64,000 nucleotides of DNA from Rhodospirillales bacterium (GTDB lineage Bacteria > Pseudomonadota > Alphaproteobacteria > Micavibrionales > Micavibrionaceae), in the NCBI GenBank assembly GCA_020638395.1, contig JACKIP010000009.1, positions 1,462 to 65,461 of the forward strand. Reading direction: 5' to 3'. Below are positions 1 through 64,000 of this stretch, in pieces. Under the pieces are notes generated by a model. It did not search any database. It had not been told where the DNA came from and worked only from the letters and a program-made list of their open reading frames with translations. The position numbers were made by a program, and so were the translations under genes. Position 1 is the stretch's first letter; each line of letters begins with the position of its first letter.

Positions 1-113
1 TCGCGACCGCTTTTGGCGATCAGGGTCGGGTTGGTGGTGACGCCGTCCAGCAGGCCGGTACTCGCCAGATCCTTGATATCGTTCAGGTCCGAGGTATCTG
101 CAAAAAATTTCAT
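1..113 (-). CDS. tal: transaldolase (short Tal/Fsa family), N-terminal fragment; gene continues beyond window edge
   Basis: Reverse complement of 1-113 reads [37 protein letters not shown], the canonical N-terminus of short transaldolases; start codon complement at 111-113; too short for the ORF track. Confidence 0.6.
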
Positions 114-138
114 GTGTCGTCTTCCGTTCTTTTTGATT

Positions 139-2352
139 ATGCTGGCCTATATGAGCATTCCTGATCTGTTTTTGCAAGAGCGGAAAGTGGTTTCTGTCCT
201 GCCTGCGGCGTATGTCGGCAAGGCATATAGTTATGCGCTGCCGGAAGGGAGTGCGTTGCCGGAGCCGGGAACATTTGTCCGCATTCCCCTTCATAGCCGC
301 ACGGTTTTTGGGGTTGTGTGGGAACAGGAAGATCTTCCCCCGGCAACAGGAGCACTGAAAGAAATTCTGGAAATATATGATCTTCCGCCTCTGAGCGGGT
401 CTCAGCGCAAATTCATTGACCGGCTGGCGGATTATACATTATCGCCGCTGGGAGCGGTGCTGAAGATGACGTTATCTGCTCCGGCCGCGTTCGATTCTGA
501 AAAAGGAATATCTGCCTATCGGGCATTGGCGCAGACAGATATCCCTGAGAAATACCGGCAGGTTATGGCTTTTCTGCAGGGAGGGGAGGCCCGCACAACG
601 GTGCAAATTACGGCGGCAACCGGATGCTCTGCCGGGATGCTGAAAACCATGCTCCGGAATAATTTTCTGGAAAAAATAACGGTGACATCGCCGCCGCCCT
701 GTGAATTCCCCGATCCGGCGCGTGGATATTGCGAGCTATCTCCGGCGCAGGATACGGTCGCGCAGGCTCTGAGCACCAGTGTCAGACAAGCGTCCTATTC
801 CTGCACATTGCTGGACGGGGTCACCGGCTCCGGCAAGACGGAAGTCTATTTTGAAGCCGTCGCAGAAGCGTTAAGACAGGAAAAACAGGTGTTGATTCTG
901 TTGCCTGAGATCGCGCTGTCCAATGCGTTTCTGGACCGGTTTCAGCAACGGTTTGGCTGTGCGCCGGCTTTGTGGCACTCCGCCCTGACTCCTGCCCAGC
1001 GGCGGCACACATGGCGGGGCGTGTGCACGGGACGCACAAAAGTCGTGGTGGGGGCGCGTTCGGCCCTGCATTTGCCGTTCCCGTCACTGGGTGTTCTTAT
1101 CGTTGATGAGGAACATGATCCGGCCTATAAGCAGGAAGAGCAGGTCATTTATCATGCGCGGGATATGGCGGTGCTACGCGCACATCTTGAAAAAATTCCT
1201 ATTATATTGGTCTCCGCCACACCATCTCTGGAGACGATGCAAAATGTCTGGGAAGGACGATATCAGCATCTGGAACTTCCGGCGCGCTTTGGCGGTGCGC
1301 AATTGCCGCAGATTGATATTGTCGATATGCGTGACCACAAACCTCCGGATTCGCGGCATTTTCTGTCTGATATTTTACGAACAGCCCTGCAGGAGGCTCT
1401 TACCCGCAAGGAGCAGGGGCTTTTATTCCTGAATCGCCGCGGATATGCCCCTCTGACCCTGTGCCGCAGTTGCGGGCATCGTTTTGAGTGTCCGCGCTGT
1501 TCGGCATGGCTGACCGAGCATCGGCACAAAAGTATTTTGTGTTGTCACCACTGCGATTACAGCAAGCCTTATCCGGAGGTTTGCCCCGTGTGCGGCGATT
1601 CCGGGAGTCTGGCACCGTGCGGGCCAGGTGTGGAGCGCATTGCCGAGGAAGTGAAGGAATATTTTCCCGACTCGCGCATTGAAGTGCTGGCAAGCGATAT
1701 GAGCGAAAATCATGATGTGCTGAAAGCTGCGCTGACGCGGATCAGAAATCACGAGGTTGACGTTATTATCGGAACCCAGATTATTGCCAAAGGGCACCAT
1801 TTTCCCAAGCTGACCTGTGTCGGGGTGGTTGATGCGGATCTGGGGCTGGAAGGTGGCGATCTGCGGGCAACCGAGAAAACCTATCACTTATTACATCAGG
1901 TTGCCGGACGTGCCGGGCGTGAATCTCTGGAGGCACATGACCCGGGACGGGTGTTTCTGCAAACGTGGATGCCGGATCATCCGGTGATGCAGGCTCTGGC
2001 GGCGGGGGCGCGGGACGGATTTTTGCAGGCAGAAGCGGCCATGCGGGAAGCCGCGCACATGCCCCCCTATAGTCGTCTGAGCGCCTTGATTGTCAGTGGC
2101 ACGCATGAGGCGCAAACTCTGGAGATCGCCCGGCAGATCTCTGCCGTAGCCCCGCAGACGGCGCAGATCAGAGTATTGGGCCCGGCCCCGGCCCCGCTCT
2201 CGAAAATAAGGAATAAATTCCGCTACAGATTGCTGGTCATCGCCGATAAATCCCTGCATATTCAAAAAACCCTGCGGCACTGGCTGGGAGAGGTGAAAGT
2301 TCCCGCCGCCGTTCAGGTTTCGGTCGATATTGATCCCCAGAGTTTTTTGTAG
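139..2352 (+). CDS. priA: primosomal protein N' (PriA helicase)
   Basis: N-terminal [18 protein letters not shown] matches the PriA N-terminus; TGSGKTEVY Walker A, DEEH box, and a C-terminal Cys-rich zinc finger ([17 protein letters not shown]...CCHHCDY...CPVCG). The ORF-track 5' extension to 13 overlaps the divergent tal start; ATG at 139 chosen. Confidence 0.85.
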
Positions 2353-2412
2353 CAAATAGAGGAAGATAACAGTTACAGGCTTCAAGAAGACTGCTATATA
2401 AGGAGGGTGAAA

Positions 2413-3201
2413 ATGCGTAACAGGGCCTCCGTGAATATTTTTCGTACCGATCTTTCGTCTCATATGACCTCATATGATCTGCTGAAAACCTTTGCGATTA
2501 TTCTGATGGTGATCGACCATCTGGGGTTTTTCTTTTTTCCTCACATTGAGGAACTGCGTCTCATCGGGCGGCTCTCTGCACCGATCTGGTTTTTTCTGAT
2601 CGGATATGCCAGGACGCGCAAGCTGGAGCTGCGCCTATGGATCTGGGGCGCGGTTTTGCTGTTTGGCGGGATGTGGATTCGGCAGGGGCACGGGTTTTTG
2701 CCGTTAAATATTCTGTTTGATTTTTTGTTGATCCGCGCCATCCTTGAGGTGGTGATGGCCCGTGCGGTGCGGAATTTCGAAACCTTATTTGGCATGTTCT
2801 GGCTGTTTGCTTTATTGGCCTTGCCGAGTATTTTCTTTCTGGAATATGGAACCTTTGGGGTTCTGTTTGCGATGATGGGATATCTGGCGCGCAACCGCGC
2901 AAACATTCCAACCCTGTCTTCCAAAGATATCAGGATTTTTATCCTTTTAACCACGCTCGCCTATGCGTTGGGCATGTGGCACGAATTCCGCTTCGAGACA
3001 GTAAATGCCGGGTTGATGACGGTTTTGCTGCTGTGTCAAAGCTTTTTACTGTTCTCCTTCAAGCCGGCCGACCTTCCGGTCAAAAACCCGATTGCGAGGC
3101 TGTTGAAATATCCGCTCTTCCTGACCGGCCGCCGGACACTGGAAATTTATGTCGTTCACCTGCTTATTTTTATGTATGTTAAAGCTTATGGCGTTTTTTG
3201 A
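2413..3201 (+). CDS. TraX-family polytopic membrane protein (pilin-acetylase family), paralog 1
   Basis: DLLKTFAIILMVIDHLGFFF matches the TraX signature D(I/L)(I/L)KTxAxxLMVxDH; multiple hydrophobic spans; track start 2407 is GTG, ATG at 2413 has an AGGAGG SD 6 nt upstream; paralogous to 4334-5080. Confidence 0.7.
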   Translation: MRNRASVNIFRTDLSSHMTSYDLLKTFAIILMVIDHLGFFFFPHIEELRLIGRLSAPIWFFLIGYARTRKLELRLWIWGAVLLFGGMWIRQGHGFLPLNILFDFLLIRAILEVVMARAVRNFETLFGMFWLFALLALPSIFFLEYGTFGVLFAMMGYLARNRANIPTLSSKDIRIFILLTTLAYALGMWHEFRFETVNAGLMTVLLLCQSFLLFSFKPADLPVKNPIARLLKYPLFLTGRRTLEIYVVHLLIFMYVKAYGVF

Positions 3202-3207
3202 ATTATT

Positions 3208-3338
3208 GAAGCCTCTGCAAAAGTCCAGAATCGTCATCCTGAGCCGCAGGAGAAGGATTTGGAATTATTGAAAAAGAAGATTCTTCGCTATGCTCAGAAT
3301 GACGGTTTTGTAAAATTGCAACCTTTTGCAGGGGCTTC
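3208..3338. repeat. ~120-bp nested-palindrome intergenic repeat (MITE/RPE-like), copy A
   Basis: Core cGTCATCCTGAGC...GAAGGAT...ATTCTTCGCT..GCTCAGAATGACGg with outer flank gaagcctctgcaaaag/cttttgcaggggcttc; alignable by eye to 23176-23280 (same orientation) and 29852-29972 (inverted); sits between convergent TraX and methyltransferase genes. Confidence 0.7.
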
Positions 3339-4270
3339 TATAGAGGTTTTTTCAAAATTGCGACGCAGGAAATATCCAGATTCAAGCGCTTCGCTTTTTC
3401 CAGACTAATCCCTGTTGCTGGAAATTCGTGAAATTCTTCTATTTCAAAGCCTTTGTTCAAGTACAAATTTTTTACCTCTTCCGGTGATCTCCAGAGAAAG
3501 ATGTGATCCGGAGCCGGGCTATTGACGGGGACGTTTATAAAAGCTCGCCCACCGGGTTTAAGGATCTTATAAATATGTTCAAGTCCTTTTTCAGGGTTTT
3601 CCGTGTGTTCCAGAACTTCGCTACAAATGACACTGTCATACTTGTTTCTTATACCGCTATCTTCCAGAACATCCTGTTCTCTCACATTAATATTTTCCGT
3701 GATGCCCATAGTTTTTAATGACTGTTTGGTCGCGGCCAGACTGGTTGCACTGATATCCCATGCTTCGAGTGCGCCATGACGGTCAGTTAGTGCGGCCAAT
3801 AACAGAAATAAGCCATGACCAGGACCAATATCCAGATGTTGGTAATTATCTGGGTTCATGTGCAAAAATTTAATTGAATATAAACAAAACGCTTTTGCAT
3901 GATTGGGCCAGAAAAATTGAGACATTAGTATGCCATGTACATATTTTCCCATATATTGAGGGTCATCATACACTTTTTCCTTTGCTTCCTGAATGGTGTT
4001 TAAACGGTAGGAATGATGTCTATGGAAATAAAGTTGTTCCTCTTGGAAACGCTCACACATCCATCGGTAATCTGCGAGATAGGATTTAAGGTTGTCTTTT
4101 ATTATTTTTACCGCAAACAGTGCAATTTTTTCTAGTTCCTTAATTTCTTCGTCGGATAATTGTGTGTATCCACGCCGTAGGGCCGTTTCATGTTCTGGCC
4201 ATATTTGAAGCAGATCTGTTGAAAAAGCGCTCAATTGGGGGAAACTCTTTAGAGTATCGATTTTAGTCAT
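3338..4270 (-). CDS. class I SAM-dependent methyltransferase with ~140-aa N-terminal extension
   Basis: Motif I LDIGPGHG, acidic post-I EAWDIS, VLEHTENPEKGLEHIYKILKPGGRAF motif; visibly AT-richer than surrounding housekeeping genes. Confidence 0.8.
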   Translation of the reverse strand: MTKIDTLKSFPQLSAFSTDLLQIWPEHETALRRGYTQLSDEEIKELEKIALFAVKIIKDNLKSYLADYRWMCERFQEEQLYFHRHHSYRLNTIQEAKEKVYDDPQYMGKYVHGILMSQFFWPNHAKAFCLYSIKFLHMNPDNYQHLDIGPGHGLFLLLAALTDRHGALEAWDISATSLAATKQSLKTMGITENINVREQDVLEDSGIRNKYDSVICSEVLEHTENPEKGLEHIYKILKPGGRAFINVPVNSPAPDHIFLWRSPEEVKNLYLNKGFEIEEFHEFPATGISLEKAKRLNLDISCVAILKKPL

Positions 4271-4333
4271 GATATGTAATCTCTGTATTTAAAAAATTAT
4301 ACGGTATTTATCCGGATAGTATATAAACTAAAT

Positions 4334-5080
4334 ATGTACCATAATCTAACAGCTTATACACTTTTGGCAATAACGGTTGTCTCTATGGTTGCGGGGCATG
4401 TGTTTTATTATTTCTATCCAGACGCTCTGTGGTTGCGGATACCGGATAGAATCCTGGTGCCTACTTTTCTTGTACTGATTGGTTATAATGTTGGGCGAAA
4501 ATCTGATTTTTTGATGTGGTTTGGTGCTATTGTCGTCATGGGGACGCACCTTCTCTTGTATCATGATATATGGATAAATGTTCTGGGTACATTTATCCTG
4601 GTGAGGGCCTTGATTGATCCGATAATGTATCTATTGTTACGAAGCAAATTCTGGTTTTGGTTCTTTAGTATTCTTTTCGTGGTGTTGTCGCCTGTCGCCA
4701 ATCATTTTTTTGAATATGGGACGATTGCTTTCACAATGGCAATGGCAGGTTGGATCAACAGAAATAGAGATGAAGCCAAGCATATTGTTGATCCTGACCA
4801 CTATTTTATTTTTGCGACAATTGGTTATATCTTTTTTACACAGGTGGTTTTTCATTTTTCTCAGCTGGAGTTAATGATTATTATCACCGGGACCGCCGTG
4901 ACAATGATTCTTTTGTATGATTTTAGAACACTTTTGATGAATTCTATTCGTCGGCGCCCTCGCGATCTGATTGAAAAAACCGTTAGTTTTATAGGACGAA
5001 AAAGTTTAGAAATATATGTGATCCATGTTGTTTTGTTCGAAATGATTCTTTATGCTGCTCTCCATAGAAGTTTGGGATAA
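4334..5080 (+). CDS. TraX-family polytopic membrane protein, paralog 2
   Basis: Collinear similarity to 2413-3201 (RxxxPxFLxLIGYxxxRK; FEYGTxxFxMxMxGxxxRNR; GR(K/R)(S/T)LEIYV(I/V)H(V/L)); highly hydrophobic; AT-rich. Confidence 0.7.
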   Translation: MYHNLTAYTLLAITVVSMVAGHVFYYFYPDALWLRIPDRILVPTFLVLIGYNVGRKSDFLMWFGAIVVMGTHLLLYHDIWINVLGTFILVRALIDPIMYLLLRSKFWFWFFSILFVVLSPVANHFFEYGTIAFTMAMAGWINRNRDEAKHIVDPDHYFIFATIGYIFFTQVVFHFSQLELMIIITGTAVTMILLYDFRTLLMNSIRRRPRDLIEKTVSFIGRKSLEIYVIHVVLFEMILYAALHRSLG

Positions 5081-5096
5081 TGGATGAGGAGAGGTT

Positions 5097-5330
5097 ATGT
5101 CAGATAAACTCATTGCGCTTTTTGCGGATATTTTAGAGATTTCGGAGGATATGCTTAATGATGAGACATCCCCCAAGAATACGTGGCAATGGGATAGCTT
5201 GACGGCTATGCACTTGATTGCCGCTATCGAGACGACATTTGACGTTCGGTTATCAACTAAGGAAATTGTCAGTATGGACAGCATCGCCAAGGTTCGTGCT
5301 GTGCTGCAGGGAAAAAATATTGATATCTAA
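5097..5330 (+). CDS. acyl carrier protein (stand-alone, FkbJ-like)
   Basis: 77 aa, acidic, phosphopantetheine attachment motif WDSLTAMHLIAAIE (DSL); SD GAGGAGAGG; 18 nt upstream of the FkbH-like gene. Confidence 0.75.
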   Translation: MSDKLIALFADILEISEDMLNDETSPKNTWQWDSLTAMHLIAAIETTFDVRLSTKEIVSMDSIAKVRAVLQGKNIDI

Positions 5331-5347
5331 AAAATCTGGATTCGTAC

Positions 5348-7009
5348 ATGGTTGAAGATGCTGGTTTCAGAATTGGGATTTCAGCCAGTGTAACGGGGGA
5401 TCCTCTGGTTCCTCATCTGCAAAAATATCTGGCTCGGAGGGGTATGAAATCTTCTGGTGTTCAGGTAGCCCCGTTTAACCAGATTCATCAGGTTTGCAGG
5501 CAGCACGAACAAGTGTTTGGCGGTTCCCCGGATATTATTTTTTTATCTTGGAGATTGGAAGACCTTCTGGGGTCTCCTTTATCTGATTGGGAGAAAATTC
5601 ATAAGGTACTGGGCGATTTGGCGGAGTCCGTATCTATTTTACGTCAAAATTTTTCTGGTACGCTCATTGTAACGCTTCCGGCCTGTCCTGTTGATTTTTC
5701 AAACGATCTTCTTTCTGTTACGCCTAATCCTGCATCTGTTTCTGTCGATCATCTTCGAGTGTTCTGGCTGGGCTTGTTAGAGAATAGGGGGAGTATTCAT
5801 CATCTTGATACGCATTCAATTTTACTCAAGATCGGACAGGATCAGGCTTATGACGCCCGGAAATGGTATCTTTATCGGCAACCCTGGAGTGAGCGTTTTT
5901 GGGAGCTTTTGGCCAGACAAGTCGGACGTATCATTTGTCTGCAAACATTACCCGCAAAGAAATGCATTGTTCTGGATGCGGATAATACGTTGTGGGGAGG
6001 GGTTGTTGGAGAAGACGGGTTGTCAGGCATTCATCTAGGGAATGATTTCCCTGGAAGGGTATACAAAGATTTTCAGAAATCTTTATCATTTCTTCAAAAA
6101 AAAGGTATTTTGTTAGCGATAGCCAGCAAGAATAATGAAGCTGATTTTTTTAGTGTACTGGATCAGCATGATGAAATGCTTCTCAAGCGAGAGGATTTTG
6201 TCGCTTTTGAGGTGCATTGGAACTCAAAAGTTGAAAGCCTTAAGAATATTGCCAAAAAATTAAACATTGGTCTTGATTCAATTGTGTTTATTGATGATTC
6301 AGGTAAAGAGATTGGTGAGGTAAAGGAACGGTTGCCAATGGTAACGTGTTTGCAGGTCCCTGAAGAAATTACGGATCTTCCGACTTTTTTACAAACAGAA
6401 GATATATTTGATATGGAAAGTATTACGGAGGAAGATCTTTTGCGGACAAGTCGTATACAGGCAACGGAGCAACGGCAACGCCTTCAGGAGGTTTTGTCCG
6501 AAGATGATTATAAATTGTCGCTTAATTTACAGATGTCTGTATTTCAGATGCAGGATCAGCATGTGCAGCGCATTGTGCAATTAATTAATAAAACGAACCA
6601 ATTCAATCTGACAACTATACGGCGCTCTCAGGAAGAAATTCAAGCTTTGGTCGCCTCTGGAAAGTATATTATTGTAGGGATGACTCTTGAGGATAAGTAT
6701 GGCGACTATGGGTTGGTGGGAGTTGCAATTGTTAAAAAAGAACACAATATCGGCATCATCGATACTTTTTTGATGAGTTGTCGGGTTTTGGGCCGAGATG
6801 CAGAAGTTGCCTTTTTAACGGCATTGGCAAATATCTCTCAGACTTACGGGTGCGAGTTTCTGCGTGGATACTATGTACGGACACTTAAAAATGAGATGGT
6901 TTCCAATTTCTATCAAAAACAGGGGTTTTCTTCTGTTGGTGATTTCTGGCAGGCTTCTTGTGAGGATATTAAGGCATTACAGCACATTGTTGACGTTAAA
7001 ATCATTTAG
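5348..7009 (+). CDS. FkbH-like protein: HAD-IIIC phosphatase domain plus C-terminal GNAT-like acyltransferase domain (putative glyceryl-ACP forming enzyme)
   Basis: HAD motif I VLDADNTLWGGVVGEDG, motif III LAIASKNNE, motif IV FIDDS; C-terminal ~220 aa acyltransferase-like (IIVGMTLEDKYGDYGLVGVAIV...CRVLGRDAE); family pairing with a preceding dedicated ACP as in FkbH/FkbJ. Confidence 0.75.
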   Translation: MVEDAGFRIGISASVTGDPLVPHLQKYLARRGMKSSGVQVAPFNQIHQVCRQHEQVFGGSPDIIFLSWRLEDLLGSPLSDWEKIHKVLGDLAESVSILRQNFSGTLIVTLPACPVDFSNDLLSVTPNPASVSVDHLRVFWLGLLENRGSIHHLDTHSILLKIGQDQAYDARKWYLYRQPWSERFWELLARQVGRIICLQTLPAKKCIVLDADNTLWGGVVGEDGLSGIHLGNDFPGRVYKDFQKSLSFLQKKGILLAIASKNNEADFFSVLDQHDEMLLKREDFVAFEVHWNSKVESLKNIAKKLNIGLDSIVFIDDSGKEIGEVKERLPMVTCLQVPEEITDLPTFLQTEDIFDMESITEEDLLRTSRIQATEQRQRLQEVLSEDDYKLSLNLQMSVFQMQDQHVQRIVQLINKTNQFNLTTIRRSQEEIQALVASGKYIIVGMTLEDKYGDYGLVGVAIVKKEHNIGIIDTFLMSCRVLGRDAEVAFLTALANISQTYGCEFLRGYYVRTLKNEMVSNFYQKQGFSSVGDFWQASCEDIKALQHIVDVKII

Positions 7010-7013
7010 CCTC

Positions 7014-7988
7014 TTAACTATCCACCGCCGAGAACCCGGTTTTGCGGTGGAAGTTATGGTGGGCTTCGATGCGGCGGATGGTGCCGGATTTCGAGCGCAT
7101 GACGATGGAGTGGGTGACGGCTCCGCCGGGGAAGCGCCGCACGCCTTTGAGCATGGGGCCGTCTGTGACGCCTGTTGCCGCGAACATGACGTTTCCGGGG
7201 GCGGCCATATCGTCCTGGGTGTAAATTCTTTTTAGGTCGCGAATGCCCCATTTTTCCGCGCGGGCGATCTCGTCATTATTCCGGAAGACCAGACGCCCCA
7301 GCATTTGCCCGCCGGTGCATTGCAGAGCTGCCGCCGCCAGCACGCCTTCGGGCGCACCGCCGGTGCCGACATACAGGTCAATACCGCTCTCCGCCTCGGC
7401 GCAGGCAATCACCGCACTGACATCGCCATCTGAAATCAGGCAAATGCGCGCTCCGGCCTGGCGCACCTGCGTTATCAGGTCTTCATGGCGGGGCCGGTCA
7501 AGAATGCAAACGTTCAAATCCTTGACCTGCCCGCCTTTTTCAGCGGCAAGTTTTTGCAAAATATCGGCAAGCGGCGCGTCCAGATCGAGGATATTTTTTG
7601 AAAAACCGGGGCCGACGGCGATTTTTTCCATATAGGTGTCCGGCGCATTCAGAAAGCCCCCTTCATCGGCCATCGCAACGACCGCCAGAGCATTGGGGCC
7701 GCCTCTGGCCACGATAGAGGTCCCTTCCAGAGGATCAAGGGCGATGTCAATCCGGGGGCCTTTGCCGAGTCCGACTTCCTCACCGATATATAGCATGGGG
7801 GCTTCGTCACGTTCCCCTTCGCCGATGACGACCCGCCCCTGAATATACAGGGAATTGAAGGCTTCGCGCATGGCTTCCACGGCGGCATGATCGGCGGCTT
7901 TTTCATCGCCGCACCCCACCAGTTTTGATGCGGCCAGAGCCGCCGCTTCCGTCACGCGCACGACTTCCAGCGCCAGATTCCGGTCCAT
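7014..7988 (-). CDS. glpX: fructose-1,6-bisphosphatase class II (GlpX)
   Basis: MDRNLALEVVRVTEAAALAASKLVGCGDEKAADHAAVEAMR...VIGEGERDEAPMLYIGEEVG aligns residue-for-residue with GlpX from its N-terminus; track ORF extends 19 aa further to 8045 (alternative start). Confidence 0.85.
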   Translation of the reverse strand: MDRNLALEVVRVTEAAALAASKLVGCGDEKAADHAAVEAMREAFNSLYIQGRVVIGEGERDEAPMLYIGEEVGLGKGPRIDIALDPLEGTSIVARGGPNALAVVAMADEGGFLNAPDTYMEKIAVGPGFSKNILDLDAPLADILQKLAAEKGGQVKDLNVCILDRPRHEDLITQVRQAGARICLISDGDVSAVIACAEAESGIDLYVGTGGAPEGVLAAAALQCTGGQMLGRLVFRNNDEIARAEKWGIRDLKRIYTQDDMAAPGNVMFAATGVTDGPMLKGVRRFPGGAVTHSIVMRSKSGTIRRIEAHHNFHRKTGFSAVDS

Positions 7989-8048
7989 AGAAAATTTTTC
8001 TATGTCAAATGGAGGGGTGGGAGCGGTGAAGGGGATGTGGATCATGAT

Positions 8049-8804
8049 CTATTTTTTGCTGGAAGTTACTTTTTCTGAAATGCCTTTGAGCAAATCCATC
8101 GGGAAGGGAAGCACAATCGTGCTGCCCTTGGCATTGACGAAATCATTCAAAGTACCGAGATAGCGCAACTGCATTGTCTCCGGGCGGTTGGCCAGAATGG
8201 CCGCCGCTTCGTCCAGCTGCTTGGCGGCCTGAAATTCCCCTTCGGCATTGATGATCTTGGCGCGGCGCTCCCGCTCGGCTTCGGCCTGCTTGGCAATGGC
8301 GCGGATCATAGAGGGGTCAATATCGACCTGTTTAATCTCAACATTGGTGACCTTGATTCCCCAGCCTTCGGCCTGATGATCCAGCAATTCCTGCAGGTCG
8401 TGGTTCAACTGGTCGCGGTTGGACAGCATGTCATCCAGCTCGTGTTTCCCCAGAACAGAGCGCAGGGTCGTCTGTGCCAGCTGGGCGGTTGCGTACAGAA
8501 AATCCTCCACCGCGTTGATCGCATTGCCCGGATCGACCACCCGGTAATAGACAACGGCGCTGACCCGGACGGATACGTTATCGCGGGAGATCACATCCTG
8601 CGCGGGGACGTCTTCGGTGCGCACGCGCATATCAACCTTGGTCATCTGCTGGAGTCCGGGGACGATCAGGCGCAGACCGGGCTTCACGATACCGGTAAAT
8701 TTCCCCAGAGTATAAATCACGCCGCGCTCATATTCCTTGATGATTTTGACGCAGGCAAAAAGAAAAATCCCCAGCAGAATCAGAACGGGAACAATAAACG
8801 GCAT
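8049..8804 (-). CDS. SPFH/band-7 (stomatin/HflC-like) membrane protein
   Basis: N-terminal TM helix then IIKEYERGVIYTLGKF...VDMRVRT...DNVSVRVSAVVYYRVVDP, typical slipin/QmcA pattern; coiled-coil EAERERRAKIINAEGE. Confidence 0.8.
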   Translation of the reverse strand: MPFIVPVLILLGIFLFACVKIIKEYERGVIYTLGKFTGIVKPGLRLIVPGLQQMTKVDMRVRTEDVPAQDVISRDNVSVRVSAVVYYRVVDPGNAINAVEDFLYATAQLAQTTLRSVLGKHELDDMLSNRDQLNHDLQELLDHQAEGWGIKVTNVEIKQVDIDPSMIRAIAKQAEAERERRAKIINAEGEFQAAKQLDEAAAILANRPETMQLRYLGTLNDFVNAKGSTIVLPFPMDLLKGISEKVTSSKK

Positions 8805-8888
8805 AATTCAATCTCCTTTTTATAAATCGGCTTTATAAGTGGTATTGGTATGTAAATATGGACAGTGTGCGTTCAAATCTTCATGTCT

Positions 8889-8921
8889 CCGTCATTACAC
8901 GCACAAGGCGTGTGATGACGG
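8889..8921. repeat. REP-like hairpin, copy 1 (ccgtcatTACACGCacaagGCGTGTGAtgacgg)
   Basis: Near-perfect 14-bp stem with 5-nt loop; same CACACGC-ACAAG-GCGTGTG core at 23330-23360 and 27187-27217; intergenic. Confidence 0.65.
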
Positions 8922-9128
8922 GATTTGGAGATGTCTCTATCTATTTCTACTTCCCAATGTTTTATAAACAGCCTGTTCATCTAAACATATTTTATTCGCT
9001 CTGAACAGGGACCTTTCCTGATTTTATCCTCAAGAAAAACTTGAATTTCTCCGATGCTTTGTGGCATGATGGGTTCAAATTATTTTTGGATATGGAAATT
9101 AAGCTTTCAAAAAAATTAAGAGGGATGA

Positions 9129-10043
9129 ATGTCATCAAAGAAAGTCACAGCTCGGCGTATTGACAAAATTTTAACGCAAATGCAGTACGCTTCTGATCGT
9201 CTTAAGCAGGGTGGGTTGAATACCACACTGAAAGCCGCTTTTTGGGAGGCAACTCAAGGATGTGAAGGGGAGCAATTTTTTGACTCCTTTTTCAAGTATG
9301 CATCCCCGATGTTGCAACAGCGTCTGACAATGGAAATGCCCCAAAAAGAGATGATACCAGAGCAGCGTCGCTTTATAGGTTATTATTTACATGATAAGCC
9401 TGAGTTATTAGAAGCCGTGAGAGCATATGAGGATGACGAACATGTCGATCTTTCAGAAGATCATGCCAGAGCTCTGGCTGAAGAGCTTACCGATCTTAAG
9501 AAAAAGGATGGCACGGGTTCATATGTTATTGTATCAGCGTTTAAGTCGGCTACAATTCAAAAAATGATGCCTTTTTTTCCCAAAGAAATGCAAGCGGAAA
9601 TCGGAAGTGATTTGGAACGTCTGAAAAAGACAGATGCTTACGTAGCTTTTTCTGATGCATTAACTCATGCATTTGGAGATCCTCTTGGCAAACAACAGCG
9701 GATTCTTGCATTGCTTCTCCTTTCTTCTAAGAAAGGCGAGCTGATGGTCAAAGGTGATGAACTTTTGCATCAACTGGCTGTGACAAGATATTTTGTAGAG
9801 GATATTGATAGTAATTTACGAAACCTATTAAGTGGGCAGGACTTATCCGAAGACCTTGAGCTTGCTCTTATGGATCTTGAGAGTATAAAAAAGGGGGTAT
9901 CGAAAGCGATCAAGATACTTTCTGATGAATATCAGATACCTGATGGCATTCTGCGCATAACAGCAGAAAAGGATGCGCAGTCTCCTAATGGAGGCTGTGA
10001 GCATTTGTACCGCCTCCCCGATGACTTTATGCCATCACGATAA
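9129..10043 (+). CDS. hypothetical protein (304 aa, acidic, no recognisable domain)
   Basis: Clean ORF with ATG start, AT-richer than neighbours, no signal peptide or TM; no family recognised. Confidence 0.4.
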   Translation: MSSKKVTARRIDKILTQMQYASDRLKQGGLNTTLKAAFWEATQGCEGEQFFDSFFKYASPMLQQRLTMEMPQKEMIPEQRRFIGYYLHDKPELLEAVRAYEDDEHVDLSEDHARALAEELTDLKKKDGTGSYVIVSAFKSATIQKMMPFFPKEMQAEIGSDLERLKKTDAYVAFSDALTHAFGDPLGKQQRILALLLLSSKKGELMVKGDELLHQLAVTRYFVEDIDSNLRNLLSGQDLSEDLELALMDLESIKKGVSKAIKILSDEYQIPDGILRITAEKDAQSPNGGCEHLYRLPDDFMPSR

Positions 10044-10084
10044 TCCATCCTCGACTTTTCCGGGGGGAGCCCCTAGAATAGCGC

Positions 10085-11455
10085 ATGGTCAAATCGTCTC
10101 GTCTTTCCTATGTGTGCCAGAATTGCGGTGCGGTGTCTTCCCGCTGGGCGGGCAAGTGCGATTCCTGCGGGGCATGGAACAGTTTGCTTGAAGAGGCCTC
10201 GGATGCGGTCGTTCCCAAAGGATTGAGCGTGGTCGGCAACGGCAAGGGGCGCGGCGGCAAACTTGAAATTCATGACCTGCAAAGCCAGAGCGAAATTTTG
10301 CCGCGGGAAAAAACCGGAATTGGCGAGCTGGACCGCGTCACCGGCGGCGGACTGGTGCGCGGCGCGGCGATGCTGATCGGCGGAGATCCGGGGATCGGGA
10401 AATCGACTCTGCTGCTACAGGCCGTGTGCGCGTTGGCCCGGCAGGGGAAGGCCTGCCTGTATGTCTCCGGCGAGGAGGCGGTCGATCAAATCCGCATGCG
10501 GGCGGGGCGGCTGGGGCTGGCGGATGTGAATATTGCGCTGGCGGCGTCTTCCAGCGTCCGCGATATTCTGAGTGCAATGGACGGGGCGATTGATCTGGTG
10601 GTCATTGATTCGATCCAGACCATGTTTGTCGATAATATTGATAGCGCCCCCGGAACGGTGACGCAGGTGCGGACGTCGGCTCTGGAATTGATCCGGACCG
10701 CCAAGAAAAAGAATATCATTCTGTTTCTGGTCGGGCATGTGACCAAGGACGGTCAGATTGCCGGTCCTCGCGTTCTGGAGCATATGGTGGATACGGTGTT
10801 ATATTTTGAAGGTGACCGCGGGCACCAGTTCCGGATTTTGCGCGCCGTTAAAAACCGTTTCGGCCCAACCGACGAAATCGGCGTGTTTGAAATGGCGGAG
10901 AAGGGGCTGGAAGAGGTTGCTAATCCGTCGGCGCTGTTTTTATCCCAGAAACAGGAAAATATTCCCGGAAATGCGGTCTTTGCCGGTATGGAAGGAACCC
11001 GCCCGGTTCTGGTCGAAGTGCAGGGACTTGCAGCCTCAACCGCTTATGGAACGCCGCGCCGCGCTGTGGTGGGTTGGGACTCCGGGCGGCTGGCGATGAT
11101 TTTGGCAGTGCTGGAGGCGCGGGTCGGGCTGAATTTTTCCGGCTATGATGTGTTTTTGAATATGGCCGGTGGCATTCGCGTATCCGAACCGGCGGCGGAT
11201 CTGGCGGTGGCGGCGGCCCTGATGAGCGCGCTGTCCAATAAAACATTTCCGGCAAATACGATCTTTTTTGGAGAGGTCGGGTTGAGCGGCGAGGTGCGTG
11301 CCGCTCCGCAAACCGATCTGCGTCTTAAGGAGGCAGAAAAGCTGGGATTTAAAATGGCGGTTCTTCCGCAGAATTCCAAAATTAAATCCTCCGGCGGGCT
11401 GCGGCTGGAAAAAGTCCGGCACGTGCAGGATCTGGCGGCATTGCTTGCGGTGTAA
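10085..11455 (+). CDS. radA: DNA repair protein RadA/Sms
   Basis: N-terminal zinc finger CQNCGAVSSRWAGKCDSCGAWNS, Walker A GGDPGIGKSTLLLQ, RadA-specific KNRFG motif (VKNRFGPTDEIGVFEM), Lon-like C-terminal domain. Confidence 0.9.
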   Translation: MVKSSRLSYVCQNCGAVSSRWAGKCDSCGAWNSLLEEASDAVVPKGLSVVGNGKGRGGKLEIHDLQSQSEILPREKTGIGELDRVTGGGLVRGAAMLIGGDPGIGKSTLLLQAVCALARQGKACLYVSGEEAVDQIRMRAGRLGLADVNIALAASSSVRDILSAMDGAIDLVVIDSIQTMFVDNIDSAPGTVTQVRTSALELIRTAKKKNIILFLVGHVTKDGQIAGPRVLEHMVDTVLYFEGDRGHQFRILRAVKNRFGPTDEIGVFEMAEKGLEEVANPSALFLSQKQENIPGNAVFAGMEGTRPVLVEVQGLAASTAYGTPRRAVVGWDSGRLAMILAVLEARVGLNFSGYDVFLNMAGGIRVSEPAADLAVAAALMSALSNKTFPANTIFFGEVGLSGEVRAAPQTDLRLKEAEKLGFKMAVLPQNSKIKSSGGLRLEKVRHVQDLAALLAV

Positions 11456-11499
11456 ATTGCCGTTTGGCAGGGGAATTAATTCCTGTAAACTTTCCCTGT

Positions 11500-13572
11500 A
11501 TGGTCATACGATTCACATTATTTGTTTTGTTCTGCTGTAGTGGAATTATGGCACAGGCGGCGGAGCCCCGGACTTTTTATGGTGTTCGCGGGCTGAATAC
11601 GGTTCCGGATGCGCGGGCGGACGAGACGGGGCGGGTTCATCTGACCCTCTCCCGCATGGGTCGCTATACGCACGGGATTTTGGGGGCGCAAATGAGCGAT
11701 CATGTCTATGTTGCTGTGCGCCAGAGTGCGGAGGCAGATCATTTGTTCGAAGAGCCGGAGCGTCTGTATCCCGGACTTGATACCAAACTTCAGTTGTGGG
11801 ATGAAACAGCGTTCCGTCCGGCGGCGGCGCTGGGGTTACAATCTGCTTTCGGGCATAAGCGCATGGCCGGGGAATATCTGGCCCTGTCGAAGCGCTGGAA
11901 TGAATTTGACGCAACGCTTGGCATGGGATGGGGGCGCTTCGGGCAGGCCGGACATTTCAAAAATCCGTTTGGCCTGATTTCTCATTTTGATAAAAACCGT
12001 CCGATGGAAGATGAAACGGCCAATGATCCCTCCGACTGGTTCACGGGAGAGCGGGTCGGAGTTTTTGCCGGACTATCCTATGAGCTGCCGGTGAAGGGAT
12101 TAGTTCTGACCGCGGACTGGAACGCGGACCGGTATCAGGCCGAGCGCGCCGCGACCGGAAATTTTCAGGCCCCGGCCCCGTGGAGTCTCGGGGTGCAATA
12201 TCAGCCTTCTGACTCTTTCAGTGCCGGGATCGGGGTGATGGGCGGAGATCAGGTCATGGGACGGATGACCCTGTCTCCCAATGTTGCGGACTGGCCCTGG
12301 CGGGCTGCTAAGAAGAGAGCTCTCCCACCTGTTACAACCGAGCGTCCGGCAGTCGGAAAAATCGAGGACATTTCGGTCGAGGCCCGCGATGATGGGCAGA
12401 TTCTTGAAATTGTCGCGGCGGACGGGGCTGTGCTGGACACCGTTTTGTCTGTGGAAGATTCTGTCTCTGCGCCGGCCCAGTACGGACGAGCGGTGCGCCA
12501 TATGATGCGGCAGGCCCCTCCGGAGGTCACAACTTTCCGGATTTTCCCGCATTTTGCCGGGTTGCAGGGGGCGCGGCTGAGCCTGATCCGTCGTGATCTG
12601 GAGCAGGCTTTGGGGGCTCATGCGGGGAGCGCGGACGAGATCTGGCAAAGCGCGGAGTTTGACCGTCATCTGGTCCGGCTGCCATATAAAGGAATAAATG
12701 CCCATAATCTGTGGCCGGATCATATTATCCTGCAGCAACAGGTGAGTCTGTCGGAGGAAGATCAGGGTGTGCTGTCCCGGACCGGATTGATTATAGAGGA
12801 GCAGCGGGCGGCATCAGGACCATGGGCGGTGGGGGGGGCGCTAAGGCTTAATCTGGGGGATAATCTGCAAAATCTGAATGCGGCCCGCGGGCGGCCTTTC
12901 CTTCCGGTGCGCAGCGATATTGATCTGTTTGCGCGGCAAACCGTCTCGCTTGACCGTATGTATTTGTCTTATCTGAAAACGCTCTGGCCGGATGTTCATG
13001 TCGGGGCGACGGTAGGGTATCTGGAGGAGCAATATGCCGGGGCGGGGGGCGAGCTTCTCTATCGTCCCTTTGGCAGAAACTGGGCGATTGGCGCGGAAGC
13101 ATGGGGGGTCTTTAAGCGGAACCCGCTGACAGCGTTTAATCAGGGAATTGGCGTCGATCATCTTCTGAGTGGTCATGTGCAGGGATGGTACCGACTGCCA
13201 CAACATCCGGAAACAACTGTGCATGTGCGGTTGGGACGCTATCTGGCAGAAGATCTTGGAGGCACTCTGGGGCTTGTGCACCGTTTTAAGAACGGGGCAA
13301 AGCTGGAGGGATTTGTTACCATGACCGATCAGAGTGATACGGATGTGTTCGGCGGAACAACCCACTTGCAGCACGGGGTGAAACTCTCTTTGCCGCTGGG
13401 AAGCCTGGATTATATTCCTGATAAAAGCCGGATGGATCTGGTAGTCGCTCCGTTTGGGAGAGACTCCGGGCAACATCTTGATAAACCTGTTTCTTTATAT
13501 GATCTGACCGAAGCTTTTTCTTTGCAGCATGTGGCGACGCATTGGGGTGATCTGGTTGGAGCAGAAAATTAG
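11500..13572 (+). CDS. YjbH/GfcD-family outer-membrane exopolysaccharide protein
   Basis: Signal peptide (FTLFVLFCCSGIMAQA/AEP); blocks matching E. coli YjbH: GMGWGRFGQAGHFKNPF, GGAGGELLYRPFGRNWAIGAEAWGV, GGTLGLVHRFKNGAKLEGFVTMTD; track start 11464 is TTG, ATG at 11500 used. Confidence 0.75.
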   Translation: MVIRFTLFVLFCCSGIMAQAAEPRTFYGVRGLNTVPDARADETGRVHLTLSRMGRYTHGILGAQMSDHVYVAVRQSAEADHLFEEPERLYPGLDTKLQLWDETAFRPAAALGLQSAFGHKRMAGEYLALSKRWNEFDATLGMGWGRFGQAGHFKNPFGLISHFDKNRPMEDETANDPSDWFTGERVGVFAGLSYELPVKGLVLTADWNADRYQAERAATGNFQAPAPWSLGVQYQPSDSFSAGIGVMGGDQVMGRMTLSPNVADWPWRAAKKRALPPVTTERPAVGKIEDISVEARDDGQILEIVAADGAVLDTVLSVEDSVSAPAQYGRAVRHMMRQAPPEVTTFRIFPHFAGLQGARLSLIRRDLEQALGAHAGSADEIWQSAEFDRHLVRLPYKGINAHNLWPDHIILQQQVSLSEEDQGVLSRTGLIIEEQRAASGPWAVGGALRLNLGDNLQNLNAARGRPFLPVRSDIDLFARQTVSLDRMYLSYLKTLWPDVHVGATVGYLEEQYAGAGGELLYRPFGRNWAIGAEAWGVFKRNPLTAFNQGIGVDHLLSGHVQGWYRLPQHPETTVHVRLGRYLAEDLGGTLGLVHRFKNGAKLEGFVTMTDQSDTDVFGGTTHLQHGVKLSLPLGSLDYIPDKSRMDLVVAPFGRDSGQHLDKPVSLYDLTEAFSLQHVATHWGDLVGAEN

Positions 13573-13582
13573 GGGTGAAATC

Positions 13583-14095
13583 CTAACGGCCCTCCAAAAG
13601 GCCGTCCGGAATGGACACATGAATGGTTTTTGCGGCAATATCAACCGTGCCGACAAAATCGCCTTTGAATGGCAAATAAAAGCTAGAGCCGGAGGCTGGT
13701 CTGATATCAAGCAATGCGCCTGCGCCAAAATCATCTACCGCAATTACTTTTCCAATCTCAATATTATTTTCTAAAACGACACATCCCACAAGATCTGTAT
13801 GGTAATATTCGTTCTCTTCCGGCTGTTTCAGCTTGGAACGTTCAATGTAAAGCCTGGTCCCGCGCAATGCCTCGGCCTGCGTGCGGTCGGTTATCCCGTC
13901 AATTGCGGCGACATATCCGCCTTTGATTGCATTTTTAACCTGCAAAACCAGAGTATTGGCTCCGGATTCTGTTGTGAAAAAAGGATTATAATCCTCTGTG
14001 TCGCGGATATCTTCCCCGAAATAGGTCAGCTTCACGAATCCTTTGATTCCATGAGCGGCGGCAATTTCTGCGATGAGGATACGAGGTGACGGCAT
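13583..14095 (-). CDS. rimM: ribosome maturation factor RimM
   Basis: AAHGIKGFVKL N-terminal motif, PRC-barrel C-terminus; directly downstream of rpsP. Confidence 0.85.
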   Translation of the reverse strand: MPSPRILIAEIAAAHGIKGFVKLTYFGEDIRDTEDYNPFFTTESGANTLVLQVKNAIKGGYVAAIDGITDRTQAEALRGTRLYIERSKLKQPEENEYYHTDLVGCVVLENNIEIGKVIAVDDFGAGALLDIRPASGSSFYLPFKGDFVGTVDIAAKTIHVSIPDGLLEGR

Positions 14096-14148
14096 GGTTG
14101 CGAAATCCCCTCTCCCGGCCTGGCCGGAGGAGGGGATGGATCACTTTC

Positions 14149-14622
14149 TTATGCGTTTTCAGCAGGAGCGTCTGTGGCGGGAGCCTCTTCGGCCGGAGCT
14201 TCTGCGGCTTCCGGTGCCGCGGCGGCAGCTTCAGCTTCTGCTGCAGCTTTTGCTTTGGCTTCTTCTTCTGCGGCCTTGGCAGCTTCAATTTTTTCCAGAC
14301 GCTCTTTTTCGCGCTCCTGTGCTTTGGCCTTTGGTTTGGCTTTCTGCGGGTTATTGCTTTGCTCCGGCATAGGGGCCAGACCGGCCTCACCCAGGAAGCG
14401 TGCGACGCGATCAGATGGTTTTGCGCCCTGACCGAGCCAGTATGTAATGCGCTCTCCAACCAGTTTTACCCGGTTTTCATCGTCTTTTTTCAAAAGCGGG
14501 TTATAGGTGCCCACTTTTTCGATAAAGCGTCCGTCACGAGGACTGCGGCTATCCGCAACCACGATCGAGTAATGCGGTCTATCTTTACGTCCACCGCGGG
14601 ACAGTCTGAGTTTTAGTGCCAT
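14149..14622 (-). CDS. rpsP: 30S ribosomal protein S16 with A/E/K-rich C-terminal extension
   Basis: [42 protein letters not shown] is a canonical S16 N-terminus; ~70-aa low-complexity tail. Confidence 0.9.
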
Positions 14623-14671
14623 AGTTTTTTCCTTTCTTAAGCGTTTCTCAGTTTTTAACTTTTTCTATCCT

Positions 14672-14715
14672 TGTCATCCCGAGGGAAGTCTGCGCAGCAG
14701 ACGGCGAGGGATGAC
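14672..14715. repeat. short hairpin element related to the nested-palindrome repeat (tGTCATCCCGAGGG...CGAGGGATGACa)
   Basis: Termini GTCATCC(C/T)GAG / CGAGGGATGAC resemble the outer stem of the 120-bp repeat; lies between ffh 3' end and rpsP 5' end. Confidence 0.5.
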
Positions 14716-14756
14716 AGTATTGAGGGCTGTAGTTTTTCCTTTCCTACTTCAACTCG

Positions 14757-16337
14757 TTAGCGTTTTTTTCGTTTGTTAATCTTTTTCGTCACTCCGCGCT
14801 TGGAGCCCCCGCCAAGGCCTGCGAGGCCGGGCATGCCCATTCCGCCCATAGGGGGCATGCCTCCCCCTAATCCGCCCAGACCTCCTAACCCGCCAAAACC
14901 TCCGGCGCTGCCTTTGTCAAACGGGTTCGGGCCGAGAAGAGACCCACCGCCGGCCTGTTGTTCTGCCTCCATCGCTTCATCAACCATGGCGGCATCTTTG
15001 CCGCTCATCAGGGATTTCATCTGCTTCATCATCCCACCCATGCCCATTTTTTTCATGCGCTTCATCACGGTTTGCATTTGCATTTGTTGTTTGGCGAGGC
15101 GGTTAATATCGTTCACGGTGACTCCGGCCCCGGCGGCAATTCTTTTTTTGCGGGAGGCATTGAGCAATTCAGGTTTTTCCCGTTCAGCTTTGGTCATCGA
15201 CAGGATAATGGCTTCCTGCTTTTTAAAGATGCTATCGTCAACTCCCGCCGCTTCCAGCTGTCCCATCATATTGCCGAGCCCCGGCAACATCTTCATAATG
15301 GCTCCCATGCCGCCCATTTTTGACATCTGGCGGATTTGTGCCAGTAGGTCATTATAGTTAAACTGCCCTTTTTTAAACTGGGCCGCCATTTTTTCGGCTT
15401 CCTGCTGATCGACGGTTTCAGCGGCTTTTTCCACCAGAGACACAATGTCTCCCATGCCCAGAATGCGGCTGGCGATCCGATCCGGGTGAAACGGTTCCAG
15501 CGCGTCCCATTTCTCGCCAGTTCCCAGCAATTTGATCGGGCGTCCTGTGACCGCTTTCATGCTCATGGCGGCCCCGCCTCTGGCATCGCCGTCAATCCGG
15601 GTCAGGACGGATCCGGTAATTCCAATTTTTTCGTGGAAAATTCTGGCGGTATTGACGGCATCCTGCCCGGTCATAGCATCGACCACCAGCAGAGTTTCTA
15701 CTGGTCTGGTCGCATTGCGGATTTGTACAACCTCCTCCATCAGAACGTCGTCAATGGACAGGCGGCCCGCCGTATCCAGCATAACCACGTCATAGCCTTC
15801 CTTACGCCCGGTCTCCATGGCCCGTTTGGCGATTTCAACCGGACTTTGCCCCTTGATGATCTCAAGTGTGGCAATACCGGTTTGCTCGCCCAGAGTTCTT
15901 AGCTGTTCCTGTGCCGCCGGGCGTGCCACGTCAAGCGAGGCCATCAGGACTTTTTTGCGCTGCTTATCAGTGAGGAATTTTGCAATTTTTGCCGTGGTTG
16001 TGGTTTTACCGGAGCCTTGCAGTCCGACCATCAGATAGGCCGACGGCGCCGGGCCGAATTCCAGCTCGGCTGTTTCATCGCCGAGCATTTCAATCATCGC
16101 ATCATTAACGATTTTAACGACCTGTTGATCAGCGCGGACATTTTTAATCAGCGCTTCCCCAACGGCGCGTTCTTTGATTTTATCAATGAATTCCTTGACA
16201 ACCGGCAGGGCGACGTCAGCTTCGAGCAGCGCCACGCGGATTTCGCGGGCTGCCAGATCAACGTCTTTCTCGGTCAATGCTTTGCCGCGCAGACCGCCGA
16301 AAATCCCACCTAATTTTTCACTCAAAGATTCAAACAT
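14757..16337 (-). CDS. ffh: signal recognition particle protein Ffh
   Basis: Starts MFESLSEKLGGIFGGLRGKALTE (Ffh N-domain); GTPase motifs GLQGSGKTTT, DTAGR, TRID; Met-rich M-domain plus G/M-rich tail; track extends 68 codons upstream with no Ffh similarity. Confidence 0.9.
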   Translation of the reverse strand: MFESLSEKLGGIFGGLRGKALTEKDVDLAAREIRVALLEADVALPVVKEFIDKIKERAVGEALIKNVRADQQVVKIVNDAMIEMLGDETAELEFGPAPSAYLMVGLQGSGKTTTTAKIAKFLTDKQRKKVLMASLDVARPAAQEQLRTLGEQTGIATLEIIKGQSPVEIAKRAMETGRKEGYDVVMLDTAGRLSIDDVLMEEVVQIRNATRPVETLLVVDAMTGQDAVNTARIFHEKIGITGSVLTRIDGDARGGAAMSMKAVTGRPIKLLGTGEKWDALEPFHPDRIASRILGMGDIVSLVEKAAETVDQQEAEKMAAQFKKGQFNYNDLLAQIRQMSKMGGMGAIMKMLPGLGNMMGQLEAAGVDDSIFKKQEAIILSMTKAEREKPELLNASRKKRIAAGAGVTVNDINRLAKQQMQMQTVMKRMKKMGMGGMMKQMKSLMSGKDAAMVDEAMEAEQQAGGGSLLGPNPFDKGSAGGFGGLGGLGGLGGGMPPMGGMGMPGLAGLGGGSKRGVTKKINKRKKR

Positions 16338-16543
16338 ATTTTTCTCTTTTTTTACTATCAGGCCCCTTGATTTCTCTTGGGACGACAAAGCGGAACGACC
16401 GCACGGGGCGGTCTTAGTCGCTGCGTGCGGGATATCCGTAGACATTTGTTTTGCAACAATGTCGGTAATTTGGCTCTGGTTATGCCGGAAAAGGAGGGGG
16501 AAGTCAAGGAAATCTGTTGCATTTTTATGCGCTTTTATCAAAT

Positions 16544-17269
16544 ATGACCGGAATGTCCAGAGATCTTCACAAATTTCCGCGGCTCTATGTCTCTTCCCGT
16601 TTGCAGGTCGGGCAGGATATCGCGTTGACGTCCGATCAGGCGCATTATTTGAAGACAGTTCTGCGCCTGGAGGAGGGGGCTTCTGTGCGGGTGTTTAATG
16701 ACCGTGACGGAGAGTTTTTGCTGCGGCTCCTGCCGGGCGGAAAAAAGCAGGCGGTGGGGATCTGTGAGGCACAGATAAAATCTCCTCCGGAGCATGTTCC
16801 GGAGGTCCATCTTTATTTTGCTCCGATCAAAAAGAACCGTCTGGATTTTCTGATTGAAAAAGCAGTCGAGTTGGGGGTGACGCAGTTTCATCCCGTTCTG
16901 AGCGAGCGGACGGACGTGCGCAAACTGAATGATGAGCGGGTGCGTGCACAAATCATCGAAGCTGCCGAGCAGTGCGAGCGTCTTGATCTGCCGCAGGTGC
17001 ATGATCTGACTCCGTTGCCGGTTGCGGTGCGTGGGGCGCCTCACAATATATTTGCCGCTTTGGAGCGGGAGGATCATTTACCCTCTCTGAAAGCGCATCA
17101 GATTGCTTTTCCCGCGGCGGTTCTGATCGGACCGGAGGGAGGATTTACGCCGGATGAGGTGAATTTTTTAAGCGCGGAAAAGCATGTCATTCCGGTTTCT
17201 CTGGGGCCGCGTATTTTGCGCAGCGAGACGGCGGCGCTTAAAATGATATCCTGTTTATCCGACACGTAA
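16544..17269 (+). CDS. rsmE: 16S rRNA (uracil1498-N3)-methyltransferase RsmE
   Basis: PRLYV N-terminus, PUA-like domain then SPOUT fold with IGPEGGFTPDE motif; track start 16517 is TTG, ATG at 16544 (or 16553) preferred. Confidence 0.8.
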   Translation: MTGMSRDLHKFPRLYVSSRLQVGQDIALTSDQAHYLKTVLRLEEGASVRVFNDRDGEFLLRLLPGGKKQAVGICEAQIKSPPEHVPEVHLYFAPIKKNRLDFLIEKAVELGVTQFHPVLSERTDVRKLNDERVRAQIIEAAEQCERLDLPQVHDLTPLPVAVRGAPHNIFAALEREDHLPSLKAHQIAFPAAVLIGPEGGFTPDEVNFLSAEKHVIPVSLGPRILRSETAALKMISCLSDT

Positions 17270-17350
17270 AATTCCCTCTGGCGGAGGAAAATTTTTTGTA
17301 GGATAATTTTAAAAACTTTCTTTAATTTTTTGTGGGGAGATCACCTGACA

Positions 17351-18826
17351 ATGTCATCACTTGCCTTGTTCGTGGTTTTATACATGCTGGTGTCAATCGG
17401 CATCGGGGTTTATGCCAGCCGGCGTGTCAAAGGGTCGGGGGATTATGTGGTGGCCGGGAGGTCTTTGCCGATTTATGTGACGATTGCGACGGTATTTGCG
17501 ACATGGTTCGGGTCGGAATCTGTTTTGGGAATTCCTGCAACCTTCATTGAAGAGGGGCTGGGGGGGACGATTGCTGATCCGTTCGGGGCGTCTCTTTGTC
17601 TGGTTTTTGTCGGGATATTCTTTGCGGCGCGCCTGTACAGGATGAAACTGCTGACCATCGGGGATTTTTATCGTCGCCGCTATGGCAATACGGTGGAAAT
17701 TCTGGTTTCCCTTGCAATCTGTATCAGTTACCTCGGATGGGTTTCGGCGCAAATCGTGGCGTTGGGGCTTGTGATAAATATTGTTTCCGGCGATGCAATC
17801 TCGTTCGAGCTGGGCATGGTGATGGGAGTCTCTGTGGTCATGTTCTATACAATCCTTGGCGGGATGTGGTCGGTGGCGCTGACCGACTTTTTCCAGATGG
17901 TGATTATTCTGGTGGGGCTGGTCAGTGTGGCGGTGATTGTGGCGGGAAGCTTTGACGGCGGCGCTCTGGAGGTTGTCGATCATGCGGTGGCACATGATAA
18001 ATTCAATTTCTGGCCGGAGATGAATTTTGTCGCAATGATCGGGTTTTTCGGGGCGTTTATTACCATGGCGCTGGGATCTGTTCCGCAACAGGACGTGTTT
18101 CAGCGGGTCATGTCTGCGAAAAATGAAAAAACAGCGGTTTATGGGACGGTTATCGGCGGGACCGCCTATTTTTTCTTTACATTTATTCCGATTTTTATCG
18201 TTTACGGGGCAACCATGCTGCATCCGGAACTGCTTGAGAAACATATGGGAGAGGGGGGCGATTATCAGAGGATTTTACCGGAGTATATTCTGGGGAATGT
18301 TCCGTTTCCTATTCAGGTCCTGTTTTTCGGGGCATTACTATCTGCGGTCATGTCGACGGCTTCCGGGACGTTGCTGGCACCCTCTGCCGTGATTGCCGAA
18401 AATATTTTGAAGCATCTGTTTAAAATCAGGGAAGAAAACCTGCTGCTGGTGCTGCGTTTGACGGTCTTTTGTTTTGGGTTGGTGGTGTTGCTTTACGCCT
18501 ACCTGAGTTCCTCGGCCGGATTGTCTATTTTTGAAATGGTGGAAAATGCTTATCTGGTGACGCTGTGCGGCGCGTTTGTTCCTCTGGCGGCCGGAGTTTA
18601 CTGGAAGCGTGCCAACAATAAGGGTGCGTTGATGTCGATTGCGCTGGGTGTGATAAGCTGGGCAGTTCTGGAGGGGGTAAATGTACAGGTGATGGCGGCC
18701 GGCGGTGAAGAATTAATGATTCCGCCGCAAGTTGTCGGGCTATTTATGGCGATCATTGGGATGATTGTGGGCAGCTACCTGCCGCAAAAAGGTCACACTC
18801 ACGAAAAAAAATTTCAAGAAGAGTAA
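17351..18826 (+). CDS. sodium:solute symporter (SSS family)
   Basis: 13 predicted TM helices, SSS N-terminal pattern GDYVVAGRSLP...ATWFGSESVLG; track start 17330 is TTG, ATG at 17351. Confidence 0.8.
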   Translation: MSSLALFVVLYMLVSIGIGVYASRRVKGSGDYVVAGRSLPIYVTIATVFATWFGSESVLGIPATFIEEGLGGTIADPFGASLCLVFVGIFFAARLYRMKLLTIGDFYRRRYGNTVEILVSLAICISYLGWVSAQIVALGLVINIVSGDAISFELGMVMGVSVVMFYTILGGMWSVALTDFFQMVIILVGLVSVAVIVAGSFDGGALEVVDHAVAHDKFNFWPEMNFVAMIGFFGAFITMALGSVPQQDVFQRVMSAKNEKTAVYGTVIGGTAYFFFTFIPIFIVYGATMLHPELLEKHMGEGGDYQRILPEYILGNVPFPIQVLFFGALLSAVMSTASGTLLAPSAVIAENILKHLFKIREENLLLVLRLTVFCFGLVVLLYAYLSSSAGLSIFEMVENAYLVTLCGAFVPLAAGVYWKRANNKGALMSIALGVISWAVLEGVNVQVMAAGGEELMIPPQVVGLFMAIIGMIVGSYLPQKGHTHEKKFQEE

Positions 18827-18929
18827 AAAAATGACATTGGCGACTTGCCAAGACTCTGGAAACACAAGTAAAATAAAATAGATATTCTATTACCAAATCG
18901 GGTGTTCACCCATTCTAAATGGTTTTACT

Positions 18930-19523
18930 TTGAAAAAGTTTGGTTTTCTCGCACTGAGTTTCTGTGTGTGCCTCCAGTTATTTGGATGTGTACAGGGAGC
19001 TCTTGTGCCTGATTCGCAATCAGTGTCCGGCGGACCAGCCGCGGCAGACGGAAAGGGTGCGGATCGTTTATATAAACTAAGTCCCGGCGATAGCATCTCA
19101 GTTAGTGTTTATGGGGAAAAGGATCTGTCCGGCACATTTAATATCAATGGGGACGGCGCGGTTTCTTTTCCATTGATCGGGATCGTTCGCCTGGAAAATC
19201 TGAATGCTTACGAAGCGCAGCTTTTGCTGGAACAAAAACTGAAAGAAGGATATCTGCGGGACCCGTCTGTCTCTGTTGAAATTATGGATTACCGGCCATT
19301 TTCGGTTCTGGGTGAAGTCAATTCTGCCGGAAACTATAAATTTTCCGAAGGACTTGTTGTGGCAGATGCGATTGCGCTCGCCGGAGGGTTTACTTACCGG
19401 GCGCAAAGAGATCAGTTTGAAGTGCTGCGCCGGTCGGAATCCGGCTGGCAACGGGTTTTTATCGGTGTGGGTGATTCTGTGTATCCGGGCGATGTTCTCT
19501 ATGTACGGGAGAGATTGTTCTGA
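18930..19523 (+). CDS. wza: polysaccharide export outer-membrane lipoprotein (short Wza/GumB-like: Poly_export plus one SLBB)
   Basis: Lipobox LQLFGC; Poly_export signature LSPGDSISVSVYGEKDLSGTFNINGDGAVSFPLIGIVRLENLNAYEAQ; SLBB motif PGDVLYV; TTG start; stop overlaps wzc start (TGATG). Confidence 0.75.
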   Translation: MKKFGFLALSFCVCLQLFGCVQGALVPDSQSVSGGPAAADGKGADRLYKLSPGDSISVSVYGEKDLSGTFNINGDGAVSFPLIGIVRLENLNAYEAQLLLEQKLKEGYLRDPSVSVEIMDYRPFSVLGEVNSAGNYKFSEGLVVADAIALAGGFTYRAQRDQFEVLRRSESGWQRVFIGVGDSVYPGDVLYVRERLF

Positions 19524-21856
19524 TGAGTGATATTGTACATACAGACGGGGATTTCGCAGAGCGCGCAGAAAGTGGGCGTTCGGAGTATGGTCCGGCCGTG
19601 ACGCAGCAACAGCCGCGGCAGCTTGATCGCGATCTTTCAACCGATATAGATCTGCGCGATTTTCTGTTTATGCTCTGGCGGCGCAAAGCGTTGATTGCGT
19701 TGATTGTGATTGTATTTTTGGCCCTCGGATGGATGGGGCTCAGCTTTATCAAGCCGCGCTATACGGCCGAGGCCATGGTGAAAATCCAGAATATGTCGGA
19801 TTCCAAAGCGGCGGAACTGACGCAGCTGGTTGCCAATTTCAAGCTTGATAACACCGTTATTCTGAGTGAGGTCGAGGTGATCCGCTCGCGGTCTTTAGCC
19901 CGGAAAGTGATACAAAAGTACGGGCTGGTCTCTGACCGGGAGTTAAATCCGTTGATGGATCATCTAAAATCCTCTTCCTCCAACCGTCAATATCGGGCTG
20001 AAACGGCAACCGGGTTTAAATCTCTGTCTTTGGATGGTCATAAAACAGAAGAGCTGCAACTAAAGGAAATGCCGCCGGAAGTAACCGACCGCCTGATGGG
20101 AGTGATTGTCAATAACTTCCTGATGAATGTCAAAGTGTACCCGGTGACCGGCTCTCACGTTATTCAGGTGGAATATACATCTTCCGATCCGGTAAAGGCT
20201 GCCCGTATTACCAACGCTTTGATTGACAGTTATCTCGATCAGCGTCTGGAAGAAAAATTTGCGGACTCCCAGAAAGTCACCGGGTGGCTGGAAGAGCGTC
20301 TGGCAACTTTGCGGGAACAGGTGCGTGCCTCGGAAGCTGCCGTTGAAAAATACCGGAATGAGAAAAATCTCGTTGTGGGCTCCCGTGCCGAAATTACGGC
20401 GCAGCGTTTGTCCGAGCTGAATACGCAGCTTGTTGTTGCCAAAGCGAAACAGGCGGAAGCGCGGGCACGCCTGAGTCAGATTGAAGATGCACGTAAAAAT
20501 CCATTACGGTTGCAATCGGCCTCCGAGGTTTTGGGGTCTAATCTGATTTCACAGTTGAAAATGCGCGAAGCTGACTTGCAGCGCAATCTGGCCGAGCTTT
20601 CCGAGCGTTACGGACCAAAGCATCCGGCGATTATCAATGCCAGGAAAGAAGTCTCTGATGTTCGTCTTAAGATTGATGAAGAGATTGAAGCCGTCTTGCA
20701 AGGAATTGGCAATGAGGAAGAAGTCGCCGGGGCCCGCGTGGAGGCTTTGGAGAAGGAATTATCCGAGATTGAGGGCGTTCGTTCTCAGGAAAATGAAGAT
20801 ATGATCCGTCTGCGGGAGCTGATGCGCGATGCAGAGGCAAACCGGTTGATCTATGAAACGTTCATGGAAACCAATAAACGTTCGGACGACCAGGAAAAAT
20901 TGCAGGAGCCGGAAGCCGATATTATTTCCTATGCAACCGTACCGGCGGAGCCGTCCTATCCCAACCGGCCACTGTTTTTATCTCTGACCGCTGCCGTGGC
21001 TCTGTTTTTCAGTATTGGTATTTGTTTACTGTTGGAAAAATTCGATAATGCGTTCCGTAGCGCCGGGCAATTGGAAGCGGTGACCGGACTGTCCTGTTTT
21101 GCGCTGATCCCGGCGATTGAAAGAATTCCACAGGGAGAGCTGGCGAATTATATCATCAGCAAGCCGGCGTCAAATCTGGCGGAGGCCGTCCGGACCTTGA
21201 GAACGGTATTGCGGCTGCGCGGGAATTCTGCCGGAAATAGTGGCGAAGATGCCCGTCCGCGTGTGGTGTCTGTTACCTCCTCCTTTCCAGGAGAGGGTAA
21301 ATCAACTTTATCTGCATGGCTGGCCCGAATTTCTGCCAAGTCCGGCGAGCGGGTGCTGCTGATTGACGGGGACTTGCGCCGTCCTTCTGTCCACAAGCTG
21401 ATTGGCGCGCGCGGAGATAAAACGATTGTGGAATATTTGACCGGACAAGCCAAGCTTGATCAGATTATCGAAAAAGATTCTGTAACCGGTCTGCATATGA
21501 TCTATGCCCGCTCGGTTCCGAACAGCGCGCTGGACCTGATCGAGTCCAAAAGGATGAAAAATCTTCTGGAAAGCCTCCGTAAAGCATATGATCTGATTAT
21601 TATTGATACTCCGGCCTGTCTGGCGGTGTCCGATGCTCGTGTTCTTGCCACGCTTTCCGACCAGACACTCTACTGTGTGCACTGGGACAAAACAGCGCGG
21701 GAGATTGTGACCACCGGAGTCAAACAGTTTACAGATATGGGATATCAGACCATGTCAACGGTTCTGACGAATGTTGACGTTCATAAACATGCCAAATATG
21801 GCTATGGTGATACGCCCTATTATTACAAGCAGTATAAAGAATATTATCAAAATTAA
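19523..21856 (+). CDS. wzc: polysaccharide co-polymerase / tyrosine autokinase (Wzc/ExoP/GumC-type BY-kinase)
   Basis: Wzz-type TM, long coiled-coil periplasmic region, second TM, cytoplasmic P-loop VSVTSSFPGEGKST, Walker B LLIDGDLRRP, C-terminal tyrosine cluster YGYGDTPYYYKQYKEYYQN. Confidence 0.85.
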   Translation: MSDIVHTDGDFAERAESGRSEYGPAVTQQQPRQLDRDLSTDIDLRDFLFMLWRRKALIALIVIVFLALGWMGLSFIKPRYTAEAMVKIQNMSDSKAAELTQLVANFKLDNTVILSEVEVIRSRSLARKVIQKYGLVSDRELNPLMDHLKSSSSNRQYRAETATGFKSLSLDGHKTEELQLKEMPPEVTDRLMGVIVNNFLMNVKVYPVTGSHVIQVEYTSSDPVKAARITNALIDSYLDQRLEEKFADSQKVTGWLEERLATLREQVRASEAAVEKYRNEKNLVVGSRAEITAQRLSELNTQLVVAKAKQAEARARLSQIEDARKNPLRLQSASEVLGSNLISQLKMREADLQRNLAELSERYGPKHPAIINARKEVSDVRLKIDEEIEAVLQGIGNEEEVAGARVEALEKELSEIEGVRSQENEDMIRLRELMRDAEANRLIYETFMETNKRSDDQEKLQEPEADIISYATVPAEPSYPNRPLFLSLTAAVALFFSIGICLLLEKFDNAFRSAGQLEAVTGLSCFALIPAIERIPQGELANYIISKPASNLAEAVRTLRTVLRLRGNSAGNSGEDARPRVVSVTSSFPGEGKSTLSAWLARISAKSGERVLLIDGDLRRPSVHKLIGARGDKTIVEYLTGQAKLDQIIEKDSVTGLHMIYARSVPNSALDLIESKRMKNLLESLRKAYDLIIIDTPACLAVSDARVLATLSDQTLYCVHWDKTAREIVTTGVKQFTDMGYQTMSTVLTNVDVHKHAKYGYGDTPYYYKQYKEYYQN

Positions 21857-21927
21857 GTTTTTTGTAGTTTTGCTTGTAAAAACATCCATCTGCATTATCT
21901 TATAAGAAAATTTTAGATGAGGATTTT

Positions 21928-23175
21928 ATGACCGACATTCTTGTACCCACCCTTGGCGAGTCCGTAAGTGAAGCAATTATTGCCAGATGGCTGAAAAAGG
22001 AAGGGGAGTCTGTTGCGGCAGATGAAGCGATTGTGGAGCTGGAAACAGATAAGGTAACTCTGGAAGTCAATGCCCCGGAAGCCGGGGTCATCCGTAAGAT
22101 CATCGCCGGGGAAGGGGCCACGGTTGAGGTCGGAGCGGTTCTTGGTCAGATGGAGGCGGGCGGTTCTGCTGCGGCATCTTCTAAATCTGCTGCAGCAGCA
22201 ACGGCGGCGCAACCTGAGAAAACAGCTGCTTCTCCTGCAACAACGGAAGGAGATGACCAGAAGTTATCTCCGGCTGTGCGCAAAATGATCGAAGATAACA
22301 AGCTTGATGCTGCGCTGATATCCGGTACGGGGAAAGATGGCCGGATTATCAAGGAAGACGTTTTGAATTTTATGGAGAGCGGTAAGGGTGCAGCAAAACC
22401 ATCTGCTGCGGCTCCCGCGCCTGCAGCAGCACCGGCACCGGTAACATTGTCCGGCCCGTCCCGCGAGGTTGCGGCCCGTGAAGAAAAAGTGCCGATGACG
22501 AAATTGCGGCAGACGATCGCCAATCGTCTGAAGCAGGCGCAAACAACGGCGGCGATCCTGACAACCTTTAACGAGGTCGATATGACCAATGTTATGGCGT
22601 TGCGCAATGAGTATAAGGAGCAGTTTGAAAAGAAACACGGAGTCAAGCTGGGCTTTATGTCTTTCTTCGTCAAAGCTGTGATTAACGCTTTGCGGGAGTT
22701 TCCGGCTGTGAATGCGGAGATCAGCGGCACGGACATTATTTACAAAAATTATTACAACATCGGGGTTGCGGTCAGCACGCCGCAGGGCTTGATTGTGCCG
22801 GTGGTGCGGGATGCCGATCAGAAAAATTTTGCACAAATCGAGGCGGAAATTATTGATCTTGGCAGCCGGGCACGTGATGGACGGCTCTCCATGACCGAGA
22901 TGCAGGGAGGAACCTTTACCATTACAAATGGCGGAGTTTTTGGCTCCCTGATGTCCACGCCCATTCTGAATACGCCGCAATCGGCGATTTTGGGGATGCA
23001 CAAAATTCAGAAACGTCCGATGGTGATGCCTAATGGAGCGATTGAAGCGCGACCGATGATGTATCTGGCGCTGTCCTACGATCACCGGATGGTTGATGGT
23101 CGCGATTCTGTCTCTTTCCTGGTGCGCGTCAAGGAAGGAATCGAAGATCCGCAACGGTTGATGCTGGAAATCTGA
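21928..23175 (+). CDS. sucB: dihydrolipoyllysine-residue succinyltransferase (2-oxoglutarate dehydrogenase E2)
   Basis: Single lipoyl domain ([17 protein letters not shown]), Ala/Pro linker, E3-binding domain, catalytic DHRMVDGR. Confidence 0.85.
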
Positions 23176-23280
23176 TATAGAGCCTTCTGAAAAAGCCAGG
23201 ACTCGTCATCCTGAGCCATAGGCGAAGGATCTTAACGTTTGGAAACAAAAGATTCTTCGCTGCGCTCAGAATGACGGGGG
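23176..23280. repeat. ~120-bp nested-palindrome intergenic repeat, copy B
   Basis: tatagagccttctgaaaaagccaggactcGTCATCCTGAGCcataggcGAAGGATc...AGATTCTTCGCtgcGCTCAGAATGACGg, collinear with copy A; between convergent sucB and purQ. Confidence 0.7.
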
Positions 23281-23329
23281 AGTAAGAGAACTCTCTATCC
23301 TCTGCGTCTCTGCGGTTAAAAATCAATAT

Positions 23330-23360
23330 GGATCACACGCACAAGGCATGTGATGACGGC
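23330..23360. repeat. REP-like hairpin, copy 2 (ggatCACACGCacaagGCATGTGatgacgg)
   Basis: Same core as 8889-8921 with one stem mismatch; adjacent to repeat copy B. Confidence 0.6.
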
Positions 23361-23391
23361 CTGAAAGCTTGTCATTCTCGTAGGTTTCGGC

Positions 23392-24066
23392 CTAAAGGGA
23401 CTCCAGCAGGTTTTTGAAGAACGGCCGGGCGGACTGGTTGATCTGATGATCCAGCGTGGCATTTTCCGGATGCGGCATCATGCCCAGAATAGTTTTGCTG
23501 CGGTTGTAAATGCCGGCAATATTCAGGACAGACCCGTTTGGATTCGATTCCGGCGTGACATCGCCGTTTTCGTTGCAGTATTCAAATGCAATGGAATCAG
23601 TGTCTTGCAGGTCTTTTAGGATGGCATCATTTGCAAAATAATTACCTTCCCCGTGTGCGACTGGCACGGATATTATATCTCCCCGATGTAAATAACCGTT
23701 TTGCGCTTTATATTTCAGGTGCGTGTTTTTGCAGATGAATTTCAGAGAATTATTGCGCAGCAAAGCTCCGGGCAGCAATCCGGCTTCGATCATAATCTGG
23801 AACCCGTTACAGACCCCGAATACCCGAACGCCGCGTTCGGCTTTTTTGACGACATCCTGCATGATCGGAGATTTGGCCGCCATGGCACCACACCGCAGGT
23901 AATCCCCATGAGAAAATCCGCCGGGCAGAACAATCAGATCTGGAGATCCAATATCTGTTTCCTTGTGCCAGATCATGCGGATATTAGAGGCTCCGGCCTG
24001 CCGCAGGGCTTGTGCCATATCTTGCTCGCGGTTGGTGCCGGGAAAAATCAGGAGGGCAATATCCAT
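23392..24066 (-). CDS. purQ: phosphoribosylformylglycinamidine synthase subunit PurQ (glutaminase)
   Basis: MDIALLIFPGTNRE..., catalytic Cys in FGVCNGFQIM, C-terminal GMMPHPE. Confidence 0.9.
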   Translation of the reverse strand: MDIALLIFPGTNREQDMAQALRQAGASNIRMIWHKETDIGSPDLIVLPGGFSHGDYLRCGAMAAKSPIMQDVVKKAERGVRVFGVCNGFQIMIEAGLLPGALLRNNSLKFICKNTHLKYKAQNGYLHRGDIISVPVAHGEGNYFANDAILKDLQDTDSIAFEYCNENGDVTPESNPNGSVLNIAGIYNRSKTILGMMPHPENATLDHQINQSARPFFKNLLESL

Positions 24067-24100
24067 GTTACATTACGATCTGTTTGAGCGGTTAAATACT

Positions 24101-24751
24101 TTATTGCTTTTGCCGTGCCTGCGCAAAAAGTTCAAGGAATTTCTTTTGATCGGGCATTTCTCCACTGGGTACGTACACATCTTTGCCAAAGACAATCGTC
24201 GGGGTTGAATAGGCCCCAAGGCTGAGGGCCAGATCCATATTATCCTGAACCTTTTTGGCGGCGGCGGCGCTGTCCGTATCTTTGAGGAATTGCTCATAAT
24301 CCAGGCCAATAATATCGCTCATGGTTTTGATTTCATCATCATCATAGGTGCGTCCGGCCCCTTTCATGAAATAATCATGAACCGCCAGAAATTTCCCCTG
24401 CTTTCCGGCAGCATACGCCATGCGGGCCATGTGCTCGGACTCATCGCCGAGGGCAGGAAGAAATTTGTACAGCAGCTCCACTTTGCCGTCCGCTTCTGCT
24501 GCTGCCCGGATCACCGGGTCAATCTGGTAGCAAAACGGGCAGCGATAATCGTAAAACATGGTGACCGTCAGGTCAGATGTTTTGGTGGCGGCTTCAATCA
24601 CATGCCCCGGTGCGCTTTGTTGCAGCGCCCTTAAGGTCATCCAGTTCTGGGCGGACAGGACTACAGCATAAAGAGCTGTGGCCGCAATTGCCACCAGAAC
24701 AAGATTAAAGGGGGTGATGTATTTCCCCCATTCAGAAGGTTTCAGGGTCAT
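24101..24751 (-). CDS. DsbA-family thiol:disulfide oxidoreductase (membrane-anchored)
   Basis: N-terminal TM anchor, thioredoxin CxxC motif YDYRCPFCYQ. Confidence 0.75.
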   Translation of the reverse strand: MTLKPSEWGKYITPFNLVLVAIAATALYAVVLSAQNWMTLRALQQSAPGHVIEAATKTSDLTVTMFYDYRCPFCYQIDPVIRAAAEADGKVELLYKFLPALGDESEHMARMAYAAGKQGKFLAVHDYFMKGAGRTYDDDEIKTMSDIIGLDYEQFLKDTDSAAAAKKVQDNMDLALSLGAYSTPTIVFGKDVYVPSGEMPDQKKFLELFAQARQKQ

Positions 24752-24759
24752 ATTAGCGA

Positions 24760-25530
24760 TTACTCTGCCGCATCATCTTTTTTTGCATTACGAATTTCGT
24801 CAATCACGCCCTTCAGGCCATCATATCCGAGGTATCCGCGGTAAATCTGGTCATTAATAATAAAGCCGGGTGTGCCGCCAATTCCCAGATCACGGGCAAC
24901 GGCAAGATGTTTCTCGATGGTGTCGACAATCTTTTTGTCTTTTGCGGCTTCTTCCAGTTTTGCGAGATCAAGCCTGCTGGCTTCTGCGAGTGTTTTCAGA
25001 CTGTTTTCATCTTTTTGACCGGAAAACTTCATCAATGCTGTGTGAAAGTCGAAGTATTTATCCTGTTCTTCTGCGGCCAGAGACCATTTCGCAGCTTCGA
25101 GAGAGGAGTCTCCCAGAATAGGCATATCAACAAAGATCACTTCAACATTTTTATCTGCTTCCAGAAGCAGAAGAATGTCCTGAAAGGCGCGTTTGCAATA
25201 TCCGCAATTATAATCAAAGAATTCAATGATCTTGACATCCCCTTTTGGATTTCCAACGTGGGGCAGCGCATCACTCATCAGATATTCTTTGTGAGTATTC
25301 AGTTTTTCCACAGCTTCGGCTTCGGCTTTGGCCTGAGCGTCGATCTGGTGTTGCTGGATGGAATCCATTATAACGTTTGGATTTTCCCGAATAAAAGTTT
25401 CAATCAGGGTGTTTACTTCGTCTTTTTGGGCGACTGTCAGACCCGCAGGGGCATCTTCTGCATAGGAAAGTGTTGTCAGGGATGACGTCGTTAACAGTCC
25501 TAACGCACAAATAGTCAGAAATCGGGTCAC
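24760..25530 (-). CDS. DsbA-family thiol:disulfide oxidoreductase (secreted)
   Basis: Signal peptide, CxxC motif FDYNCGYCKRA; GTG start with GGAGAA SD; tandem with the preceding DsbA-like gene. Confidence 0.75.
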   Translation of the reverse strand: MTRFLTICALGLLTTSSLTTLSYAEDAPAGLTVAQKDEVNTLIETFIRENPNVIMDSIQQHQIDAQAKAEAEAVEKLNTHKEYLMSDALPHVGNPKGDVKIIEFFDYNCGYCKRAFQDILLLLEADKNVEVIFVDMPILGDSSLEAAKWSLAAEEQDKYFDFHTALMKFSGQKDENSLKTLAEASRLDLAKLEEAAKDKKIVDTIEKHLAVARDLGIGGTPGFIINDQIYRGYLGYDGLKGVIDEIRNAKKDDAAE

Positions 25531-25735
25531 AGTTTTCTCCTTGTGAAAGTAATAATATTGATATCCTCCCTAATATAGGGGAGCCGGAGCTTAAGAGCAA
25601 ACTTCTTTCATAAATTCCTGTACTTTTTTTAGGAAGCCCCCTTGTTATTGCGGATTTCCAAGGTTTCTTCTATACTGCCGGGGCATTGCAAAGTTGCAAG
25701 GCCGCAGATGAGATAACCAACCAACAAACAAACAT

Positions 25736-27178
25736 ATGAGACCAGACATGCCGACAACTTCCGCTCCGCGTACGCTTTTCCAGAAAATATGGGACGACCA
25801 TGTTGTGGATCGTCAGGAAGACGGCACCTGCACTATTTATATCGACCGCCATCTGGTGCATGAAGTGACCAGCCCGCAGGCCTTTGAGGGATTGCGGATG
25901 GCGGGACGCAAAGTTCGCCGTCCGGATGCGACGCTGGCCGTGGCCGATCATAATGTTCCGACGTCGGACCGGGCGCAGGGCATTCTGGAGCCGGAAAGCC
26001 GCCTGCAGGTTGAAACACTTGAAAAAAATGCTGCCGGGAATGGTATTACCTATTTTGGCATGAGCGATAAACGGCAGGGAATCGTGCACATTATCGGGCC
26101 GGAGCAAGGGTTTACTCAACCGGGAATGACAATCGTTTGCGGGGATTCTCATACCTCGACCCACGGTGCGTTTGGAGCGCTGGCCTTTGGAATTGGAACC
26201 TCGGAAGTTGAGCATGTGCTGGCTGCGCAGACTCTTATTCAGAAACCGGCAAAATCCATGCGGATCACGGTGGATGGAACGCTGGGGCCCGGAGTGACGG
26301 CAAAAGATATGATTTTAGCGATTATCGGCATGATCGGAACGGCCGGCGGAACGGGATATGTCATTGAATATGCCGGCGAAGCGGTGCGCAATCTGTCAAT
26401 GGAGGGGCGCATGACGATGTGTAATATGTCGATCGAAGGCGGGGCGCGTGCCGGGCTGATTGCACCGGATGCAACGACCTTTGCCTATCTGAAAGGCCGT
26501 CCGATGGCTCCCAAAGAAGATCTTTGGGAAAAAGCCGTCGCGTATTGGTCTACTCTGGCGTCTGACGAAGGGGCCATCTATGACAAAGAGATTACACTGC
26601 GCGCAGAAGATATCGCGCCGCTGGTAACCTGGGGAACCAGCCCACAGGACGTCGTGGCGGTTACCGGAACGGTGCCGGTGCGGGCCGATTTCAAAAATGA
26701 AGCGCAGCAACAGTCTTTTGACCGGGCGATGGAGTATATGGGGCTGGTGCCGGGGCAAAAGGTAACAGATATCCGGATTGACAAGGTCTTTATTGGTTCC
26801 TGCACAAATGGACGGATCGAGGATCTGCGGGCTGCGGCTGAAATTGCTGCGGGTCAGAAAGTTGCGACGCATGTGACGCAGGCTATGATCGTGCCGGGAT
26901 CTGGTCTGGTCAAGGCGCAGGCCGAAGCCGAAGGGCTGGACAAGATTTTTATCGCGGCCGGATTTGACTGGCGGGAGCCAGGATGTTCCATGTGTCTGGC
27001 GATGAATGCTGACCGTCTGGAACCGGGAGAGCGCTGCGCATCCACGTCTAACCGTAACTTTGAAGGACGGCAGGGACGGGGCGGGCGGACGCATCTGATG
27101 TCTCCGGCCATGGCCGCGGCCGCTGCAATTGCCGGTCATCTGGTGGATGTCCGTTCCTTACCACCGGTTAAAACGTAA
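25736..27178 (+). CDS. leuC: 3-isopropylmalate dehydratase large subunit
   Basis: [12 protein letters not shown]...[18 protein letters not shown], aconitase-family Cys ligands (GSCTNGR; CSMCLAMN); alternative start at 25748. Confidence 0.9.
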
Positions 27179-27186
27179 CGTTTCGG

Positions 27187-27217
27187 TATCACACGCACAA
27201 GGGCGTGTAATGACGAA
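27187..27217. repeat. REP-like hairpin, copy 3 (tatCACACGCacaagGGCGTGTaatgacg)
   Basis: Same core as 8889-8921; begins 9 nt after the leuC stop. Confidence 0.6.
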
Positions 27218-27312
27218 ATTGAGGGGTAGTAAGTCCGTAAATCTGAAAAGATTGACTCGTTGGTATTTTTCGGGTAGTTTATAGAACATAAAGAGAACAA
27301 TTGTGTCTTGCC

Positions 27313-27346
27313 CCCGCCGTCTGTCATGTCGGCGGGTTTTTTATTT
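27313..27346 (+). terminator. rho-independent terminator (CCCGCCG-tctgtcatgt-CGGCGGG-TTTTTTATTTT)
   Basis: 7-bp GC-rich perfect stem, 10-nt loop, U-tract; lies 135 nt after leuC and 29 nt before the next gene's ATG. Confidence 0.7.
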
Positions 27347-27374
27347 TCAACATTTTATTTAAGGAGTACATACC

Positions 27375-28679
27375 ATGCTGGGACTGGGACTTGGGCTTGG
27401 CCTGAAATCATATAAGGCCAAAATTGATGGGCTGCAACCATTCGCAATTGACAAATTTGTTGCGATCGGGGCGTCGATTACGAATTATGCATTTGAAATA
27501 CAGATCACCCGCACGCTGTGTGAAGCGATTGCGCTGCGCTTATATGGCAAAACACTGATTGTCAGTGAAGAAGCGACCGGCGGCAAGGGTGCCTCCGATC
27601 AGTTGGCGGATATGCCCGGCATTCTTGCCAATTATAGCGGGCAGAGCAATGTCGTGTTTGCCAATCATATGGGCGGGAATGATATCACCTATGGCACCGA
27701 GTTTCTCAATAAACCGCAGGTTGATCGTGATCGTCTTTTCGCAGATTATCAGGCCACCTGGGATCTGGTGAAAAATGCCGGACACCGCTTCTTTTCGTAT
27801 GGTCTGACTTTCCGGAATATTGGCGGAACGACTTTGGATAATGATCCGACGGCCCCGAAAGTGAATGAGCTGGGGGGCAGCTATACCTATAACCGGGACT
27901 GGATTTCCCAGATTTCGCAAAGCCGCGTTCCGTACCTGATGCGGGGGGATGCAATGGGGTTGAGCCATTATGAATATACCCGCAGCGTTTATGACATGGT
28001 GTTGGATACGGATAATATTCACCCGACCGAAATCGGGGATCTGATGATTGCGGTGAATATGTTTCTCGGCGTGATGGAAGCTTCGGAGGGGCGGCTGCGG
28101 GAGGCTCCGGTTGAGGTTAATTTTAATAATGCGTTCCAAAGCCCGTCAGTACCGGTCGATATTGTGATTGCCACACACACAATTGCCGGATCAATTGTCC
28201 CCAGTAATGCTAACATAAACTGGCTGGGGGCTCCGTATGGAACGACCAGCGGCCTTACACTTTATAGTGAAAGCCTGCATAATACAGATGGATCTGCCGC
28301 GAGTGGAGTCAGTGTTTTATATGCCGGGGCGAATAAATCTTTCCCCGTCTCAACGTTCGAGAGTGGAGATACCTCTGCCACACTGAATAATTCTATGTTG
28401 CGGAACTCCTATATCAGTGTGACCGGGTCTTCGGCGTCGGTTGCGGCGATGGTTTCCGGGCTGGAGCCAAACCGGACCTATGAAATTTCCATGTGCCGTA
28501 TCCGGCAAACCGATATTCTGGTTTATGCGAACAGTGCGGCGGCCGTAGCGCCGACCACGGATGAAATTGCAACAATTTCCACCCGGGCCGACCCTTATGG
28601 ACGGATTTTTGTTCGGGCCAAGGAAAACAGCGCAACCGATAGTGTTGGGTTTTCAGGATTGCGCATTCGCAGCATTTGA
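27375..28679 (+). CDS. SGNH/GDSL-family hydrolase-like protein with ~200-aa Ser/Thr-rich C-terminal domain
   Basis: SGNH blocks visible: block I AIGASIT (Ser retained), block III MGGNDI, block V DTDNIHPTEIG; N-terminal GLGLGLGL repeat; no signal peptide; SD AAGGAG. Confidence 0.5.
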   Translation: MLGLGLGLGLKSYKAKIDGLQPFAIDKFVAIGASITNYAFEIQITRTLCEAIALRLYGKTLIVSEEATGGKGASDQLADMPGILANYSGQSNVVFANHMGGNDITYGTEFLNKPQVDRDRLFADYQATWDLVKNAGHRFFSYGLTFRNIGGTTLDNDPTAPKVNELGGSYTYNRDWISQISQSRVPYLMRGDAMGLSHYEYTRSVYDMVLDTDNIHPTEIGDLMIAVNMFLGVMEASEGRLREAPVEVNFNNAFQSPSVPVDIVIATHTIAGSIVPSNANINWLGAPYGTTSGLTLYSESLHNTDGSAASGVSVLYAGANKSFPVSTFESGDTSATLNNSMLRNSYISVTGSSASVAAMVSGLEPNRTYEISMCRIRQTDILVYANSAAAVAPTTDEIATISTRADPYGRIFVRAKENSATDSVGFSGLRIRSI

Positions 28680-28730
28680 CGAAACTCTATGCTCCACTTT
28701 TGCAGCAAATTCGTGTATACTGGAGGAAGC

Positions 28731-29447
28731 ATGACGATCTTTCACAAACCCTCGCCAAATTTTAACGATCGCCCCGGCGGGCAGCCTCCCGCCTATTTAA
28801 TCTTGCATTATACCGGCATGAAAAACGCTGCGGATGCTTTGTCCCGGCTCTGCGGCAAAGACTCGCAGGTCAGCGCACATTACACCATTGATGAGGACGG
28901 CCTGATTTATCACCATGTCGATGTGAAAAAGCGGGCCTGGCATGCCGGGAAATCTTTCTGGCGCGGGATGAATGACATGAATGCCGCCTCGATCGGGATC
29001 GAGCTGGTTAATCCGGGGCATGAGTATGGATATCGGCCGTTTACATCTGCACAAATTTTTACGCTGATAACTTTGTGCAAAGAGATTATGCAGGAATATC
29101 CCATGCCGGCGCAAAATGTGCTGGCGCATTCCGATGTCGCGCCCGTTCGCAAGCAGGACCCGGGTGAGCTGTTTCCCTGGGCGGAATTGGCGGGGCACGG
29201 TATCGGGGTCTGGCCGGAGCCGACGGAGGCCGATATTGAAAAGGCTCGGACCTGGACTTTGGATGAGTATGTCTCCCATGTTCGCAGGTACGGCTATGAT
29301 CCGGAGTGTGGGTATGAATATGCGTTACGCGCTTTTGAACGCCATTTCGCGCCAGAGCTGATTCTGGGTACATCGCAGAATGAAAAAATCGCACAGGCAC
29401 GTCTGGCTTGCCTTTTGCGCTTATATGGTGATAGAAATAAAGCCTGA
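28731..29447 (+). CDS. ampD: N-acetylmuramoyl-L-alanine amidase (AmpD/amidase_2 family)
   Basis: YLILHYTGM...SAHYTIDEDGLIYHHVDVKKRAWHAG...IGIELVNPGH...LAHSDVAPVRKQDPGELFPW pattern of zinc amidase_2/PGRP; SD TGGAGGAAG before ATG at 28731. Confidence 0.8.
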   Translation: MTIFHKPSPNFNDRPGGQPPAYLILHYTGMKNAADALSRLCGKDSQVSAHYTIDEDGLIYHHVDVKKRAWHAGKSFWRGMNDMNAASIGIELVNPGHEYGYRPFTSAQIFTLITLCKEIMQEYPMPAQNVLAHSDVAPVRKQDPGELFPWAELAGHGIGVWPEPTEADIEKARTWTLDEYVSHVRRYGYDPECGYEYALRAFERHFAPELILGTSQNEKIAQARLACLLRLYGDRNKA

Positions 29448-29451
29448 TTTT

Positions 29452-29838
29452 CGGAAGATCGGATGGCTGCGGGGCTTTTGTTGCGTGTGTTTTGGGACTA
29501 TTCCCGGAGCAGGCGGATCAAGGCTTCGAGGAAAGTCCGGGCATCATGGAAACACGGCGCCGGGGAAATCCCGGATGGAGTAATCCACTGGACAGGGCCA
29601 CAGAAAAAATGTAGCTGGGAAAACAACCCCCAGTCATAATGAAAAGGTGCGGTAAGAGCGCACCGCGCGACCGGTAACGGAAGCGGCATGGTAACCCCCG
29701 CCGGATGCAAGATCAAATAGGGGCCGCACATGATGCGTTTTCACATCGTGGCCCGGGTCGATCGCTTGACGAATCTGGTAACAGATTGCGCAGATGAATA
29801 GCCATCCCCGACAGAACCCGGCTTACAGGTCTTCCGAA
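29452..29838 (+). ncRNA. rnpB: RNase P RNA (type A)
   Basis: Universally conserved segments present in order: GGAAAGTCCGGGC, GGTAAGAGCGCACCGCGC, GGTAAC, CAAG..AAATAGGGG, AGATGAATAG, GACAGAACCCGGCTTA; P1 pairing cggaagatc (5') with gtcttccg (3'); no coding ORF. Confidence 0.85.
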
Positions 29839-29851
29839 AATTTTTTTCCTG

Positions 29852-29972
29852 TATAGAAGCCTCTGCAAAAGGTTTATGCCTAATTTTACAAAACCGTCAT
29901 TCTGAGCGGAGCGAAGAATCTTTTGTTTCAATGGGTTAAGATCCTTCGCCTGCGGCTCAGGATGACGATTCT
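29852..29972. repeat. ~120-bp nested-palindrome intergenic repeat, copy C (inverted relative to A and B)
   Basis: tatagaagcctctgcaaaagg...aaaaCCGTCATTCTGAGCggagcGAAGAATCTtttg...AGATCCTTCgcctgcgGCTCAGGATGACGattct; reverse complement of copy A aligns over ~115 nt at roughly 80-85% identity by eye. Confidence 0.7.
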
Positions 29973-30163
29973 ATATTTTTCACCACGAATAAATACGAAG
30001 ACACACCAAGACCTTCCTATTCGTGTCTATTTGTGTTCATTCGTGGTTCATGATGCTTTGTTTGTTTTTGGTACTTTGCGGTGAAAATCCGGGAGGGTGA
30101 CGATGAAAAACGTTATTTCACTTCCCCTGATTTTGCGGTAGAAGGGGAGGAAAGATTATTCTG

Positions 30164-31300
30164 ATGCCTCAAACCGTTGCCATATTTCTGAATCAATGCC
30201 TGCCGCTCAGTGAAATTTTTGTGCGGCATCAGGCCGAAGCTTTGAAAGGATTTTCTCCGAAGCTGGTGGCATGCCGTCGAGTGACTCCGTCTGTTGCGGG
30301 AGAGGCTCTGCCACAGGTTTTTCTGAATAAAACCAATTTAAAAATGGAAAAAATACGGGAGCTTTTGTTTAAACTGACCCTGCGCAGCCGGGTGCTGGAA
30401 GAGGCGGTGCGGGAGTGTGATCTGATTCATGCGCATTTTGGTCCGACTGGCTGGCTGGCGAGTGGTCTTGCGCAGCGCACCGGAAAGCCTTTGATTGTGA
30501 CCTGTCACGGCTTTGATGTGCTGAAAAACGATATCAGTCTGCGCCATGACGGAATGCTGCAAAAAATGTATTCGATGAATCGTGCTGCATTGGCGCAGCG
30601 CGCTGCAAAATTTATCTGTGTGTCCGAATATATTAAAAAGAGGGCAATCGCTTTCGGATTTCCGGAAGAAAAATGCGTGGTGCATTATATGGGGATTCCG
30701 CTCGTGCCGCATGAAACGCCCCGTCCATCTTCCCGGCCTCCAGAGGGGCCGATGCGCCTGATTGCGGTTGGGCGGCTTGTGCCTTTCAAGGGGCACGCCC
30801 GGTTGATTGAAGCGGTCGCCGAGGTTGAACGGCGCGGATACCCTGTCGAACTGCATATTGTGGGCGGTGGGGAGCTGCGGGATTCCCTTGAAGCGCAGGC
30901 GGCCCGCTCTTTAAAACAGTACAAATTCTGGGGAGGGCAGCCGCATGAAAAGGTGGTGTCCTTGATGCGCGAGAGCGATATTTTCTGTCATACCTCCCTG
31001 CACATGAGCAACGGTCAGACCGAGGCATTTGGGTTAGTGTTGCTTGAAGCCCAATGGGCGGGGCTTCCGGTGGTTGCGTTTGATTCCGGCGGAGTGCCCG
31101 AAGCAATGGCAGTGGGGCAAACAGGACTTCTGGCCCCCGAAGGCGACGTCAAAGCGTTTGCCGACGCCCTATGCCGCCTGATGGATGATCCGGTGCTGCT
31201 CGATAATTTTGCAAAAGCCGCGCCGCAATTTGTGCAGCAAAATTTTGACAGCCGCACACAAACCGCCAAACTGGAAGATCATTACCGGGACGTTTTGTAA
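30164..31300 (+). CDS. glycosyltransferase family 4 (group 1, GT-B)
   Basis: C-terminal GT4 signature GRLVPFKGHARLIEA...HIVGGGELRD...EAFGLVLLEAQWAGLPVVAFDSGGVPE (EX7E motif). Confidence 0.8.
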   Translation: MPQTVAIFLNQCLPLSEIFVRHQAEALKGFSPKLVACRRVTPSVAGEALPQVFLNKTNLKMEKIRELLFKLTLRSRVLEEAVRECDLIHAHFGPTGWLASGLAQRTGKPLIVTCHGFDVLKNDISLRHDGMLQKMYSMNRAALAQRAAKFICVSEYIKKRAIAFGFPEEKCVVHYMGIPLVPHETPRPSSRPPEGPMRLIAVGRLVPFKGHARLIEAVAEVERRGYPVELHIVGGGELRDSLEAQAARSLKQYKFWGGQPHEKVVSLMRESDIFCHTSLHMSNGQTEAFGLVLLEAQWAGLPVVAFDSGGVPEAMAVGQTGLLAPEGDVKAFADALCRLMDDPVLLDNFAKAAPQFVQQNFDSRTQTAKLEDHYRDVL

Positions 31301-31322
31301 AAGCCCGGAGGCTTTTACAAAA

Positions 31323-32678
31323 TTATGGTTTTTCGGTGGGAGTATCTTTTGATTTTGGCAGTTTTTGCGACTTATCGGAGGTCGTATTAACTCCAAATCG
31401 TTCCATCATGGCTTGCCCTTGCTCGGTTTGGGCCAGTCCTTCCAGCATAGCGGCCAGATTCGTTCCGCCTTTGGCAGAAAACATATCCATAACGTTATTG
31501 ATGCCTTCTACGGGATTTCCGGAATTTACAATAATTTTAATATCGGAAACTTTCAACGCTCCGGCCTGCTCAAGTCCGACCTGTTTTGTAGCGTTAATGG
31601 CTTCGATATTAACCAGATAACTTTGATAGCCCTTATTTTCTCCGATTTCTTTTGCAAGTTCGATCTGCGCTTGCACCGGTGCGAGTTGCATCGCCCGTTC
31701 CGCATCGGCCCGCGCTTCTCCTTCAACCTTGATGGCTTCGGCTTCTTTTTTCTTGGCTTCCAGATGTCCTTCTGCGCGAATGACCATAGAGACACGGTCT
31801 TCGTCGGCTTTAACGACATTCATATCTTTGTTAATTTCGGCACGTTTCACGTCATTTACCTGAACAACCGCCATTTCTTTTTCTTTTGTCAGGCGTTGTT
31901 GTTCTTTAATTTCCTGTGCGGCGCGTTCATTGGCAATCCCTACGGCCTGTGCTTTTTGTGCGGTCCTTTCCCCTACAGCCTGCAGGGCTTCCTGTTCTTT
32001 GATGTCGCGCTGCCGTTGTGCCTCGATTTCTGCCATCTCTGCATTTTTGATATTTTCGGCAACTTCCTGACGGCTTTCCATCTCGATTAAAGATTTCTTT
32101 TTCTCCATAATATTGTGGATCACAAGATTGCCGGTTGCATCACGAATATCCATCAATTCAATACTTTTCACCGGGACGACTCCCCAGCTTTTCAACTGAT
32201 CCTGCACGGCTTGCGTGAACTGTTCGCCGTATATGCTCCGTTCCAGCATAATCCGGTCAATATCATGAGAAGCGAGAATGGTTCTCACCGCACCCTGAAC
32301 GATGGACAGCAACTGATTCTGCAATTCAGAGAAACTCTCAACGCGCTGAGCCGCCAGATTACTATCGGAAATTCTAAAGAATGCGACAATATCGACAACA
32401 AACGGCACGCGCCCGACGTCATAGGCTTCGTATCCAACCAAATTCAGGTCAAAGACCGAAACAGGCAATACAATTTTACTGACCCCGATCACTGGAACCC
32501 ATGACGGCCATTCATAGTAAGTGTTACCATTCTTGGTGTCTTTTCCGTAAGACTTTGTATCTTGTCTGGATTGCACGATATGAACTTCGTTTGTCGGAAC
32601 AACCCGCCGCAGCAAGAATGCAATCAGCAGTGCCAGAACAACAATGCCTAAAACAACAGGCCCCGCAAAAAATGGCAT
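31323..32678 (-). CDS. flotillin-like SPFH-domain protein (YqiK/FloA-like)
   Basis: N-terminal TM, SPFH domain, long E/A/K/Q coiled-coil repeats typical of flotillins; ATG at 32678 with AGGGAGG SD (track's first M is TTG). Confidence 0.8.
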   Translation of the reverse strand: MPFFAGPVVLGIVVLALLIAFLLRRVVPTNEVHIVQSRQDTKSYGKDTKNGNTYYEWPSWVPVIGVSKIVLPVSVFDLNLVGYEAYDVGRVPFVVDIVAFFRISDSNLAAQRVESFSELQNQLLSIVQGAVRTILASHDIDRIMLERSIYGEQFTQAVQDQLKSWGVVPVKSIELMDIRDATGNLVIHNIMEKKKSLIEMESRQEVAENIKNAEMAEIEAQRQRDIKEQEALQAVGERTAQKAQAVGIANERAAQEIKEQQRLTKEKEMAVVQVNDVKRAEINKDMNVVKADEDRVSMVIRAEGHLEAKKKEAEAIKVEGEARADAERAMQLAPVQAQIELAKEIGENKGYQSYLVNIEAINATKQVGLEQAGALKVSDIKIIVNSGNPVEGINNVMDMFSAKGGTNLAAMLEGLAQTEQGQAMMERFGVNTTSDKSQKLPKSKDTPTEKP

Positions 32679-32767
32679 CAATGCCTCCCTCTAGTTATTA
32701 AAAATCAATAAGGCCTTAACCCTATAAAAGTCTTCTGAATAATGCAACTTTTTTTGATTTATGCGGC

Positions 32768-34060
32768 TCACCCATAGAATGGATCTTTCAGCAGGATAGT
32801 GTCGTCCCGTTCCGGGGAGGTTGACAATAAAAAGACCGGGGCGCCGATCAATTCTTCAATTACATGAACGTATTTAACTGCTGCCGGGGGCAGATCGCTA
32901 AAAGACCGTGCGCCCCGGGTGCTCTCATTCCAGCCCGGCAGAGTCATATAGACGGGCTCTATGCGGGCCTGCTCATTTTGTCCGGCGGGGAAATAGTCCA
33001 GCTTTTTTCCATCCAGCAGGTAACCGGTGCAGATTTTCAGCTCGTCAAATCCATCCAGAACGTCGAGTTTGGTCAGGGCGATGCCATCAATGCCGCAGAT
33101 TGTGACGGCCTGCCGCACCAGTGTGGCATCAAACCAGCCACAGCGGCGTTTGCGTCCGGTGGTTGTGCCAAATTCATGACCGCGCTGCCCCATGCGCTCG
33201 CCGTCTTCATTGAGTTGCTCGGTCGGGAACGGTCCTGTTCCCACGCGGGTTGTATAGGCTTTTGTGATCCCCAGCACCGTCCCGATGGCTTTTGGTCCAA
33301 CCCCGGAGCCGGTAGAGGCTTGTGCCGCGACGATATTGGAGGAGGTGACAAACGGGTATGTGCCGTGGTCTACATCCAGCATAATGCCCTGCGCGCCTTC
33401 GAACAGGATTTTATCCCCGCGCCGGCGGGCCTGCTCCAGAACCCGCCAGACCTGATCGGCATAGACCAGAACCTGATCGGCGATTTGCATTAACTGATCG
33501 AAAATTTCCTGCGGGCAGATCTCACTGGCTCCCAGACCTTTCAGCAGGGCATTATGATGGACCATTAGCTTTTCCAGTTTTTCCCGCAGCAGGACCGGGT
33601 CTCGCAGGTCACACAGCCGAATACCGCGGCGGGCGACTTTGTCTTCGTAGGTCGGGCCGATGCCGCGTTTGGTCGTCCCGAGCTGCCCTTTGCCGCGGGC
33701 AGCTTCCAGCGCTTCATCCATAGCACTGTGAACTGGCATAATCAGATTGACATTATCGGCGATTTTCAGGGTTTCCGGAGAAATTTCAACGCCCTGCGCC
33801 CGGACATCGTCAATTTCTTTCAGCAGCGCCCATGGATCAACCACCACACCATTGCCGATAATTGACAGCTTCCCGGGGCGGACGATTCCAGAGGGCAAAA
33901 GGTGTAGTTTATAAACCTTGTCATTGATGACCAGCGTATGCCCGGCATTATGCCCGCCCTGAAAGCGCACGACGACATCGGCACGGCTGGACAGCCAGTC
34001 AACAATTTTTCCTTTTCCTTCATCCCCCCATTGGGACCCGATTACGGTAACGTTCGCCAT
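32768..34060 (-). CDS. purA: adenylosuccinate synthetase
   Basis: [23 protein letters not shown] (P-loop), [14 protein letters not shown] motifs. Confidence 0.9.
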
Positions 34061-34074
34061 CATGACCTCTTTCT

Positions 34075-35028
34075 TTAAAGCATTCTTCTTAGCGCATTCA
34101 TATAGATTGTAAAGCCAATTGCGGTTTCAGACCCGGTGTCCGTCCGGAAGCTGTAACGCCCTCCACGTCCGATTTCGTGCCGGACTCCCTTGACATACAG
34201 AGAATAGGAAATTCCGCGGTGATAGTTAAACGGGCTGTGTTCCGTCGGGTCAAGAGTCAGGGCCACATCGTCAATATTTTTGTCTTCCAGAGCTTTTTGC
34301 ACCCCCAACACCACGTCCCGCAGGTGGGTCAGTTCTTTGGTTACAAATGCGGGGGCTTCTATCTTTTCCAAATGTTGCAGGGCGTCCCCGGCATTTCCGG
34401 ACAGATCCATCAGGGTCAGGAGGATATCACGGAATGCCCCGCCATGTTTTGCAATATGCTCCCGGTTTTTATGTTTCAGCGCGTCCATGATCTCTGGAGA
34501 GCGCTGATCGCCGAGAATATCCTGTATCAGGGCCGGGAGCGTCAGATCCAGAGTGAGCGTTTTCAGGCCAATTTCTTTTAATCCGGATAAAACCAGCATA
34601 ATGTTTTCGATATCTGCATTATGGCTGTTATCTCCGATCAGCTCGCAGCCCACCTGCGTCATTTGACGTGTCGGGTCAAGCTGGGTGCCTTTGACGTGAA
34701 AGACATCTCCGGTATAGGACAGACGAAGCGGGTACGCGCTTTTATCAAAGCGGCTGGCGGCAATACGGGCAATCTGCGGGGTGATGTCGGCCCGCAGCCC
34801 CATCATTTTCTGCGATGCCGGGTCCATCACCCGGAACATGTGAGCGCCGGTTGATTGTCCGGGGCCGGATAACAGACTGTCCTCAAATTCAATCAAAGGC
34901 GGTTTGACCCGGCGGTAGCCATGCCTTTTAAAAAATTGCATGAGGGTATAAACCGTTTCCGCTTCTTGTTCCGCAATATCGGGCAACAGGTCGGTCAAAC
35001 CATTGGGAAGGAGCATTTGTGAGGTCAT
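34075..35028 (-). CDS. hisZ: ATP phosphoribosyltransferase regulatory subunit HisZ (class II aaRS-like)
   Basis: N-terminal [16 protein letters not shown]...[24 protein letters not shown], HisRS-like motif [25 protein letters not shown]; 317 aa is short for the family; 4-nt overlap with thiD. Confidence 0.7.
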
Positions 35029-35837
35029 GTCAGGCGGTATTTATCCTGATTGTGAAGTGTGTGATTGAGCGGGCCATTGTGTCCGCCGCCTATTTTAGGT
35101 CCGGACTCAATTCCGGCGGTCATAAATTGATGCGCTTTCAGAAAGGCGTCATATGGAGATAATCCTCTGGCAAGGCCACAGGAAATTCCCGATGCCAGCG
35201 TTGTGCCGGCTCCGTGGGTGTTGGTAGAGGGCGACCGCGGCGTTGTCAGGATTTCTTCTTTTTCCTCATTGATAAAGAAGTCCTGAATGTGCTTACTACC
35301 CAGTCCGCCGCCTTTAACGATGACGGTTTTAGCTCCCAGCGTGTGCAGCATTTCCCCGGCGTGCTGCATCTGGTCGATATCCCGGATGTCGATGCCGGTC
35401 AGTTCCGCGGTTTCTATGACATTGGGCGTGAAGATATCAGCGTGAATGAGAAGACGGCGTTTCAGGGCGTCCCGGGCCTCTTTGTCCAGCAATAGGTTTC
35501 CCGCACGGTTGGTCATGACCGGGTCGATCACAACCTGTAAGCCCGCGTGTTTGTCATCGAGAAAATCGCCGATTGTGTCGATAATTTCCGTGGTGCCCAG
35601 CATGCCCAGCTTGATGACCATCGGGTGCAGGTCTTCCAGAACCGCCCGGATCTGCGCGGCAATCATCGGGGCAGGGAGCATATGGGTTTCAAAGGTTCCA
35701 TGGGTGTTTTGTGCGATGACCGAGGTCAGAGCCGTGGCTGCATAGACTCCGAAGGCCTGCGCGGTTTTCAGATCTCCCTGAATTCCGGTTCCGGCGGAAG
35801 AGTCCGATTGTCCGATACAAAGAATGGTTTGCGTCAT
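35025..35837 (-). CDS. thiD: hydroxymethylpyrimidine/phosphomethylpyrimidine kinase
   Basis: ILCIGQSDSSAGTGIQGDLKT N-terminus, ribokinase-fold GAGTTLASGI C-terminal motif. Confidence 0.85.
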   Translation of the reverse strand: MTQTILCIGQSDSSAGTGIQGDLKTAQAFGVYAATALTSVIAQNTHGTFETHMLPAPMIAAQIRAVLEDLHPMVIKLGMLGTTEIIDTIGDFLDDKHAGLQVVIDPVMTNRAGNLLLDKEARDALKRRLLIHADIFTPNVIETAELTGIDIRDIDQMQHAGEMLHTLGAKTVIVKGGGLGSKHIQDFFINEEKEEILTTPRSPSTNTHGAGTTLASGISCGLARGLSPYDAFLKAHQFMTAGIESGPKIGGGHNGPLNHTLHNQDKYRLT

Positions 35838-35885
35838 AAAAATCCTGCGTGGTTTATTCCGTTAGACGTGGGTTCGGCCTCTAAA

Positions 35886-37262
35886 CTAAGCCCTTTTTCC
35901 GGTTTCTTCAATAGCCTGACAGATACGGTCAACGGCATTTGCAATGGTGCGGTCGTCATCTCCTTCCGCCATCACGCGGATCACAGGTTCCGTCCCGGAG
36001 GCACGCACCAGAACACGCCCATTTTGTGCCATCTCTGTTTTGATGCTGTCAATCAGGTGTTGCACACGGGAGTCTTCAAGCGGGTTCCCGGCTTCATAGC
36101 GGACATTTTTGAGGAGTTGCGGCAGAGGTGAGAATGATTTTAGCAGGTCCGAGGAAGTCCGTCCACTTTCCTTGAGCAAATGCAGGACATGCAGGGCCGT
36201 CATCAGGCCATCGCCTGTTGTTCCAAAATCAGACAAAATCATATGCCCGGACTGTTCTCCGCCAAGGTTATACCCATGTGTCCGCATTTCTTCGACCACG
36301 TAGCGATCTCCCACCGGGGTTCTGACAAAATGAATGCCCTGATCGGCACAGTAACGCTCCAGCCCCAGATTGGACATGACGGTTGCAACCAGCGTGTTCT
36401 TGTGCAGCGTGCCCTGTGCTTTCATATGGCTGGCCAGCAGAGCCAGAATCTGGTCGCCGTCAACCCGCTCCCCTTTTTCATTGACCAGAATAAGGCGGTC
36501 AGCATCGCCGTCCAGCGCAATGCCGACATCCGCCTGCTCGTCGATGACTTTTTGCTGCAAGGCTGCGGTATCGGTTGCACCGCAGCGCTCGTTGATATTT
36601 TTTCCGTTTGGCGTGGTGCCGATACTGACCACTTCAGCTTCCAGCTCCCACAAGACCATGGGGGCCACTTTATAGGCGGCGCCGTTCGCAGCATCTACCA
36701 CGACTTTCAATCCCCGCAGATTAGCCCCTTTGGGCAGGCTGGTCTTGAGAAACTCCATATAACGCCCTAACACGCCAAAAGGGGCATCATCAATCCGCGC
36801 CGCGCGGCCCAGTTCATCTGGCAGGGCCAGCCGGGTTTCAAAATGATTGGCATCTACCAGCGCTTCGATTTTGTGCTCAATGGCATCCGGCAGTTTATAG
36901 CCGTCTCCGGCAAAAATTTTAATTCCGTTATCCGCGTATTTGTTATGGGAGGCAGAGATCATAATTCCGGCATCGGCGCGCAAAGAGCGTGTGAGCATGG
37001 CAACTGCCGGGGTCGGGATCGGGCCGGTCAGCAGGACATCCATTCCCATGGACAAAAACCCGGCGGTCAGGGCTTGCTCCAGCATATAGCAGGACAGGCG
37101 CGTATCCTTTCCGATCAGAATGCGCGATTTGTGAGACCCGGTATTTTCGGCTTTCAGAACGGTTGCGGCGGCCATTGCAACGCGCAGCGCCATGTCGGCG
37201 GTGACTGGAAATTTATTGGCTTGTCCGCGAATGCCGTCGGTTCCAAAGTACTTTCGATTCAT
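35886..37262 (-). CDS. glmM: phosphoglucosamine mutase
   Basis: MNRKYFGTDGIRG, active-site Ser in ISASHNKYADNGIKIF, Mg loop DGDADR; track ORF has a 12-codon extension. Confidence 0.9.
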   Translation of the reverse strand: MNRKYFGTDGIRGQANKFPVTADMALRVAMAAATVLKAENTGSHKSRILIGKDTRLSCYMLEQALTAGFLSMGMDVLLTGPIPTPAVAMLTRSLRADAGIMISASHNKYADNGIKIFAGDGYKLPDAIEHKIEALVDANHFETRLALPDELGRAARIDDAPFGVLGRYMEFLKTSLPKGANLRGLKVVVDAANGAAYKVAPMVLWELEAEVVSIGTTPNGKNINERCGATDTAALQQKVIDEQADVGIALDGDADRLILVNEKGERVDGDQILALLASHMKAQGTLHKNTLVATVMSNLGLERYCADQGIHFVRTPVGDRYVVEEMRTHGYNLGGEQSGHMILSDFGTTGDGLMTALHVLHLLKESGRTSSDLLKSFSPLPQLLKNVRYEAGNPLEDSRVQHLIDSIKTEMAQNGRVLVRASGTEPVIRVMAEGDDDRTIANAVDRICQAIEETGKRA

Positions 37263-37301
37263 GGGGAGTATCAAAGCATGCGGATTAGAGGCAGGCAAGC
37301 A

Positions 37302-37688
37302 TTAACTTGCAAGGGGGCGCAGCAGGAAGGCCACAACCCGGCGGCCTTCAGCCATCAGGACGTTGTAAGTGCGGCATGCTGCGCCGCTCTCCATAACGTC
37401 CGGGTGAATCTGGCGGGATTTCAGATCTCGCAGCAGCGGTGCCGGAAGGAATGTCGAGGTCTTTCCGGTTCCAAGCAGATATACATCATAGGCATTTCCG
37501 GGCGGCAAATAGTCTGTAAAATCGGCGGCGCTCAGATCCTGAACGGAGGGTTTCCCGGTCCAGACCCAGGTTTTTTCCGGTGTGACCATCACCGCGTCTT
37601 CATAGCGGATGCCGCTGATTTTAAACCCGGTCGCGCCGTAACTCTGGATGATTTGCCGTCCGGCGGGAATGAGCGGAGTGACATCCAT
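37302..37688 (-). CDS. Mth938-like domain protein (DUF498)
   Basis: 128-aa protein with IQSYGATGFKISGIRYEDAVMVTPE...VYLLGTG pattern of the Mth938/NDUFAF3-like family; start overlaps secF stop. Confidence 0.6.
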   Translation of the reverse strand: MDVTPLIPAGRQIIQSYGATGFKISGIRYEDAVMVTPEKTWVWTGKPSVQDLSAADFTDYLPPGNAYDVYLLGTGKTSTFLPAPLLRDLKSRQIHPDVMESGAACRTYNVLMAEGRRVVAFLLRPLAS

Positions 37689-38629
37689 TACCGCAGGACT
37701 TTTTCGACTTCGGAGGTTGCCGCCGCCGTTTCATTCCGGCGCTCGACTCCAATTGCCAGAAGAATGGGCGCTGCGACAAAAATCGAAGAATAGGTTCCGA
37801 CGATAATCCCGAAGAGCAGGGCATTGACAAAGCCCTGAATGACGTCTCCCCCTAAAAACCACAGGGAAACAAGGGCGAGCAGGGTGGTCAGAGAGGTCAT
37901 AATCGTACGGGACAGGGTTTCATTGATCGACAGATTCAACAGGTCTCCCAATGGCATTTTCTTGAATTTGCGCAGATTCTCCCGAATGCGGTCAAACACG
38001 ATCACGGTGTCGTTGATCGAGTACCCGGCAATCATCAGAACGGCTGCGACGGTGGACAGGTTAAACTCCATCTGGGTCACGGCAAACAGACCAATGGTGG
38101 CCACAGCATCGTGGATCAATGCCAGAATAGCGGCCAGACCGAATTTCCATTCAAAGCGGAATGCGATATAGATCATAATACCCGCCAGAGAAAACAGGAT
38201 GGCATAAAGGCCCTGTAGTTTTAGCTCCTCACCAACCTGCGGCCCGACATATTCCACCCGGCGGTAATCAACTTTCTGGTCATAGGTTGCGTTGAGCAGG
38301 GATTGAATACTGTCAATTGCGGCTTTTTGTGCGGTTTCGTCTCCCGGTTGTTCCGGCATGCGGATGAGGAGATCCTGCGCGGTGCCAAATTCCTGAATCG
38401 AGATCCCTCCCAGATTCAGAGTGTTTAATTTGCTGCGCAGCTCGGATAAATCGGGTGTCTGTTCCAGTCTGACTTCAATCAGTGTTCCGCCGGAAAAATC
38501 AATCCCGAAGTTCAGTCCCCGTGTTGCGGTGATTGCCAGCGCTCCCATGACCAGCAGGGCCGACAGCAAAAATGCCAGTCCACGCAGTTTGATGAAGTCA
38601 ATTGAAAAAGGAACTTTTTGTTTTGTCAT
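37688..38629 (-). CDS. secF: protein translocase subunit SecF
   Basis: FIKLRGLAFLLSALLVMGALAI...GIDFSGGTLIEV; six TM; immediately downstream of secD. Confidence 0.9.
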   Translation of the reverse strand: MTKQKVPFSIDFIKLRGLAFLLSALLVMGALAITATRGLNFGIDFSGGTLIEVRLEQTPDLSELRSKLNTLNLGGISIQEFGTAQDLLIRMPEQPGDETAQKAAIDSIQSLLNATYDQKVDYRRVEYVGPQVGEELKLQGLYAILFSLAGIMIYIAFRFEWKFGLAAILALIHDAVATIGLFAVTQMEFNLSTVAAVLMIAGYSINDTVIVFDRIRENLRKFKKMPLGDLLNLSINETLSRTIMTSLTTLLALVSLWFLGGDVIQGFVNALLFGIIVGTYSSIFVAAPILLAIGVERRNETAAATSEVEKVLR

Positions 38630-38655
38630 AATTTTCTCGATTATCGCCGGTTATA

Positions 38656-40215
38656 TTATATTTTCAGAGTGGTGGGTTTTTTCCATTTCAGCCAGAAGAC
38701 GACCAGAAGGCGCGTTACCATGACAGCTGTGAACAGGGAGGTTAGCACTCCGATTCCCAGTGTGACGGCAAACCCTTTGATGGGGCCAGTTCCGAATGCG
38801 TAAAGAATGGCCGCGGCAATCATGGTGGTAAGGTTGGCATCCATGATTGTGCCGATAGCACGGGAATATCCGGCATCAATTGCGGCCATTAAACTGCGTC
38901 CGTTCCGTAACTCTTCCTTGATCCGTTCAAAAATCAGAACGTTGGCATCGACCGCCATCCCGATAGTCAGCACAATCCCGGCAATTCCCGGCAGCGTCAG
39001 CGTCGCCTGCAGCATGGAAAGGAGCGCAAAAATAAGCGTAACGTTTACAAGCAACGCGATATCGGCAAAAAATCCAAAGAGACGGAATTTTCCCAGCATG
39101 AATATCAGGACCAGCGCCAGTGCAATCAGGCTGGCTTCTTTGCCGGATGCAATTGAATCTGCGCCGAGTGAGGGCCCGACAGAGCGTTCTTCAACGAATT
39201 TCAGATCGGCGGGCAGGGCTCCGGCGCGTAACAGCAGAGAGAGGTCATTTGCGGTCTGGACTGTAAAATTCCCGGAAATTTGGGCCTGTCCTGCGCAAAT
39301 AGCGCTGCGGAAAACCGGGGCGCTGATGATTTCATTATCAAGGACGATGGCGAAGCGTTTTCCGATGTTTTCTGAAGAAACCTTACAGAACCGTTTGGCC
39401 CCGACGGCATTCAGCTGGAAATTCACCGTATAACCGCCGCCCATCTGATCGCGTCCGGTCTGGGCGTTCGTCAGCATATCACCGGTAATATCGGCATTGC
39501 GTTTGACGGCAAGAGGAAATCCGCCTTCGCTTTCCGCCATGGGCAGGGTCATTGAATTCGTTCCGGTGCGACCGTTTTCATCCACCAGATGGAAAGAGAG
39601 TTTTGCGGTTTTCCCGATCAGGTCTTTGACGCGCTGCGGGTTATCAACTCCCGGTAACTGGACGAGAATACGGTCTTCTCCCTGTCTTTGAATAATAGGC
39701 TCTTTCGTTCCGGTTTCGTCAATCCGGCGACGAATAACTTCGATGGACTGGTCGATGGCCTGATCTTTAATTTTTTTGAGAGCTTCGGAGGTATAGCCGG
39801 CAGACACATCGTTGCCGGTTGTCCTCACGTCCAGTCCGTCATCCAGACGGCGCAGGAGCTTCACGGCCTGAGATGCCTGCTCCGGATCTTCCAGCCGGAA
39901 GGACAGAGCGTCACTGGCAGTTTTAACACGCCCAACGGTTCTGATTTTCTGGTCACGCAGTTCCGAGCGCAGGGCATCACGGACACCATCAAGGCGGTCA
40001 TCAACGACCCCCACGATATTGGCTTCCACCAGCAAATGCGCCCCGCCCTGCAGGTCAAGCCCCAGATTAACGGTCTGGGTTGGAATCCAGCCTGGCAGTG
40101 CTTCTTTCATCTCTGTCCGGGTTTGTTCGGACAGAACATTCGGCATGCTGTAAGCGAACCCCAGCGCACACACAAATAAAATCAGGGCGATTTTCCAGGT
40201 CGGGATATTAATCAT
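38656..40215 (-). CDS. secD: protein translocase subunit SecD
   Basis: WKIALILFVCALGFAYSMPNVL...GLDLQGGAHLLVEA, large periplasmic loop, C-terminal six-TM bundle; no yajC upstream. Confidence 0.9.
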   Translation of the reverse strand: MINIPTWKIALILFVCALGFAYSMPNVLSEQTRTEMKEALPGWIPTQTVNLGLDLQGGAHLLVEANIVGVVDDRLDGVRDALRSELRDQKIRTVGRVKTASDALSFRLEDPEQASQAVKLLRRLDDGLDVRTTGNDVSAGYTSEALKKIKDQAIDQSIEVIRRRIDETGTKEPIIQRQGEDRILVQLPGVDNPQRVKDLIGKTAKLSFHLVDENGRTGTNSMTLPMAESEGGFPLAVKRNADITGDMLTNAQTGRDQMGGGYTVNFQLNAVGAKRFCKVSSENIGKRFAIVLDNEIISAPVFRSAICAGQAQISGNFTVQTANDLSLLLRAGALPADLKFVEERSVGPSLGADSIASGKEASLIALALVLIFMLGKFRLFGFFADIALLVNVTLIFALLSMLQATLTLPGIAGIVLTIGMAVDANVLIFERIKEELRNGRSLMAAIDAGYSRAIGTIMDANLTTMIAAAILYAFGTGPIKGFAVTLGIGVLTSLFTAVMVTRLLVVFWLKWKKPTTLKI

Positions 40216-40303
40216 TTTTTGCCTTATCGTTATCTGGGGGTAATGTGGGCAAAAAAAGAGCCTCCGTCAAGAGGCTCCCTGTTTTTCAAAGACTTTATCA
40301 GAA

Positions 40304-41935
40304 TCAGGTAGATCCGTCGGATAGTTCCAGAGTTTTTTTCAGCATTGCAGTTACCTCTGTCGCCATGTGTTGCATCAGAGGTTTTGCGGCATTTTCAGGT
40401 TTTCTGACATCGCCGTTTGCATCATAGATTCCTTTTTCCAGATTCTCCCCGATTTTTGTATAGTTAACAGCCTGAAGGCCGTCGCGCCCCGTGCCATCAA
40501 AGATATAGGCGCTGTTCAGGCCAGCAATAACCTGCTGTGTTTGAGTCAGATCCGCCCCAAAGCGGTTTCCGACAAACCCGACGGCCTGTCCCATCCAGCT
40601 GCCGGGCCCACCGGGCATATTCCCCATGATGCCGCCGAGAAGTCCGTTTCCGGAGGTCCATTCCCCGCCATACATTCCCATAAAATGACCAAGAATGCCA
40701 TTCGGCCCTATCATCTCTGCCGAGCCGGTATCTCCCAGATTTTTAGCCCGGTCGATCAGGCTTTTCATCATCGGTCCCCCGAGAGCCAGTGCAGCAACAG
40801 GGGCGCTGCTTCCTGCAATCGCTGCGGCCATCCCGGCTTCGTGATGTACAGTATCTTCAATTGCGATATTTTTGAGCGTTGCCAGAGTCAGCGGCTCTGT
40901 CGTGGTGTTGGCGCGCTCGATAATACCGGTCATCAGCTGATCGCTGTTCAAAAGCGTCTCCGCTCCCTTGGAATTCGCATAGTCCGCAAATAGCTGAGAG
41001 GTGCGGTCAAGCGCTACGAATGGATTGCCTGAACTCGCGCTTCCATCTCCCGGTGTTGTAATCGAATTGGTAATCGCCGTGTTAATAACGGCTTCCAGTT
41101 GCGGGTGTTTTTCCAGCGCTGTGGCGAGTTTTTCCTGAAATCCTGCGATGGAGTCTCTGCTTGCGCCGCCCATATCCATCAGCATTCCGGCTTTTTCCTG
41201 CAGGCCGAAGCTTGAGACGATTCCGGCGACCCCTGCATTATCAAAAGATCCGCCTTTGTTGTTATGCTCCATCACTTTATTGATAACAGTTTCCGCGGCT
41301 CCCGATTGCGCAATGCGGAAAAAACTGTTTGGATTTGCAGCAATCGCCTGTAAAACAGGGGCATTCTCACGCAGGCGGTTGGTCAATCCTTCGATATTGG
41401 GAGTTTCATCACCACTCATACCGTTTTTGATCGTGCCGCCCACCAGTGTTTCCAGTCGATTCTGGACTCCTTCATTGTCTCTCAGGCGTTGCATAAAACT
41501 TCCGGTAGCATCTTTGTCAATTCCGGCAACCGAGAACGCCGTTTGCATGATGGTGGGCGCATCCATATGGGTTGCAAGTTTTGTAAAGAATGCTTTGGTA
41601 TCTCCACCATCCCGGAAAAAATCAGTTACGCTCGGCTCATTTTCGGCAAAAGACTTTTTCAGCTCCTGATAGTGTTTATGATCTTCAGACCCTTCCGGTG
41701 CGGTTCTCAATCTGGTCAGCGTTTCACCCATCGCCTGTTCCAGATCTTTCCCCATGCGACGTTCTGCCTCGTCTATGGCAACCCGGTTACTGACCCCCAG
41801 TGTGTCTCCTGTGGCGGCGACTGATAGTCTTTGAATTTCATCATCAAAAACGGTCTTGTTATGGTCATCGTTGCCCATAACGGAATTGATGATGCCTTCC
41901 AGCACAGTATGTTTATCTTCTACATCTTTGCTCAT
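40304..41935 (-). CDS. hypothetical soluble 543-aa protein (Gly/Met/Asn-rich), translationally coupled to the 133-aa ORF; candidate T4BSS-associated protein or substrate
   Basis: No TM or signal peptide, no recognisable domain; glycine-rich C-terminal third (GGIMGNMPGGPGSWMGQAVGFVGNRFG); start ATG overlaps the upstream stop as ATGA at 41932-41935; lies in the icmJ-icmB island. Confidence 0.5.
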   Translation of the reverse strand: MSKDVEDKHTVLEGIINSVMGNDDHNKTVFDDEIQRLSVAATGDTLGVSNRVAIDEAERRMGKDLEQAMGETLTRLRTAPEGSEDHKHYQELKKSFAENEPSVTDFFRDGGDTKAFFTKLATHMDAPTIMQTAFSVAGIDKDATGSFMQRLRDNEGVQNRLETLVGGTIKNGMSGDETPNIEGLTNRLRENAPVLQAIAANPNSFFRIAQSGAAETVINKVMEHNNKGGSFDNAGVAGIVSSFGLQEKAGMLMDMGGASRDSIAGFQEKLATALEKHPQLEAVINTAITNSITTPGDGSASSGNPFVALDRTSQLFADYANSKGAETLLNSDQLMTGIIERANTTTEPLTLATLKNIAIEDTVHHEAGMAAAIAGSSAPVAALALGGPMMKSLIDRAKNLGDTGSAEMIGPNGILGHFMGMYGGEWTSGNGLLGGIMGNMPGGPGSWMGQAVGFVGNRFGADLTQTQQVIAGLNSAYIFDGTGRDGLQAVNYTKIGENLEKGIYDANGDVRKPENAAKPLMQHMATEVTAMLKKTLELSDGST

Positions 41936-42333
41936 TTTGCACTCCCGTCTGTTATAGCCGTTATAAGAGGCTCTTCGGTTTCGTTAATTTTTCTGGTCGC
42001 AACGGATACAAGCATTGTTCCCTGTACTTCGTCATTTTCAACATGGGCAGTCATCATATATTCAGCATGCCGCCATTCTTCTGCCAGTTGTGGGGAGATG
42101 GGCAATCCCAGAGCAATACCCAACCCACCTTTACAAATAAAGGTTACTTCATTTTCATCCCCGTCATATTCTACCCACTGCAGTTCTGAGGGAAATGCTT
42201 TGTCATGAAACATCCAGATGAGCCCGTCCTTATGCAATATAAGGGCAATTTTCATCATCTCCGCCACAGTTTTTGGTTTTTTTGGCGCAGTCTCAACAGG
42301 GGCTAATTTGCGTGTTCGTCTCATTCTTCCCAA
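41932..42333 (-). CDS. hypothetical small acidic protein (133 aa); candidate chaperone/adaptor
   Basis: 133 aa, net acidic, no TM; ATGA overlap with the 543-aa gene; no family recognised. Confidence 0.45.
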   Translation of the reverse strand: MGRMRRTRKLAPVETAPKKPKTVAEMMKIALILHKDGLIWMFHDKAFPSELQWVEYDGDENEVTFICKGGLGIALGLPISPQLAEEWRHAEYMMTAHVENDEVQGTMLVSVATRKINETEEPLITAITDGSAK

Positions 42334-42367
42334 TCATACAGGATTTACTGGTTAAAAATCAAATTAA

Positions 42368-42922
42368 TCAGTTATCTCCGATCCATAATTCGTTCAGGGA
42401 AAGTCCTCTGGTTGAGCGGGGCAGGAGCAGATCAGGCGGGTTTCTCAGAATGGCCGGAATTCCTTTGTTAAAGCTTTCGAGAATTTCCGGATGGACTTTA
42501 TCTTTTGTGTCCAGGTCGCTGATAATTTTTCTGTCTTTTCGAGCCCGTGTGATTTCAAATGTGCCGCGGGCATACTCGCATTCGAACACGTTATAATTGA
42601 ATTGCCCTGCAGAGTCCTGATGGCTGACAAAAATGCGGATATTTGGCCCGTAATATTCAACATCCCGCACTTTCAAAGTTGTCGGAAAATCGATATATCG
42701 TTCGACAAAAACCTTGCAGATTCCATAGTGTATGGGACCCCAGCGCGGGCCATAAAAAACATAGGCGAGGAAGCCGGTAATTCCCAGAACGGCAAGAACG
42801 GCGAGTAGCACCAGAATCTTTACCGGACTCAGTTTCTTTTTGGCGGAGCGGTTCCCTTTTTTTGTCCCGTTTTTTTTGGGAGGATTCGCCTCCTGTGAAG
42901 ATATGCGGTTGGCTTTACTCAT
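42368..42922 (-). CDS. hypothetical bitopic membrane protein (basic N-terminus, one TM, periplasmic domain), coupled to icmB
   Basis: KKNGTKKGNRSAKKK then TM ILVLLAVLAVLGITGFLAYVFYG; start at 42922 overlaps icmB's last two codons (the longer track start 42961 would overlap by 47 nt); no family recognised. Confidence 0.5.
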   Translation of the reverse strand: MSKANRISSQEANPPKKNGTKKGNRSAKKKLSPVKILVLLAVLAVLGITGFLAYVFYGPRWGPIHYGICKVFVERYIDFPTTLKVRDVEYYGPNIRIFVSHQDSAGQFNYNVFECEYARGTFEITRARKDRKIISDLDTKDKVHPEILESFNKGIPAILRNPPDLLLPRSTRGLSLNELWIGDN

Positions 42923-45914
42923 GAATCTCTGATTTATCCAATTTTGATTTTGCGGCTTCAATCAATTCATTGACAATTTCGTTAATCACTTCGCTTTGTG
43001 CGCCTGATTTATCCATATCTCCTCCGCGCGCTTTTTCTGCCCGCATCAGGACGCGACGTTTGATCTCGGAGCGCGCGCTTCCTCCCGGAAAGTTGGCGGC
43101 CAGAAGTTGTCGGGCGGCTCCGGCTCCTAACGTATTATACAGCCGTGTCCGGATAGTAACGTCTTCGGAGGAAGTGGACATCGCCCATAACTCAATAGGG
43201 CCGAGTGTGTTAATCAAATGTTGTTCATAGCGCCCTTCATTGGTGGCCAGAACCAGCAGGCAGGGTGCGCCGGTCGAGCGCGGGCCGGTGAGGCGGTGGC
43301 GGATCACACTGCGGGCCGTGGCAGAAAGTCCAAACCGGGTCTGGATATTATCAACGGCCTGATCTGAAATTGCGGCCCCCATCACCCATATGCCGGTGGC
43401 CAGATCGATCATGTCGTCGTCAAAGTCTTCCAGAAGCTGGGAGGCCAGGACAATCTGAACGCCCCTTTTTCGCCCTTCGCGCACATCACGGATGACCTGC
43501 GAGCGCACAGATATTGATTTTCCGGTCCTGTGGAATTCATCATAGCACAGGCGTTTCGGCGTTTCTTTTGTATCCTGAAGCTTTAGCTCATGAAATGGAC
43601 GGTATTTCTCCGGGATATGAGCCAGAGATTCTTCTCCCATCCACCATCCCCGTACCAGAACATGACGGGCCAGCATATACATAATGGAGCTTTGGCGGTC
43701 GGCTGTTTCATCCCCTTGCGGGCAGACATCCATCAGATCAAGCGAGCAAATCCGGGCGTTGCTGACATCGAACTGGGTCACAGAAGACAGGATGGGATAT
43801 TCCCGGATGGCGGAGGTCACCATCCGTTCGAATGCAGAAATAACTGTTTCGGAACCGGAACCGACAGAGGTTTCTTCCATCAGTGTTCTGATCTGGGGGC
43901 GACGGGAGGCTGTAATCGTATCTCCCAGAGTAGGGACGGCGTGCCTTTGGGCCAGAACGGCAATATGATATTCCCCAAGATCATACATTTTCTCGACGAC
44001 ATCCCACCATAGAGGGTCTGCGGGCAAGTGAATGTTATGTTTTTGCAGGGCTTCATCAATTTCCGCATCGAGTCGCGGCAGGTAGGGCCGTGCTTCGGCA
44101 TTGGCGGAATTATCATCTCTCCAGCGATACATTTCATCGATCACAAAACCCGCCAGTTGCTGCATCCCGTCATAGGGGCGTTCATATCCGGGCGGGGTAC
44201 AAAGTAATGTCAGTAGTTCAATCAGATAGCTGCGCTCTTCGGGCAGGGGGTAGCGACATCCCAGTTGTGTATCAAATGGATTGATCGCGTATTTATGTGA
44301 CATTTGCAGCCTGAAATAGGCGGCTTCATGCGTTCTTCCGGGAGGAAGCGCTTCTTTAATCAGGGAAATCAGGCCTGAGGAAGAGGGGCCAATATCGACA
44401 ACAGCAATGAACGGAAGTTTACTCAGACCTGCCTGAAGGCAGGTGCCAAGATTGAGGGTGTTCATCATCACGGACTTACCAGCTCCCGGCTGCGCAAAAA
44501 TCAAATCAAACCATGTGGTTGTAAGGCTTGTGCCGGTTTGATAAGGCCATACCTTGCCATCCGGGGTTCTGAAGAGCATCGCTCCCTGAGTAAATGGGCT
44601 GGAGGGGCGCTGCCAGGGCAGCATTTTCATAATTTCATAGAGAGGGGCGATCGCGGTCGGTGCTGTTGAGGAGCAATGAAGGCCCATCGCTGAAGACATG
44701 ACACAGTCCAGAGGATCTCCGGAAAACTCGCTGGCCTGACAATAGCCCCAGCTTTCCAGTGACTGAACAATAACGGACAGCCGGTCCTGCATCAGTTTCA
44801 GATTATTCGCGGGAGCCCAGGTTGCAATGGTAATCCGCAGTTTTGCTACCGGTTCACTTCTGGCGACCCGCTGGAGACCTTCCAGAGAGTATTTGATTTG
44901 CTTGTTTACGGCATTTGTGACGCTGAGCATCGTTGCAACAGAGGCTTTCAGGGAGATGGCGGAGGCCCCGCCCCCTTCGATCAGGAAGGAAATACGGTGC
45001 GGCACTCCGGCCTCAACCAACCGGTTTAACAGGACCGGAAAGGCTGTGGCTTCCATAGGACCTAGAACCATATCTGCACCGCCGAATAACTGGTTTCCAA
45101 TTTTGACAATCGAGTCATCAACAACAAAGGCGTCTGCCGCTGCAAGCTGTTGTTTCAGGGATGGCCAGAGAATTTCTGATAAGTCTCCCCGGACGGTCGG
45201 CGCACGTGGACGGATGGGGTCTCCTGGCAGGCACGGACGCCAGTCTTCTCCGGCTCTTTCCGGAAACAGATTGTTTTTGACAGCAATCAAGGCATCGTGG
45301 GAGTCAAGTTTCAGAGCTTTGATGTCAAGTTCATCCAGCGCGGAAACGATCGCTGACACATAGCTCCTATGCCGGGTTCTCAGGGCATCGAGGGCGGCCA
45401 GCGGGTTTTGTGCATAGCCGGCGGCGACCCATTTTTTCTCTTTGGCCTCTTTGGCGGCTCTGGAAATTTCTGTTTTTGTCAGAACGGATGGGCGGGTCCA
45501 GAGGACGAAGTAAGATTCCTCGTAAGAAATGAATTTAGAAAGATGACGTTTCCTTTCTTCCAGCAGGTCCATTACGTCAAGATTCATGGCTTGTGCGGAC
45601 ATTCTGCTGGGGCGAAGCAGTACGTCCAGACTTTGTTCAACCCGTTCCTTGTCGCGAATAAAGAAAACCTGCAGGGCATGCCCGGCCCGGTCAAAACGGG
45701 CGCCGAGTTTCAATGTTGCGGATTCAATCAGGTGTTTATATTCGGCATCCCCGATAATCTGCCGGCTGCCTTCTATCTTCAGATACGTTAACAGAGAGCC
45801 GTCCGATGCAACCAGCGTGGATTCATCATCGGCCGTTTCCAGACGAACATAGGATTCTATGTTCTTTTTCAGTGTCGTTTCAAACGGCGCGAGGAGTTTA
45901 TTCAGAAAATTCAT
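42915..45914 (-). CDS. icmB: type IVB secretion system ATPase IcmB/DotO (TraU of IncI plasmids), VirB4-like
   Basis: 999 aa (family ~1000 aa); N-terminal ESYVRLETADDESTLVASDGSLLTYLKIEG resembles the IcmB/TraU N-terminus; central Walker A FAQPGAGKSVMMNTLNLG; immediately preceded by an IcmJ/DotN homolog as in Legionella region II and R64 traT-traU. Confidence 0.85.
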   Translation of the reverse strand: MNFLNKLLAPFETTLKKNIESYVRLETADDESTLVASDGSLLTYLKIEGSRQIIGDAEYKHLIESATLKLGARFDRAGHALQVFFIRDKERVEQSLDVLLRPSRMSAQAMNLDVMDLLEERKRHLSKFISYEESYFVLWTRPSVLTKTEISRAAKEAKEKKWVAAGYAQNPLAALDALRTRHRSYVSAIVSALDELDIKALKLDSHDALIAVKNNLFPERAGEDWRPCLPGDPIRPRAPTVRGDLSEILWPSLKQQLAAADAFVVDDSIVKIGNQLFGGADMVLGPMEATAFPVLLNRLVEAGVPHRISFLIEGGGASAISLKASVATMLSVTNAVNKQIKYSLEGLQRVARSEPVAKLRITIATWAPANNLKLMQDRLSVIVQSLESWGYCQASEFSGDPLDCVMSSAMGLHCSSTAPTAIAPLYEIMKMLPWQRPSSPFTQGAMLFRTPDGKVWPYQTGTSLTTTWFDLIFAQPGAGKSVMMNTLNLGTCLQAGLSKLPFIAVVDIGPSSSGLISLIKEALPPGRTHEAAYFRLQMSHKYAINPFDTQLGCRYPLPEERSYLIELLTLLCTPPGYERPYDGMQQLAGFVIDEMYRWRDDNSANAEARPYLPRLDAEIDEALQKHNIHLPADPLWWDVVEKMYDLGEYHIAVLAQRHAVPTLGDTITASRRPQIRTLMEETSVGSGSETVISAFERMVTSAIREYPILSSVTQFDVSNARICSLDLMDVCPQGDETADRQSSIMYMLARHVLVRGWWMGEESLAHIPEKYRPFHELKLQDTKETPKRLCYDEFHRTGKSISVRSQVIRDVREGRKRGVQIVLASQLLEDFDDDMIDLATGIWVMGAAISDQAVDNIQTRFGLSATARSVIRHRLTGPRSTGAPCLLVLATNEGRYEQHLINTLGPIELWAMSTSSEDVTIRTRLYNTLGAGAARQLLAANFPGGSARSEIKRRVLMRAEKARGGDMDKSGAQSEVINEIVNELIEAAKSKLDKSEIHE

Positions 45915-46013
45915 GGTTTTGGGCTATGCGAGACGATTTTTTAATATCATATCGACTTTTTTTCGAAAGTCTAAGCGTTTATTTTTGCGATATTTCATTT
46001 GTCACAGCTTCGC

Positions 46014-46670
46014 TCAGGCCGCTTCCGGCAGAAGCATGTCTTTGTAGCGCGGCAGCCACTCCAGCGGCGGGTGTCCGGCAAAGGGTCCCTGTTTTGAGCG
46101 CCAATAGGCGAGAATCTGTGGAAATTGATTAAATTCGAGCCCGCTTTCCCTGATTTTGCGGCGATCCAGAGGAAACAGACGTACGCCGTCCAGCTTTTCA
46201 TTCCGTCTTTCATAGGCCTGTTTGGTTAGGAAATCCGTGAGGACGGTTGCCAGAACAAAAGGATCGTCCGTCCCCAGTCTATTCCTTGCATCGTTCCGTC
46301 GTTCCATAATGACTTCCAGCATGGATTTTGCCGTCTCGGACATAACCCCTTGCGATATACGTGCGATATAGATGGAGCGGGCGAGGTTATTAAGGTCTGG
46401 CTGGCTGATCTCTGGCATCCATATCAGAACTCCTGAGCCCATCGGGGCAACATCTTCGAGATGGAAGCACTGGTGGCAGAACATGCAGGTTGTGACCATA
46501 TTCGCGAGGGTCTGGTTATTGGGATTTCCGTCCAGATGGTGGATCAGCTGGTACTTTTCAGCCCGGAACTGGCAGTAGTGACAGCTATGGTCATCACGTT
46601 TTAGAACCTGATTGATAACGTCTGTCGGAAGCGGTTTTTGTGCTTTATATCGTGATACACTAAGTTGCAT
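46014..46670 (-). CDS. icmJ: type IVB secretion system protein IcmJ/DotN
   Basis: 218 aa; Cys-rich motifs DDHSCHYCQF...LDGNPNNQTLANMVTTCMFCHQCFHLE...GSGVLIWMPEISQPDLNNLARSIY match from memory the IcmJ/DotN pattern (RYTCQFCGF...LDGDYTNN...LVTACCFCAQCF...GGGTLIYLPELTQAELNSL); adjacent to and co-oriented with icmB. Confidence 0.85.
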   Translation of the reverse strand: MQLSVSRYKAQKPLPTDVINQVLKRDDHSCHYCQFRAEKYQLIHHLDGNPNNQTLANMVTTCMFCHQCFHLEDVAPMGSGVLIWMPEISQPDLNNLARSIYIARISQGVMSETAKSMLEVIMERRNDARNRLGTDDPFVLATVLTDFLTKQAYERRNEKLDGVRLFPLDRRKIRESGLEFNQFPQILAYWRSKQGPFAGHPPLEWLPRYKDMLLPEAA

Positions 46671-46685
46671 GTTCCCTCTTCTTTT

Positions 46686-48056
46686 TTAGCTGAATGTTAG
46701 TCCTGGCAATCCCGCGATCGGTCCCAAAGTGGACTGAACTGCTGTCAGGAAAGGGCCGAGGTTAACAAGAATTGTGCCGCCGAGCAAGTGAGTTATGGCT
46801 GACATCATAGAGGCCTGTTGTGCGCCTTCGGCAACGGATCTGAAAATAAACAGGCCGCGCACAAAGCTGATCCAGCCGAGGATAAGCATGTAGGCTAAAA
46901 CCGCACTAATAAAATTCTCCAGCCGATCTTCATAGGCAGTAAGACCGCCACCGGGGATGGTTAGGTCAACTTTTGTTTCTGCGGTGCTGTCACCAAACAA
47001 AGTCGTCGCGAATGCCCCCATGGTTGGTCCCAGAGCCAGTAAGGCGGCGCCAGTTATGAATGTCATGATCGTTCCGATTCCTCCGGGACCGCGTGGGCCA
47101 TCCTGCATGGTTTTCATCAATCTGAATACACCCATGATAATCAGGACCATTCCCGCCATATAACTGAACCCTGCCAGCACGAATTTGATAATACCGTGGA
47201 TATTAAAGACAAAGTTCGAGACGACCAGATCAAGGCTTTGAGCGTTACCTTCGCCTCCGCCTATCGCTGCGCCATTGTGCAGGTTGAAGTCTGTCGTCGT
47301 CTGTGTGCCCATGCCTCCCAGCAGAGTTCTGGCTGCAACATCCAGCGACCAAGGCAAAACCAGCAGCAATGTGGCAACAACGTAGCGCTGAAACGGGACC
47401 CAGAGAGATACTTGCCCCGGATTTTCAACACTTTGCTTCAAACTAATTGTTGCAAAATACATCAGGGTCAGGCCCGCGATATAAGAAAAGCCGCTGAGCA
47501 ATCCGGGAATATTCGAGATGTGATCCCACATATTACAGAAAATACCGGAAATCATTCCCGCGAACTGAGCATTCAGACAAGCTGAGCCTGGGTCGGCGAT
47601 TGTTGTGACAACACCGTTCAGGGTTATATATATTTTTCCGGAAGCACCGCCTGCAGAAAAGAAACTCATGCCGCCCCAAGTCTTAACGTTGCCTCCCATT
47701 GCCGTTGTAATCAGGGTTTCATACAGAACGGGCAGGGCCAGCAGAAGTCCGCAGACAACAAACTCGATGATCGGGGTGCGGATCGGCATTTCTCTGGGGC
47801 CGGCCGTTGTGTGTTTGACCATATCCAGAACAGCTTTAACTCCAAGAGCCAGACCGCTCAGATAGGCGGCGATAGACACCAGTCCAGGAAGAAAATAGGA
47901 ATTGGTCAGCAGATTATCGGTAATACAGTTGACGTCATCGCCTGTAGCACAGGTCGCGACTACTCCTCCAGCGTATGCACGCTCTGCCAGAAAAAATATC
48001 AGGAGGCCGAGTGTCGCAGAAAGGCTGTAAAATCTGTTTTTTAAGGTCATAATCAA
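46686..48056 (-). CDS. polytopic inner-membrane protein (456 aa, signal peptide, ~10 TM) in the IcmC/IcmD position; putative T4BSS membrane component
   Basis: Signal peptide ending ERAYA/GG, many TM helices with Gly-rich loops; sits where the small membrane proteins IcmC/DotE and IcmD/DotP lie relative to icmJ-icmB, but is far larger; no direct similarity recognised. Confidence 0.5.
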   Translation of the reverse strand: MIMTLKNRFYSLSATLGLLIFFLAERAYAGGVVATCATGDDVNCITDNLLTNSYFLPGLVSIAAYLSGLALGVKAVLDMVKHTTAGPREMPIRTPIIEFVVCGLLLALPVLYETLITTAMGGNVKTWGGMSFFSAGGASGKIYITLNGVVTTIADPGSACLNAQFAGMISGIFCNMWDHISNIPGLLSGFSYIAGLTLMYFATISLKQSVENPGQVSLWVPFQRYVVATLLLVLPWSLDVAARTLLGGMGTQTTTDFNLHNGAAIGGGEGNAQSLDLVVSNFVFNIHGIIKFVLAGFSYMAGMVLIIMGVFRLMKTMQDGPRGPGGIGTIMTFITGAALLALGPTMGAFATTLFGDSTAETKVDLTIPGGGLTAYEDRLENFISAVLAYMLILGWISFVRGLFIFRSVAEGAQQASMMSAITHLLGGTILVNLGPFLTAVQSTLGPIAGLPGLTFS

Positions 48057-48142
48057 TTCATCTTCCTAAATTCTGATACTCTTATTTCACCATAAACGCC
48101 CCAGATATTGCAAATTTAATTGCAGAGGTCAAATCCTCATCA

Positions 48143-48955
48143 TTATTGAACTCGTGTGAGGTGCATGAGGAGGGTTCCGTAGTCGGTTTTTACCTGAATC
48201 TTAACCGGGATCGCATATTCGAATCCCTCAACTTTAGCCATCCAGACCGATGGAAGAGCCCCTTTTTGGCGGCCCTGCTCCTGTATCAGAAGCCATCCGC
48301 GGGGTTTTTTGTGCCAGTGACCGCCTTTGGGTTCAATTTCAATTTCGCACAGACGGGCCGGTCCAGAAAAAATATTATAGCGGGATTTATCCAGTGTTTT
48401 TTGCCCTTTATCCTTGAAATACATGGCAAAACGGCGGCGGCCATCGTAGATATCAGAGGCTCCTTCGCACTTTTGGGTCGCTATCAGATTTTTCATGACC
48501 TCCAGAGTGGCGGAGAGCAGGTCGGTAGTTCCATCTGTCAAAACCGGATCTATGTCGGGGGTTTCGGTCGGGGAGCCGTCTTCTTTGATGGTTAAGGACT
48601 TCAACTTATTATTTTGATATAAAAAGGTTTTTGTCTCGGTTTTTCCGCGCCAGATCGAAGTGGTCTCGTGTTTCGTCGGCGAAAAAGCATCCGGGGTTAC
48701 CGCGCCAACCGTTTGAAAAATACCGGACCAGGGTACCAGAGATTCCAGCCATCCGCGTGTTTTCGCAGCGACCGCGGCGTTATAAGTGTTCCGTTGCACA
48801 TCGAAATTGAATTTTGCCTGCACCGCGTGAATGCCGCCGGCATAGACTTCATAGGTAAACTCCCGCGTTTCTGCGGCGGCGGGCGCGGAAAAGAGCAATG
48901 ATGAAAGGATGATAATCCTAGGAATAAAGGCCTGAATATATAACTGTCTCTCCAC
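48143..48955 (-). CDS. DUF3108-like secreted protein
   Basis: Signal peptide RIIILSSLLFSAPAAA, then YEVYAGGIHAVQAKFNF pattern; probable GTG start at 48955 (AAGGAG 7 nt upstream) reduces overlap with the upstream gene to ~38 nt. Confidence 0.5.
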   Translation of the reverse strand: MERQLYIQAFIPRIIILSSLLFSAPAAAETREFTYEVYAGGIHAVQAKFNFDVQRNTYNAAVAAKTRGWLESLVPWSGIFQTVGAVTPDAFSPTKHETTSIWRGKTETKTFLYQNNKLKSLTIKEDGSPTETPDIDPVLTDGTTDLLSATLEVMKNLIATQKCEGASDIYDGRRRFAMYFKDKGQKTLDKSRYNIFSGPARLCEIEIEPKGGHWHKKPRGWLLIQEQGRQKGALPSVWMAKVEGFEYAIPVKIQVKTDYGTLLMHLTRVQ

Positions 48956-49865
48956 CCATTCTCTCCTTAAAGTGTTGAATATCTCTTGCATCATACGCAT
49001 TCACTCCGCCTAAATCAAAGTCTTTTATCCCGGTTTCTTTTAATGTAAGCAGGGTGCGCCACAAAAGAAAGTGATTGGCGCAGAGCGGGCGTCCTTCGGG
49101 GGATAGATATCCAATCTGGTAGGTCGCGGAGGTGCCGTGGCGCAAAACCAGTGCGGACGCTACGACGTTCCCGTGATGCACGGCATGGGCCAGAAGAAGT
49201 GATTGCTGCTCTGCAAAGATGGGAATATAGTCATAAAGGCGCGCCGGAGGGATGTTTTTATAGGCCTTTTCCTTTATATCCTGTTGATATAATTTGATAA
49301 AATCTGCGGCCGTGTCGCCGGCAGTGTCATGGATCACGGTCAAATCGTACCGCTCTGATTTGCTCAATTGGTTCCGCCATTTCGGATGCAGAGATTTGCG
49401 CAAGTCCTCTGCGTCTTTGGTTAAGTCCAGCCAGATCGTGGTATAGCGGGATTCTTTTTGCCAAATAAACCCGTTTTGTTCAATAAAATCAGACGATTTT
49501 TGCGTGAAAGCGATATTGGGGATAAAACGCCGCTTGCGACCGATTCGTTTTGGGAAGCAGAGATTAAACGCTTTGGTAAAAGCATCATTCTTGCGATCAA
49601 GATCTGTGGGGTCATACCAGAGCGGCCCCATATCCAGAATAACCGCGTGCAGCAGGCCGTGCAGGGTGGATGCTTCGGCGATCTGAACAATTCCGGCTTC
49701 CTGATCGTCCAGGTAAATCGCGCCCCACCGCGGTTTTTGTCCCAGTCTGGGGCAGGTGGCCCGCGCATGGGCGTATGATTGCAGCAGGGTTGAGCGGCGG
49801 ACTTTTTCAAACCGCTCCTGCCATTCCGGCAACGTGAAGTCCTTCCATTCGATCCGACAATTCAT
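48918..49865 (-). CDS. FemAB-like / GNAT-fold aminoacyltransferase family protein (COG2348-like)
   Basis: Two-lobed GNAT-like layout; C-terminal lobe HAVHHGNVVASALVLRHGTSATYQIGYLSPEGRPLCANHFLLWRTL typical of FemAB-type peptidyl/aminoacyl transferases; assignment by pattern only. Confidence 0.45.
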   Translation of the reverse strand: MNCRIEWKDFTLPEWQERFEKVRRSTLLQSYAHARATCPRLGQKPRWGAIYLDDQEAGIVQIAEASTLHGLLHAVILDMGPLWYDPTDLDRKNDAFTKAFNLCFPKRIGRKRRFIPNIAFTQKSSDFIEQNGFIWQKESRYTTIWLDLTKDAEDLRKSLHPKWRNQLSKSERYDLTVIHDTAGDTAADFIKLYQQDIKEKAYKNIPPARLYDYIPIFAEQQSLLLAHAVHHGNVVASALVLRHGTSATYQIGYLSPEGRPLCANHFLLWRTLLTLKETGIKDFDLGGVNAYDARDIQHFKERMGGETVIYSGLYS

Positions 49866-49881
49866 TAAAATTAAACTTATT

Positions 49882-50331
49882 ATGTTGATTCAGTTTTTTC
49901 TAGGGGCAATTTTGATCGGTCTGACAGTCCTTGTCCATGCTGTTGCGCTCGATTTTTTAATGAAAACGCTGGAAAAGAAAAGCCTGATGCTGCGGCGTCA
50001 CTTTTACCGCTATTGGAAAACGATGGTGATTACCGTCACGGTGATGGGGGTTTTTGCTGCCAATATTATTGAGATATGGCTTTGGGCCTTTGCTTATTGG
50101 GGATTGCAGGCGGACGGGATTGATGATCTGGAAACCGCTTTGTACTTCTCGACCGTGACGTTTACAACCGTTGGGTACGGGGATGTTTATCTGTTGAAGG
50201 ACTGGCGGTTGCTGGGGAGCTTTGAATCTGCAAATGGTATGCTGCTGTTCGGCTGGAGTGCAGCGTTTATCTTTGATATCGTTTCAAAGCTTTATAAGGA
50301 AGATGACTTCGGAAAAGGAACGAAGGCTTAG
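49882..50331 (+). CDS. two-TM potassium channel (KcsA-like pore only)
   Basis: TM1, pore helix and selectivity filter TVGYGD, TM2; track 5' extension to 49756 overlaps the divergent upstream gene; ATG at 49882. Confidence 0.75.
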   Translation: MLIQFFLGAILIGLTVLVHAVALDFLMKTLEKKSLMLRRHFYRYWKTMVITVTVMGVFAANIIEIWLWAFAYWGLQADGIDDLETALYFSTVTFTTVGYGDVYLLKDWRLLGSFESANGMLLFGWSAAFIFDIVSKLYKEDDFGKGTKA

Positions 50332-50341
50332 GAATTAACTC

Positions 50342-51025
50342 TTAATTCGGAATGCCTGCGGCGGTAAATTCCTGAACGACTTCTGCGTAATCTTCCCCAA
50401 GTTCCAGATTATTGGAAAATCCGGTGTTTTTGATCTTTAATCCTTCCGGATAGGGCAGTGCAAAGCGTTCATATTGTGGGCGCGTCGCGATATCTTTCAT
50501 CAGAACACCGACGATCTCTTTGGTATTTTTATCAGTGATAACCTGATCGACCTGACCGATGGCTTTTCCGGAGGGCAGGGTAACGGTGCGTCCCTGTAAC
50601 CGGCGGGCGCTGATAAGTTCTGCGCTATCGTCACCGGCGGCGGTTTCAATGTTTGAGAGAAAAGAAGCCAGTTTTTCCTCCAGTTCCGAGGCTTTGTAGG
50701 CCAGCTGATACGAAGAGGGATTATTTCCCAGATCGGCGTAATCGAGATCCAGAGTCAGTTTTTCGCCTGCCTGTGTATTCAGCTCGCCGACGATTTTTTT
50801 CACTTCGCCCCGGTCGTTTATCAGAAAATCCTGAACGCTGCCGACTTTCTGATGCGCATTATCCTCAATCTCGCGGGAGATATAGTCGCCGATATAATAA
50901 TACGTACCGATGTCACGGTTCAGGTGAATCACTTGCTGTTTATAGGTGTTGATATCATTTTCGACCGCATAGGCGGGGATGGCGGTCAGAAGAAGAAGTG
51001 CAAAACAGGAACCCAGGCGACACAT
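50342..51025 (-). CDS. secreted tandem PRC-barrel domain protein
   Basis: Signal peptide ALLLLTAIPAYA/VE, then two PRC-barrel-like repeats (LxGxxVxxxxGxxxGxVxDxxxD). Confidence 0.5.
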   Translation of the reverse strand: MCRLGSCFALLLLTAIPAYAVENDINTYKQQVIHLNRDIGTYYYIGDYISREIEDNAHQKVGSVQDFLINDRGEVKKIVGELNTQAGEKLTLDLDYADLGNNPSSYQLAYKASELEEKLASFLSNIETAAGDDSAELISARRLQGRTVTLPSGKAIGQVDQVITDKNTKEIVGVLMKDIATRPQYERFALPYPEGLKIKNTGFSNNLELGEDYAEVVQEFTAAGIPN

Positions 51026-51073
51026 AACAATACTTTCTTTTTTATTTTGCCTTACTAATTAACATAATTTAAG

Positions 51074-51826
51074 TCAATAGTCAACCCTAAACAGGAAGAG
51101 GCCGGAAGGGGGAGCGGTTGGGCCGCCTTTAGTCCGGTCTTTCGCCTCAAGAGCTTCCCGTACCTGCTGCGCGGTCCATCTTCCCTGTCCCACAAGGGCG
51201 AGCGTTCCGGCAAAATTCCGGATCTGGTGATGCAAAAAAGAGCGCGCTTCGGCTTCAATCGTAATGAGATCTCCCTGACGCCGGACGTCCAGCCGGTCGA
51301 GCGTTTTTTCCGGAGACTTGGATTGGCACTGCGAGTCGCGGAACGTGGTAAAGTCATGATGACCGATCAATACCTGCGCGGCGTCGTGCATTTTCTCAGC
51401 ATCCATCGGATGTTTTACGTGCCAGACCTGCGTTCGTTGAAAGGTTGCCGGACCCGGACGATTAAGAATTTGATAGCGGTACATTTTATTTGTCGCGCTG
51501 AAGCGGGCATGAAAGTTGCTATCCACAATTTCGGCCTGTAGAATGGCAACCGGATGAGGCCGCAGATGCGCATTGAGCGCTTTGGCCAGATCATGCCCGG
51601 AGAGAGGGCGATCGCCATAATCAAGATCAAAATGGGCAACCTGTCCGCAGGCGTGCACGCCGGCATCTGTGCGCCCTGCTGCAGTAATACTGATTTTTTG
51701 CTGACAGAATTTGGTTATGGCTTCTTCTATGGCCTGTTGAATGCTTGGATCTGTATTCTGCCGCTGCCAGCCGGAATAATTCGTGCCATCATATTCAATG
51801 ATAAGTTTCCATCGTTTCAAGGACAT
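51074..51826 (-). CDS. truA: tRNA pseudouridine(38-40) synthase
   Basis: RWKLIIEYDGTNYSGWQRQ, catalytic Asp in GRTDAGVHA. Confidence 0.9.
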   Translation of the reverse strand: MSLKRWKLIIEYDGTNYSGWQRQNTDPSIQQAIEEAITKFCQQKISITAAGRTDAGVHACGQVAHFDLDYGDRPLSGHDLAKALNAHLRPHPVAILQAEIVDSNFHARFSATNKMYRYQILNRPGPATFQRTQVWHVKHPMDAEKMHDAAQVLIGHHDFTTFRDSQCQSKSPEKTLDRLDVRRQGDLITIEAEARSFLHHQIRNFAGTLALVGQGRWTAQQVREALEAKDRTKGGPTAPPSGLFLFRVDY

Positions 51827-51907
51827 GGGAGAGACTATAACCGGATCATTTTCGGTTCACAATAATGATCCTTGCTTTTTTACGGTCGTGTATATGCAAA
51901 TTAAGAA

Positions 51908-52765
51908 TTAAAAACGTCCTGAACGGTAATCGTTCATGGCTTGCTTAATTTCATCTTGTGTATTCATTACAAACGGACCCTGACCTGCAATTGGTTCATC
52001 AATAGGTTCTCCATTCATGATAAGAATGCTCGTATCGCTTATGGCTTTCAAGGATATATAATCTCCTTCCCTTTCAAACAGGACAAGTTCTTTTTCATTT
52101 AGTGTCTCTTCTCCATTAATTTGAACGTTTCCGGATAAAATTAATACATTCGTGGTAAAGCCTTCTGGCAAAGGTAAATCAATTATATGCCCTGTTTTTA
52201 GGCGCATATCCCACAAATTAACAGGCGTGAATGTTTTGGCGGCACCTTTGGTATTCGCGTAATTTCCGGCGATCACTCTAACGGTGCCGCCGTTATCATC
52301 CATCTTCACTACAGGAATTTTGCTATTCAAAATCTCCTGGTAATGTGGGGCGCTCATTTTATCTTTAGCAGGTAGATTAACCCAAAGCTGGATCATTTCC
52401 AAAGTGCCGCCTTTTTTTGTAAAATCTGATCCGTGCATTTCTTCATGAAGAATACCGCGTGCTGCCGTCATCCATTGCACATCACCGGGGCCTATTTTAC
52501 CGAAGTTTCCCGCATTGTCTTTATGCTCAATTTCGCCTTGATACACGATAGTGACAGTTTCAAAACCACGATGCGGGTGTTGCTCTACGCCGCGGGGGTG
52601 ATCAGAGGGCTCAAAATCTGCAGGTCCGGCATAATCAAGCAGTAAAAATGGGCTAATATCGTGTCCTTGTTGGCTATAGGAAAACAGCGTGTTCACAGGA
52701 AAGCCGTTACCAACCCAATGTTGGCCTGTTCCACGATTTATCCGTGCAATTTTTTTAATTTTCAT
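51908..52765 (-). CDS. pirin-family cupin protein
   Basis: N-terminal cupin with metal ligands HPHRGFETVTIVYQGEIEHKD; ATG at 52765 (track 21-codon extension unsupported); divergent from an HxlR regulator, a common arrangement. Confidence 0.85.
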   Translation of the reverse strand: MKIKKIARINRGTGQHWVGNGFPVNTLFSYSQQGHDISPFLLLDYAGPADFEPSDHPRGVEQHPHRGFETVTIVYQGEIEHKDNAGNFGKIGPGDVQWMTAARGILHEEMHGSDFTKKGGTLEMIQLWVNLPAKDKMSAPHYQEILNSKIPVVKMDDNGGTVRVIAGNYANTKGAAKTFTPVNLWDMRLKTGHIIDLPLPEGFTTNVLILSGNVQINGEETLNEKELVLFEREGDYISLKAISDTSILIMNGEPIDEPIAGQGPFVMNTQDEIKQAMNDYRSGRF

Positions 52766-52866
52766 GGCATTTCTCCTTCTTTTTTTGATATTTAAATGAT
52801 AAGTTAATACCATACGGTACTTTTGCAAGTACGCACATAAAGTATACTGATAAAACGAGTGTAATA

Positions 52867-53202
52867 GTGCCTAAAAAAGAATTATTTTGTCCTGTGGAGA
52901 TTACTCTGGATGCATTATCTGGACGATGGAAGGTGCTCATTATCCAGCAACTTCTTGACGGCACAAAGAGATTTAACCAACTGCAACGTGAGCTAAAGGG
53001 AATTACACATCGTACACTCAGTAAACAATTAAAAGAGATGGAAGAGCACGGACTTGTTAATCGCAAAGATTATAAAGAAATACCTCCGCGAGTAGAATAT
53101 AGTTTATCAGAACTTGGAAAATCTCTCGAAAGCGTTCTATCCGCAATGCACAAATGGGGAGAAGCGTACGGTTCTAAAATAACGAGTAAGGAAAAATTGT
53201 AA
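52867..53202 (+). CDS. HxlR-family winged-helix transcriptional regulator
   Basis: CPVEITLDALSGRWKVLIIQQLLDGTKRFNQLQREL...HRTLSKQLKEMEEHGLV is the HxlR/DUF24 signature; GTG start. Confidence 0.8.
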   Translation: MPKKELFCPVEITLDALSGRWKVLIIQQLLDGTKRFNQLQRELKGITHRTLSKQLKEMEEHGLVNRKDYKEIPPRVEYSLSELGKSLESVLSAMHKWGEAYGSKITSKEKL

Positions 53203-53331
53203 TATGAGTGATTTTATTCGTAAAGCAACGTGGTGAGAACTTTTTTAATTTTTATGGCGGCAATTGCAAAATTGAGCCCATGTTGGCGTTGCGGTTAATT
53301 ATGAATGGGAAGAATCTCGGTGAAAAGGGGG

Positions 53332-53407
53332 TGGTGGAGCCGAGCGGAATCGAACCGCCGACCTCTACAATGCCATTGTAGCGCTCTACCAATTGAGCTA
53401 CGGCCCC
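53332..53407 (-). tRNA. tRNA-Ala (anticodon GGC), CCA encoded
   Basis: Reverse complement GGGGCCGTAGCTCAATTGGTAGAGCGCTACAATGGCATTGTAGAGGTCGGCGGTTCGATTCCGCTCGGCTCCACCA folds as a cloverleaf; G3:U70 Ala identity pair; anticodon loop CTACA-AT-GGC-AT-TGTAG; the 65-aa ORF 53252-53449 over it is spurious. Confidence 0.85.
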
Positions 53408-53508
53408 GAAAGTAGAGTTGAAATTACTGATCTCTTTGTCGTTTTGCAAGCGTTTTTCTGGGACAAGTCGTCATTTTATACAAGACCTCAGAAAAAACTC
53501 CTCAGCCC

Positions 53509-53919
53509 TTAATACTGTAGAGGCTTTTTGATGGAGCTCTCAAACTGGAACAATTCGGTTCCAAAAGGAATAAAAGTTCCCAGAAGCGGGGTCAATTCAT
53601 AGGAGACGTCAATTTCAACCCAATCTACACCATATTCTGTATAGGTATTGGAGGTGACACTCAGGTCTGTGGGGGGGACGGACATATCCCGCAGCCGATC
53701 TTCTGCATAGGTGATAATGTCTGATTCTGTTAGACCTTCATTGACGGCGACATAGCGTCCGGTATCCTCTACGGCATATTGGATGGTGTTCATGGTCCAC
53801 ATAATCCGCCCGGTTTCGAATACTCCCAGCATAATCAGAAAAAACGGAACTGCCACCAGCGCAAATTCAATCGCGGTGGCACCTGTGTTATTCCTTAGAT
53901 AGTTGATAATACCATTCAT
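53509..53919 (-). CDS. TadE-like Flp-pilus pseudopilin
   Basis: N-terminal TadE motif GATAIEFALVAVPFFLIMLGVFETG. Confidence 0.7.
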   Translation of the reverse strand: MNGIINYLRNNTGATAIEFALVAVPFFLIMLGVFETGRIMWTMNTIQYAVEDTGRYVAVNEGLTESDIITYAEDRLRDMSVPPTDLSVTSNTYTEYGVDWVEIDVSYELTPLLGTFIPFGTELFQFESSIKKPLQY

Positions 53920-54362
53920 CAGTCAACCCTCATTCTGGAAGCTTTTGAGATTGCTACATGGTCGCTAACCCCGGGATATGGCAGGAGCGGGCTATAGCTT
54001 CCACTGACACTGACGCTGACAAAGCGCCGCTCAAAGTCACCGTCTCCGCAGGAGGAAATGGGGCACTCGCGGATAACGCCATCCGAGCATTCACATTCAA
54101 AAGTGGTGGTATAACTCAGGCCGGTTTCGCCGGTATCTGCCATCAGAGTATTCACCAGAGCCGGAACCTCGGTATCGTCTTTGCTGGCTGCGACGTAATC
54201 GGCAATACTGCCGGAAATATTCTGAATATTCATTTTCGAATTCAGATACAGGCCGAAATCCACTAGTCCGATAAACAACAGAATGAAAATCGGGGCCACA
54301 AATGCAAATTCTGTTGCGGCAATTCCATTTTCACGATGCAGATATAAATAAAGTTTTTTCAT
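53919..54362 (-). CDS. TadE/TadF-like Flp-pilus pseudopilin
   Basis: N-terminal GIAATEFAFVAPIFILLFIGLVDFG; 1-nt overlap with the downstream tadE-like gene. Confidence 0.7.
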   Translation of the reverse strand: MKKLYLYLHRENGIAATEFAFVAPIFILLFIGLVDFGLYLNSKMNIQNISGSIADYVAASKDDTEVPALVNTLMADTGETGLSYTTTFECECSDGVIRECPISSCGDGDFERRFVSVSVSGSYSPLLPYPGVSDHVAISKASRMRVD

Positions 54363-54366
54363 GTTC

Positions 54367-55632
54367 TTAACGGATCAGAGTTACATCTGGAATTTCTATG
54401 TCACGGTTTGCAACGTTGTCACAATTATTGCCAATGGATGGATTACCGGCAATTGTGATGGTCTTTGCAATCAGGATCGTGCAGGGGTCCGCGCCACCGG
54501 CAAATCCTGCATCGCCACCGAACCATAGGCCTTGAGAGGGAAAATACAGCACGCCTTCGATATTGATCCCGCTGGTACCCACGATTTTATTCTGAAGATT
54601 CTTTGCAGAGGGGGCATTCCGATCCTGAAAGAACGCAACACCTTCGAAGTCATCTCCTTCTTTCGGCGGGGTCAGATTTATCTGACGGCTGCCTGAAATG
54701 TCGACCTGTGCGTAATCATTTCCTTCGCCGGTCAGAATAATACTGACTTCTTCGCCGCTGAGCGTTCCGCCTCCGGTTACTTTCAAGGATCCTCCGAAGA
54801 TAATATAAACGCCGGGCTCAAAGACGATGTCATTATTTCCGGAAATTGAGATACCTCCACAATAAAGTCCGGGACTCAGAGTCGTGTCACTGTTTACCGT
54901 CAGGGCTTTTGCCTTTTTAGGGCATTCTGCGTGTGCCGGGACCTCCAGATCTTCATAGGGGTCATCAATCGGGGCTTTGTTTGTTTTCAGGCTGTTATAC
55001 TGAAAATCGGCAGCGCCGCCGGTCACATCGTAATAACCAGATATCCTGACATTATTTACAAGCACGTCCACATTCCCGGAGAGGGTAAAGGCTTGGTCGC
55101 TGCTGGAATTGACCGCGATTCCGCAACTGGGGGCAGAGAGGTCCACCGAACCGAATGAGGTAAAGGCATCGTCTGCGCTGCGGTCCAGAGATAAGAAGCA
55201 AAAATTCCCGTCAACGCCGTCTACTCGGGCTTCGGCATAGGCGGAAATCCTTTTTTTATCTGTAAAGAAGCGGGAGAATAAGGCTTCACTGTCTTCCGAG
55301 ACGGTCAATCCAATGGTATAGCTGCCATCCTCTTCTTCGGTGAGAATTGCTAAAGTAAGGTTGCCATTTGCGTCGGGGTTATAGCCGTTCGCCATTGCCT
55401 CTTTTTCGGCGGCATAGTCCATATAGTCATTACTTTTGGTGGCCAGCTCCCATCCGGCGGCGATAACACCAGCATCTGCTGCCGTTTGCAGATCCTGCTT
55501 CTTGGCCATCCAGACGCTGGCATCGACCCCCAGGCCGGCCACGCCGATAATGACAGGGAATGCAAGCGCGGCCATAACGGCAACGCTGCCGAGTGTTTGT
55601 CTATAGAAGCGGTTGAATATGTTCTTTTCCAT
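54367..55632 (-). CDS. TadG-like Flp-pilus assembly protein (large pseudopilin)
   Basis: N-terminal GSVAVMAALAFPVIIGVAGLGVDASVWMAKKQDLQTAADAGVIAAG typical of the TadG family; long beta-rich Gly/Ser/Asn-rich C-terminal region. Confidence 0.7.
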   Translation of the reverse strand: MEKNIFNRFYRQTLGSVAVMAALAFPVIIGVAGLGVDASVWMAKKQDLQTAADAGVIAAGWELATKSNDYMDYAAEKEAMANGYNPDANGNLTLAILTEEEDGSYTIGLTVSEDSEALFSRFFTDKKRISAYAEARVDGVDGNFCFLSLDRSADDAFTSFGSVDLSAPSCGIAVNSSSDQAFTLSGNVDVLVNNVRISGYYDVTGGAADFQYNSLKTNKAPIDDPYEDLEVPAHAECPKKAKALTVNSDTTLSPGLYCGGISISGNNDIVFEPGVYIIFGGSLKVTGGGTLSGEEVSIILTGEGNDYAQVDISGSRQINLTPPKEGDDFEGVAFFQDRNAPSAKNLQNKIVGTSGINIEGVLYFPSQGLWFGGDAGFAGGADPCTILIAKTITIAGNPSIGNNCDNVANRDIEIPDVTLIR

Positions 55633-55781
55633 TAGCTCATTCTAATTTCAAAAGATTAATAAGAATAAAAGTAAGCATTTAATTTTATGTTAATTTTCAC
55701 GGTAATTTAAAGGAGCGGAGCATTGACCCGGCACGGTATTTTGTTTTAGCCTGCAACGGATACAGTCGAAAGAAGGTTGCG

Positions 55782-56324
55782 ATGTTTATACTACAGGCTC
55801 CTGATACGATCAGCGTCAGAACGCTTCTGGAGGGTCTGAGCGCTGCGGGGTTGGAGGTTTCTTTTGAACCTGTGGAGGGCAATAAGAAACCGCTTCTCCG
55901 GTTGACACAATCTTCCCGGCTGGCTTCCCGGCCAGAAGGGGTGCCTGTTACGTTTCCCTTACGCATGGGGGACTTTATTGACAAGGCCTGTCTGAGTCTG
56001 CAAAACCATCTGGTCTTTCCGCAGGTCATAGAAGTGCCGGAAGGGGGGTTTGACCTCAATCGCGCCGTGTTTCAAAGGCCTGGGCAGCCTGCGATTTCCC
56101 TGACAGAAAAAGAATGCGGGCTGATCGCGGCTTTGTATGGAGAGGGGGAGGGGGCGGTTTCCAGAGAGGCTTTGCTGAAGCAGGTTTGGGAACACACGGC
56201 GGAACTGGAAACGCATACTCTGGAGACGCATATCTATCGCCTGCGGCAAAAGATTGAGCAGGACCCGGCCGTTCCCCGGATTATTCTGACCGAGCGCGAG
56301 GGGTATCGACTGGCGAAAATCTGA
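55782..56324 (+). CDS. OmpR/PhoB-type winged-helix DNA-binding protein with truncated or degenerate receiver
   Basis: C-terminal trans_reg_C pattern LTEKECGLIAALYGEGEGAVSREALLKQVWEHTAEL...ETHIYRLRQKIEQDPAVPRIILTEREGYRL; N-terminal ~85 aa lacks the DD...D...K receiver residues. Confidence 0.6.
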   Translation: MFILQAPDTISVRTLLEGLSAAGLEVSFEPVEGNKKPLLRLTQSSRLASRPEGVPVTFPLRMGDFIDKACLSLQNHLVFPQVIEVPEGGFDLNRAVFQRPGQPAISLTEKECGLIAALYGEGEGAVSREALLKQVWEHTAELETHTLETHIYRLRQKIEQDPAVPRIILTEREGYRLAKI

Positions 56325-56484
56325 TCGACGCAGGCATTAGAGGCGCCTCGTGGAATGTCATAGTTGCATGAGGTGCTTTCTTTGAGCGCATAGCTAAAAA
56401 CCTTTTCTATTTTATCTGTACGGCCTAGTATGCACGCCTCGTTTATAGGTGTATAAAATAACAAACAACGTAACATAAAAAGTC

Positions 56485-59400
56485 ATGAAAAATTTTTCCA
56501 AAATCCTCTTTCATACAATTCCGGAAAAAGATCTGGTGTCTTTGAGCGAATGTGAGCGCGGTCGTATTCTGGCGGCACATATGGAGTTATCGCAGAAACG
56601 CACCCCTGGTAAAGCACAGATTTCGATCAGCCGTACTCAGTGCGAGCACCCCGGGGATGAGCGCACAGTGATAGATATTGTTCAGGATGATACACCCTTT
56701 CTGGTCGATTCAATCGTTGCAGAAATTAACCGGCACTCTCTGTTGATCGACCAGCTTATTCACCCCTATGTTTTTGCCACATTCAAAGACGGCGTGTTTG
56801 TGTCCGCATCTGAACGCGAGAGTGATGCGTCTGTCCGCCAGAATCACATTCATATCCGGTTGCATCGCTTGATTCCTAAAAATATGGAACAAAAATTAAA
56901 GCGCGGTTTGAAACGAGCGGCGATTGATGTTCATCTGGCCACCAAAGATTGGGAAGGATTGCGTCAGAAGATTGTCTCCTGTCAGAAAATTGTGCAGAAA
57001 TATGCCGCAAAAACTGTCGAGAATGAAGAATATGCCGCGTTTCTGGAGTATATTCATAATAATAATTTCACCCTGTTGGGATACCGTTATTATCAGAAAG
57101 TGTCGGCAGAATTTCAGGCGCAACCGAAAAAAAGTCTGGGACTTTTGCGTTCCGCCAGAGATGTCGATTTTCTGGAAAAGTATAGTGCCGAGCTTCCGGA
57201 ATTATTTGCCCGACTTGCGATGCAGCCGCATGCGATGCATATCTTTAAAATGAACCGGGATTCCTCGGTTCACCGCCGGGTGCCGATTGATGCCATGGCA
57301 GTTCAGGATCTGGAGGCGGATGGATCGGTCAAGGGGTATCACCTGATTATAGGGTTGTTTACCTCTGTGACGTATTCCAGATCGATCATGAATATCCCTT
57401 ATTTGCGGGAAAAAGTTTCTCAGGTTTTAACGCAAACCAATTTTGTCTCTGGCAGCCATGATGACAAAGCCCTGCGCCATATTCTGGAGAAATACCCAAG
57501 GGATGAGCTGTTTCAACTTGAGGTGCCGCAATTGCAAAAAACAGCATTGTCGATCCTCAGTTTGCAGGAGTGCCAGCGCATTGCCCTTTTCCTGCGCCCG
57601 GATTTGTTCGGCACGTCTGTGGTCTGCCTGATTTATATTCCACGGGATCGTTTTGATACCCGGATGCGCAAACGGTTTGAAGGTATTCTGGAGGCAGAGC
57701 TGGGCGGAACGACAACCTCCTTCTTTACAACGCTGGATGATTCTGTTTTTGCGCGGGTGTTATTGCGGATTGAGTGCAATAAAGACCGGGTGGCACATCT
57801 GGATGAAGATCGTCTTGAGAAATTGCTGCGTCAGGAAGGGCGTGCCTGGGATGAAGCTTTGGCGGAAGCCATCAATGTTTCTTACGGGACAGACGCGGAT
57901 GAGTTGGTGGAGACCTATAGCGGCGCGTTCCCGACTTCTTATCGGGAAAACTATTCTCCGGAAAAAGCCCTCAATGATATGGCGGTGATTGAGAAGCTGT
58001 CCGACACGCAAAAAATAGGGATCAGCTTCTATCAGGATAGTTCCTGTCAGGCGCAGGAGTTTCGGCTGAAACTTTATTTGCGGGAGGAAGCTCTAACCTT
58101 ATCCGACGCCCTTCCTATTCTGGAAAATATGGGGCTGCGGGTGATTTCCGAATTGCCGTTTAAAGTTAAAATCCAGCGTAATGGCACGCCGGATATTATC
58201 TGGATTCACGACTTCCTGATGAAGACAGAAATCAAGGATATCGGACAGCGGCTGGAGGTAAATAAGCATCACGCCGAAAAAGCATTCGAGATGATCTGGC
58301 ATGGAAAAATGCAGAATGATTCGCTCAATGCTCTGGTGATGAGCGCGTCCATGACCTGGAGGGATGTTATTATTCTACGGGCGTATGTGCATTATATCCG
58401 CCAGCTTGGAACACCCTTCACTCGGAACTATATTGCCTCGGCCCTGACCAAACATCCGCAGGTTGCCCGCCTGCTGGTAGATATGTTCTGCAAGCGTCTT
58501 GACCCTGTGCAGGCGGCAGATCAGGACAAATATGTCACGGCGTGCCGGCTTCTGATACAGGATGAGCTGGAACAGGTTGCGTCTCTGGATGAAGACCGTA
58601 TTTTGCGCAGCATTCTGAATTTGGTTGAATCGACTCTGCGCACAAATTTCTTCCAGACAGACGAAGCGGGGGTTGCAAAGGATTACCTGTCTCTGAAAAT
58701 TGACAGCACCCATGTTGACGGGATGCCGGAGCCAAAACCTTACCGGGAAATCTTTGTCTATTCTCCCCGCATGGAGGGGGTTCACCTGCGCGGCGGGCCA
58801 ATTGCCAGAGGCGGGCTGCGCTGGTCTGACCGTCCGGAAGACTACCGGACGGAAGTTCTTGGCCTGATGAAAGCGCAGATGGTGAAAAACTCGGTCATCG
58901 TGCCGGTCGGGTCCAAGGGCGGGTTTATTCTGCGTCATCCACCGAAAGAAGGGGGACGGGCTGCGCTGCTGGAAGAGGGGATTGCCTGTTATAAAATATT
59001 TATCCGTGGATTGCTGGATATCACCGATAACCGCAAAGGCCGGAAAATCATTCCGCCGCAAAATGTCGTGCGTCATGATGGGGATGACCCTTATCTGGTC
59101 GTGGCCGCCGATAAAGGAACCGCGACTTTTTCAGATATCGCCAATGGGATATCTCAGGAGTACGGATTCTGGCTGGGCGATGCATTCGCGTCCGGTGGCT
59201 CGGTCGGATACGATCACAAAAAGATGGGGATTACTGCCCGCGGGGCCTGGGAATCCGTTAAACGTCACTTCTATGAGCTGAACCACGATACGCAGACTCA
59301 GGAATTCGACGTGATCGGTGTGGGCGACATGGGCGGCGATGTGTTCGGAAACGGCATGTTGCTGTCGAAAAAAATCCGTCTGATCGGTGCGTTCAACCAC

Positions 59401-61200
59401 CTGCATATTTTCTGCGATCCTCACCCGGATGCAGACTCAAGCTGGGCGGAACGTAAACGCTTATTTGAGTCCGTGCAGGGATGGGATGGGTATGACCTCT
59501 CTAAATTGTCTCCCGGCGGACGTATTTACTCCCGTGCGGATAAAGAGCTTGTTTTGACGGACGAAATTCGTAAGTGCTTTAATATCAGCAAGGAAAAAGT
59601 ATCTCCGCCAGAGCTGATGCATGCAATGCTGCTGGCGAAGACCGATCTTCTGTGGTTTGGGGGTATCGGAACTTATGTCAAGGCAGAAAACGAAACGCAT
59701 CAGCAGGTCGGCGATAAAACCAATGATGCCATCCGGGTGAATGCCAAGGATCTGCAAGCCAAAGTGATTGGCGAAGGAGCCAATCTGGGCGTGACGCAAC
59801 TGGCGCGGATTGAGTTTGCAAAAAATCGCGGCGCGATCAATGCGGACTTTATTGATAATTCCGGGGGGGTTGATTCATCTGACCATGAAGTCAATATCAA
59901 AATTTTGCTGCAGGCCGTCATGGAAGACAAGGGCAGCAAGATGGATTTGAAAGCCCGCAATAAATTGCTGGAAAGTATGACAGAAACCGTTGCTCAACTT
60001 GTTCTGGATCATAACCGCGCAAAAGTTGAAGCTATCAGTCTGATGGAATTGCAGGCGGTGGATACTCTGGCGGCGCAGGCCGACCTGATTCAGCAGTATG
60101 AAAATGAGATCGGGTTAAACCGTAAACTGGAAGCTCTTCCGGATCAGGAATCTGTGAATACCCGTCTGCGGCTGGGCAAAGGCCTCACCCGTCCGGAGCT
60201 GAGCACCGTTCAGGCCTATGCCACGATTCGTCTGACGGATCAGTTGCGAGATACCTCAATTCCGGATCATCCGACCTTGCGCCCATGGTTGATTACCTAC
60301 TTCCCGCGGCATCTGCAAAAAGATTACGAGACCGAAATTCGTCAACACCGGCTGGCCCGCGATATTATCTGCATGAAACTGGCTAATAATATTGTCAACC
60401 GTATGGGCCCAACCTTCATCAAGGATATCAGGGATCAGACGGGGGCGAGTATCGAGGATATCGTACGGGCTTACCTGATTTCCAAGGAAATTACCGGGCT
60501 GCGCGCTCTGTGGGACGAGGTTAATTCCGAGACGTTCACAGCTCTGGCCCCCGTGCGGTTACAAGCATTGAAAGCATTATCGGATCTCACTCGCAAGAAT
60601 ACCTTATGGTTCCTGAAGCACATGGCCGGTCATCTGGATATTGAAAAACAGATTGCTCAGTTTGGCGGCTCGATGAAAACTCTGCAGAAGGAATTATTTG
60701 ACCTCCTGCCGGAACAGTTGAAAAAGACGGTGGCGGGTGCAAAATCTGCTTATATTTCAGACGGATTTCCAGCCGACCTCGCGCAGAAACTATCCCTGCT
60801 GCCTGCTTTGGAACCTGCCTGCGACATTATCCAGATGGCGCTCAAGGCCGGTCCGAAAACCAGCCTGAAAGCCGTGGCGGAGTCTTACTTCCAGATCGGA
60901 GAAACGTTCTATTTCGACTGGCTTTATTACAAAGCGAAAAGCTTGTCTGCGGAAGATAAATGGAACCGGCAGGCCAAGGTTACTCAAATTGCGCTTTTGG
61001 CCTCAACGCATGCCGATTTGTGCGAAAAAATTCTGAAAGATCGAACGAAAGCAACATCGTTCCGTCTGGAAGACTGGGTGCAAAAACACGAAGATGCCTG
61101 GACGATCCTGCAAAATCAGATGCAGCAAATCAAGCGGGCCGGGCAATTTGACCTTGCCATGCTGACGCTGGTTTCCGGCAGCCTGCGGAATTTTCTCTAG
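56485..61200 (+). CDS. gdhB: NAD-specific glutamate dehydrogenase (large ~180-kDa bacterial GDH)
   Basis: 1571 aa; catalytic-domain signature GGLRWSDRPEDYRTEVLGLMKAQMVKNSVIVPVGSKGGFIL and dinucleotide-binding GVGDMGGDVFGNGML typical of the large Bac_GDH family. Confidence 0.9.
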   Translation: MKNFSKILFHTIPEKDLVSLSECERGRILAAHMELSQKRTPGKAQISISRTQCEHPGDERTVIDIVQDDTPFLVDSIVAEINRHSLLIDQLIHPYVFATFKDGVFVSASERESDASVRQNHIHIRLHRLIPKNMEQKLKRGLKRAAIDVHLATKDWEGLRQKIVSCQKIVQKYAAKTVENEEYAAFLEYIHNNNFTLLGYRYYQKVSAEFQAQPKKSLGLLRSARDVDFLEKYSAELPELFARLAMQPHAMHIFKMNRDSSVHRRVPIDAMAVQDLEADGSVKGYHLIIGLFTSVTYSRSIMNIPYLREKVSQVLTQTNFVSGSHDDKALRHILEKYPRDELFQLEVPQLQKTALSILSLQECQRIALFLRPDLFGTSVVCLIYIPRDRFDTRMRKRFEGILEAELGGTTTSFFTTLDDSVFARVLLRIECNKDRVAHLDEDRLEKLLRQEGRAWDEALAEAINVSYGTDADELVETYSGAFPTSYRENYSPEKALNDMAVIEKLSDTQKIGISFYQDSSCQAQEFRLKLYLREEALTLSDALPILENMGLRVISELPFKVKIQRNGTPDIIWIHDFLMKTEIKDIGQRLEVNKHHAEKAFEMIWHGKMQNDSLNALVMSASMTWRDVIILRAYVHYIRQLGTPFTRNYIASALTKHPQVARLLVDMFCKRLDPVQAADQDKYVTACRLLIQDELEQVASLDEDRILRSILNLVESTLRTNFFQTDEAGVAKDYLSLKIDSTHVDGMPEPKPYREIFVYSPRMEGVHLRGGPIARGGLRWSDRPEDYRTEVLGLMKAQMVKNSVIVPVGSKGGFILRHPPKEGGRAALLEEGIACYKIFIRGLLDITDNRKGRKIIPPQNVVRHDGDDPYLVVAADKGTATFSDIANGISQEYGFWLGDAFASGGSVGYDHKKMGITARGAWESVKRHFYELNHDTQTQEFDVIGVGDMGGDVFGNGMLLSKKIRLIGAFNHLHIFCDPHPDADSSWAERKRLFESVQGWDGYDLSKLSPGGRIYSRADKELVLTDEIRKCFNISKEKVSPPELMHAMLLAKTDLLWFGGIGTYVKAENETHQQVGDKTNDAIRVNAKDLQAKVIGEGANLGVTQLARIEFAKNRGAINADFIDNSGGVDSSDHEVNIKILLQAVMEDKGSKMDLKARNKLLESMTETVAQLVLDHNRAKVEAISLMELQAVDTLAAQADLIQQYENEIGLNRKLEALPDQESVNTRLRLGKGLTRPELSTVQAYATIRLTDQLRDTSIPDHPTLRPWLITYFPRHLQKDYETEIRQHRLARDIICMKLANNIVNRMGPTFIKDIRDQTGASIEDIVRAYLISKEITGLRALWDEVNSETFTALAPVRLQALKALSDLTRKNTLWFLKHMAGHLDIEKQIAQFGGSMKTLQKELFDLLPEQLKKTVAGAKSAYISDGFPADLAQKLSLLPALEPACDIIQMALKAGPKTSLKAVAESYFQIGETFYFDWLYYKAKSLSAEDKWNRQAKVTQIALLASTHADLCEKILKDRTKATSFRLEDWVQKHEDAWTILQNQMQQIKRAGQFDLAMLTLVSGSLRNFL

Positions 61201-61212
61201 GAAGAGGAGGGG

Positions 61213-61914
61213 ATGGGGCTACACTTTAATCTGCTGACCCTTTTTCCGGAGATGTTTCCGGGCTCTCTGGCGTTGTCCCTGAGCGGCCGGGCTTTGGAGA
61301 AACGCCTGTGGAGTTATCACAGTCTGAACATTCGTGATTTTGCCGGCGATCGTCACAAAACCGTTGATGATACGCCTTATGGCGGCGGGGCGGGCATGGT
61401 CCTGCGGGCGGATGTGATTGAAGCGGCACTGTTATCTCTGGGTGAGCGTCCGCAGCGCAAAATTTATCTATCCCCGCGTGGCAAAGTTTTAAACCAGCCT
61501 CTGGTGCAGGAGCTTGCGGCGGCACAGACTGACATAACGCTGTTATGCGGGCGGTATGAGGGGGTCGATCAAAGGGTTCTGGATGCCCATGAGTTTGAAG
61601 AAGTCAGTATCGGGGATTACGTTTTATCCGGCGGAGAGCCGGCCGCGTTAATTTTGATGGATGCGTGTATCCGCCTTCTGGACGGGGTGATGGGAAATGA
61701 AGACACGGCCGGGGAGGAAAGCTTTTCTGCGGGCCTGCTGGAATATCCGCACTATACCCGCCCGGCGGAGTGGACGGATTCGTCCGGGGTTAGCCGGAAA
61801 GTTCCAGAGGTTTTGACCTCCGGCGATCATGGCAAGGTTAAGGAGTGGCGGCGGGCGCAAAGCCTCGCCCTGACCAGAAACCGCCGACCGGATCTTTTAC
61901 CGCCGTCTTCATAG
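61213..61914 (+). CDS. trmD: tRNA (guanine37-N1)-methyltransferase
   Basis: MGLHFNLLTLFPEMF...DDTPYGGGAGMVL...LLCGRYEGVDQRV SPOUT motifs; SD GAGGAGGGG; located ~47 kb away from rpsP-rimM rather than in the usual rpsP-rimM-trmD-rplS block. Confidence 0.9.
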   Translation: MGLHFNLLTLFPEMFPGSLALSLSGRALEKRLWSYHSLNIRDFAGDRHKTVDDTPYGGGAGMVLRADVIEAALLSLGERPQRKIYLSPRGKVLNQPLVQELAAAQTDITLLCGRYEGVDQRVLDAHEFEEVSIGDYVLSGGEPAALILMDACIRLLDGVMGNEDTAGEESFSAGLLEYPHYTRPAEWTDSSGVSRKVPEVLTSGDHGKVKEWRRAQSLALTRNRRPDLLPPSS

Positions 61915-61934
61915 ACAGGGCGGGCGAACCTACC

Positions 61935-62861
61935 CTACAGATTCCGCAGTTTCCACTCGGCTTCGCCGTGCAGATAGTCGATAATTCCGGTATGGTGCAG
62001 CCAGTCTTTTGCCTCCGAATCCTGAGAAAGGTAGGCCTGCCAGAAGGCAAGGCTGACGCGCTGGATGATCTGTTCATGCAGGGTGCGTTTGGGATTTTCC
62101 GCCAGTCCTCCGCGGGAGCCGGCAAAAACCATATGATCGCCGTCTTTCAAAATCAGAAGATGCTGGTCCGGCCCCTTTGCCGCTTCAAAGATCGGCAGGC
62201 GGGCGGTGTAGGGGGCGCCGGAGATGGGGGAGGAATCTTCGGTTCCGGTCATATACAGCATGGGGATGCTGATCGGGCCATAAATATCTTCCGGATCCTC
62301 CGTCTGGTTATAGGTTGGGCCGAGGGAATAGGCGATTCCGCACGTAAAGCGCGACTCCCGCATGGAATACAGTCTTGCGCCGCGTCCCAGCTTTTGCCCG
62401 GCCATGATCTGGGTTGTGGTCGCGCCGAAGGAGTGACCGGAGATACCGATCTGGTCGAAATCAATTCTGGTATAGGGGGCCTCCCCCGCATTCGCCCGGC
62501 GCTCCAGCTCATCCAGCACAAAAGACGGGTCTTTGAAGCGGTTCATGGTGACATGGCGGGTAATGCGTTGCGACCGGATAACATCCCACGGATGACCGGG
62601 TTTTCCTTCCCACAGGCTGGTATCTGTGCCGAGGTGCGTCATATGCAGGACGATGAAGCCGTGTTCGGCAATATAGCGGGCCAGAAAAGAGGCTCCATCG
62701 CGCCCGCCGCCCAGTCCGTGGCTCCAGAAAACGCAGGGGAGTTTCTCCGCGGGCGAGTCGGGAATATACAACTTCACCGGCACACGGCGATTTCGCTGCG
62801 TGTCGAAAAAATCATCCTTGTGTATTGTTATACGGTGGGGATGGGCAGGGGCGTGGGTCAT
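61935..62861 (-). CDS. alpha/beta-hydrolase (dienelactone hydrolase / PAF-acetylhydrolase-like)
   Basis: Nucleophile elbow GHSFG, oxyanion HGLGG, C-terminal KDGDH; the 400-aa plus-strand ORF 61845-63047 is its antisense shadow. Confidence 0.75.
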   Translation of the reverse strand: MTHAPAHPHRITIHKDDFFDTQRNRRVPVKLYIPDSPAEKLPCVFWSHGLGGGRDGASFLARYIAEHGFIVLHMTHLGTDTSLWEGKPGHPWDVIRSQRITRHVTMNRFKDPSFVLDELERRANAGEAPYTRIDFDQIGISGHSFGATTTQIMAGQKLGRGARLYSMRESRFTCGIAYSLGPTYNQTEDPEDIYGPISIPMLYMTGTEDSSPISGAPYTARLPIFEAAKGPDQHLLILKDGDHMVFAGSRGGLAENPKRTLHEQIIQRVSLAFWQAYLSQDSEAKDWLHHTGIIDYLHGEAEWKLRNL

Positions 62862-63376
62862 TTTTTCCGGAATTGGTCCAGAGAGATGACCTGTCCGCTG
62901 TCACTGTCTGACTCGCTCTTTTTCTTTTTGGAGGATTTCTTTTTGCCTTTGGGTTTGTCGCCGTCAGGACCGTCATCATCCCCGGCGATTTCATCCAGAG
63001 CGTCCAGCAGACTTTCATTCAGATCATCGGTGACGGGCTGGAACTGAAGCGCAAAATTTACGGAAGGGTCGGCAAAAATACTGATCGCGGCAAGCGGGAC
63101 AACCAGTTTTTCGGGAATATTGTTAAAGGAAAGTTTGACACTCATAAACTCGTGATCGACGGTCAGATCATAAAACTGATATTGCAGAACAATCGTCATT
63201 TCCCCCGGATACCGCTCTTTCAGGTAGCTGGGGATTTTAACGCCGGGATAATCCGTCAGGAAGGTGATGTAAAAATGATGATCTCCCGGCAGGCTGCCCT
63301 GATCTATCACGGTCTCGATAGCCTGACGCACCACACCGCGCAGGGCCCCTTCAACCATTTTATCGTAGCGAAGCAT
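62858..63376 (-). CDS. sspB: ClpXP adaptor SspB (alphaproteobacterial SspB-alpha type)
   Basis: GDHHFYITF...GEMTIVLQYQFYDLTV...SVKLSF...FADPSVNFALQF matches the conserved SspB fold core, followed by an acidic/lysine-rich linker and a ClpX-binding-like tail ISLDQFRKK; start taken at MLRYDKM. Confidence 0.6.
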   Translation of the reverse strand: MLRYDKMVEGALRGVVRQAIETVIDQGSLPGDHHFYITFLTDYPGVKIPSYLKERYPGEMTIVLQYQFYDLTVDHEFMSVKLSFNNIPEKLVVPLAAISIFADPSVNFALQFQPVTDDLNESLLDALDEIAGDDDGPDGDKPKGKKKSSKKKKSESDSDSGQVISLDQFRKK

Positions 63377-63497
63377 GTCGTTTGATTCCTTCATATCTCT
63401 AACGTGACAGGGCACACATTAAAAATCAAGTCGAAGAAGAAAGAATTTTTATTTCCCCTCCCTTGACCGTGGCGGAGGATCGCCCCATAGTGAATGT

Positions 63498-64000
63498 ATG
63501 ATGAAAAAAGTATTTTTAGCTTTTACGGCTTTTGGCCTTCTATCCGCAGGACTTTGGGGGGCGTCGTCTGTCTTTAGTTTAAGTCCTCAGGCGGCTTTCG
63601 CCACGGAAATCGAACCGGTGGCGGGCGCTGCAGCAGATGCCAAACCGGTTGAACCGTGGGGAAAGCGTTGCAGTGAAGAGACCGGGCACTGTGAGATTGT
63701 ACAGCGTTTGACGGTGCAGGAAACCGGGAAGCGGTTCGCGGAATTTGCGATTGGCTATCCGGATGATGCGGATGGTGCGCGCGGCGTGGTGATTCTGCCT
63801 CTGGGCGTTCTTCTGGAGCCGGGCGTGCGGATGCAAATAGATGACGGACAAGTGTACCAGTTTACCTTCCGGTATTGCGGGGCCGGGGGATGCGTTGCTG
63901 TGATCCGTTTGTCGGACGCTCTGATTGCGGAGATGAAAAAAGGAAATGCCGCAACCATCCAGTTTATGAGCGCCAAGGGACAAAAAATCAATGTTCCCAT
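63498..64000 (+). CDS. secreted protein, possibly invasion-associated locus B (IalB) family; 3' end beyond window
   Basis: ATG at 63498, signal peptide MMKKVFLAFTAFGLLSAGLWGASSVFS, paired Cys (CSEETGHC; YCGAGGC); open to window edge so absent from the ORF track; family call tentative. Confidence 0.35.
   Translation, partial: MMKKVFLAFTAFGLLSAGLWGASSVFSLSPQAAFATEIEPVAGAAADAKPVEPWGKRCSEETGHCEIVQRLTVQETGKRFAEFAIGYPDDADGARGVVILPLGVLLEPGVRMQIDDGQVYQFTFRYCGAGGCVAVIRLSDALIAEMKKGNAATIQFMSAKGQKINVP

Follow-up and report, generated by a model that had tools for sequence, protein, structure and literature searches.

We analysed a 64,000-nucleotide stretch of DNA (the window) from an uncultured alphaproteobacterium and found a functional unit of four genes, encoding a methyltransferase (MT), a TraX-like membrane protein (TraX2), an acyl carrier protein (ACP) and an FkbH-like protein. 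We read this unit as a cassette that was acquired laterally and that acylates an extracytoplasmic target with a group supplied by a carrier protein, following a logic like that of the Dlt system, and we put the probability of this reading at roughly one half. The combination of an FkbH/ACP pair, a methyltransferase and a TraX-like membrane enzyme is previously undescribed. The cassette probably builds, on the carrier protein, a glyceric-acid group that is O-methylated, and TraX2 would then probably attach this group outside the cytoplasm. The gene order in the window is priA, TraX1, a hairpin repeat, MT (minus strand), TraX2, ACP, FkbH and glpX, with the following features.

2407 to 3201, plus strand (start at 2407 or 2413): TraX1, Pfam TraX PF05857, 49 bits against a cut-off of 25
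3204 to 3346, no strand: MITE/REP-like palindromic repeat with a hairpin fold, three copies in the window
3338 to 4270, minus strand: class I SAM-dependent methyltransferase (MT), Pfam Methyltransf_11/12/23/25/31
4271 to 4333, 63 nt: divergent intergenic region between MT (minus) and TraX2 (plus), from the gene coordinates
4334 to 5080, plus strand: TraX2, a paralogue of TraX1 in a divergent TraX-like subfamily
5097 to 5330, plus strand: dedicated ACP, Pfam PP-binding, 32 bits
5348 to 7009, plus strand: FkbH-like protein, TIGR01686, 301.6 bits (cut-off 146.65)

The original prediction had joined all five protein-coding genes into one unit. The five open reading frames are present where it placed them, but the unit consists of MT, TraX2, ACP and FkbH, with TraX1 outside. 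As predicted, the segment from MT to FkbH is AT-rich, and windowed GC (0.38-0.45 over 3-7 kb and 0.55-0.62 in the flanks) agrees with GC3 (~0.38 for the four genes, against 0.59-0.69 in the flanks). GC3 in four independent hosts supports the predicted horizontal acquisition of the block from MT through FkbH. TraX1 has a host-like GC3 of 0.61, and its orthologues lie directly 3' of priA in four loci (L002, L003, L004 and L006) whether FkbH is present or absent; the last three have no neighbouring FkbH. Because its composition is host-like and its priA-linked family often occurs without FkbH, TraX1 falls outside the mobile cassette. Judged by its sequence, it is a native membrane acyltransferase of the TraX family (TmAT superfamily), of an old priA-linked type, and it may be either a partner of the cassette or an independent user of acyl-CoA. 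The cassette genes are closely spaced, although the gaps, calculated from the gene coordinates, are 16 nt between TraX2 and ACP and 17 nt between ACP and FkbH rather than the 17 and 18 nt first given.

Both TraX proteins had been assigned to the F-pilin acetylase family, with a DxxK...DH signature. Their paralogy is clear (28% identity, E 1e-22), and TraX1 matches the Pfam TraX model and carries the signature as YDLLK...MVIDH (D23..K26 and D37-H38). TraX2 scores under the Pfam cut-offs (TraX 18.8 bits, cut-off 25; Acyl_transf_3 23.6 bits), is tied to the family only through its similarity to TraX1 together with profile searches, and has T..-...GH in place of the signature. Neither protein is an orthologue of the F-pilin acetylase, and the scores of TIGR02755 (31.5 bits, cut-off 149) and PRK13706 (22.8 bits, cut-off 419) speak against an equivalog of conjugative TraX. 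There are no transfer (tra) genes flanking the locus, where the neighbours are priA and glpX.

TraX2 shares the transmembrane fold of the TmAT superfamily (Acyl_transf_3 clan), with nine helices. Members of the AT3/TmAT superfamily carry short acyl groups across the membrane, and TraX2 resembles TraX and enzymes such as OafA/B, OatA, OpgC and HGSNAT in its polytopic fold, its TMH1 His (H22) and its conserved Arg residues (PMC12423673, PMC9558356). Unlike them, it lacks the TMH1 Lys/Arg, where the superfamily conserves a Lys and which is essential in the tested members that use acyl-CoA (PMC12423673), and it is operonic with an ACP, whereas the AT3/TmAT enzymes studied to date use acyl-CoA and not ACP (PMC9558356). 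The Lys has been lost by a one-residue deletion in TraX2 and throughout its subfamily, and the Asp preceding the His is also missing from TraX2. Genes of the TraX2 type are scarce (about 20 clusters), and among the contexts seen they mostly open a tight TraX2-ACP-FkbH operon; the one in L094 lacks a neighbouring FkbH. In L001 the operonic TraX belongs to the TraX1 type and keeps the Lys, so association with an ACP does not require loss of this residue. From these features, we propose that TraX2 is an acyl-ACP-dependent transmembrane acyltransferase.

The ACP and the FkbH-like protein are both as predicted. The ACP (77 aa) has Ser34 within the predicted DSL motif, here WDSL, and the ACPs of all related loci keep the pattern SP.N..(Q)WDSL.AMHL.AAIE. 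Adjacent ACP and FkbH genes occur in 54 loci of the examined set. The three domains of the FkbH-like protein are an SGNH-like fold at the N-terminus, a HAD-IIIC phosphatase domain (74.8 bits to TIGR01681) and a GNAT-like fold at the C-terminus, and the protein's match to TIGR01686 is full-length (profile positions 1-320 of 323). The catalytic DxDxT (D210, D212, T214), K294 of motif III and D316/D317 of motif IV are invariant in 25 homologues. C478, within MSCRVLGR, is invariant among the homologues as well and is a candidate for the Cys of a glyceryl-S-enzyme intermediate. FkbH/OzmB enzymes use 1,3-bisphosphoglycerate (1,3-BPG) to make glyceryl-ACP (PMC9057759, PMC7489565), and by analogy we propose that this protein is a glyceryl-S-ACP synthase, with the glycerate specificity of the long three-domain form extrapolated from short PKS-type enzymes.

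The methyltransferase had been described as flanked by the two TraX genes. It is a class I enzyme, but its gene is on the minus strand and diverges from TraX2. The protein has 310 aa and a family-specific N-terminal extension, and full-length orthologues adjoin FkbH in seven related loci (L001, L002, L009-L012 and L093). In one protein, P0135, the two are fused as FkbH::MT, with the MT half at the C-terminus (residues 559-870, E 4e-42). Based on this association, we propose that MT is an O-methylase of glyceryl-S-ACP.

The arrangement was also to be sought in other genomes, and at least three further alphaproteobacterial contigs carry the four-gene block. L009 and L093 have the same order as the window, with MT on the minus strand followed by TraX2-ACP-FkbH, L002 has the variant TraX1-MT-VOC-TraX2-ACP-FkbH, and L001 is reordered as ACP-FkbH-MT-TraX. 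The gene set as a whole occurs in at least four other contigs with 46-59% protein identity at three different chromosomal positions, and FkbH is only 46-50% identical to its relatives in L009, L093, L002 and L001. The VOC protein, which resembles methylmalonyl-CoA epimerase, is encoded in L002, L008, L011 and L012; we found no such gene in the window. In two of these loci (L008 and L011), the order is ACP-FkbH-MT-VOC with no membrane acyltransferase nearby. In two sister loci (L010 and L012), the ACP-FkbH-MT core occurs with an MBOAT protein that matches DltB best (E 1.8e-31), accompanied by a single-helix microprotein of 38-48 aa ending in FIYQGF, which in DltX and PatA has been described as an acyl-shuttle motif (PMC12148441). 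An MBOAT gene adjoins FkbH in 19/82 loci, and therefore two unrelated membrane acyltransferase families fill one slot. Gene order, the FkbH::MT fusion and the MBOAT swap together give strong comparative support to the predicted coupling of an FkbH/ACP donor to a TraX-like acyltransferase and a methyltransferase.

The mechanism that we propose is built in all its steps from homology and gene context. The HAD domain of FkbH would strip the 3-phosphate from 1,3-BPG, and the glyceryl unit would move by way of C478 onto the ACP's phosphopantetheine arm, where MT would place one or two O-methyl groups on glyceryl-S-ACP; in relatives, the epimerase-like VOC protein could invert C2. TraX2 would then take over the ACP-bound acyl group at the cytoplasmic face and, on the periplasmic side, donate it to an acceptor. 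The acceptor may be a glycan of the envelope (peptidoglycan, LPS or a periplasmic glucan) or else a protein resembling pilin; none of the genes linked to the cassette relates to an acceptor. The original interpretation as a whole is partly supported, and we infer what the acyl group and the acceptor are.

We call this logic Dlt-like because the sister loci swap TraX2 for a DltB-like MBOAT and the FIYQGF microprotein. As in Dlt, a small acyl thioester on a dedicated carrier would pass through a polytopic membrane acyltransferase to an extracytoplasmic acceptor (PMC12148441, PMC11035591). The differences are that an FkbH phosphatase/transferase takes the loading role of the adenylating DltA, (O-methyl)glyceroyl probably replaces D-Ala as the acyl group, the membrane enzyme in the window is a TraX-like TmAT protein instead of an MBOAT, and the hosts are Gram-negative alphaproteobacteria. 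Across the 64 kb, the Dlt parts (MBOAT/DltB, DltX or an MBOAT C-terminal Tyr motif, and an extracytoplasmic SGNH/DltD-like partner) are absent.

The cassette shares the FkbH domain, the HAD-IIIC motifs and an adjacent stand-alone ACP with the FkbH/OzmB synthases of methoxymalonyl-ACP and tetronates (PMC9057759, PMC7489565). It differs from them in the extra N-terminal SGNH-like domain of its FkbH, in having no FkbI/FkbK, FkbG-type O-methyltransferase, PKS or FabH-like partner, and in its housekeeping chromosome context as opposed to a natural-product cluster. No ORF for FkbI (acyl-CoA-dehydrogenase-like) or FkbK (3-hydroxyacyl-CoA-dehydrogenase-like) lies between priA and glpX. Other modules form O-methylglycerate on a carrier with FkbH and an O-methyltransferase, such as the OMT-FkbH-PCP loading modules of the suomilide and dysinosin synthetases (PMC13122637, PMC6520454). 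Like the cassette, they combine FkbH with a carrier and a methyltransferase, and their O-methylated glyceroyl product serves to decorate another molecule by acylation. In Campylobacter jejuni, pseudaminic acid bears 2,3-di-O-methylglyceroyl, and the glycosylation locus (cj1299-cj1302 region) has an FkbH-domain gene and an 'epimerase', with gene loss coinciding with loss of the modification (PMC3068675, PMC7099621); this 'epimerase' is paralleled in the four loci with a VOC protein. In these modules the acyl group is handed over within the cytoplasm, and the recipient is an NRPS chain or a nucleotide sugar, whereas the sole candidate transferase of the cassette is a membrane TmAT protein.

The strongest rival, to which we give about one chance in five, is that ACP-FkbH-MT supplies (O-methyl)glyceroyl-ACP to a soluble cytoplasmic transferase, for example in N-acylation of a nucleotide sugar, as is presumed for the di-O-methylglyceroyl-pseudaminic acid of C. 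jejuni, and that the TraX-like genes are independent neighbours dependent on acyl-CoA. The core without a nearby membrane acyltransferase in L008 and L011, the TraX-type genes without FkbH in L003, L004, L006 and L094, the known use of acyl-CoA by AT3 enzymes (PMC9558356) and the C. jejuni modification, which is already on the CMP-sugar (PMC3068675), all fit this explanation. However, the rarity of the TraX2 type and its usual place at the head of a TraX2-ACP-FkbH operon speak against independence, substitution by a DltB-like MBOAT and a DltX-like microprotein suggests a membrane step, and the cassette lacks a soluble acyltransferase gene. It is somewhat less probable that carrier-fed transmembrane acylation is right but the acid loaded by the long SGNH-HAD-GNAT FkbH is a different small one, not derived from glycerate. 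OzmB-type enzymes (366 aa) do lack the N-terminal SGNH-like domain (PMC9057759), and the more distant long-form FkbH loci have FabH-like, FabG-like and MaoC neighbours, which suggest other acyl chemistries. Against this, the full-length TIGR01686 match is at twice the cut-off, the invariant phosphatase motifs favour an acyl donor that is phosphorylated, for instance 1,3-BPG, and the association with MT and an epimerase parallels known O-methylglycerate systems (PMC13122637, PMC7099621).

We consider it improbable that the product is a novel membrane lipid or small metabolite, with the TraX-like proteins fatty-acylating the hydroxyls of glyceryl-ACP or with the cassette feeding a polyketide or tetronate pathway. 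Two membrane acyltransferase paralogues would match the two free hydroxyls of glycerate, and polyketide and tetronate pathways are the best-known setting of FkbH (PMC7489565), but TraX1 is not part of the cassette, which has no ketosynthase, FabH-like, condensation or thioesterase genes and is missing the FkbI/FkbK dehydrogenases for methoxymalonyl-ACP, and the acyl groups that TmAT proteins and DltB-like MBOATs move to extracytoplasmic acceptors are short (PMC9558356, PMC12148441). Chance juxtaposition of unrelated genes within a compositional island would fit the low GC and the flanking repeat, which indicate a recent insertion, but we rejected it as highly improbable because conservation of the gene set across contigs and chromosomal positions already refutes it, and the P0135 fusion also speaks against chance.

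On a more far-reaching reading, within the TmAT/AT3 clan TraX2 would be the first enzyme fed by an acyl carrier protein and not by acyl-CoA. An undescribed and widespread class of Dlt-like envelope acylation systems in Gram-negative bacteria would draw on FkbH-ACP(-MT-epimerase) modules, with the membrane step carried out either by an MBOAT and a DltX-like shuttle or by a TraX-like enzyme, and an envelope polymer or protein would be esterified or amidated with (O-methyl)glyceroyl. That both parts hold, an ACP-fed TraX2 and a widespread class of such FkbH modules, is a more tentative proposition, which we rate slightly below even odds.

The region between MT and TraX2 is presumed from the gene arrangement to be a divergent promoter site for both genes; a consensus promoter scan of it scored no better than chance. 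A MITE-like repeat had been predicted at the edge of the cluster and is present where TraX1 and MT converge, on the left border of the low-GC block; it overlaps the final codons of MT. It folds as a long hairpin (-58.8 kcal/mol, z = -6.1), and two more copies are found in the window at 23176-23277 and 29848-29980.

The genes between priA and glpX, with their window coordinates, strands and profile search results, are as follows.

Gene map of the cassette region
13-2352, + strand: priA (ORF map, identity confirmed by profile search)
2407-3201, + strand: TraX1, 264 aa (Pfam TraX 49 bits, cut-off 25)
3338-4270, − strand: methyltransferase (MT), 310 aa (generic class I SAM enzyme by profile search)
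4334-5080, + strand: TraX2, 248 aa (Pfam TraX 18.8 bits, Acyl_transf_3 23.6 bits)
5097-5330, + strand: ACP, 77 aa (PP-binding match)
5348-7009, + strand: FkbH-like protein, 553 aa (TIGR01686 301.6 bits, cut-off 146.65)
7014-8045, − strand: glpX (ORF map, identity confirmed by profile search)

The ACP and FkbH assignments of the original prediction held up under these searches, and the FkbH-like protein also matches the HAD-IIIC model TIGR01681 (74.8 bits). In a homology search, it was 100% identical to a public protein (P0121) whose label gives a Rhodospirillales MAG as its source. TraX2 and the ACP are 16 nt apart, the ACP and FkbH are 17 nt apart, and at the right edge of the cassette the stop codons of FkbH and glpX are separated by 4 nt. 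A scan of 2200-7300 for promoter and terminator consensus sequences found no more than the shuffled expectation, and no close solved structure was found for the MT.

Both TraX-like proteins had been assigned to the F-pilin acetylase family. TraX1 belongs to the Pfam TraX family, TraX2 falls below that cut-off, and by profile search neither is an orthologue of the F-pilin acetylase, so that part of the assignment was dropped. With 28% identity (E 1e-22), the two are genuine paralogues. The start first proposed for TraX1, 2413, is an in-frame ATG, although the ORF map begins the gene at 2407.

The arrangement had been read as a five-gene unit acquired horizontally. The gene set does recur, in at least three loci besides the window (L002, L009 and L093), but TraX1 does not belong to it. 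The GC3 of MT, TraX2 and FkbH in the window is 0.38-0.39, a foreign composition, while that of TraX1 is 0.61 and that of the neighbouring genes is 0.59-0.69. The cassette is likewise lower in GC3 than its host in L002, L009 and L093. TraX1-type genes lie directly 3' of priA in many alphaproteobacterial genomes with no FkbH nearby, for example in L003 (two in tandem), L004 and L006 (Micavibrio-like), and they are common (~480 proteins versus ~20 of the TraX2 type), a picture that was repeated when 1.84 billion representatives were searched exhaustively with profiles. Host-like GC3 and conserved priA synteny of TraX1 led us to reject the whole five-gene block as one island. Given that the gene-order distribution and the GC3 split agree, the four genes MT, TraX2, ACP and FkbH behave together as a cassette that is mobile and AT-rich, with TraX1 as a resident neighbour, and horizontal acquisition is supported for MT through FkbH only. 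The priA-linked TraX is conserved on the chromosome, functionally uncharacterised and not tied to conjugation. One or two such priA-syntenic genes are found in the window, L002, L003, L004, L006 and L094, often near the atp operon or hom, and their hosts are Micavibrio-like and Rhodospirillales-like alphaproteobacteria.

In the gene orders below, VOC is a methylmalonyl-CoA-epimerase-like protein, A2M is alpha-2-macroglobulin and MBOAT is a DltB-like membrane acyltransferase.

Gene orders at related loci
L002 (Alphaproteobacteria MAG): priA-TraX1-MT-VOC-TraX2-ACP-FkbH-hom
L009 and L093: MT(−)-TraX2-ACP-FkbH, flanked by ilvA and fabD; order exactly as in the window, at a different chromosomal site
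L001: ACP-FkbH-MT-TraX
L095: MT-VOC-A2M-TraX2-like; contig read from MT onward
L011: ACP-FkbH-MT-VOC
L008: ACP-FkbH::MT fusion-VOC (fusion protein P0135, 871 aa)
L010: ACP-FkbH-MBOAT-406 aa-38 aa-MT
L012: 48-aa ORF-MBOAT-413 aa-MT-558 aa-ACP-FkbH-VOC

Among relatives with the same parts, FkbH identity is only 46-50%. In L095, a 1962-aa alpha-2-macroglobulin gene (1034-6922) separates MT-VOC from the TraX2-like gene. The L001 contig (DATJGZ010000300.1) is labelled 'Patescibacteria group bacterium', and it encodes TrcR (PF06242, 189 bits), a transcriptional cell-cycle regulator according to its Pfam description, as well as proteins closest to alphaproteobacterial ones; the label is probably a binning error.

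FkbH and OzmB convert 1,3-bisphosphoglycerate to glyceryl-S-ACP in a reaction that passes through a covalent intermediate on the enzyme (PMC9057759, PMC7489565). The window FkbH keeps all HAD motifs, C478 in its MSCRVLGR motif is invariant in an alignment of 25 sequences, and its AlphaFold model has three domains (pLDDT 82.8); this enzyme would put glycerate on the ACP. The FkbI/FkbK dehydrogenases are missing at the cassette, and methoxymalonyl-ACP is therefore not the product. With ketosynthases absent as well as the dehydrogenases, a methoxymalonyl-ACP, tetronate or PKS role was rejected, and the protein falls within the FkbH domain family yet stands outside the methoxymalonyl and tetronate pathways. 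FkbH and an O-methyltransferase acting on a carrier give O-methylglycerate in cyanobacterial loading modules (PMC13122637, PMC6520454). In Campylobacter jejuni 11168, pseudaminic acid bears 2,3-di-O-methylglyceroyl (PMC3068675), and the glycosylation locus has an FkbH-domain gene, cj1302, together with an 'epimerase', cj1301; strains in which cj1302 is a pseudogene or cj1301 is lacking do not carry the modification (PMC7099621). Because both precedents pair FkbH with O-methylglycerate, the most likely product of the module would be O-methylated glyceroyl-ACP, with the MT O-methylating the ACP-bound glyceryl group.

Other alphaproteobacterial genomes have an orthologous ACP-FkbH-MT core flanked by obg and pepN, where its GC3 is native, with no offset. 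P0135 (L008, 8001-10616) is a natural FkbH::MT fusion in which residues 559-870 align to the entire window MT (E 4e-42), and the next gene is Glyoxalase_4/methylmalonyl-CoA-epimerase-like; the VOC proteins match methylmalonyl-CoA epimerase best, though weakly. In NCBIfam, the L012 MBOAT is closest to DltB (E 1.8e-31, under the equivalog cut-off), which is a carrier-protein-dependent MBOAT. Single-helix microproteins in L010 (12177-12293) and L012 (2417-2563) end in FIYQGF. Together with a third in L090 (345-476), these DltX-like microproteins, ending in FIYQGF or FVYTGF, are encoded beside DltB-like MBOATs at FkbH-ACP loci. We counted 9 occurrences of the pattern F[IVLM]YxxF-stop in the ~1 Mb of fetched loci, where by our rough estimate ~1 is expected by chance, and a hydrophobic stretch precedes it in 7/9 cases: the three microproteins and four C-termini (F[IV]YxxF-stop) of ~390-510-aa proteins in L013, L039, L065 and L067. 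In DltX, the FIYQGF-type hexapeptide serves as the 'acyl-shuttle' motif, and it is also found fused to PatA-type MBOATs (PMC12148441). The microproteins and the fused motif suggest a carrier-protein-dependent MBOAT pathway in Gram-negatives that is distinct from Dlt. Neither the 406-413-aa MBOAT partner in L010 and L012 nor a 371-412-aa family adjoining other MBOATs has a Pfam or NCBIfam match, and a DltD-like role for these proteins is our guess.

We surveyed the neighbours of FkbH in 82 loci, mostly of more distant FkbH relatives from metagenomes. An ACP was present in 54 of the 82, an MBOAT in 19, AcpS (phosphopantetheinyl transferase) in 11, the orthologous MT in 10 and a TraX-like gene in 4 (the window, L001, L002 and L009). 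From these counts and the sister loci it follows that MBOAT and TraX-like protein are alternatives beside the donor module: the same module has either a DltB-like MBOAT system or a TraX-like protein in one slot. Like Dlt, the cassette is proposed to pass a carrier-protein thioester to a polytopic membrane acyltransferase, but since DltA, MBOAT, DltX and DltD are all missing from the window, it lies outside the Dlt pathway.

In our main proposal, TraX2 would take the acyl group over from the ACP and deliver it to an acceptor outside the cytoplasm. In the main rival explanation, the TraX-like proteins merely sit next to the module and act independently, and the acyl-ACP is used by a soluble transferase. 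This rival draws on L008 and L011, where a local membrane enzyme is missing, and on L094, which has a TraX2-type gene without a local FkbH; it must be set beside the exchange of TraX-like protein and MBOAT at the same donor module. TraX2 has the TmAT fold, and all TraX2-type sequences keep the His of the first transmembrane helix (TMH1) and conserved Arg residues (R35, R39). They have lost the TMH1 Lys by a one-residue deletion, as well as the Asp before the His. An Arg at the position of that Lys is essential in HGSNAT, OafB and OacB, all of which use acyl-CoA (PMC12423673). According to reviews, AT3/TmAT enzymes take their acyl group from acyl-CoA rather than ACP (PMC9558356). The Lys loss fits a switch of donor to ACP, but we count this only as a hint, since L001 has an operonic TraX that retains the Lys.

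Our literature search found no description of FkbH-ACP coupled to TraX/AT3 or MBOAT. Reviews of MBOAT/SGNH envelope acylation name Dlt as the sole pathway using a carrier protein (PMC9558356, PMC12148441). From the cassette and its sister loci, there appears to be a second carrier-protein route in Gram-negatives, FkbH-primed and feeding two unrelated membrane acyltransferase families. To our knowledge, O-methylglyceroyl has so far been known only on Campylobacter flagellin glycans. If the proposal is true, O-methylglyceroyl is predicted as a new envelope modification, TmAT enzymes gain a new donor class, and there is a genetic handle on the uncharacterised TraX-like proteins outside conjugation. 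The interest lies chiefly in two predictions, a TmAT enzyme that depends on ACP and a further family of envelope acylation systems fed by a carrier protein. Being small and fully defined, the cassette allows the proposal to be tested directly in vitro.

A MITE-like repeat had been predicted to bound the cluster, and a 143-nt palindromic repeat at 3204-3346 does coincide with the left edge of the low-GC block. Its predicted hairpin has an energy of -58.8 kcal/mol (z = -6.1). Two further window copies, at 23176-23277 and 29848-29980, make it a dispersed, MITE/REP-like element (copies ~100-140 nt, 77-90% alike) with the core GAATCGTCATCCTGAGCC...GAAGGATC...AGATTCTTCGCT..GCTCAGAATGACGG.

A YjbH-family protein (11464-13572, + strand; PF06082, 360 bits) is encoded 4.4 kb downstream of the cassette. 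This outer-membrane protein is an exopolysaccharide biosynthesis component; its proximity hints at a possible polysaccharide, and no link to the cassette was found. A second low-GC island (8750-10050, GC 0.39-0.42, GC3 0.37) lies between an SPFH/Band-7 gene and radA, and its 304-aa ORF (9129-10043, + strand) matches nothing in Pfam or NCBIfam. A 28-nt sequence 5' of this ORF (8894-8921) recurs with 93% identity at 23332-23359, adjoining another copy of the palindromic repeat. A divergent pair of genes at 51908-53202, encoding a pirin (− strand) and an HxlR-type regulator (+ strand), has GC3 values of 0.37 and 0.31, low like those of the cassette, and is probably another acquired islet.

Follow-up and report, generated by a model that had tools for sequence, protein, structure and literature searches.

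Intergenic nested palindromes of an alphaproteobacterial genome resemble CGTC-tagged REP doublets and are built from a widely distributed hairpin unit

Three nested palindromes (copies A, B and C) are dispersed through the window, by which we mean the whole 64,000-nt stretch of DNA that was analysed. Judging from their sequence and from the published definition of the class, they are doublets of CGTC/TGTC-tagged REPs nested in an outer palindrome, and constitute a member or a variant of the CGTC superfamily that we do not place in any of the families CGTC-1 to CGTC-4. Their conserved unit is one arm, a hairpin of about 27 nt, and not the long hairpin formed by two arms, because base pairing covaries within each arm and is nearly independent across arms. 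We consider it probable that they are REPIN-like selfish repeats whose unit folds as single-stranded DNA, with a possible secondary use as hairpins at the 3′ ends of genes.

A preliminary description of this DNA had proposed a dispersed family of nested palindromes of the small, non-autonomous and intergenic type, and copies A, B and C bear this out. The three copies are present in both orientations and align well with one another, with 77–90% identity among their 73-nt cores (3232–3304 and 23204–23276, plus strand; 29895–29967, minus strand). A repeat finder gave 86% identity over 99 nt between A and C, 90% over 78 nt between B and C, and 77% over 102 nt between A and B, with copy A being the most decayed of the three. 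The outer-stem word GTCATCCTGAGC, allowing up to two mismatches, occurs 13 times in the window against 4.4 ± 1.8 times in shuffled sequences, and none of 100 shuffles reached 13; a tag-free census of arms in the window found six in total, all of them within these copies. The elements and their parts, together with the related elements of the window, are as follows.

3204–3223, plus strand: left arm of the outer inverted repeat of copy A, TATTGAAGCCTCTGCAAAAG, starting 3 nt past the stop codon of the TraX-like ORF 2407–3201
3232–3259, plus strand: left unit of copy A, CGTC-ATCCT-GAGCCGCAGGAGA-AGGAT-T, with a C-type stem and an apical clamp weakened by a C>A change
3279–3304, minus strand: right unit of copy A, CGTC-ATTCT-GAGCATAGCGA-AGAAT-C, with a T-type stem and a degenerate triloop (ATA)
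3323–3342, minus strand: right arm of the outer inverted repeat of copy A, TATAGAAGCCCCTGCAAAAG, overlapping the stop codon of the methyltransferase ORF 3338–4270 (minus strand)
8890–8920, plus strand: canonical CGTC REP, CGTC-ATTACACGC-ACAAG-GCGTGTGAT-GACG, with a stem of 9 bp and a loop of 5 nt; a different unit of the same superfamily
14672–14716, plus strand: single variant unit, TGTC-ATCCC-GAG...GCGCAGC...CGA-GGGAT-GACA, between ffh and rpsP
23176–23195, plus strand: left outer repeat of copy B, degenerate, TATAGAGCCTTCTGAAAAAG, directly past the stop codon of sucB (21928–23175)
23204–23276, plus strand: core doublet of copy B, two units with a spacer of about 20 nt
23204–23231, plus strand: left unit of copy B, CGTC-ATCCT-GAGCCATAGGCGA-AGGAT-C, C-type
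23251–23276, minus strand: right unit of copy B, CGTC-ATTCT-GAGCGCAGCGA-AGAAT-C, T-type
23329–23358, minus strand: canonical CGTC REP, CGTC-ATCACATGC-CTTGT-GCGTGTGAT-CCA, with a CCA tail, about 55 nt from copy B
27185–27215, minus strand: canonical CGTC REP, CGTC-ATTACACGC-CCTTGT-GCGTGTGAT-ACC
29852–29871, plus strand: sole arm of the outer repeat in copy C, TATAGAAGCCTCTGCAAAAG, 10 nt past the 3′ end of the RNase P RNA
29895–29967, minus strand: core doublet of copy C, inverted relative to A and B
29895–29920, plus strand: T-type unit of copy C, CGTC-ATTCT-GAGCGGAGCGA-AGAAT-C
29940–29967, minus strand: C-type unit of copy C, CGTC-ATCCT-GAGCCGCAGGCGA-AGGAT-C

The collinear flank of about 20 nt that had been reported to accompany the copies is real, and corresponds to an outer inverted repeat: the 20-nt sequence TATAGAAGCCTCTGCAAAAG, with up to three mismatches, occurs three times in the window, with none expected. 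It is present on both sides in copy A, only on the left side and in degenerate form in copy B, and on one side in copy C; with both of its outer arms, copy A thus forms a nested palindrome of 139 nt (3204–3342). Readings of the outer repeat as a sigma-54 or a sigma-70 promoter were discarded, since the spacings do not fit.

Also as described previously, all copies are intergenic and two of the three doublets of the 64-kb window lie in convergent gaps, copy A between the TraX-like gene (plus strand) and the methyltransferase gene (minus strand) and copy B between sucB (plus strand) and a purQ-like gene (minus strand). Copy C occupies a tandem gap, 10 nt past the RNase P RNA (29451–29841) and upstream of a GT4 glycosyltransferase gene. 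The sequence TATAGAAGCC...AAAAG begins, in the three copies, no more than 10 nt past the 3′ end of a plus-strand gene (the TraX-like ORF, sucB and the RNase P RNA, respectively).

Each core is a head-to-head heterodimer whose CGTC tags face outward and whose spacer measures about 20 nt (21 nt in copy A). The C-type arm reads CGTC-ATCCT-GA-GCC-GCA-GGC-GA-AGGAT, its loop being of 13 nt and its clamp longer by one pair, and the T-type arm, on the opposite strand, reads CGTC-ATTCT-GA-GC-GNA-GC-GA-AGAAT, with an 11-nt loop; all six window arms open with the CGTC tag, and their first two stem pairs are A-T and T-A. When the half-stems are taken as 9 nt, positions 6–7 are G·A/A·G mismatches and the loop is 5 nt in C-type and 3 nt in T-type arms. 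Heterodimers of a C-type and a T-type arm are also found elsewhere (33 of the 113 doublets listed). All three copies combine the same pair of arm types with spacers that are related to each other, which indicates that the whole doublet was copied within the genome.

This architecture also accounts for a C-A mismatch that becomes a G-U pair on the opposite strand, previously taken as a hint of selection for RNA folding in one orientation. That interpretation is not sustained: the inner stem holds reciprocal G-U and C-A positions, so that, in each of the three copies, either strand contains a single mismatch and a single wobble, and RNA folding of both strands yielded similar energies. The feature appears on both strands because a C-type arm (ATCCT/AGGAT) is joined to a T-type arm (ATTCT/AGAAT).

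The consensus of the arm is [C/T]GTC-A-NNNN-GA-GCGNAGC-GA-N'N'N'N'-T-C, comprising a [C/T]GTC tag, a 5-bp stem (an A-T pair plus four covarying pairs), two G·A mismatches and a GC-clamped GNA triloop (GCGNAGC). The variable Y of GTCATYCTGAGC tracks the R of GAAGRATC in the same arm and not that in the partner arm: among the 113 doublets of other genomes listed, the within-arm pair is Watson-Crick in 109 left arms and 112 right arms, while the same positions compared across arms included 19 C-A, 17 T-G, 15 A-C and 18 G-T combinations. A sample of arms without pattern bias was obtained by scanning viral contigs with GTCANNNNGAGCGNAGCGANNNNTC, leaving the N positions free, and contained at least 133 distinct arms. 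Of the 133 listed, 118 have Watson-Crick pairs at all four free positions, whereas shuffling the partners 2000 times gave 30.7 such arms on average and never more than 46; overall, 503 of the 532 stem pairs were Watson-Crick and only 8 were G-T. These arms include at least 11 complementary stem variants: TTCT/AGAA, TCCT/AGGA, TTCC/GGAA, TCCC/GGGA, TGCT/AGCA, TACT/AGTA, CCCT/AGGG, TTTC/GAAA, TGTT/AACA, CTCT/AGAG and CCCC/GGGG. Of the 133 arms, 110 have a T and 18 a C immediately 5′ of GTC, and many of the units among the matches listed are solo, with no partner arm. The borders of the unit are sharp and its flanks are random, the only conservation being the T/C before GTC and the A/G after GAC.

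A dimeric duplex-binding site was considered as the cause of the within-arm covariation and rejected, because a single element contains both of the stem variants and the complementary variants number at least 11. A nearest-neighbour DNA model, which contains no term for mini-hairpins, assigns the unit −2.7 kcal/mol, no better than shuffled sequences.

According to Di Nocera, De Gregorio and Rocco (2013; PMC3733652), CGTC-tagged REPs carry the tag CGTC, or TGTC/CCTC, on a stem of 8–9 bp that starts with A-T and T-A pairs, with a loop of 4–5 nt and a short tail, mostly CCA. They are described there as mainly head-head dimers, often heterodimers, with the tags outside and spacers of 20–100 bp, and as present in many copies per genome, mostly in alphaproteobacteria and in five phyla in all. 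In the same account, they occur chiefly downstream of ORFs, between unidirectional or convergent ones, and have no dedicated transposase; dimers nested in outer palindromes are found in H. neapolitanus and A. variabilis, and RPE-4, RPE-6 and the Neisseria dRS3 (CGTC-1) are placed within the class (PMC3733652). The window elements agree with that description in the CGTC tag (and its TGTC variant) and apparently also in the A-T/T-A start of the stem and the 9+5+9 geometry of the C-type arms. They are likewise heterodimers, with both tags facing outward and about 20 nt between the units, and their nesting within an outer palindrome recalls the dimers of H. neapolitanus and A. variabilis. They also share the position after ORFs, an alphaproteobacterial host and, among the protein families listed, the lack of a linked transposase. 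Canonical members are present in the same window, where three CGTC REPs combine a stem of 9 bp with a loop of 5–6 nt and one of them ends in a CCA tail.

Conversely, the stem of the window unit has five Watson-Crick pairs, two G·A mismatches and a GC clamp of 2–3 bp instead of the 8–9 clean pairs of the definition; its loop is a GNA triloop, its tail is not CCA but CTT (in the window) or TCTC (in the family at large), and the unit occurs in at least 14 phyla and in phages, compared to the five phyla given in the paper. Since the two G·A mismatches and the CTT/TCTC tail deviate from the published definition, we filed these elements in the superfamily and not in a named family.

REPINs, reportedly introduced by Bertels and Rainey in 2011, are said to consist of two inverted REPs plus a spacer that form a larger hairpin, and to be tied to RAYT transposases. 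Their REPs are of the GTAG type and flank a single-copy RAYT gene, which encodes a Y1 HUH transposase, and they are vertically inherited within narrow lineages. The window elements also contain two inverted REPs and a spacer that form one larger hairpin, and in this genome the doublet, and not the single REP, is the copied unit; however, the tag is CGTC instead of GTAG, the unit crosses phyla, and no RAYT was found either among the Pfam families listed for the window or among the proteins that recur near units.

The previous comparison with Rickettsia palindromic elements is apt, given that RPE-4 and RPE-6 are filed as CGTC REPs in the class description (PMC3733652) and that relatives of the window unit lie in frame within genes elsewhere. 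Both are small palindromic repeats of alphaproteobacteria, the likeness being one of class and behaviour. The RPE-like insertion in frame into ORFs, which had also been considered, applies to only part of the family: none of the window copies is within an ORF, whereas relatives are in frame in phage terminase (TerL) genes and in a Planktothrix MmeI-type gene. Neisseria dRS3, Correia and ERIC elements are, like the window elements, short intergenic repeats that form hairpins and can be co-transcribed. Correia and ERIC are 100–150 bp long and have genus-restricted sequences, Correia with TA duplications, and we saw no sequence relation of the window elements to either.

The apex of every canonical unit, GCGNAGC, matches that of the mini-hairpin DNA reportedly studied by Hirao and co-workers, with the C-type window arms being one pair longer (GCC-GCA-GGC). 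The DNA d(GCGNAGC), with two G-C pairs and a sheared G-A pair, has a Tm of 76.5 °C and is stabler than its RNA form (PMC13037366). This is, however, a physical motif and not a genetic element, and the likeness is a match of sequence only. Searches with Rfam 15 at the gathering threshold retrieved from the window only the RNase P RNA and one tRNA, and at E ≤ 10 copy A and one canonical doublet matched only sub-threshold generic hairpins (miRNA precursor), with no bacterial family. Likewise, the arm sequences and the peptides derived from them retrieved only unrelated primers and peptides from the searchable literature.

A scan of a genome collection with the two outer-stem words separated by a gap of 30–60 nt yielded at least 120 loci. 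Among the matches listed, the pair occurs in at least 14 phyla, the taxa being Acidobacteriota, Chloroflexota, Bacteroidota, Ignavibacteria, Verrucomicrobiota, Planctomycetota, Gemmatimonadota, Armatimonadota, Nitrospirota, Cyanobacteriota, Bdellovibrionota, Desulfobacterota, Bacillota, Actinomycetota and Pseudomonadota (Legionella included). Units were also frequent in phage contigs among the matches listed in the viral contig scan. Complete genomes rich in the unit include OY970325.1 (Armatimonadota), Legionella massiliensis and Hymenobacter. The core is thus not specific to the lineage of the host, as had been supposed; such a restriction applies to the spacer and the outer repeat alone. 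From crude ORF calls, the gene context in the wider sample was tandem in 51 cases, convergent in 28, divergent in 16 and inside ORFs in 15. Solo units showed no orientation bias with respect to their neighbouring genes (15 in the same and 16 in the opposite direction), which argues against a strand-specific RNA role.

Several comparisons revealed behaviour similar to that of mobile elements. A clean indel of 33 nt, which carries one unit, distinguishes the related phage contigs L143 and L164, and there are further cases of presence and absence among phages; the homology between phages L176 and L222 begins exactly at the tag of a unit. Phage large-terminase genes contain in-frame units at two different positions: those of L192 and L138 encode the peptide RSLASLGMT within the unit, and that of L142 has an in-frame insert of 42 aa with EMLRCAQHD that is absent from four homologues. 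Tandem units also lie within a plasmid gene of Planktothrix that has the annotation MmeI, where they are translated as ...VILSETKDL... The phage indels could be deletions instead of insertions.

In family-level relatives of the host, the element was absent from the about 57 kb examined, and sucB is followed there by an ordinary terminator. The best matches to the SucB of the window are 76–78% identical, the lower-ranked named ones being from Pelagibius, Kiloniellales and Rhodospirillales. Because synteny downstream of sucB differs in the relatives and the element is absent from them, no orthologous empty site can be defined, and matching of exact proteins gave nothing for SucB and the GT4 glycosyltransferase and no polymorphic strain for S16, PurQ and the methyltransferase. 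In two short-read assemblies made independently for this organism, sequence breaks off at the element or beside it. The composite of outer repeat and unit head appeared, in a metagenome scan, in one contig, which has two copies among LysM, GYF, CobW and WD40 genes. Blast comparisons of the element retrieved few matches from plasmids, only cyanobacterial and from Phocaeicola, and none from phage GenBank records, and a protein search with the translated element found no further copies. No target-site duplication was seen: copies A–C are flanked by no direct repeat, and the flank profile is random. The Pfam families listed for the window (25 of 62 matched families, in 45 ORFs) include no transposase and belong to housekeeping genes; clustering of 1130 ORFs from 2 Mb of loci around units revealed no transposase either, with only phage structural proteins and an ABC ATPase as recurrent products.

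Under the reading that we favour, each element is a REP doublet similar to a REPIN, in which two units of about 27 nt are arranged head-to-head, tags outward, on either side of a spacer of about 20 nt; in this lineage the doublet is wrapped in a second, outer inverted repeat. It is the unit, and not the long hairpin, that is kept by selection and that folds alone, most probably as single-stranded DNA, for instance where a replication fork separates the two strands. The tag and the hairpin would then be recognised by an enzyme acting in trans and encoded outside the window, which would copy or excise the repeat, and the whole heterodimer is the form that is copied in this genome. The confinement of covariation to the arm, the almost exclusive use of Watson-Crick pairs in the stems, the apex shared with the DNA mini-hairpin and the lack of bias toward the transcribed strand point to DNA over RNA, if short of proof. 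Given the position of the copies, which closely follow the 3′ ends of genes, the lack of other terminator-like sites at A and C and the strong RNA folds, the 25-bp hairpin, once transcribed, would probably act also as a 3′-end stabiliser or terminator, as a secondary effect.

An RNA-level function could instead be the primary one, so that the long hairpin would be a bidirectional terminator, or a protector of the 3′ ends of mRNAs and of the RNase P RNA, and would be repeated owing to convergent use and not to mobility. In favour of this explanation, the three copies are 3–30 nt from the 3′ end of a plus-strand gene or RNA, two of them in convergent gaps; tandem and convergent contexts also prevail in the wider sample (79 vs. 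16 divergent), and a relative has, at the 3′ end of sucB and in the place of the doublet, a classic terminator. Additionally, the predicted RNA folds reach −27 to −39 kcal/mol on both strands, with z-scores of −4 to −7.6. A consensus terminator scan, whose loop limit excludes the long hairpin, identified no terminator-like site in gaps A and C, and a single minus-strand site that overlaps the left end of copy B. A short TTTT run follows the hairpin in A (plus strand) and C (minus strand), and not in B (plus strand); nevertheless, the run of copy C faces away from any upstream gene. Furthermore, a role of the long hairpin in transcripts would leave aside that conservation and covariation belong to the single arm, that solo units are not biased toward transcription and that G-T pairs are rare in the stems (8/532), while units are found also in divergent gaps and inside ORFs and the distribution of one 25-nt sequence across at least 14 phyla is unlike that of terminators. 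We consequently consider it unlikely that the elements are primarily RNA signals, although a role of the copies as bidirectional terminators is possible.

Less likely still, in our opinion, is that the unit is simply a DNA site for a host or phage protein, be it a target of recombination or integration, a binding site for a nucleoid or replication protein, or a mini-hairpin priming signal. A conserved loop on a covarying stem is the usual signature of hairpin recognition by a protein, and Neisseria dRS3 is a target for recombination or integration by phage and by an IS110-type recombinase. The frequency of units in phage contigs and the start of the L176/L222 homology exactly at a unit, as expected from a recombination junction, also fit such a site, as does the presence of GCGNAGC-type mini-hairpins at phage G4 origins, ssiA and N4 promoters (PMC13037366). 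Nevertheless, no recombinase, integrase or prophage end was seen beside the window copies, nor was any of these recurrent in the 2 Mb of loci, and a site role alone leaves unexplained the multiplication of an identical heterodimer in one genome. Finally, a classical MITE appears very improbable. In that case, a decayed insertion sequence of the DDE type would have supplied the 25-nt arms, as its terminal inverted repeats, and its transposase would move the element. The arms do form perfect inverted termini with a short variable segment between them, at unrelated sites and in both orientations, but solo arms occur in large numbers, within-arm covariation would be superfluous for a duplex bound by a transposase, neither the window copies nor the flank profile show target-site duplications, the 2 Mb of loci contain no longer arm-bounded element and no transposase, and we know of no precedent for a MITE family across at least 14 phyla.

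Returning to the REPIN-like reading, the elements of the window can be treated as ordinary intergenic REP doublets, to be masked as repeats and not annotated as genes or small RNAs, and they explain the breaks in contigs. The hairpin unit also explains spurious peptides that recur in metagenome gene calls (VILSEAKDL, ILRCAQNDK). To our knowledge, no mobilising enzyme has become known for the CGTC REP class since 2013. The unit now has a sharp and testable definition, consisting of a tag, a 5-bp covarying stem, tandem G·A mismatches and a GCGNAGC apex, and its carriage by phages, its gain and loss between close relatives and its in-frame siting make a search for a partner protein practical; being so sharply defined, spread over many phyla and phage-borne, it may make the missing enzyme of the class findable. 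As a tentative proposal, whose chances we rate as low, the 25-nt unit [T/C]GTC-A-NNNN-GA-GCGNAGC-GA-N'N'N'N'-TC could be a pan-bacterial, phage-borne signal of single-stranded DNA, read by one widespread enzyme (an HUH nuclease, a primase-like enzyme or a recombinase) that would be the missing mobilising or processing activity of the class.

The short element between ffh and rpsP (14672–14716, 45 nt) had been described as a 44-bp mini-derivative of the larger palindromes. The element is real and keeps the termini TGTCATCC/GGATGACA, but it did not arise from a doublet by loss of the central part: the 3′ half of the element reads ...CGA-GGGAT, of the same-arm type, and not ...GCTC-GGGAT as in a right arm, so that it is a single variant unit. 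The tag is present on both strands, and the expanded loop ends again in a GCGNAGC mini-hairpin (GCGCAGC). Variants resembling this element were also seen in L173 and L181.

Another hairpin repeat, with the layout CGTC-AT(T/C)ACA(C/T)GC-loop-GCGTGTGAT, occurs three times in the window:

8890-8920, plus strand, second hairpin repeat, copy 1
23329-23358, minus strand, second hairpin repeat, copy 2
27185-27215, minus strand, second hairpin repeat, copy 3

With a 9-bp stem and a loop of 5-6 nt, these are canonical CGTC-tagged REPs; a CCA tail is present in one of the three, tags occur at both ends in one, and one copy lies about 55 nt from doublet copy B. The gene order 3′ of sucB differs between the window genome and its relatives, with no conserved synteny: in the window (23176-23391) the REP doublet comes after sucB, with a CGTC REP and purQ beyond it, whereas in the relatives (77% identity in SucB; contig L128, 11080-11148) what comes after sucB is an intrinsic terminator of the classic type, AAAAAGCCCGC-TTTGAAA-GCGGGCTTTTT, and then ribosomal protein genes. 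Two RNA genes were also located in the window, and the outer repeat of doublet copy C starts 10 nt past the 3′ end of the first:

29451-29841, plus strand, bacterial RNase P RNA class A (282.6 bits)
53335-53407, minus strand, tRNA

Two Logan contigs from independent assemblies of the same organism as the window, L250 (1310 nt) and L251 (3707 nt), both terminate at the doublet core or no more than about 20 nt away, at the sites of copies B and A. Such ends are expected, since repeated or palindromic sequence breaks de Bruijn graphs.

Comparison of two near-identical phage contigs with a unit in common (L176, 11640-11880, versus L222, 2270-2560) revealed that, on one side, homology begins exactly at the CGTC tag of this unit, which is also adjoined by an indel of about 75 nt. 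The coincidence of the homology edge with the tag and the abutting indel suggest that recombination or indel junctions are marked by units. Units also occur within phage large-terminase genes, as in-frame insertions:

L142, 12102-13742, minus strand, large-terminase gene with unit-containing insertion
L192, 739-2427, plus strand, large-terminase gene with unit-containing insertion
L138, 2768-4504, minus strand, large-terminase gene with unit-containing insertion

The insertions occupy two distinct positions, one being 42 aa long and including 'EMLRCAQHD' and the other, 'RSLASLGMT', lying at the ATPase/nuclease domain boundary; neither is present in close homologues.

A coding sequence is likewise involved in the Planktothrix agardhii plasmid NZ_LR882964.1, where nine variant units (2363-6160) are heterodimers of C-type and T-type, as in the window. 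Several of them lie in tandem within a CDS of 1560 aa that carries the annotation of an MmeI-type restriction-modification enzyme, where their translation reads 'VILSETKDLSGVVKD...SSQAQNDNN', and this CDS is adjoined by defence genes for a GIY-YIG nuclease and the DISARM protein DrmA.

Finally, metagenome contig Ga0206926_1108 carries a related composite in two direct copies (about 35-95 and 4120-4168), 4 kb apart, with the layout (T)ACAG-GA(A/G)(G/A)CCTCTGCAAAAG plus about 18 nt plus TGTCATYCTGAGCGAAGGCGAG, indicating that the outer repeat and unit head form a module conserved in at least one other lineage. The two copies flank LysM, GYF, CobW and WD40 genes.

Follow-up and report, generated by a model that had tools for sequence, protein, structure and literature searches.

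An intact tail end of a Dot/Icm-type locus, cut off by rearrangement in a Micavibrio-like bacterium

Six clustered genes in a housekeeping neighbourhood

In the 64-kb stretch of DNA analysed here (the window), six closely spaced ORFs lie on the minus strand at 40304-48056, all present at the predicted coordinates and intact. In gene order the gaps between them are 15, 99, -8, 43 and -4 bp, followed by 88 bp to secD. One flank of the cluster carries secD/secF/glmM and the other DUF3108/FemAB-like/truA, in line with the earlier description of the neighbouring genes, and the remaining ORFs of the window are housekeeping genes by Pfam/NCBIfam scans. The position beside secDF that the original prediction had pointed out is real here, but is limited to the closest relatives and has no evident functional meaning. 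Since the cluster has a GC content resembling its surroundings, and housekeeping genes flank the system in every locus examined, it is not part of a mobile element. The isolation of the cluster within the window was borne out: IncI1 Tra/Trb queries against the 64 kb gave TraU as sole match, Micavibrio-specific IcmL/K/E/G profiles gave none, blastp of the window against all locus ORFs returned no additional Dot/Icm gene, and no such gene was found in the 10 kb past the window edge.

The two core assignments were both upheld. The IcmJ/DotN gene (46014-46670, minus strand) encodes a 218-aa protein, the zinc-binding subunit of the type IV coupling-protein complex, which passes the NCBIfam model IcmJ_DotN_IVB (NF038221; 105.3 bits versus a cut-off of 100) and matches the solved Legionella DotN (PDB 5x1h) with an E-value of 1.4e-22 and aligned Cys motifs. 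GenBank labels this gene 'HNH endonuclease'. The IcmB/DotO/TraU gene (42915-45914, minus strand; 999 aa) encodes the VirB4-class ATPase of type IVB systems. It shares 26% identity with IncI1 TraU over ~90% of its length (tblastn, E about 1e-68; phmmer with TraU, 2e-89), is named IcmB by both NCBI and JGI, and has Walker A (GAGKS, aa 477-481) and Walker B (DEFH, aa 792-795) residues that are invariant in 20 homologs.

The four flanking genes had been regarded as unknowns, and two of them could be resolved. p456 (46686-48056, minus strand) is a 456-aa polytopic inner-membrane protein with a signal-peptide-like N-terminus and hydrophobic segments, built of four tandem IcmD-like units (aa 1-124, 166-253, 271-364 and 387-445). 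An HMM built on the 132-aa unit that stands alone in other Micavibrio genomes matched these with E-values of 2e-17, 4e-14, 2e-6 and 1.8, the fourth being non-significant. The NCBIfam TraQ_IncI1 model matched aa 280-445 (E 1.7e-6; 28 bits, under the curated cut-off of 80) and was also matched by 26 of 56 members of the p456 family (best E 6.8e-16). No separate 132-aa gene was found in the window's clade, and across Micavibrio the IcmC/IcmD units are concatenated into proteins of 3-6 repeats. In canonical loci the p456-family gene lies between icmG and icmJ, and p456 appears from these profile matches to be the TraQ/IcmC(DotE)-IcmD (DotE/DotP; TraQ/TraR) family component expected at that position.

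p197 (42368-42961, minus strand; a 197-aa ORF, or 184 aa from the ATG at 42922 that GenBank calls) overlaps the icmB stop by 8 nt. In this bitopic protein a single TM helix joins a basic cytoplasmic tail to an NTF2/VirB8-like periplasmic alpha+beta domain that has two invariant Cys. p197 belongs to an order-wide, T4BSS-linked family, and the order icmJ-icmB-p197 recurs in nearly all loci. It occupies the TraV position yet has no similarity to TraV.

The other two flanking genes still have no family match. p133 (41932-42333, minus strand; a 133-aa ORF that GenBank calls as 130 aa, 41932-42324) is small, acidic and cytoplasmic, and is conserved in part of the order with homologs in 16-21 loci. 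It gave no family or PDB match, and its single-sequence AlphaFold2 model (pLDDT 51) was unusable. In 13 of 14 loci p133 is followed on the same strand by an ORF whose start lies -4 to +49 bp away, and these following ORFs vary in sequence and in length (79-1003 aa). In the window this partner is p543 (40304-41935, minus strand; 543 aa), the start of which overlaps the p133 stop (ATGA). p543 is acidic (pI 4-5), soluble and without TM segments, clade-restricted and fast-evolving (dN 0.7-0.9), with only 6 homologous clusters in 1.84 billion representatives. Its homologs of 458, 810 and 1003 aa align with offsets, which points to internal repeats, and a profile comparison shows no relationship to the ~400-aa proteins that take its place in other loci (hhalign probability 1.6%). 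Searches of p543 gave no Pfam/NCBIfam match, eukaryote-like domain, recognisable toxin domain or secretion signal. Because p133 is always followed by a hypervariable gene, the two may form an adaptor-effector pair; most likely they represent an adaptor or chaperone and a lineage-specific secreted substrate, with p543 as the candidate substrate here. With p133 conserved and its partner variable, an adaptor would be a better match than a cognate immunity protein.

The canonical Micavibrio locus and its split

IcmB relatives were found in 272 species genomes, and the best 80 of these 272 are all Micavibrio-like (67-84% identity); a T4BSS in such a lineage is thus not unexpected, contrary to the original prediction. 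Comparison of synteny with relatives, as had been proposed, revealed a usual contiguous layout of icmL-icmK-icmE-icmG-icmC-icmD-icmJ-icmB-p197-(p133-variable gene), which is also that of the cultured M. aeruginosavorus EPB (CP003538.1). Within this canonical locus IcmL reached 202.7 bits (cut-off 175), IcmE/DotG 158 bits versus 90 for the TraO model, and DotH/IcmK 265 bits, while the IcmG match was weak. A second gene group, dotD-dotC-dotB-icmT, lies near the main locus in relatives, and the two groups are separated by arrays of 2-6 TraW-like paralogs and by flgK/flgL, which are flagellar genes. DotB matched TIGR02524 (270 bits on a 233-aa fragment; TraJ model, 166 bits), IcmT scored 95 bits versus a cut-off of 40, DotC was found in 37 loci (E 5e-38), and DotD matched PDB 6x62 (E 6e-30). 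IcmP (E 1.7e-11) and IcmO (E 1.9e-56) follow dotD-dotC-dotB-icmT on a single metagenome contig (L150) and are clear only there. The relatives' loci yielded no detectable DotA or IcmS/W/Q/R/F/H, and no relaxase, integrase or oriT-type genes beside them.

The window's clade departs from this layout. In it (L001-L004) and in the marine P0009 lineage the order is DUF3108-p456-icmJ-icmB with no icmLKEG within 10 kb, whereas another lineage (L089) has an icmLKEG-only half. The icmG-icmC linkage is lost in both the window's clade and its marine sister clade, and as this arrangement is common to two divergent clades (77-84% IcmB identity), it has been retained for a long time. Three assemblies, as well as the relatives L003, L004 and L084, keep all six ORFs intact. 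Within the clade, dN is about 0.11 for icmB, with dS saturated, and 0.18-0.20 for icmJ, compared with 0.24-0.25 for secD, 0.20 for secF and 0.22-0.26 for truA. No gene of the neighbourhood is more conserved than icmB, which evolves more slowly than secD, secF and truA and is under strong purifying constraint. Together the six genes form the intact end portion of a Dot/Icm-type locus, cut off by rearrangement, so that the feature is real and largely explained. Between the earlier options of a split or minimal T4BSS and a decaying or rearranged module, a split with the other parts elsewhere is the best-supported reading; the cluster is not a minimal system, and the intact ORFs and low icmB dN argue against decay.

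Relation to known type IVB systems

The canonical Micavibrio gene order is identical to that of Dot/Icm region II of Legionella pneumophila and Coxiella burnetii (icmL-K-E-G-C-D-J-B), with homologous IcmL, IcmK, IcmE, IcmG, IcmC/D, IcmJ, IcmB, DotD-DotC-DotB and IcmT, and IcmP/IcmO in the one metagenome contig. Micavibrio IcmJ, IcmL and IcmT pass curated Dot/Icm-specific models. The Micavibrio host is an alphaproteobacterial predator of bacteria, whereas Legionella and Coxiella are gammaproteobacterial intracellular parasites; the Micavibrio system also differs in its concatenated IcmC/IcmD repeats, the extra bitopic protein after icmB, the TraW-like arrays and flgK/flgL between gene groups, the components not detected, and the split in the window's clade. 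The icmJ-icmB arrangement agrees, as predicted, with region II and with traT-traU of plasmid R64. In the IncI1 R64 Tra regions (traH-I-J-K and traM-N-O-P-Q-R-S-T-U-V), the order traQ-traR-traT-traU corresponds to p456-(IcmD unit)-icmJ-icmB, with direct sequence matches to TraU, TraT, TraM, TraN, TraO, TraI and TraJ and a profile match to TraQ. In contrast to R64, this system resides in the Micavibrio chromosome and passes down by vertical inheritance; a relaxase, a nic region and pil or shufflon genes are all absent from its vicinity, and p197 stands in the place of TraV.

A functional precedent for a prey-directed T4BSS is kib of Pseudomonas putida IsoF, by which a free-living host kills bacteria on contact; numerous genes of kib are hypothetical, and its effector is co-transcribed with a small gene (PMC9519443). 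Whereas kib was acquired recently on a 70-kb genomic island that is rare and confined to a few strains, the Micavibrio T4BSS is ancient and belongs to the core traits of the whole order, dispersed among housekeeping genes; p133/p543 would at most be a putative toxin-immunity pair, the adaptor reading being preferred for p133.

The authors of the M. aeruginosavorus genome paper saw no indication of a type IV system (PMC3189940). Using MacSyFinder, the Needham et al. 2022 survey assigned pT4SSi, defined as virB4/icmB with at least 6 accessory genes and no relaxase, to seven Micavibrionales among marine MAGs (PMC9418006), and this is the same system. The survey gives it one sentence and a supplementary table; its text has no gene-level description or link to predation, and passes over the split as well as the IcmC/D repeat proteins, the p197 family and the module of p133 and its partner. 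The original view of the system as undescribed therefore needs qualifying, as this report exists and NCBI/JGI annotate IcmB and IcmK in Micavibrio-like genomes; our literature search found no paper characterising a Micavibrio T4BSS.

Alternative readings and proposed function

To our knowledge, every classical Dot/Icm system has eukaryotic cells as its target, and a complete and active T4BSS directed at eukaryotic (protist) hosts, like those of Legionella, Coxiella and 'Comchoano', a choanoflagellate associate, has to be weighed. The best DotB, IcmL and IcmJ models are Dot/Icm equivalogs and not plasmid ones, the window organism has not been cultured, an association with protists is possible for some Micavibrio-like MAG lineages, and the survey groups the Micavibrionales pT4SSi with host-associated lineages (PMC9418006). 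We nevertheless consider this target unlikely, as the cultured carrier of the same locus, M. aeruginosavorus EPB, is an obligate epibiotic predator of bacteria (PMC3189940), a bacteria-killing T4BSS is established in P. putida (PMC9519443) and p543 has no eukaryote-like domains. The homology of components to R64 TraM/N/O/Q/T/U/H/I/J/K would also allow a chromosomal IncI-like (MPF_I) mating apparatus for DNA transfer, for instance one mobilising Micavibrio integrative elements that have mob genes but lack their own transfer apparatus; in M. aeruginosavorus, nine putative ICEs carrying integrases and mobA/L have been described, and no T4SS was recognised (PMC3189940). This mating-apparatus reading is quite improbable given the housekeeping flanks with no relaxase, integrase or oriT-type genes beside the loci, inheritance across 272 species under strong constraint, unlike typical mobile MPF modules, the higher scores of Dot/Icm over plasmid models (DotB 270 versus TraJ 166 bits; DotG 158 versus TraO 90 bits), and the relaxase-less MacSyFinder class assigned in the survey (PMC9418006).

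A decaying or orphaned remnant, in which the rest of the T4BSS is lost and these genes are disappearing or re-purposed, is very improbable. It could account for the lack of other Dot/Icm genes in the window and 10 kb beyond, for the lack of a window-clade IcmK among the best 120 matches, and for the p543 homolog of L004 being split into 458 + 171 aa, but not for six ORFs kept intact in several genomes, for the conservation of icmB with its invariant Walker motifs, or for a split layout long kept in two divergent clades. We also know of no function for a VirB4-class ATPase, DotN or IcmC/D in the absence of a channel.

The cluster is probably a split-off intact part of the Micavibrio T4BSS, with the remainder elsewhere in the genome and delivery into prey as its likeliest use. 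A rearrangement has cut the locus between icmG and icmC, leaving icmC/D (as the fused, four-repeat protein), icmJ, icmB, p197, p133 and p543 behind DUF3108/FemAB-like genes. The IcmB/DotO ATPase would assemble at the cytoplasmic base of the channel, with p197 and the IcmC/D protein as inner-membrane partners. DotO receptors have been described in Legionella (PMC11474061), and p197, translationally coupled to icmB, may anchor or position DotO like DotI/DotJ and IcmT there. DotN would join the DotL-DotM coupling complex, which selects substrates, while the channel, outer-membrane core, DotB and coupling protein would be supplied from elsewhere in the window organism's own genome. This organism, an uncultured MAG, is assumed to be predatory by extension from its relatives. 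Judged from its genes, essentially all Micavibrio-like predatory bacteria appear to have the T4BSS, which would most likely serve them for contact-dependent protein delivery into prey bacteria during epibiotic predation.

The icmJ-icmB gene group and its surroundings

All six minus-strand ORFs of the original prediction are present at 40304-48056 (p456, icmJ, icmB, p197, p133 and p543 in order, followed by secD), with gaps of 15, 99, -8, 43 and -4 bp between them and 88 bp to secD. The IcmJ/DotN and IcmB/DotO assignments were both borne out by database searches. The 218-aa IcmJ protein scored 105.3 bits against the curated NF038221 (IcmJ_DotN_IVB) model, which has a cut-off of 100, and in the PDB it matched the solved Legionella DotN (E 1.4e-22) with the Cys motifs aligned. 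Because no PDB chain was matched in a profile search with the 999-aa IcmB, this assignment was tested against annotated IncI1 TraU, with which the protein aligns over ~90% of its length at 26% identity (E about 1e-68; phmmer 2e-89); a DotO chain appears to be absent among deposited PDB structures. Pfam and NCBIfam returned weak VirB4/TraC/TraG matches and no dedicated model, IcmB is the name given to the protein by NCBI and JGI, and its Walker A (GAGKS) and Walker B (DEFH) motifs are invariant among 20 homologs. Within the group only IcmB is named in GenBank; the IcmJ homolog at 46014-46670 (MCB9964139.1) is labeled 'HNH endonuclease' and the remaining four proteins 'hypothetical'. The NCBIfam guided_IscB model matches the IcmJ protein with an E value of 5.8e-6, and this IscB/HNH-like zinc-finger similarity probably explains the mislabel.

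By comparing the window with two other loci of its clade (L003 and L004) at dN, with synonymous sites saturated (pS about 0.8), we found the lowest value for icmB (0.11), followed within the group by icmJ (0.18-0.20), p456 (0.31-0.33), p197 (0.33-0.36), p133 (0.50) and p543 (0.7-0.9); neighbouring secF, truA and secD gave 0.20, 0.22-0.26 and 0.24-0.25, respectively. The IcmB ATPase is the most constrained gene of the neighbourhood, and the option of a decaying module, raised at first, did not hold. A horizontal island is ruled out by the native GC content, the native flanks and the order-wide occurrence of the system. Operon boundaries were not clear from a promoter and terminator scan.

The remainder of the window is housekeeping in content (priA, glpX, radA-like, ffh, EPS export genes, a sucB-type E2, purQ, an aconitase-family protein, RNase P RNA, glmM, secDF, truA, NAD-GDH and trmD), and its class A RNase P RNA (29451-29841, 282.6 bits) and tRNA-Ala(GGC) (53332-53407) are ordinary. 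A low-GC patch at 3000-7000 (0.40-0.42 versus about 0.52 elsewhere) may represent a surface-polysaccharide islet; it encodes a methyltransferase, part of an acyltransferase and a HAD-like protein. The proteins of the group are identical in the 'Rhodospirillales bacterium' MAGs GCA_020638415.1 and GCA_020638435.1; three accessions exist for each of them, and the window is thus probably part of a third assembly that is nearly identical. A tadG-like pilin gene (54367-55632), intact in the window, is IS-interrupted in both of these sister assemblies, by two different transposases of the rve and DDE_Tnp_1 types (related loci L172 2767-3896 and L173 3097-4065).

Distribution of the system and a break in its linkage

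IcmB relatives were found in 272 genomes in a scan of one genome per GTDB species, and the best 80 of these 272 (67-84% identity) were all from Micavibrio or unclassified alphaproteobacterial ('Pseudobdellovibrionaceae') MAGs. Based on tblastn and ORF clustering over 81 loci, the common layout runs from IcmL through IcmK, IcmE, IcmG, the p456 family, a 132-aa unit (a stand-alone IcmD-like protein), IcmJ and IcmB to the p197 family, often with the p133 family and a variable ORF thereafter. Legionella region II and R64 traM-traU are arranged in this canonical Micavibrio order too. On the chromosome of a M. aeruginosavorus MAG, IcmL/DotI scored 202.7 bits (cut-off 175), DotG/IcmE 158 bits and DotH/IcmK 265 bits, and IcmG/DotF was a weak match. 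Housekeeping genes flank the locus everywhere (ubiH, glnB, mltA, tim44-like, rnpA and yidC). The Methylorubrum extorquens AM1 megaplasmid, the closest plasmid match (45% identity), was dropped as a reference because the Micavibrio-specific families are all missing from it; with a RecD2/relaxase-like helicase, a topoisomerase and TrbC, its neighbourhood resembles a conjugative element. In two related loci (L077 at 4500-9900 and L078 at 7600-9600), 2-5 kb of opposite-strand genes are inserted between icmJ and icmB; a 1104-aa ORF and a 382-aa ORF with RHS/YD-repeat-like sequence are among those in L077, a hint of a polymorphic-toxin cassette.

The window genes had been described as an isolated fragment with only two canonical components, and they do stand alone there: DotC, DotD, DotH/IcmK, DotG/IcmE and DotF/IcmG were not found in the window or within 10 kb beyond it, nor DotB, DotL/IcmO and DotM/IcmP in the window. 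The isolation itself is best read as a break in operon linkage at the icmG|icmC junction, and in most relatives the locus is contiguous. Upstream of p456, the window clade (L001-L004, with IcmB 83-100% identical) and a marine lineage (P0009, 77%) lack icmL-icmK-icmE-icmG and have genes for DUF3108, a FemAB-like acyltransferase, a K+ channel and TruA in its place; the secDF neighbourhood is limited to the closest relatives. None of the best 120 matches to M. aeruginosavorus IcmK lies on the known contigs of the window clade. The next lineage out (P0012, IcmB 73%), essentially the cultured M. aeruginosavorus, has a contiguous locus, with an IcmK that shares 99% identity with the DotH/IcmK annotated in the EPB genome (2,458,610 bp). 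Another related locus, L089 (GCA_020638175.1, JACKJA010000002.1, 9246-13456), carries icmL-icmK-icmE-icmG with asd and a hybrid histidine kinase immediately downstream, which is the same junction seen from the other side. Since the window clade with P0009 and L089 show complementary halves, the icmG-icmC linkage has been broken in more than one lineage. In the split clades, the genes for DUF3108 and the FemAB-like acyltransferase overlap and immediately precede p456 (48143-49865 in the window); the pair is also seen no more than 10 kb from icmB in two lineages that are unrelated (L033 17596-19300 and L051 20681-22300), which could be coincidence or a loose association.

Further components were recovered from relatives. 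About 9 kb upstream of icmL, the EPB genome encodes DotB, of which a 233-aa fragment scores 270 bits with TIGR02524 and 166 bits with the TraJ model of plasmids; IcmT/TraK, at 95 bits (cut-off 40); and a TcpQ-domain protein of 475 aa. These are followed by flgL, flgK and two paralogs of ~400-450 aa that match TraW weakly. With DotB as the anchor, a metagenome scan recovered 147 relatives, and clustering with IncI1 references gave a conserved run in which a 138-aa protein is followed by DotD, DotC, DotB, IcmT and the TcpQ protein. DotC was present in 37 metagenome loci (E 5e-38) and DotB in 41, a 171-aa lipoprotein matches Legionella DotD of the cryo-EM structure 6x62 (E 6e-30), and in one contig (L150) the run extends to IcmP/DotM (E 1.7e-11) and IcmO/DotL (E 1.9e-56). 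In total, 14 canonical components were detected across the order, IcmP and IcmO each in one contig only. DotA/TraY gave no match in the window or any fetched locus (~10-kb views round icmB, icmK and dotB) by single-sequence phmmer; DotA is a poorly conserved protein.

The dotB-icmT and icmL-icmB groups are separated by flgL and flgK in M. aeruginosavorus and many relatives (2773-6107 in L088, EPB CP003538.1), and the T4BSS is interleaved with a flagellar operon. Between flgK and icmL, the opposite strand carries arrays of paralogs, 2-6 per array and ~400-500 aa each (up to 740 aa in L091), at L088 6276-8833, L089 1739-8815, L090 1690-8818 and L091 1982-8907. Two array members match the NCBIfam TraW model weakly (E 2e-6 and 0.011) and a third does not, copy number varies between genomes, and these proteins could be IcmX/TraW-like components or substrates. 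Neither the TraW-like paralogs nor a 349-aa family upstream of dotD matched a PDB chain. The dotD group starts with a 420-aa family that, from its consensus, may be a FIST-type sensor. The 138-aa signal-peptide protein preceding dotD (about 1.4-2.0 kb upstream of dotB; L092-L157) may, judging from its sequence, be a small TrbN-type lytic transglycosylase; it is preceded in these loci by a 290-aa protein weakly resembling TrbB and by a family of 383-aa proteins.

Lineage-specific accessory proteins

Among the four genes that had been left unrecognised around the core, p456 can now be read as an IcmC/D repeat protein and p197 as VirB8-like, while p133 and p543 are still without a family match. 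The 132-aa unit consists of a signal peptide and two hydrophobic helices, and an HMM of its stand-alone form finds 3-6 tandem repeats in proteins of the p456 family. Four are present in the window p456, three of them significant (E 2e-17, 4e-14 and 2e-6) and the fourth not (E 1.8). The NCBIfam model of TraQ, the IcmC/DotE homolog, matches the last two repeats of the window p456 below its cut-off (E 1.7e-6) and 26 of 56 family members overall, down to E 6.8e-16; an IcmD/TraR model gave no direct match. The gene position of the family upstream of IcmJ is conserved, and p456 corresponds to the small polytopic IcmC/DotE and IcmD/DotP (TraQ/TraR) membrane proteins expected there. Given the repeats, the TraQ matches and the absence of a separate 132-aa gene from the window clade, p456 is a concatenation of IcmD-like and IcmC-like units exactly at the icmC-icmD position. 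Unit copy number is highly plastic, with 2-3 stand-alone tandem copies in some genomes (L082 7404-8941; also L015, L065, L070 and L073) and up to 6 fused units in p456-family proteins of others.

The p197 protein is bitopic, with N-in topology and a periplasmic NTF2-like domain as in the VirB8/DotI(IcmL)/TraM family; no resemblance to VirB8, DotI or TraM was detected at the sequence or profile level. Searches of p197, p133 and the 132-aa unit against IncI1 TraV, TraR, TraQ, TraK, TraL, TraX and TraS (hmmsearch and hhalign) gave nothing significant.

The small acidic cytoplasmic protein p133 is present in 16-21 loci, and in 13 of 14 loci a co-oriented ORF follows within -4 to +49 bp, the sequence and length of which (79-1003 aa) differ between lineages. 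One such partner is p543, which is acidic, repeat-containing and length-variable, has homologs in six clusters only among 1.84 billion representatives, and is unrelated at the profile level to the ~400-aa partners elsewhere. In L004 (13987-15844) the p543 homolog is split into ORFs of 458 and 171 aa, by a frameshift or an assembly error. Identity of p543 with IcmX was rejected, as it has no signal peptide and no similarity. A strict toxin-immunity pair was also rejected, p133 being conserved across unrelated partners. Because the conserved small protein has interchangeable partners, we infer that p133 and its partner fit an adaptor/chaperone with its substrate better than a cognate immunity-toxin pair, a reading drawn only from size, charge and the layout of a conserved small protein with a variable partner. 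A profile of 15 p133 homologs matched no PDB chain, p133 itself matched no Pfam or NCBIfam family, and no similarity to solved IcmS/IcmW/LvgA-type adaptors was found, the single-sequence p133 model (pLDDT 51) being too poor for a structural comparison.

Identity and possible use of the system

On sequence grounds, the Micavibrio system is best assigned as a Dot/Icm-type T4BSS, which the Dot/Icm models fit more closely than the plasmid models do. Its genes are on the chromosome, no relaxase was found in the regions seen, and the system is fixed in the order. The 2011 M. aeruginosavorus genome paper turned to haemolysins and to type I/II secretion, stating expressly that no type IV system was found (PMC3189940). 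A single sentence in Needham et al. 2022 reports pT4SSi in seven marine Micavibrionales, MacSyFinder having called these systems relaxase-less (PMC9418006). A full-text literature search returned no other paper linking Micavibrio to IcmB or a T4BSS, and the first impression of an undescribed system holds only in part. The feature in the window is genuine and looks functional. It belongs to a known kind of system, noticed in this lineage by automated surveys only.

Protein delivery into prey is the most likely use of the Micavibrio T4BSS in our analysis, because the system is fixed order-wide, the cultured members of the order are obligate epibiotic predators (PMC3189940), and P. putida has a T4BSS with which it kills other bacteria on contact (PMC9519443). 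DNA transfer is a possible alternative use; a relaxase-type domain was found neither among the scanned window ORFs nor in the Pfam labels of neighbouring genes in the loci viewed. Delivery into protists is likewise possible, though the predatory habit of the cultured members and the P. putida precedent speak for bacteria as targets. Starting from delivery into prey, we put forward tentatively, and with doubt as to the whole, that the order-wide T4BSS could be an epibiotic predation apparatus in which a conserved p133-like adaptor would hand fast-evolving substrates particular to each lineage (p543 in the window, and the unrelated ~400-aa proteins of M. aeruginosavorus) to the coupling complex, and p197 and the concatenated IcmC/D would be inner-membrane adaptations for bacterium-to-bacterium delivery.

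The interest of these results rests on the proposed predation link and on the lineage-specific accessory proteins. For annotation, 'HNH endonuclease' should be corrected to DotN, and three 'hypothetical' families can be assigned, as an IcmC/D repeat protein, a probable VirB8-like IcmB partner and a small protein that putatively pairs with variable substrates. What looks like an 'isolated fragment' of a multi-gene machine may simply be a lineage-specific break in operon linkage. The analyses also touch on the question of how Micavibrio kills and feeds on prey from outside, for which a strongly conserved Dot/Icm-type machine in the whole order, including the cultured M. aeruginosavorus, is a concrete and testable candidate predation apparatus. 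If true, T4BSS directed at bacteria would be known from an entire predatory order as well as from one Pseudomonas island.
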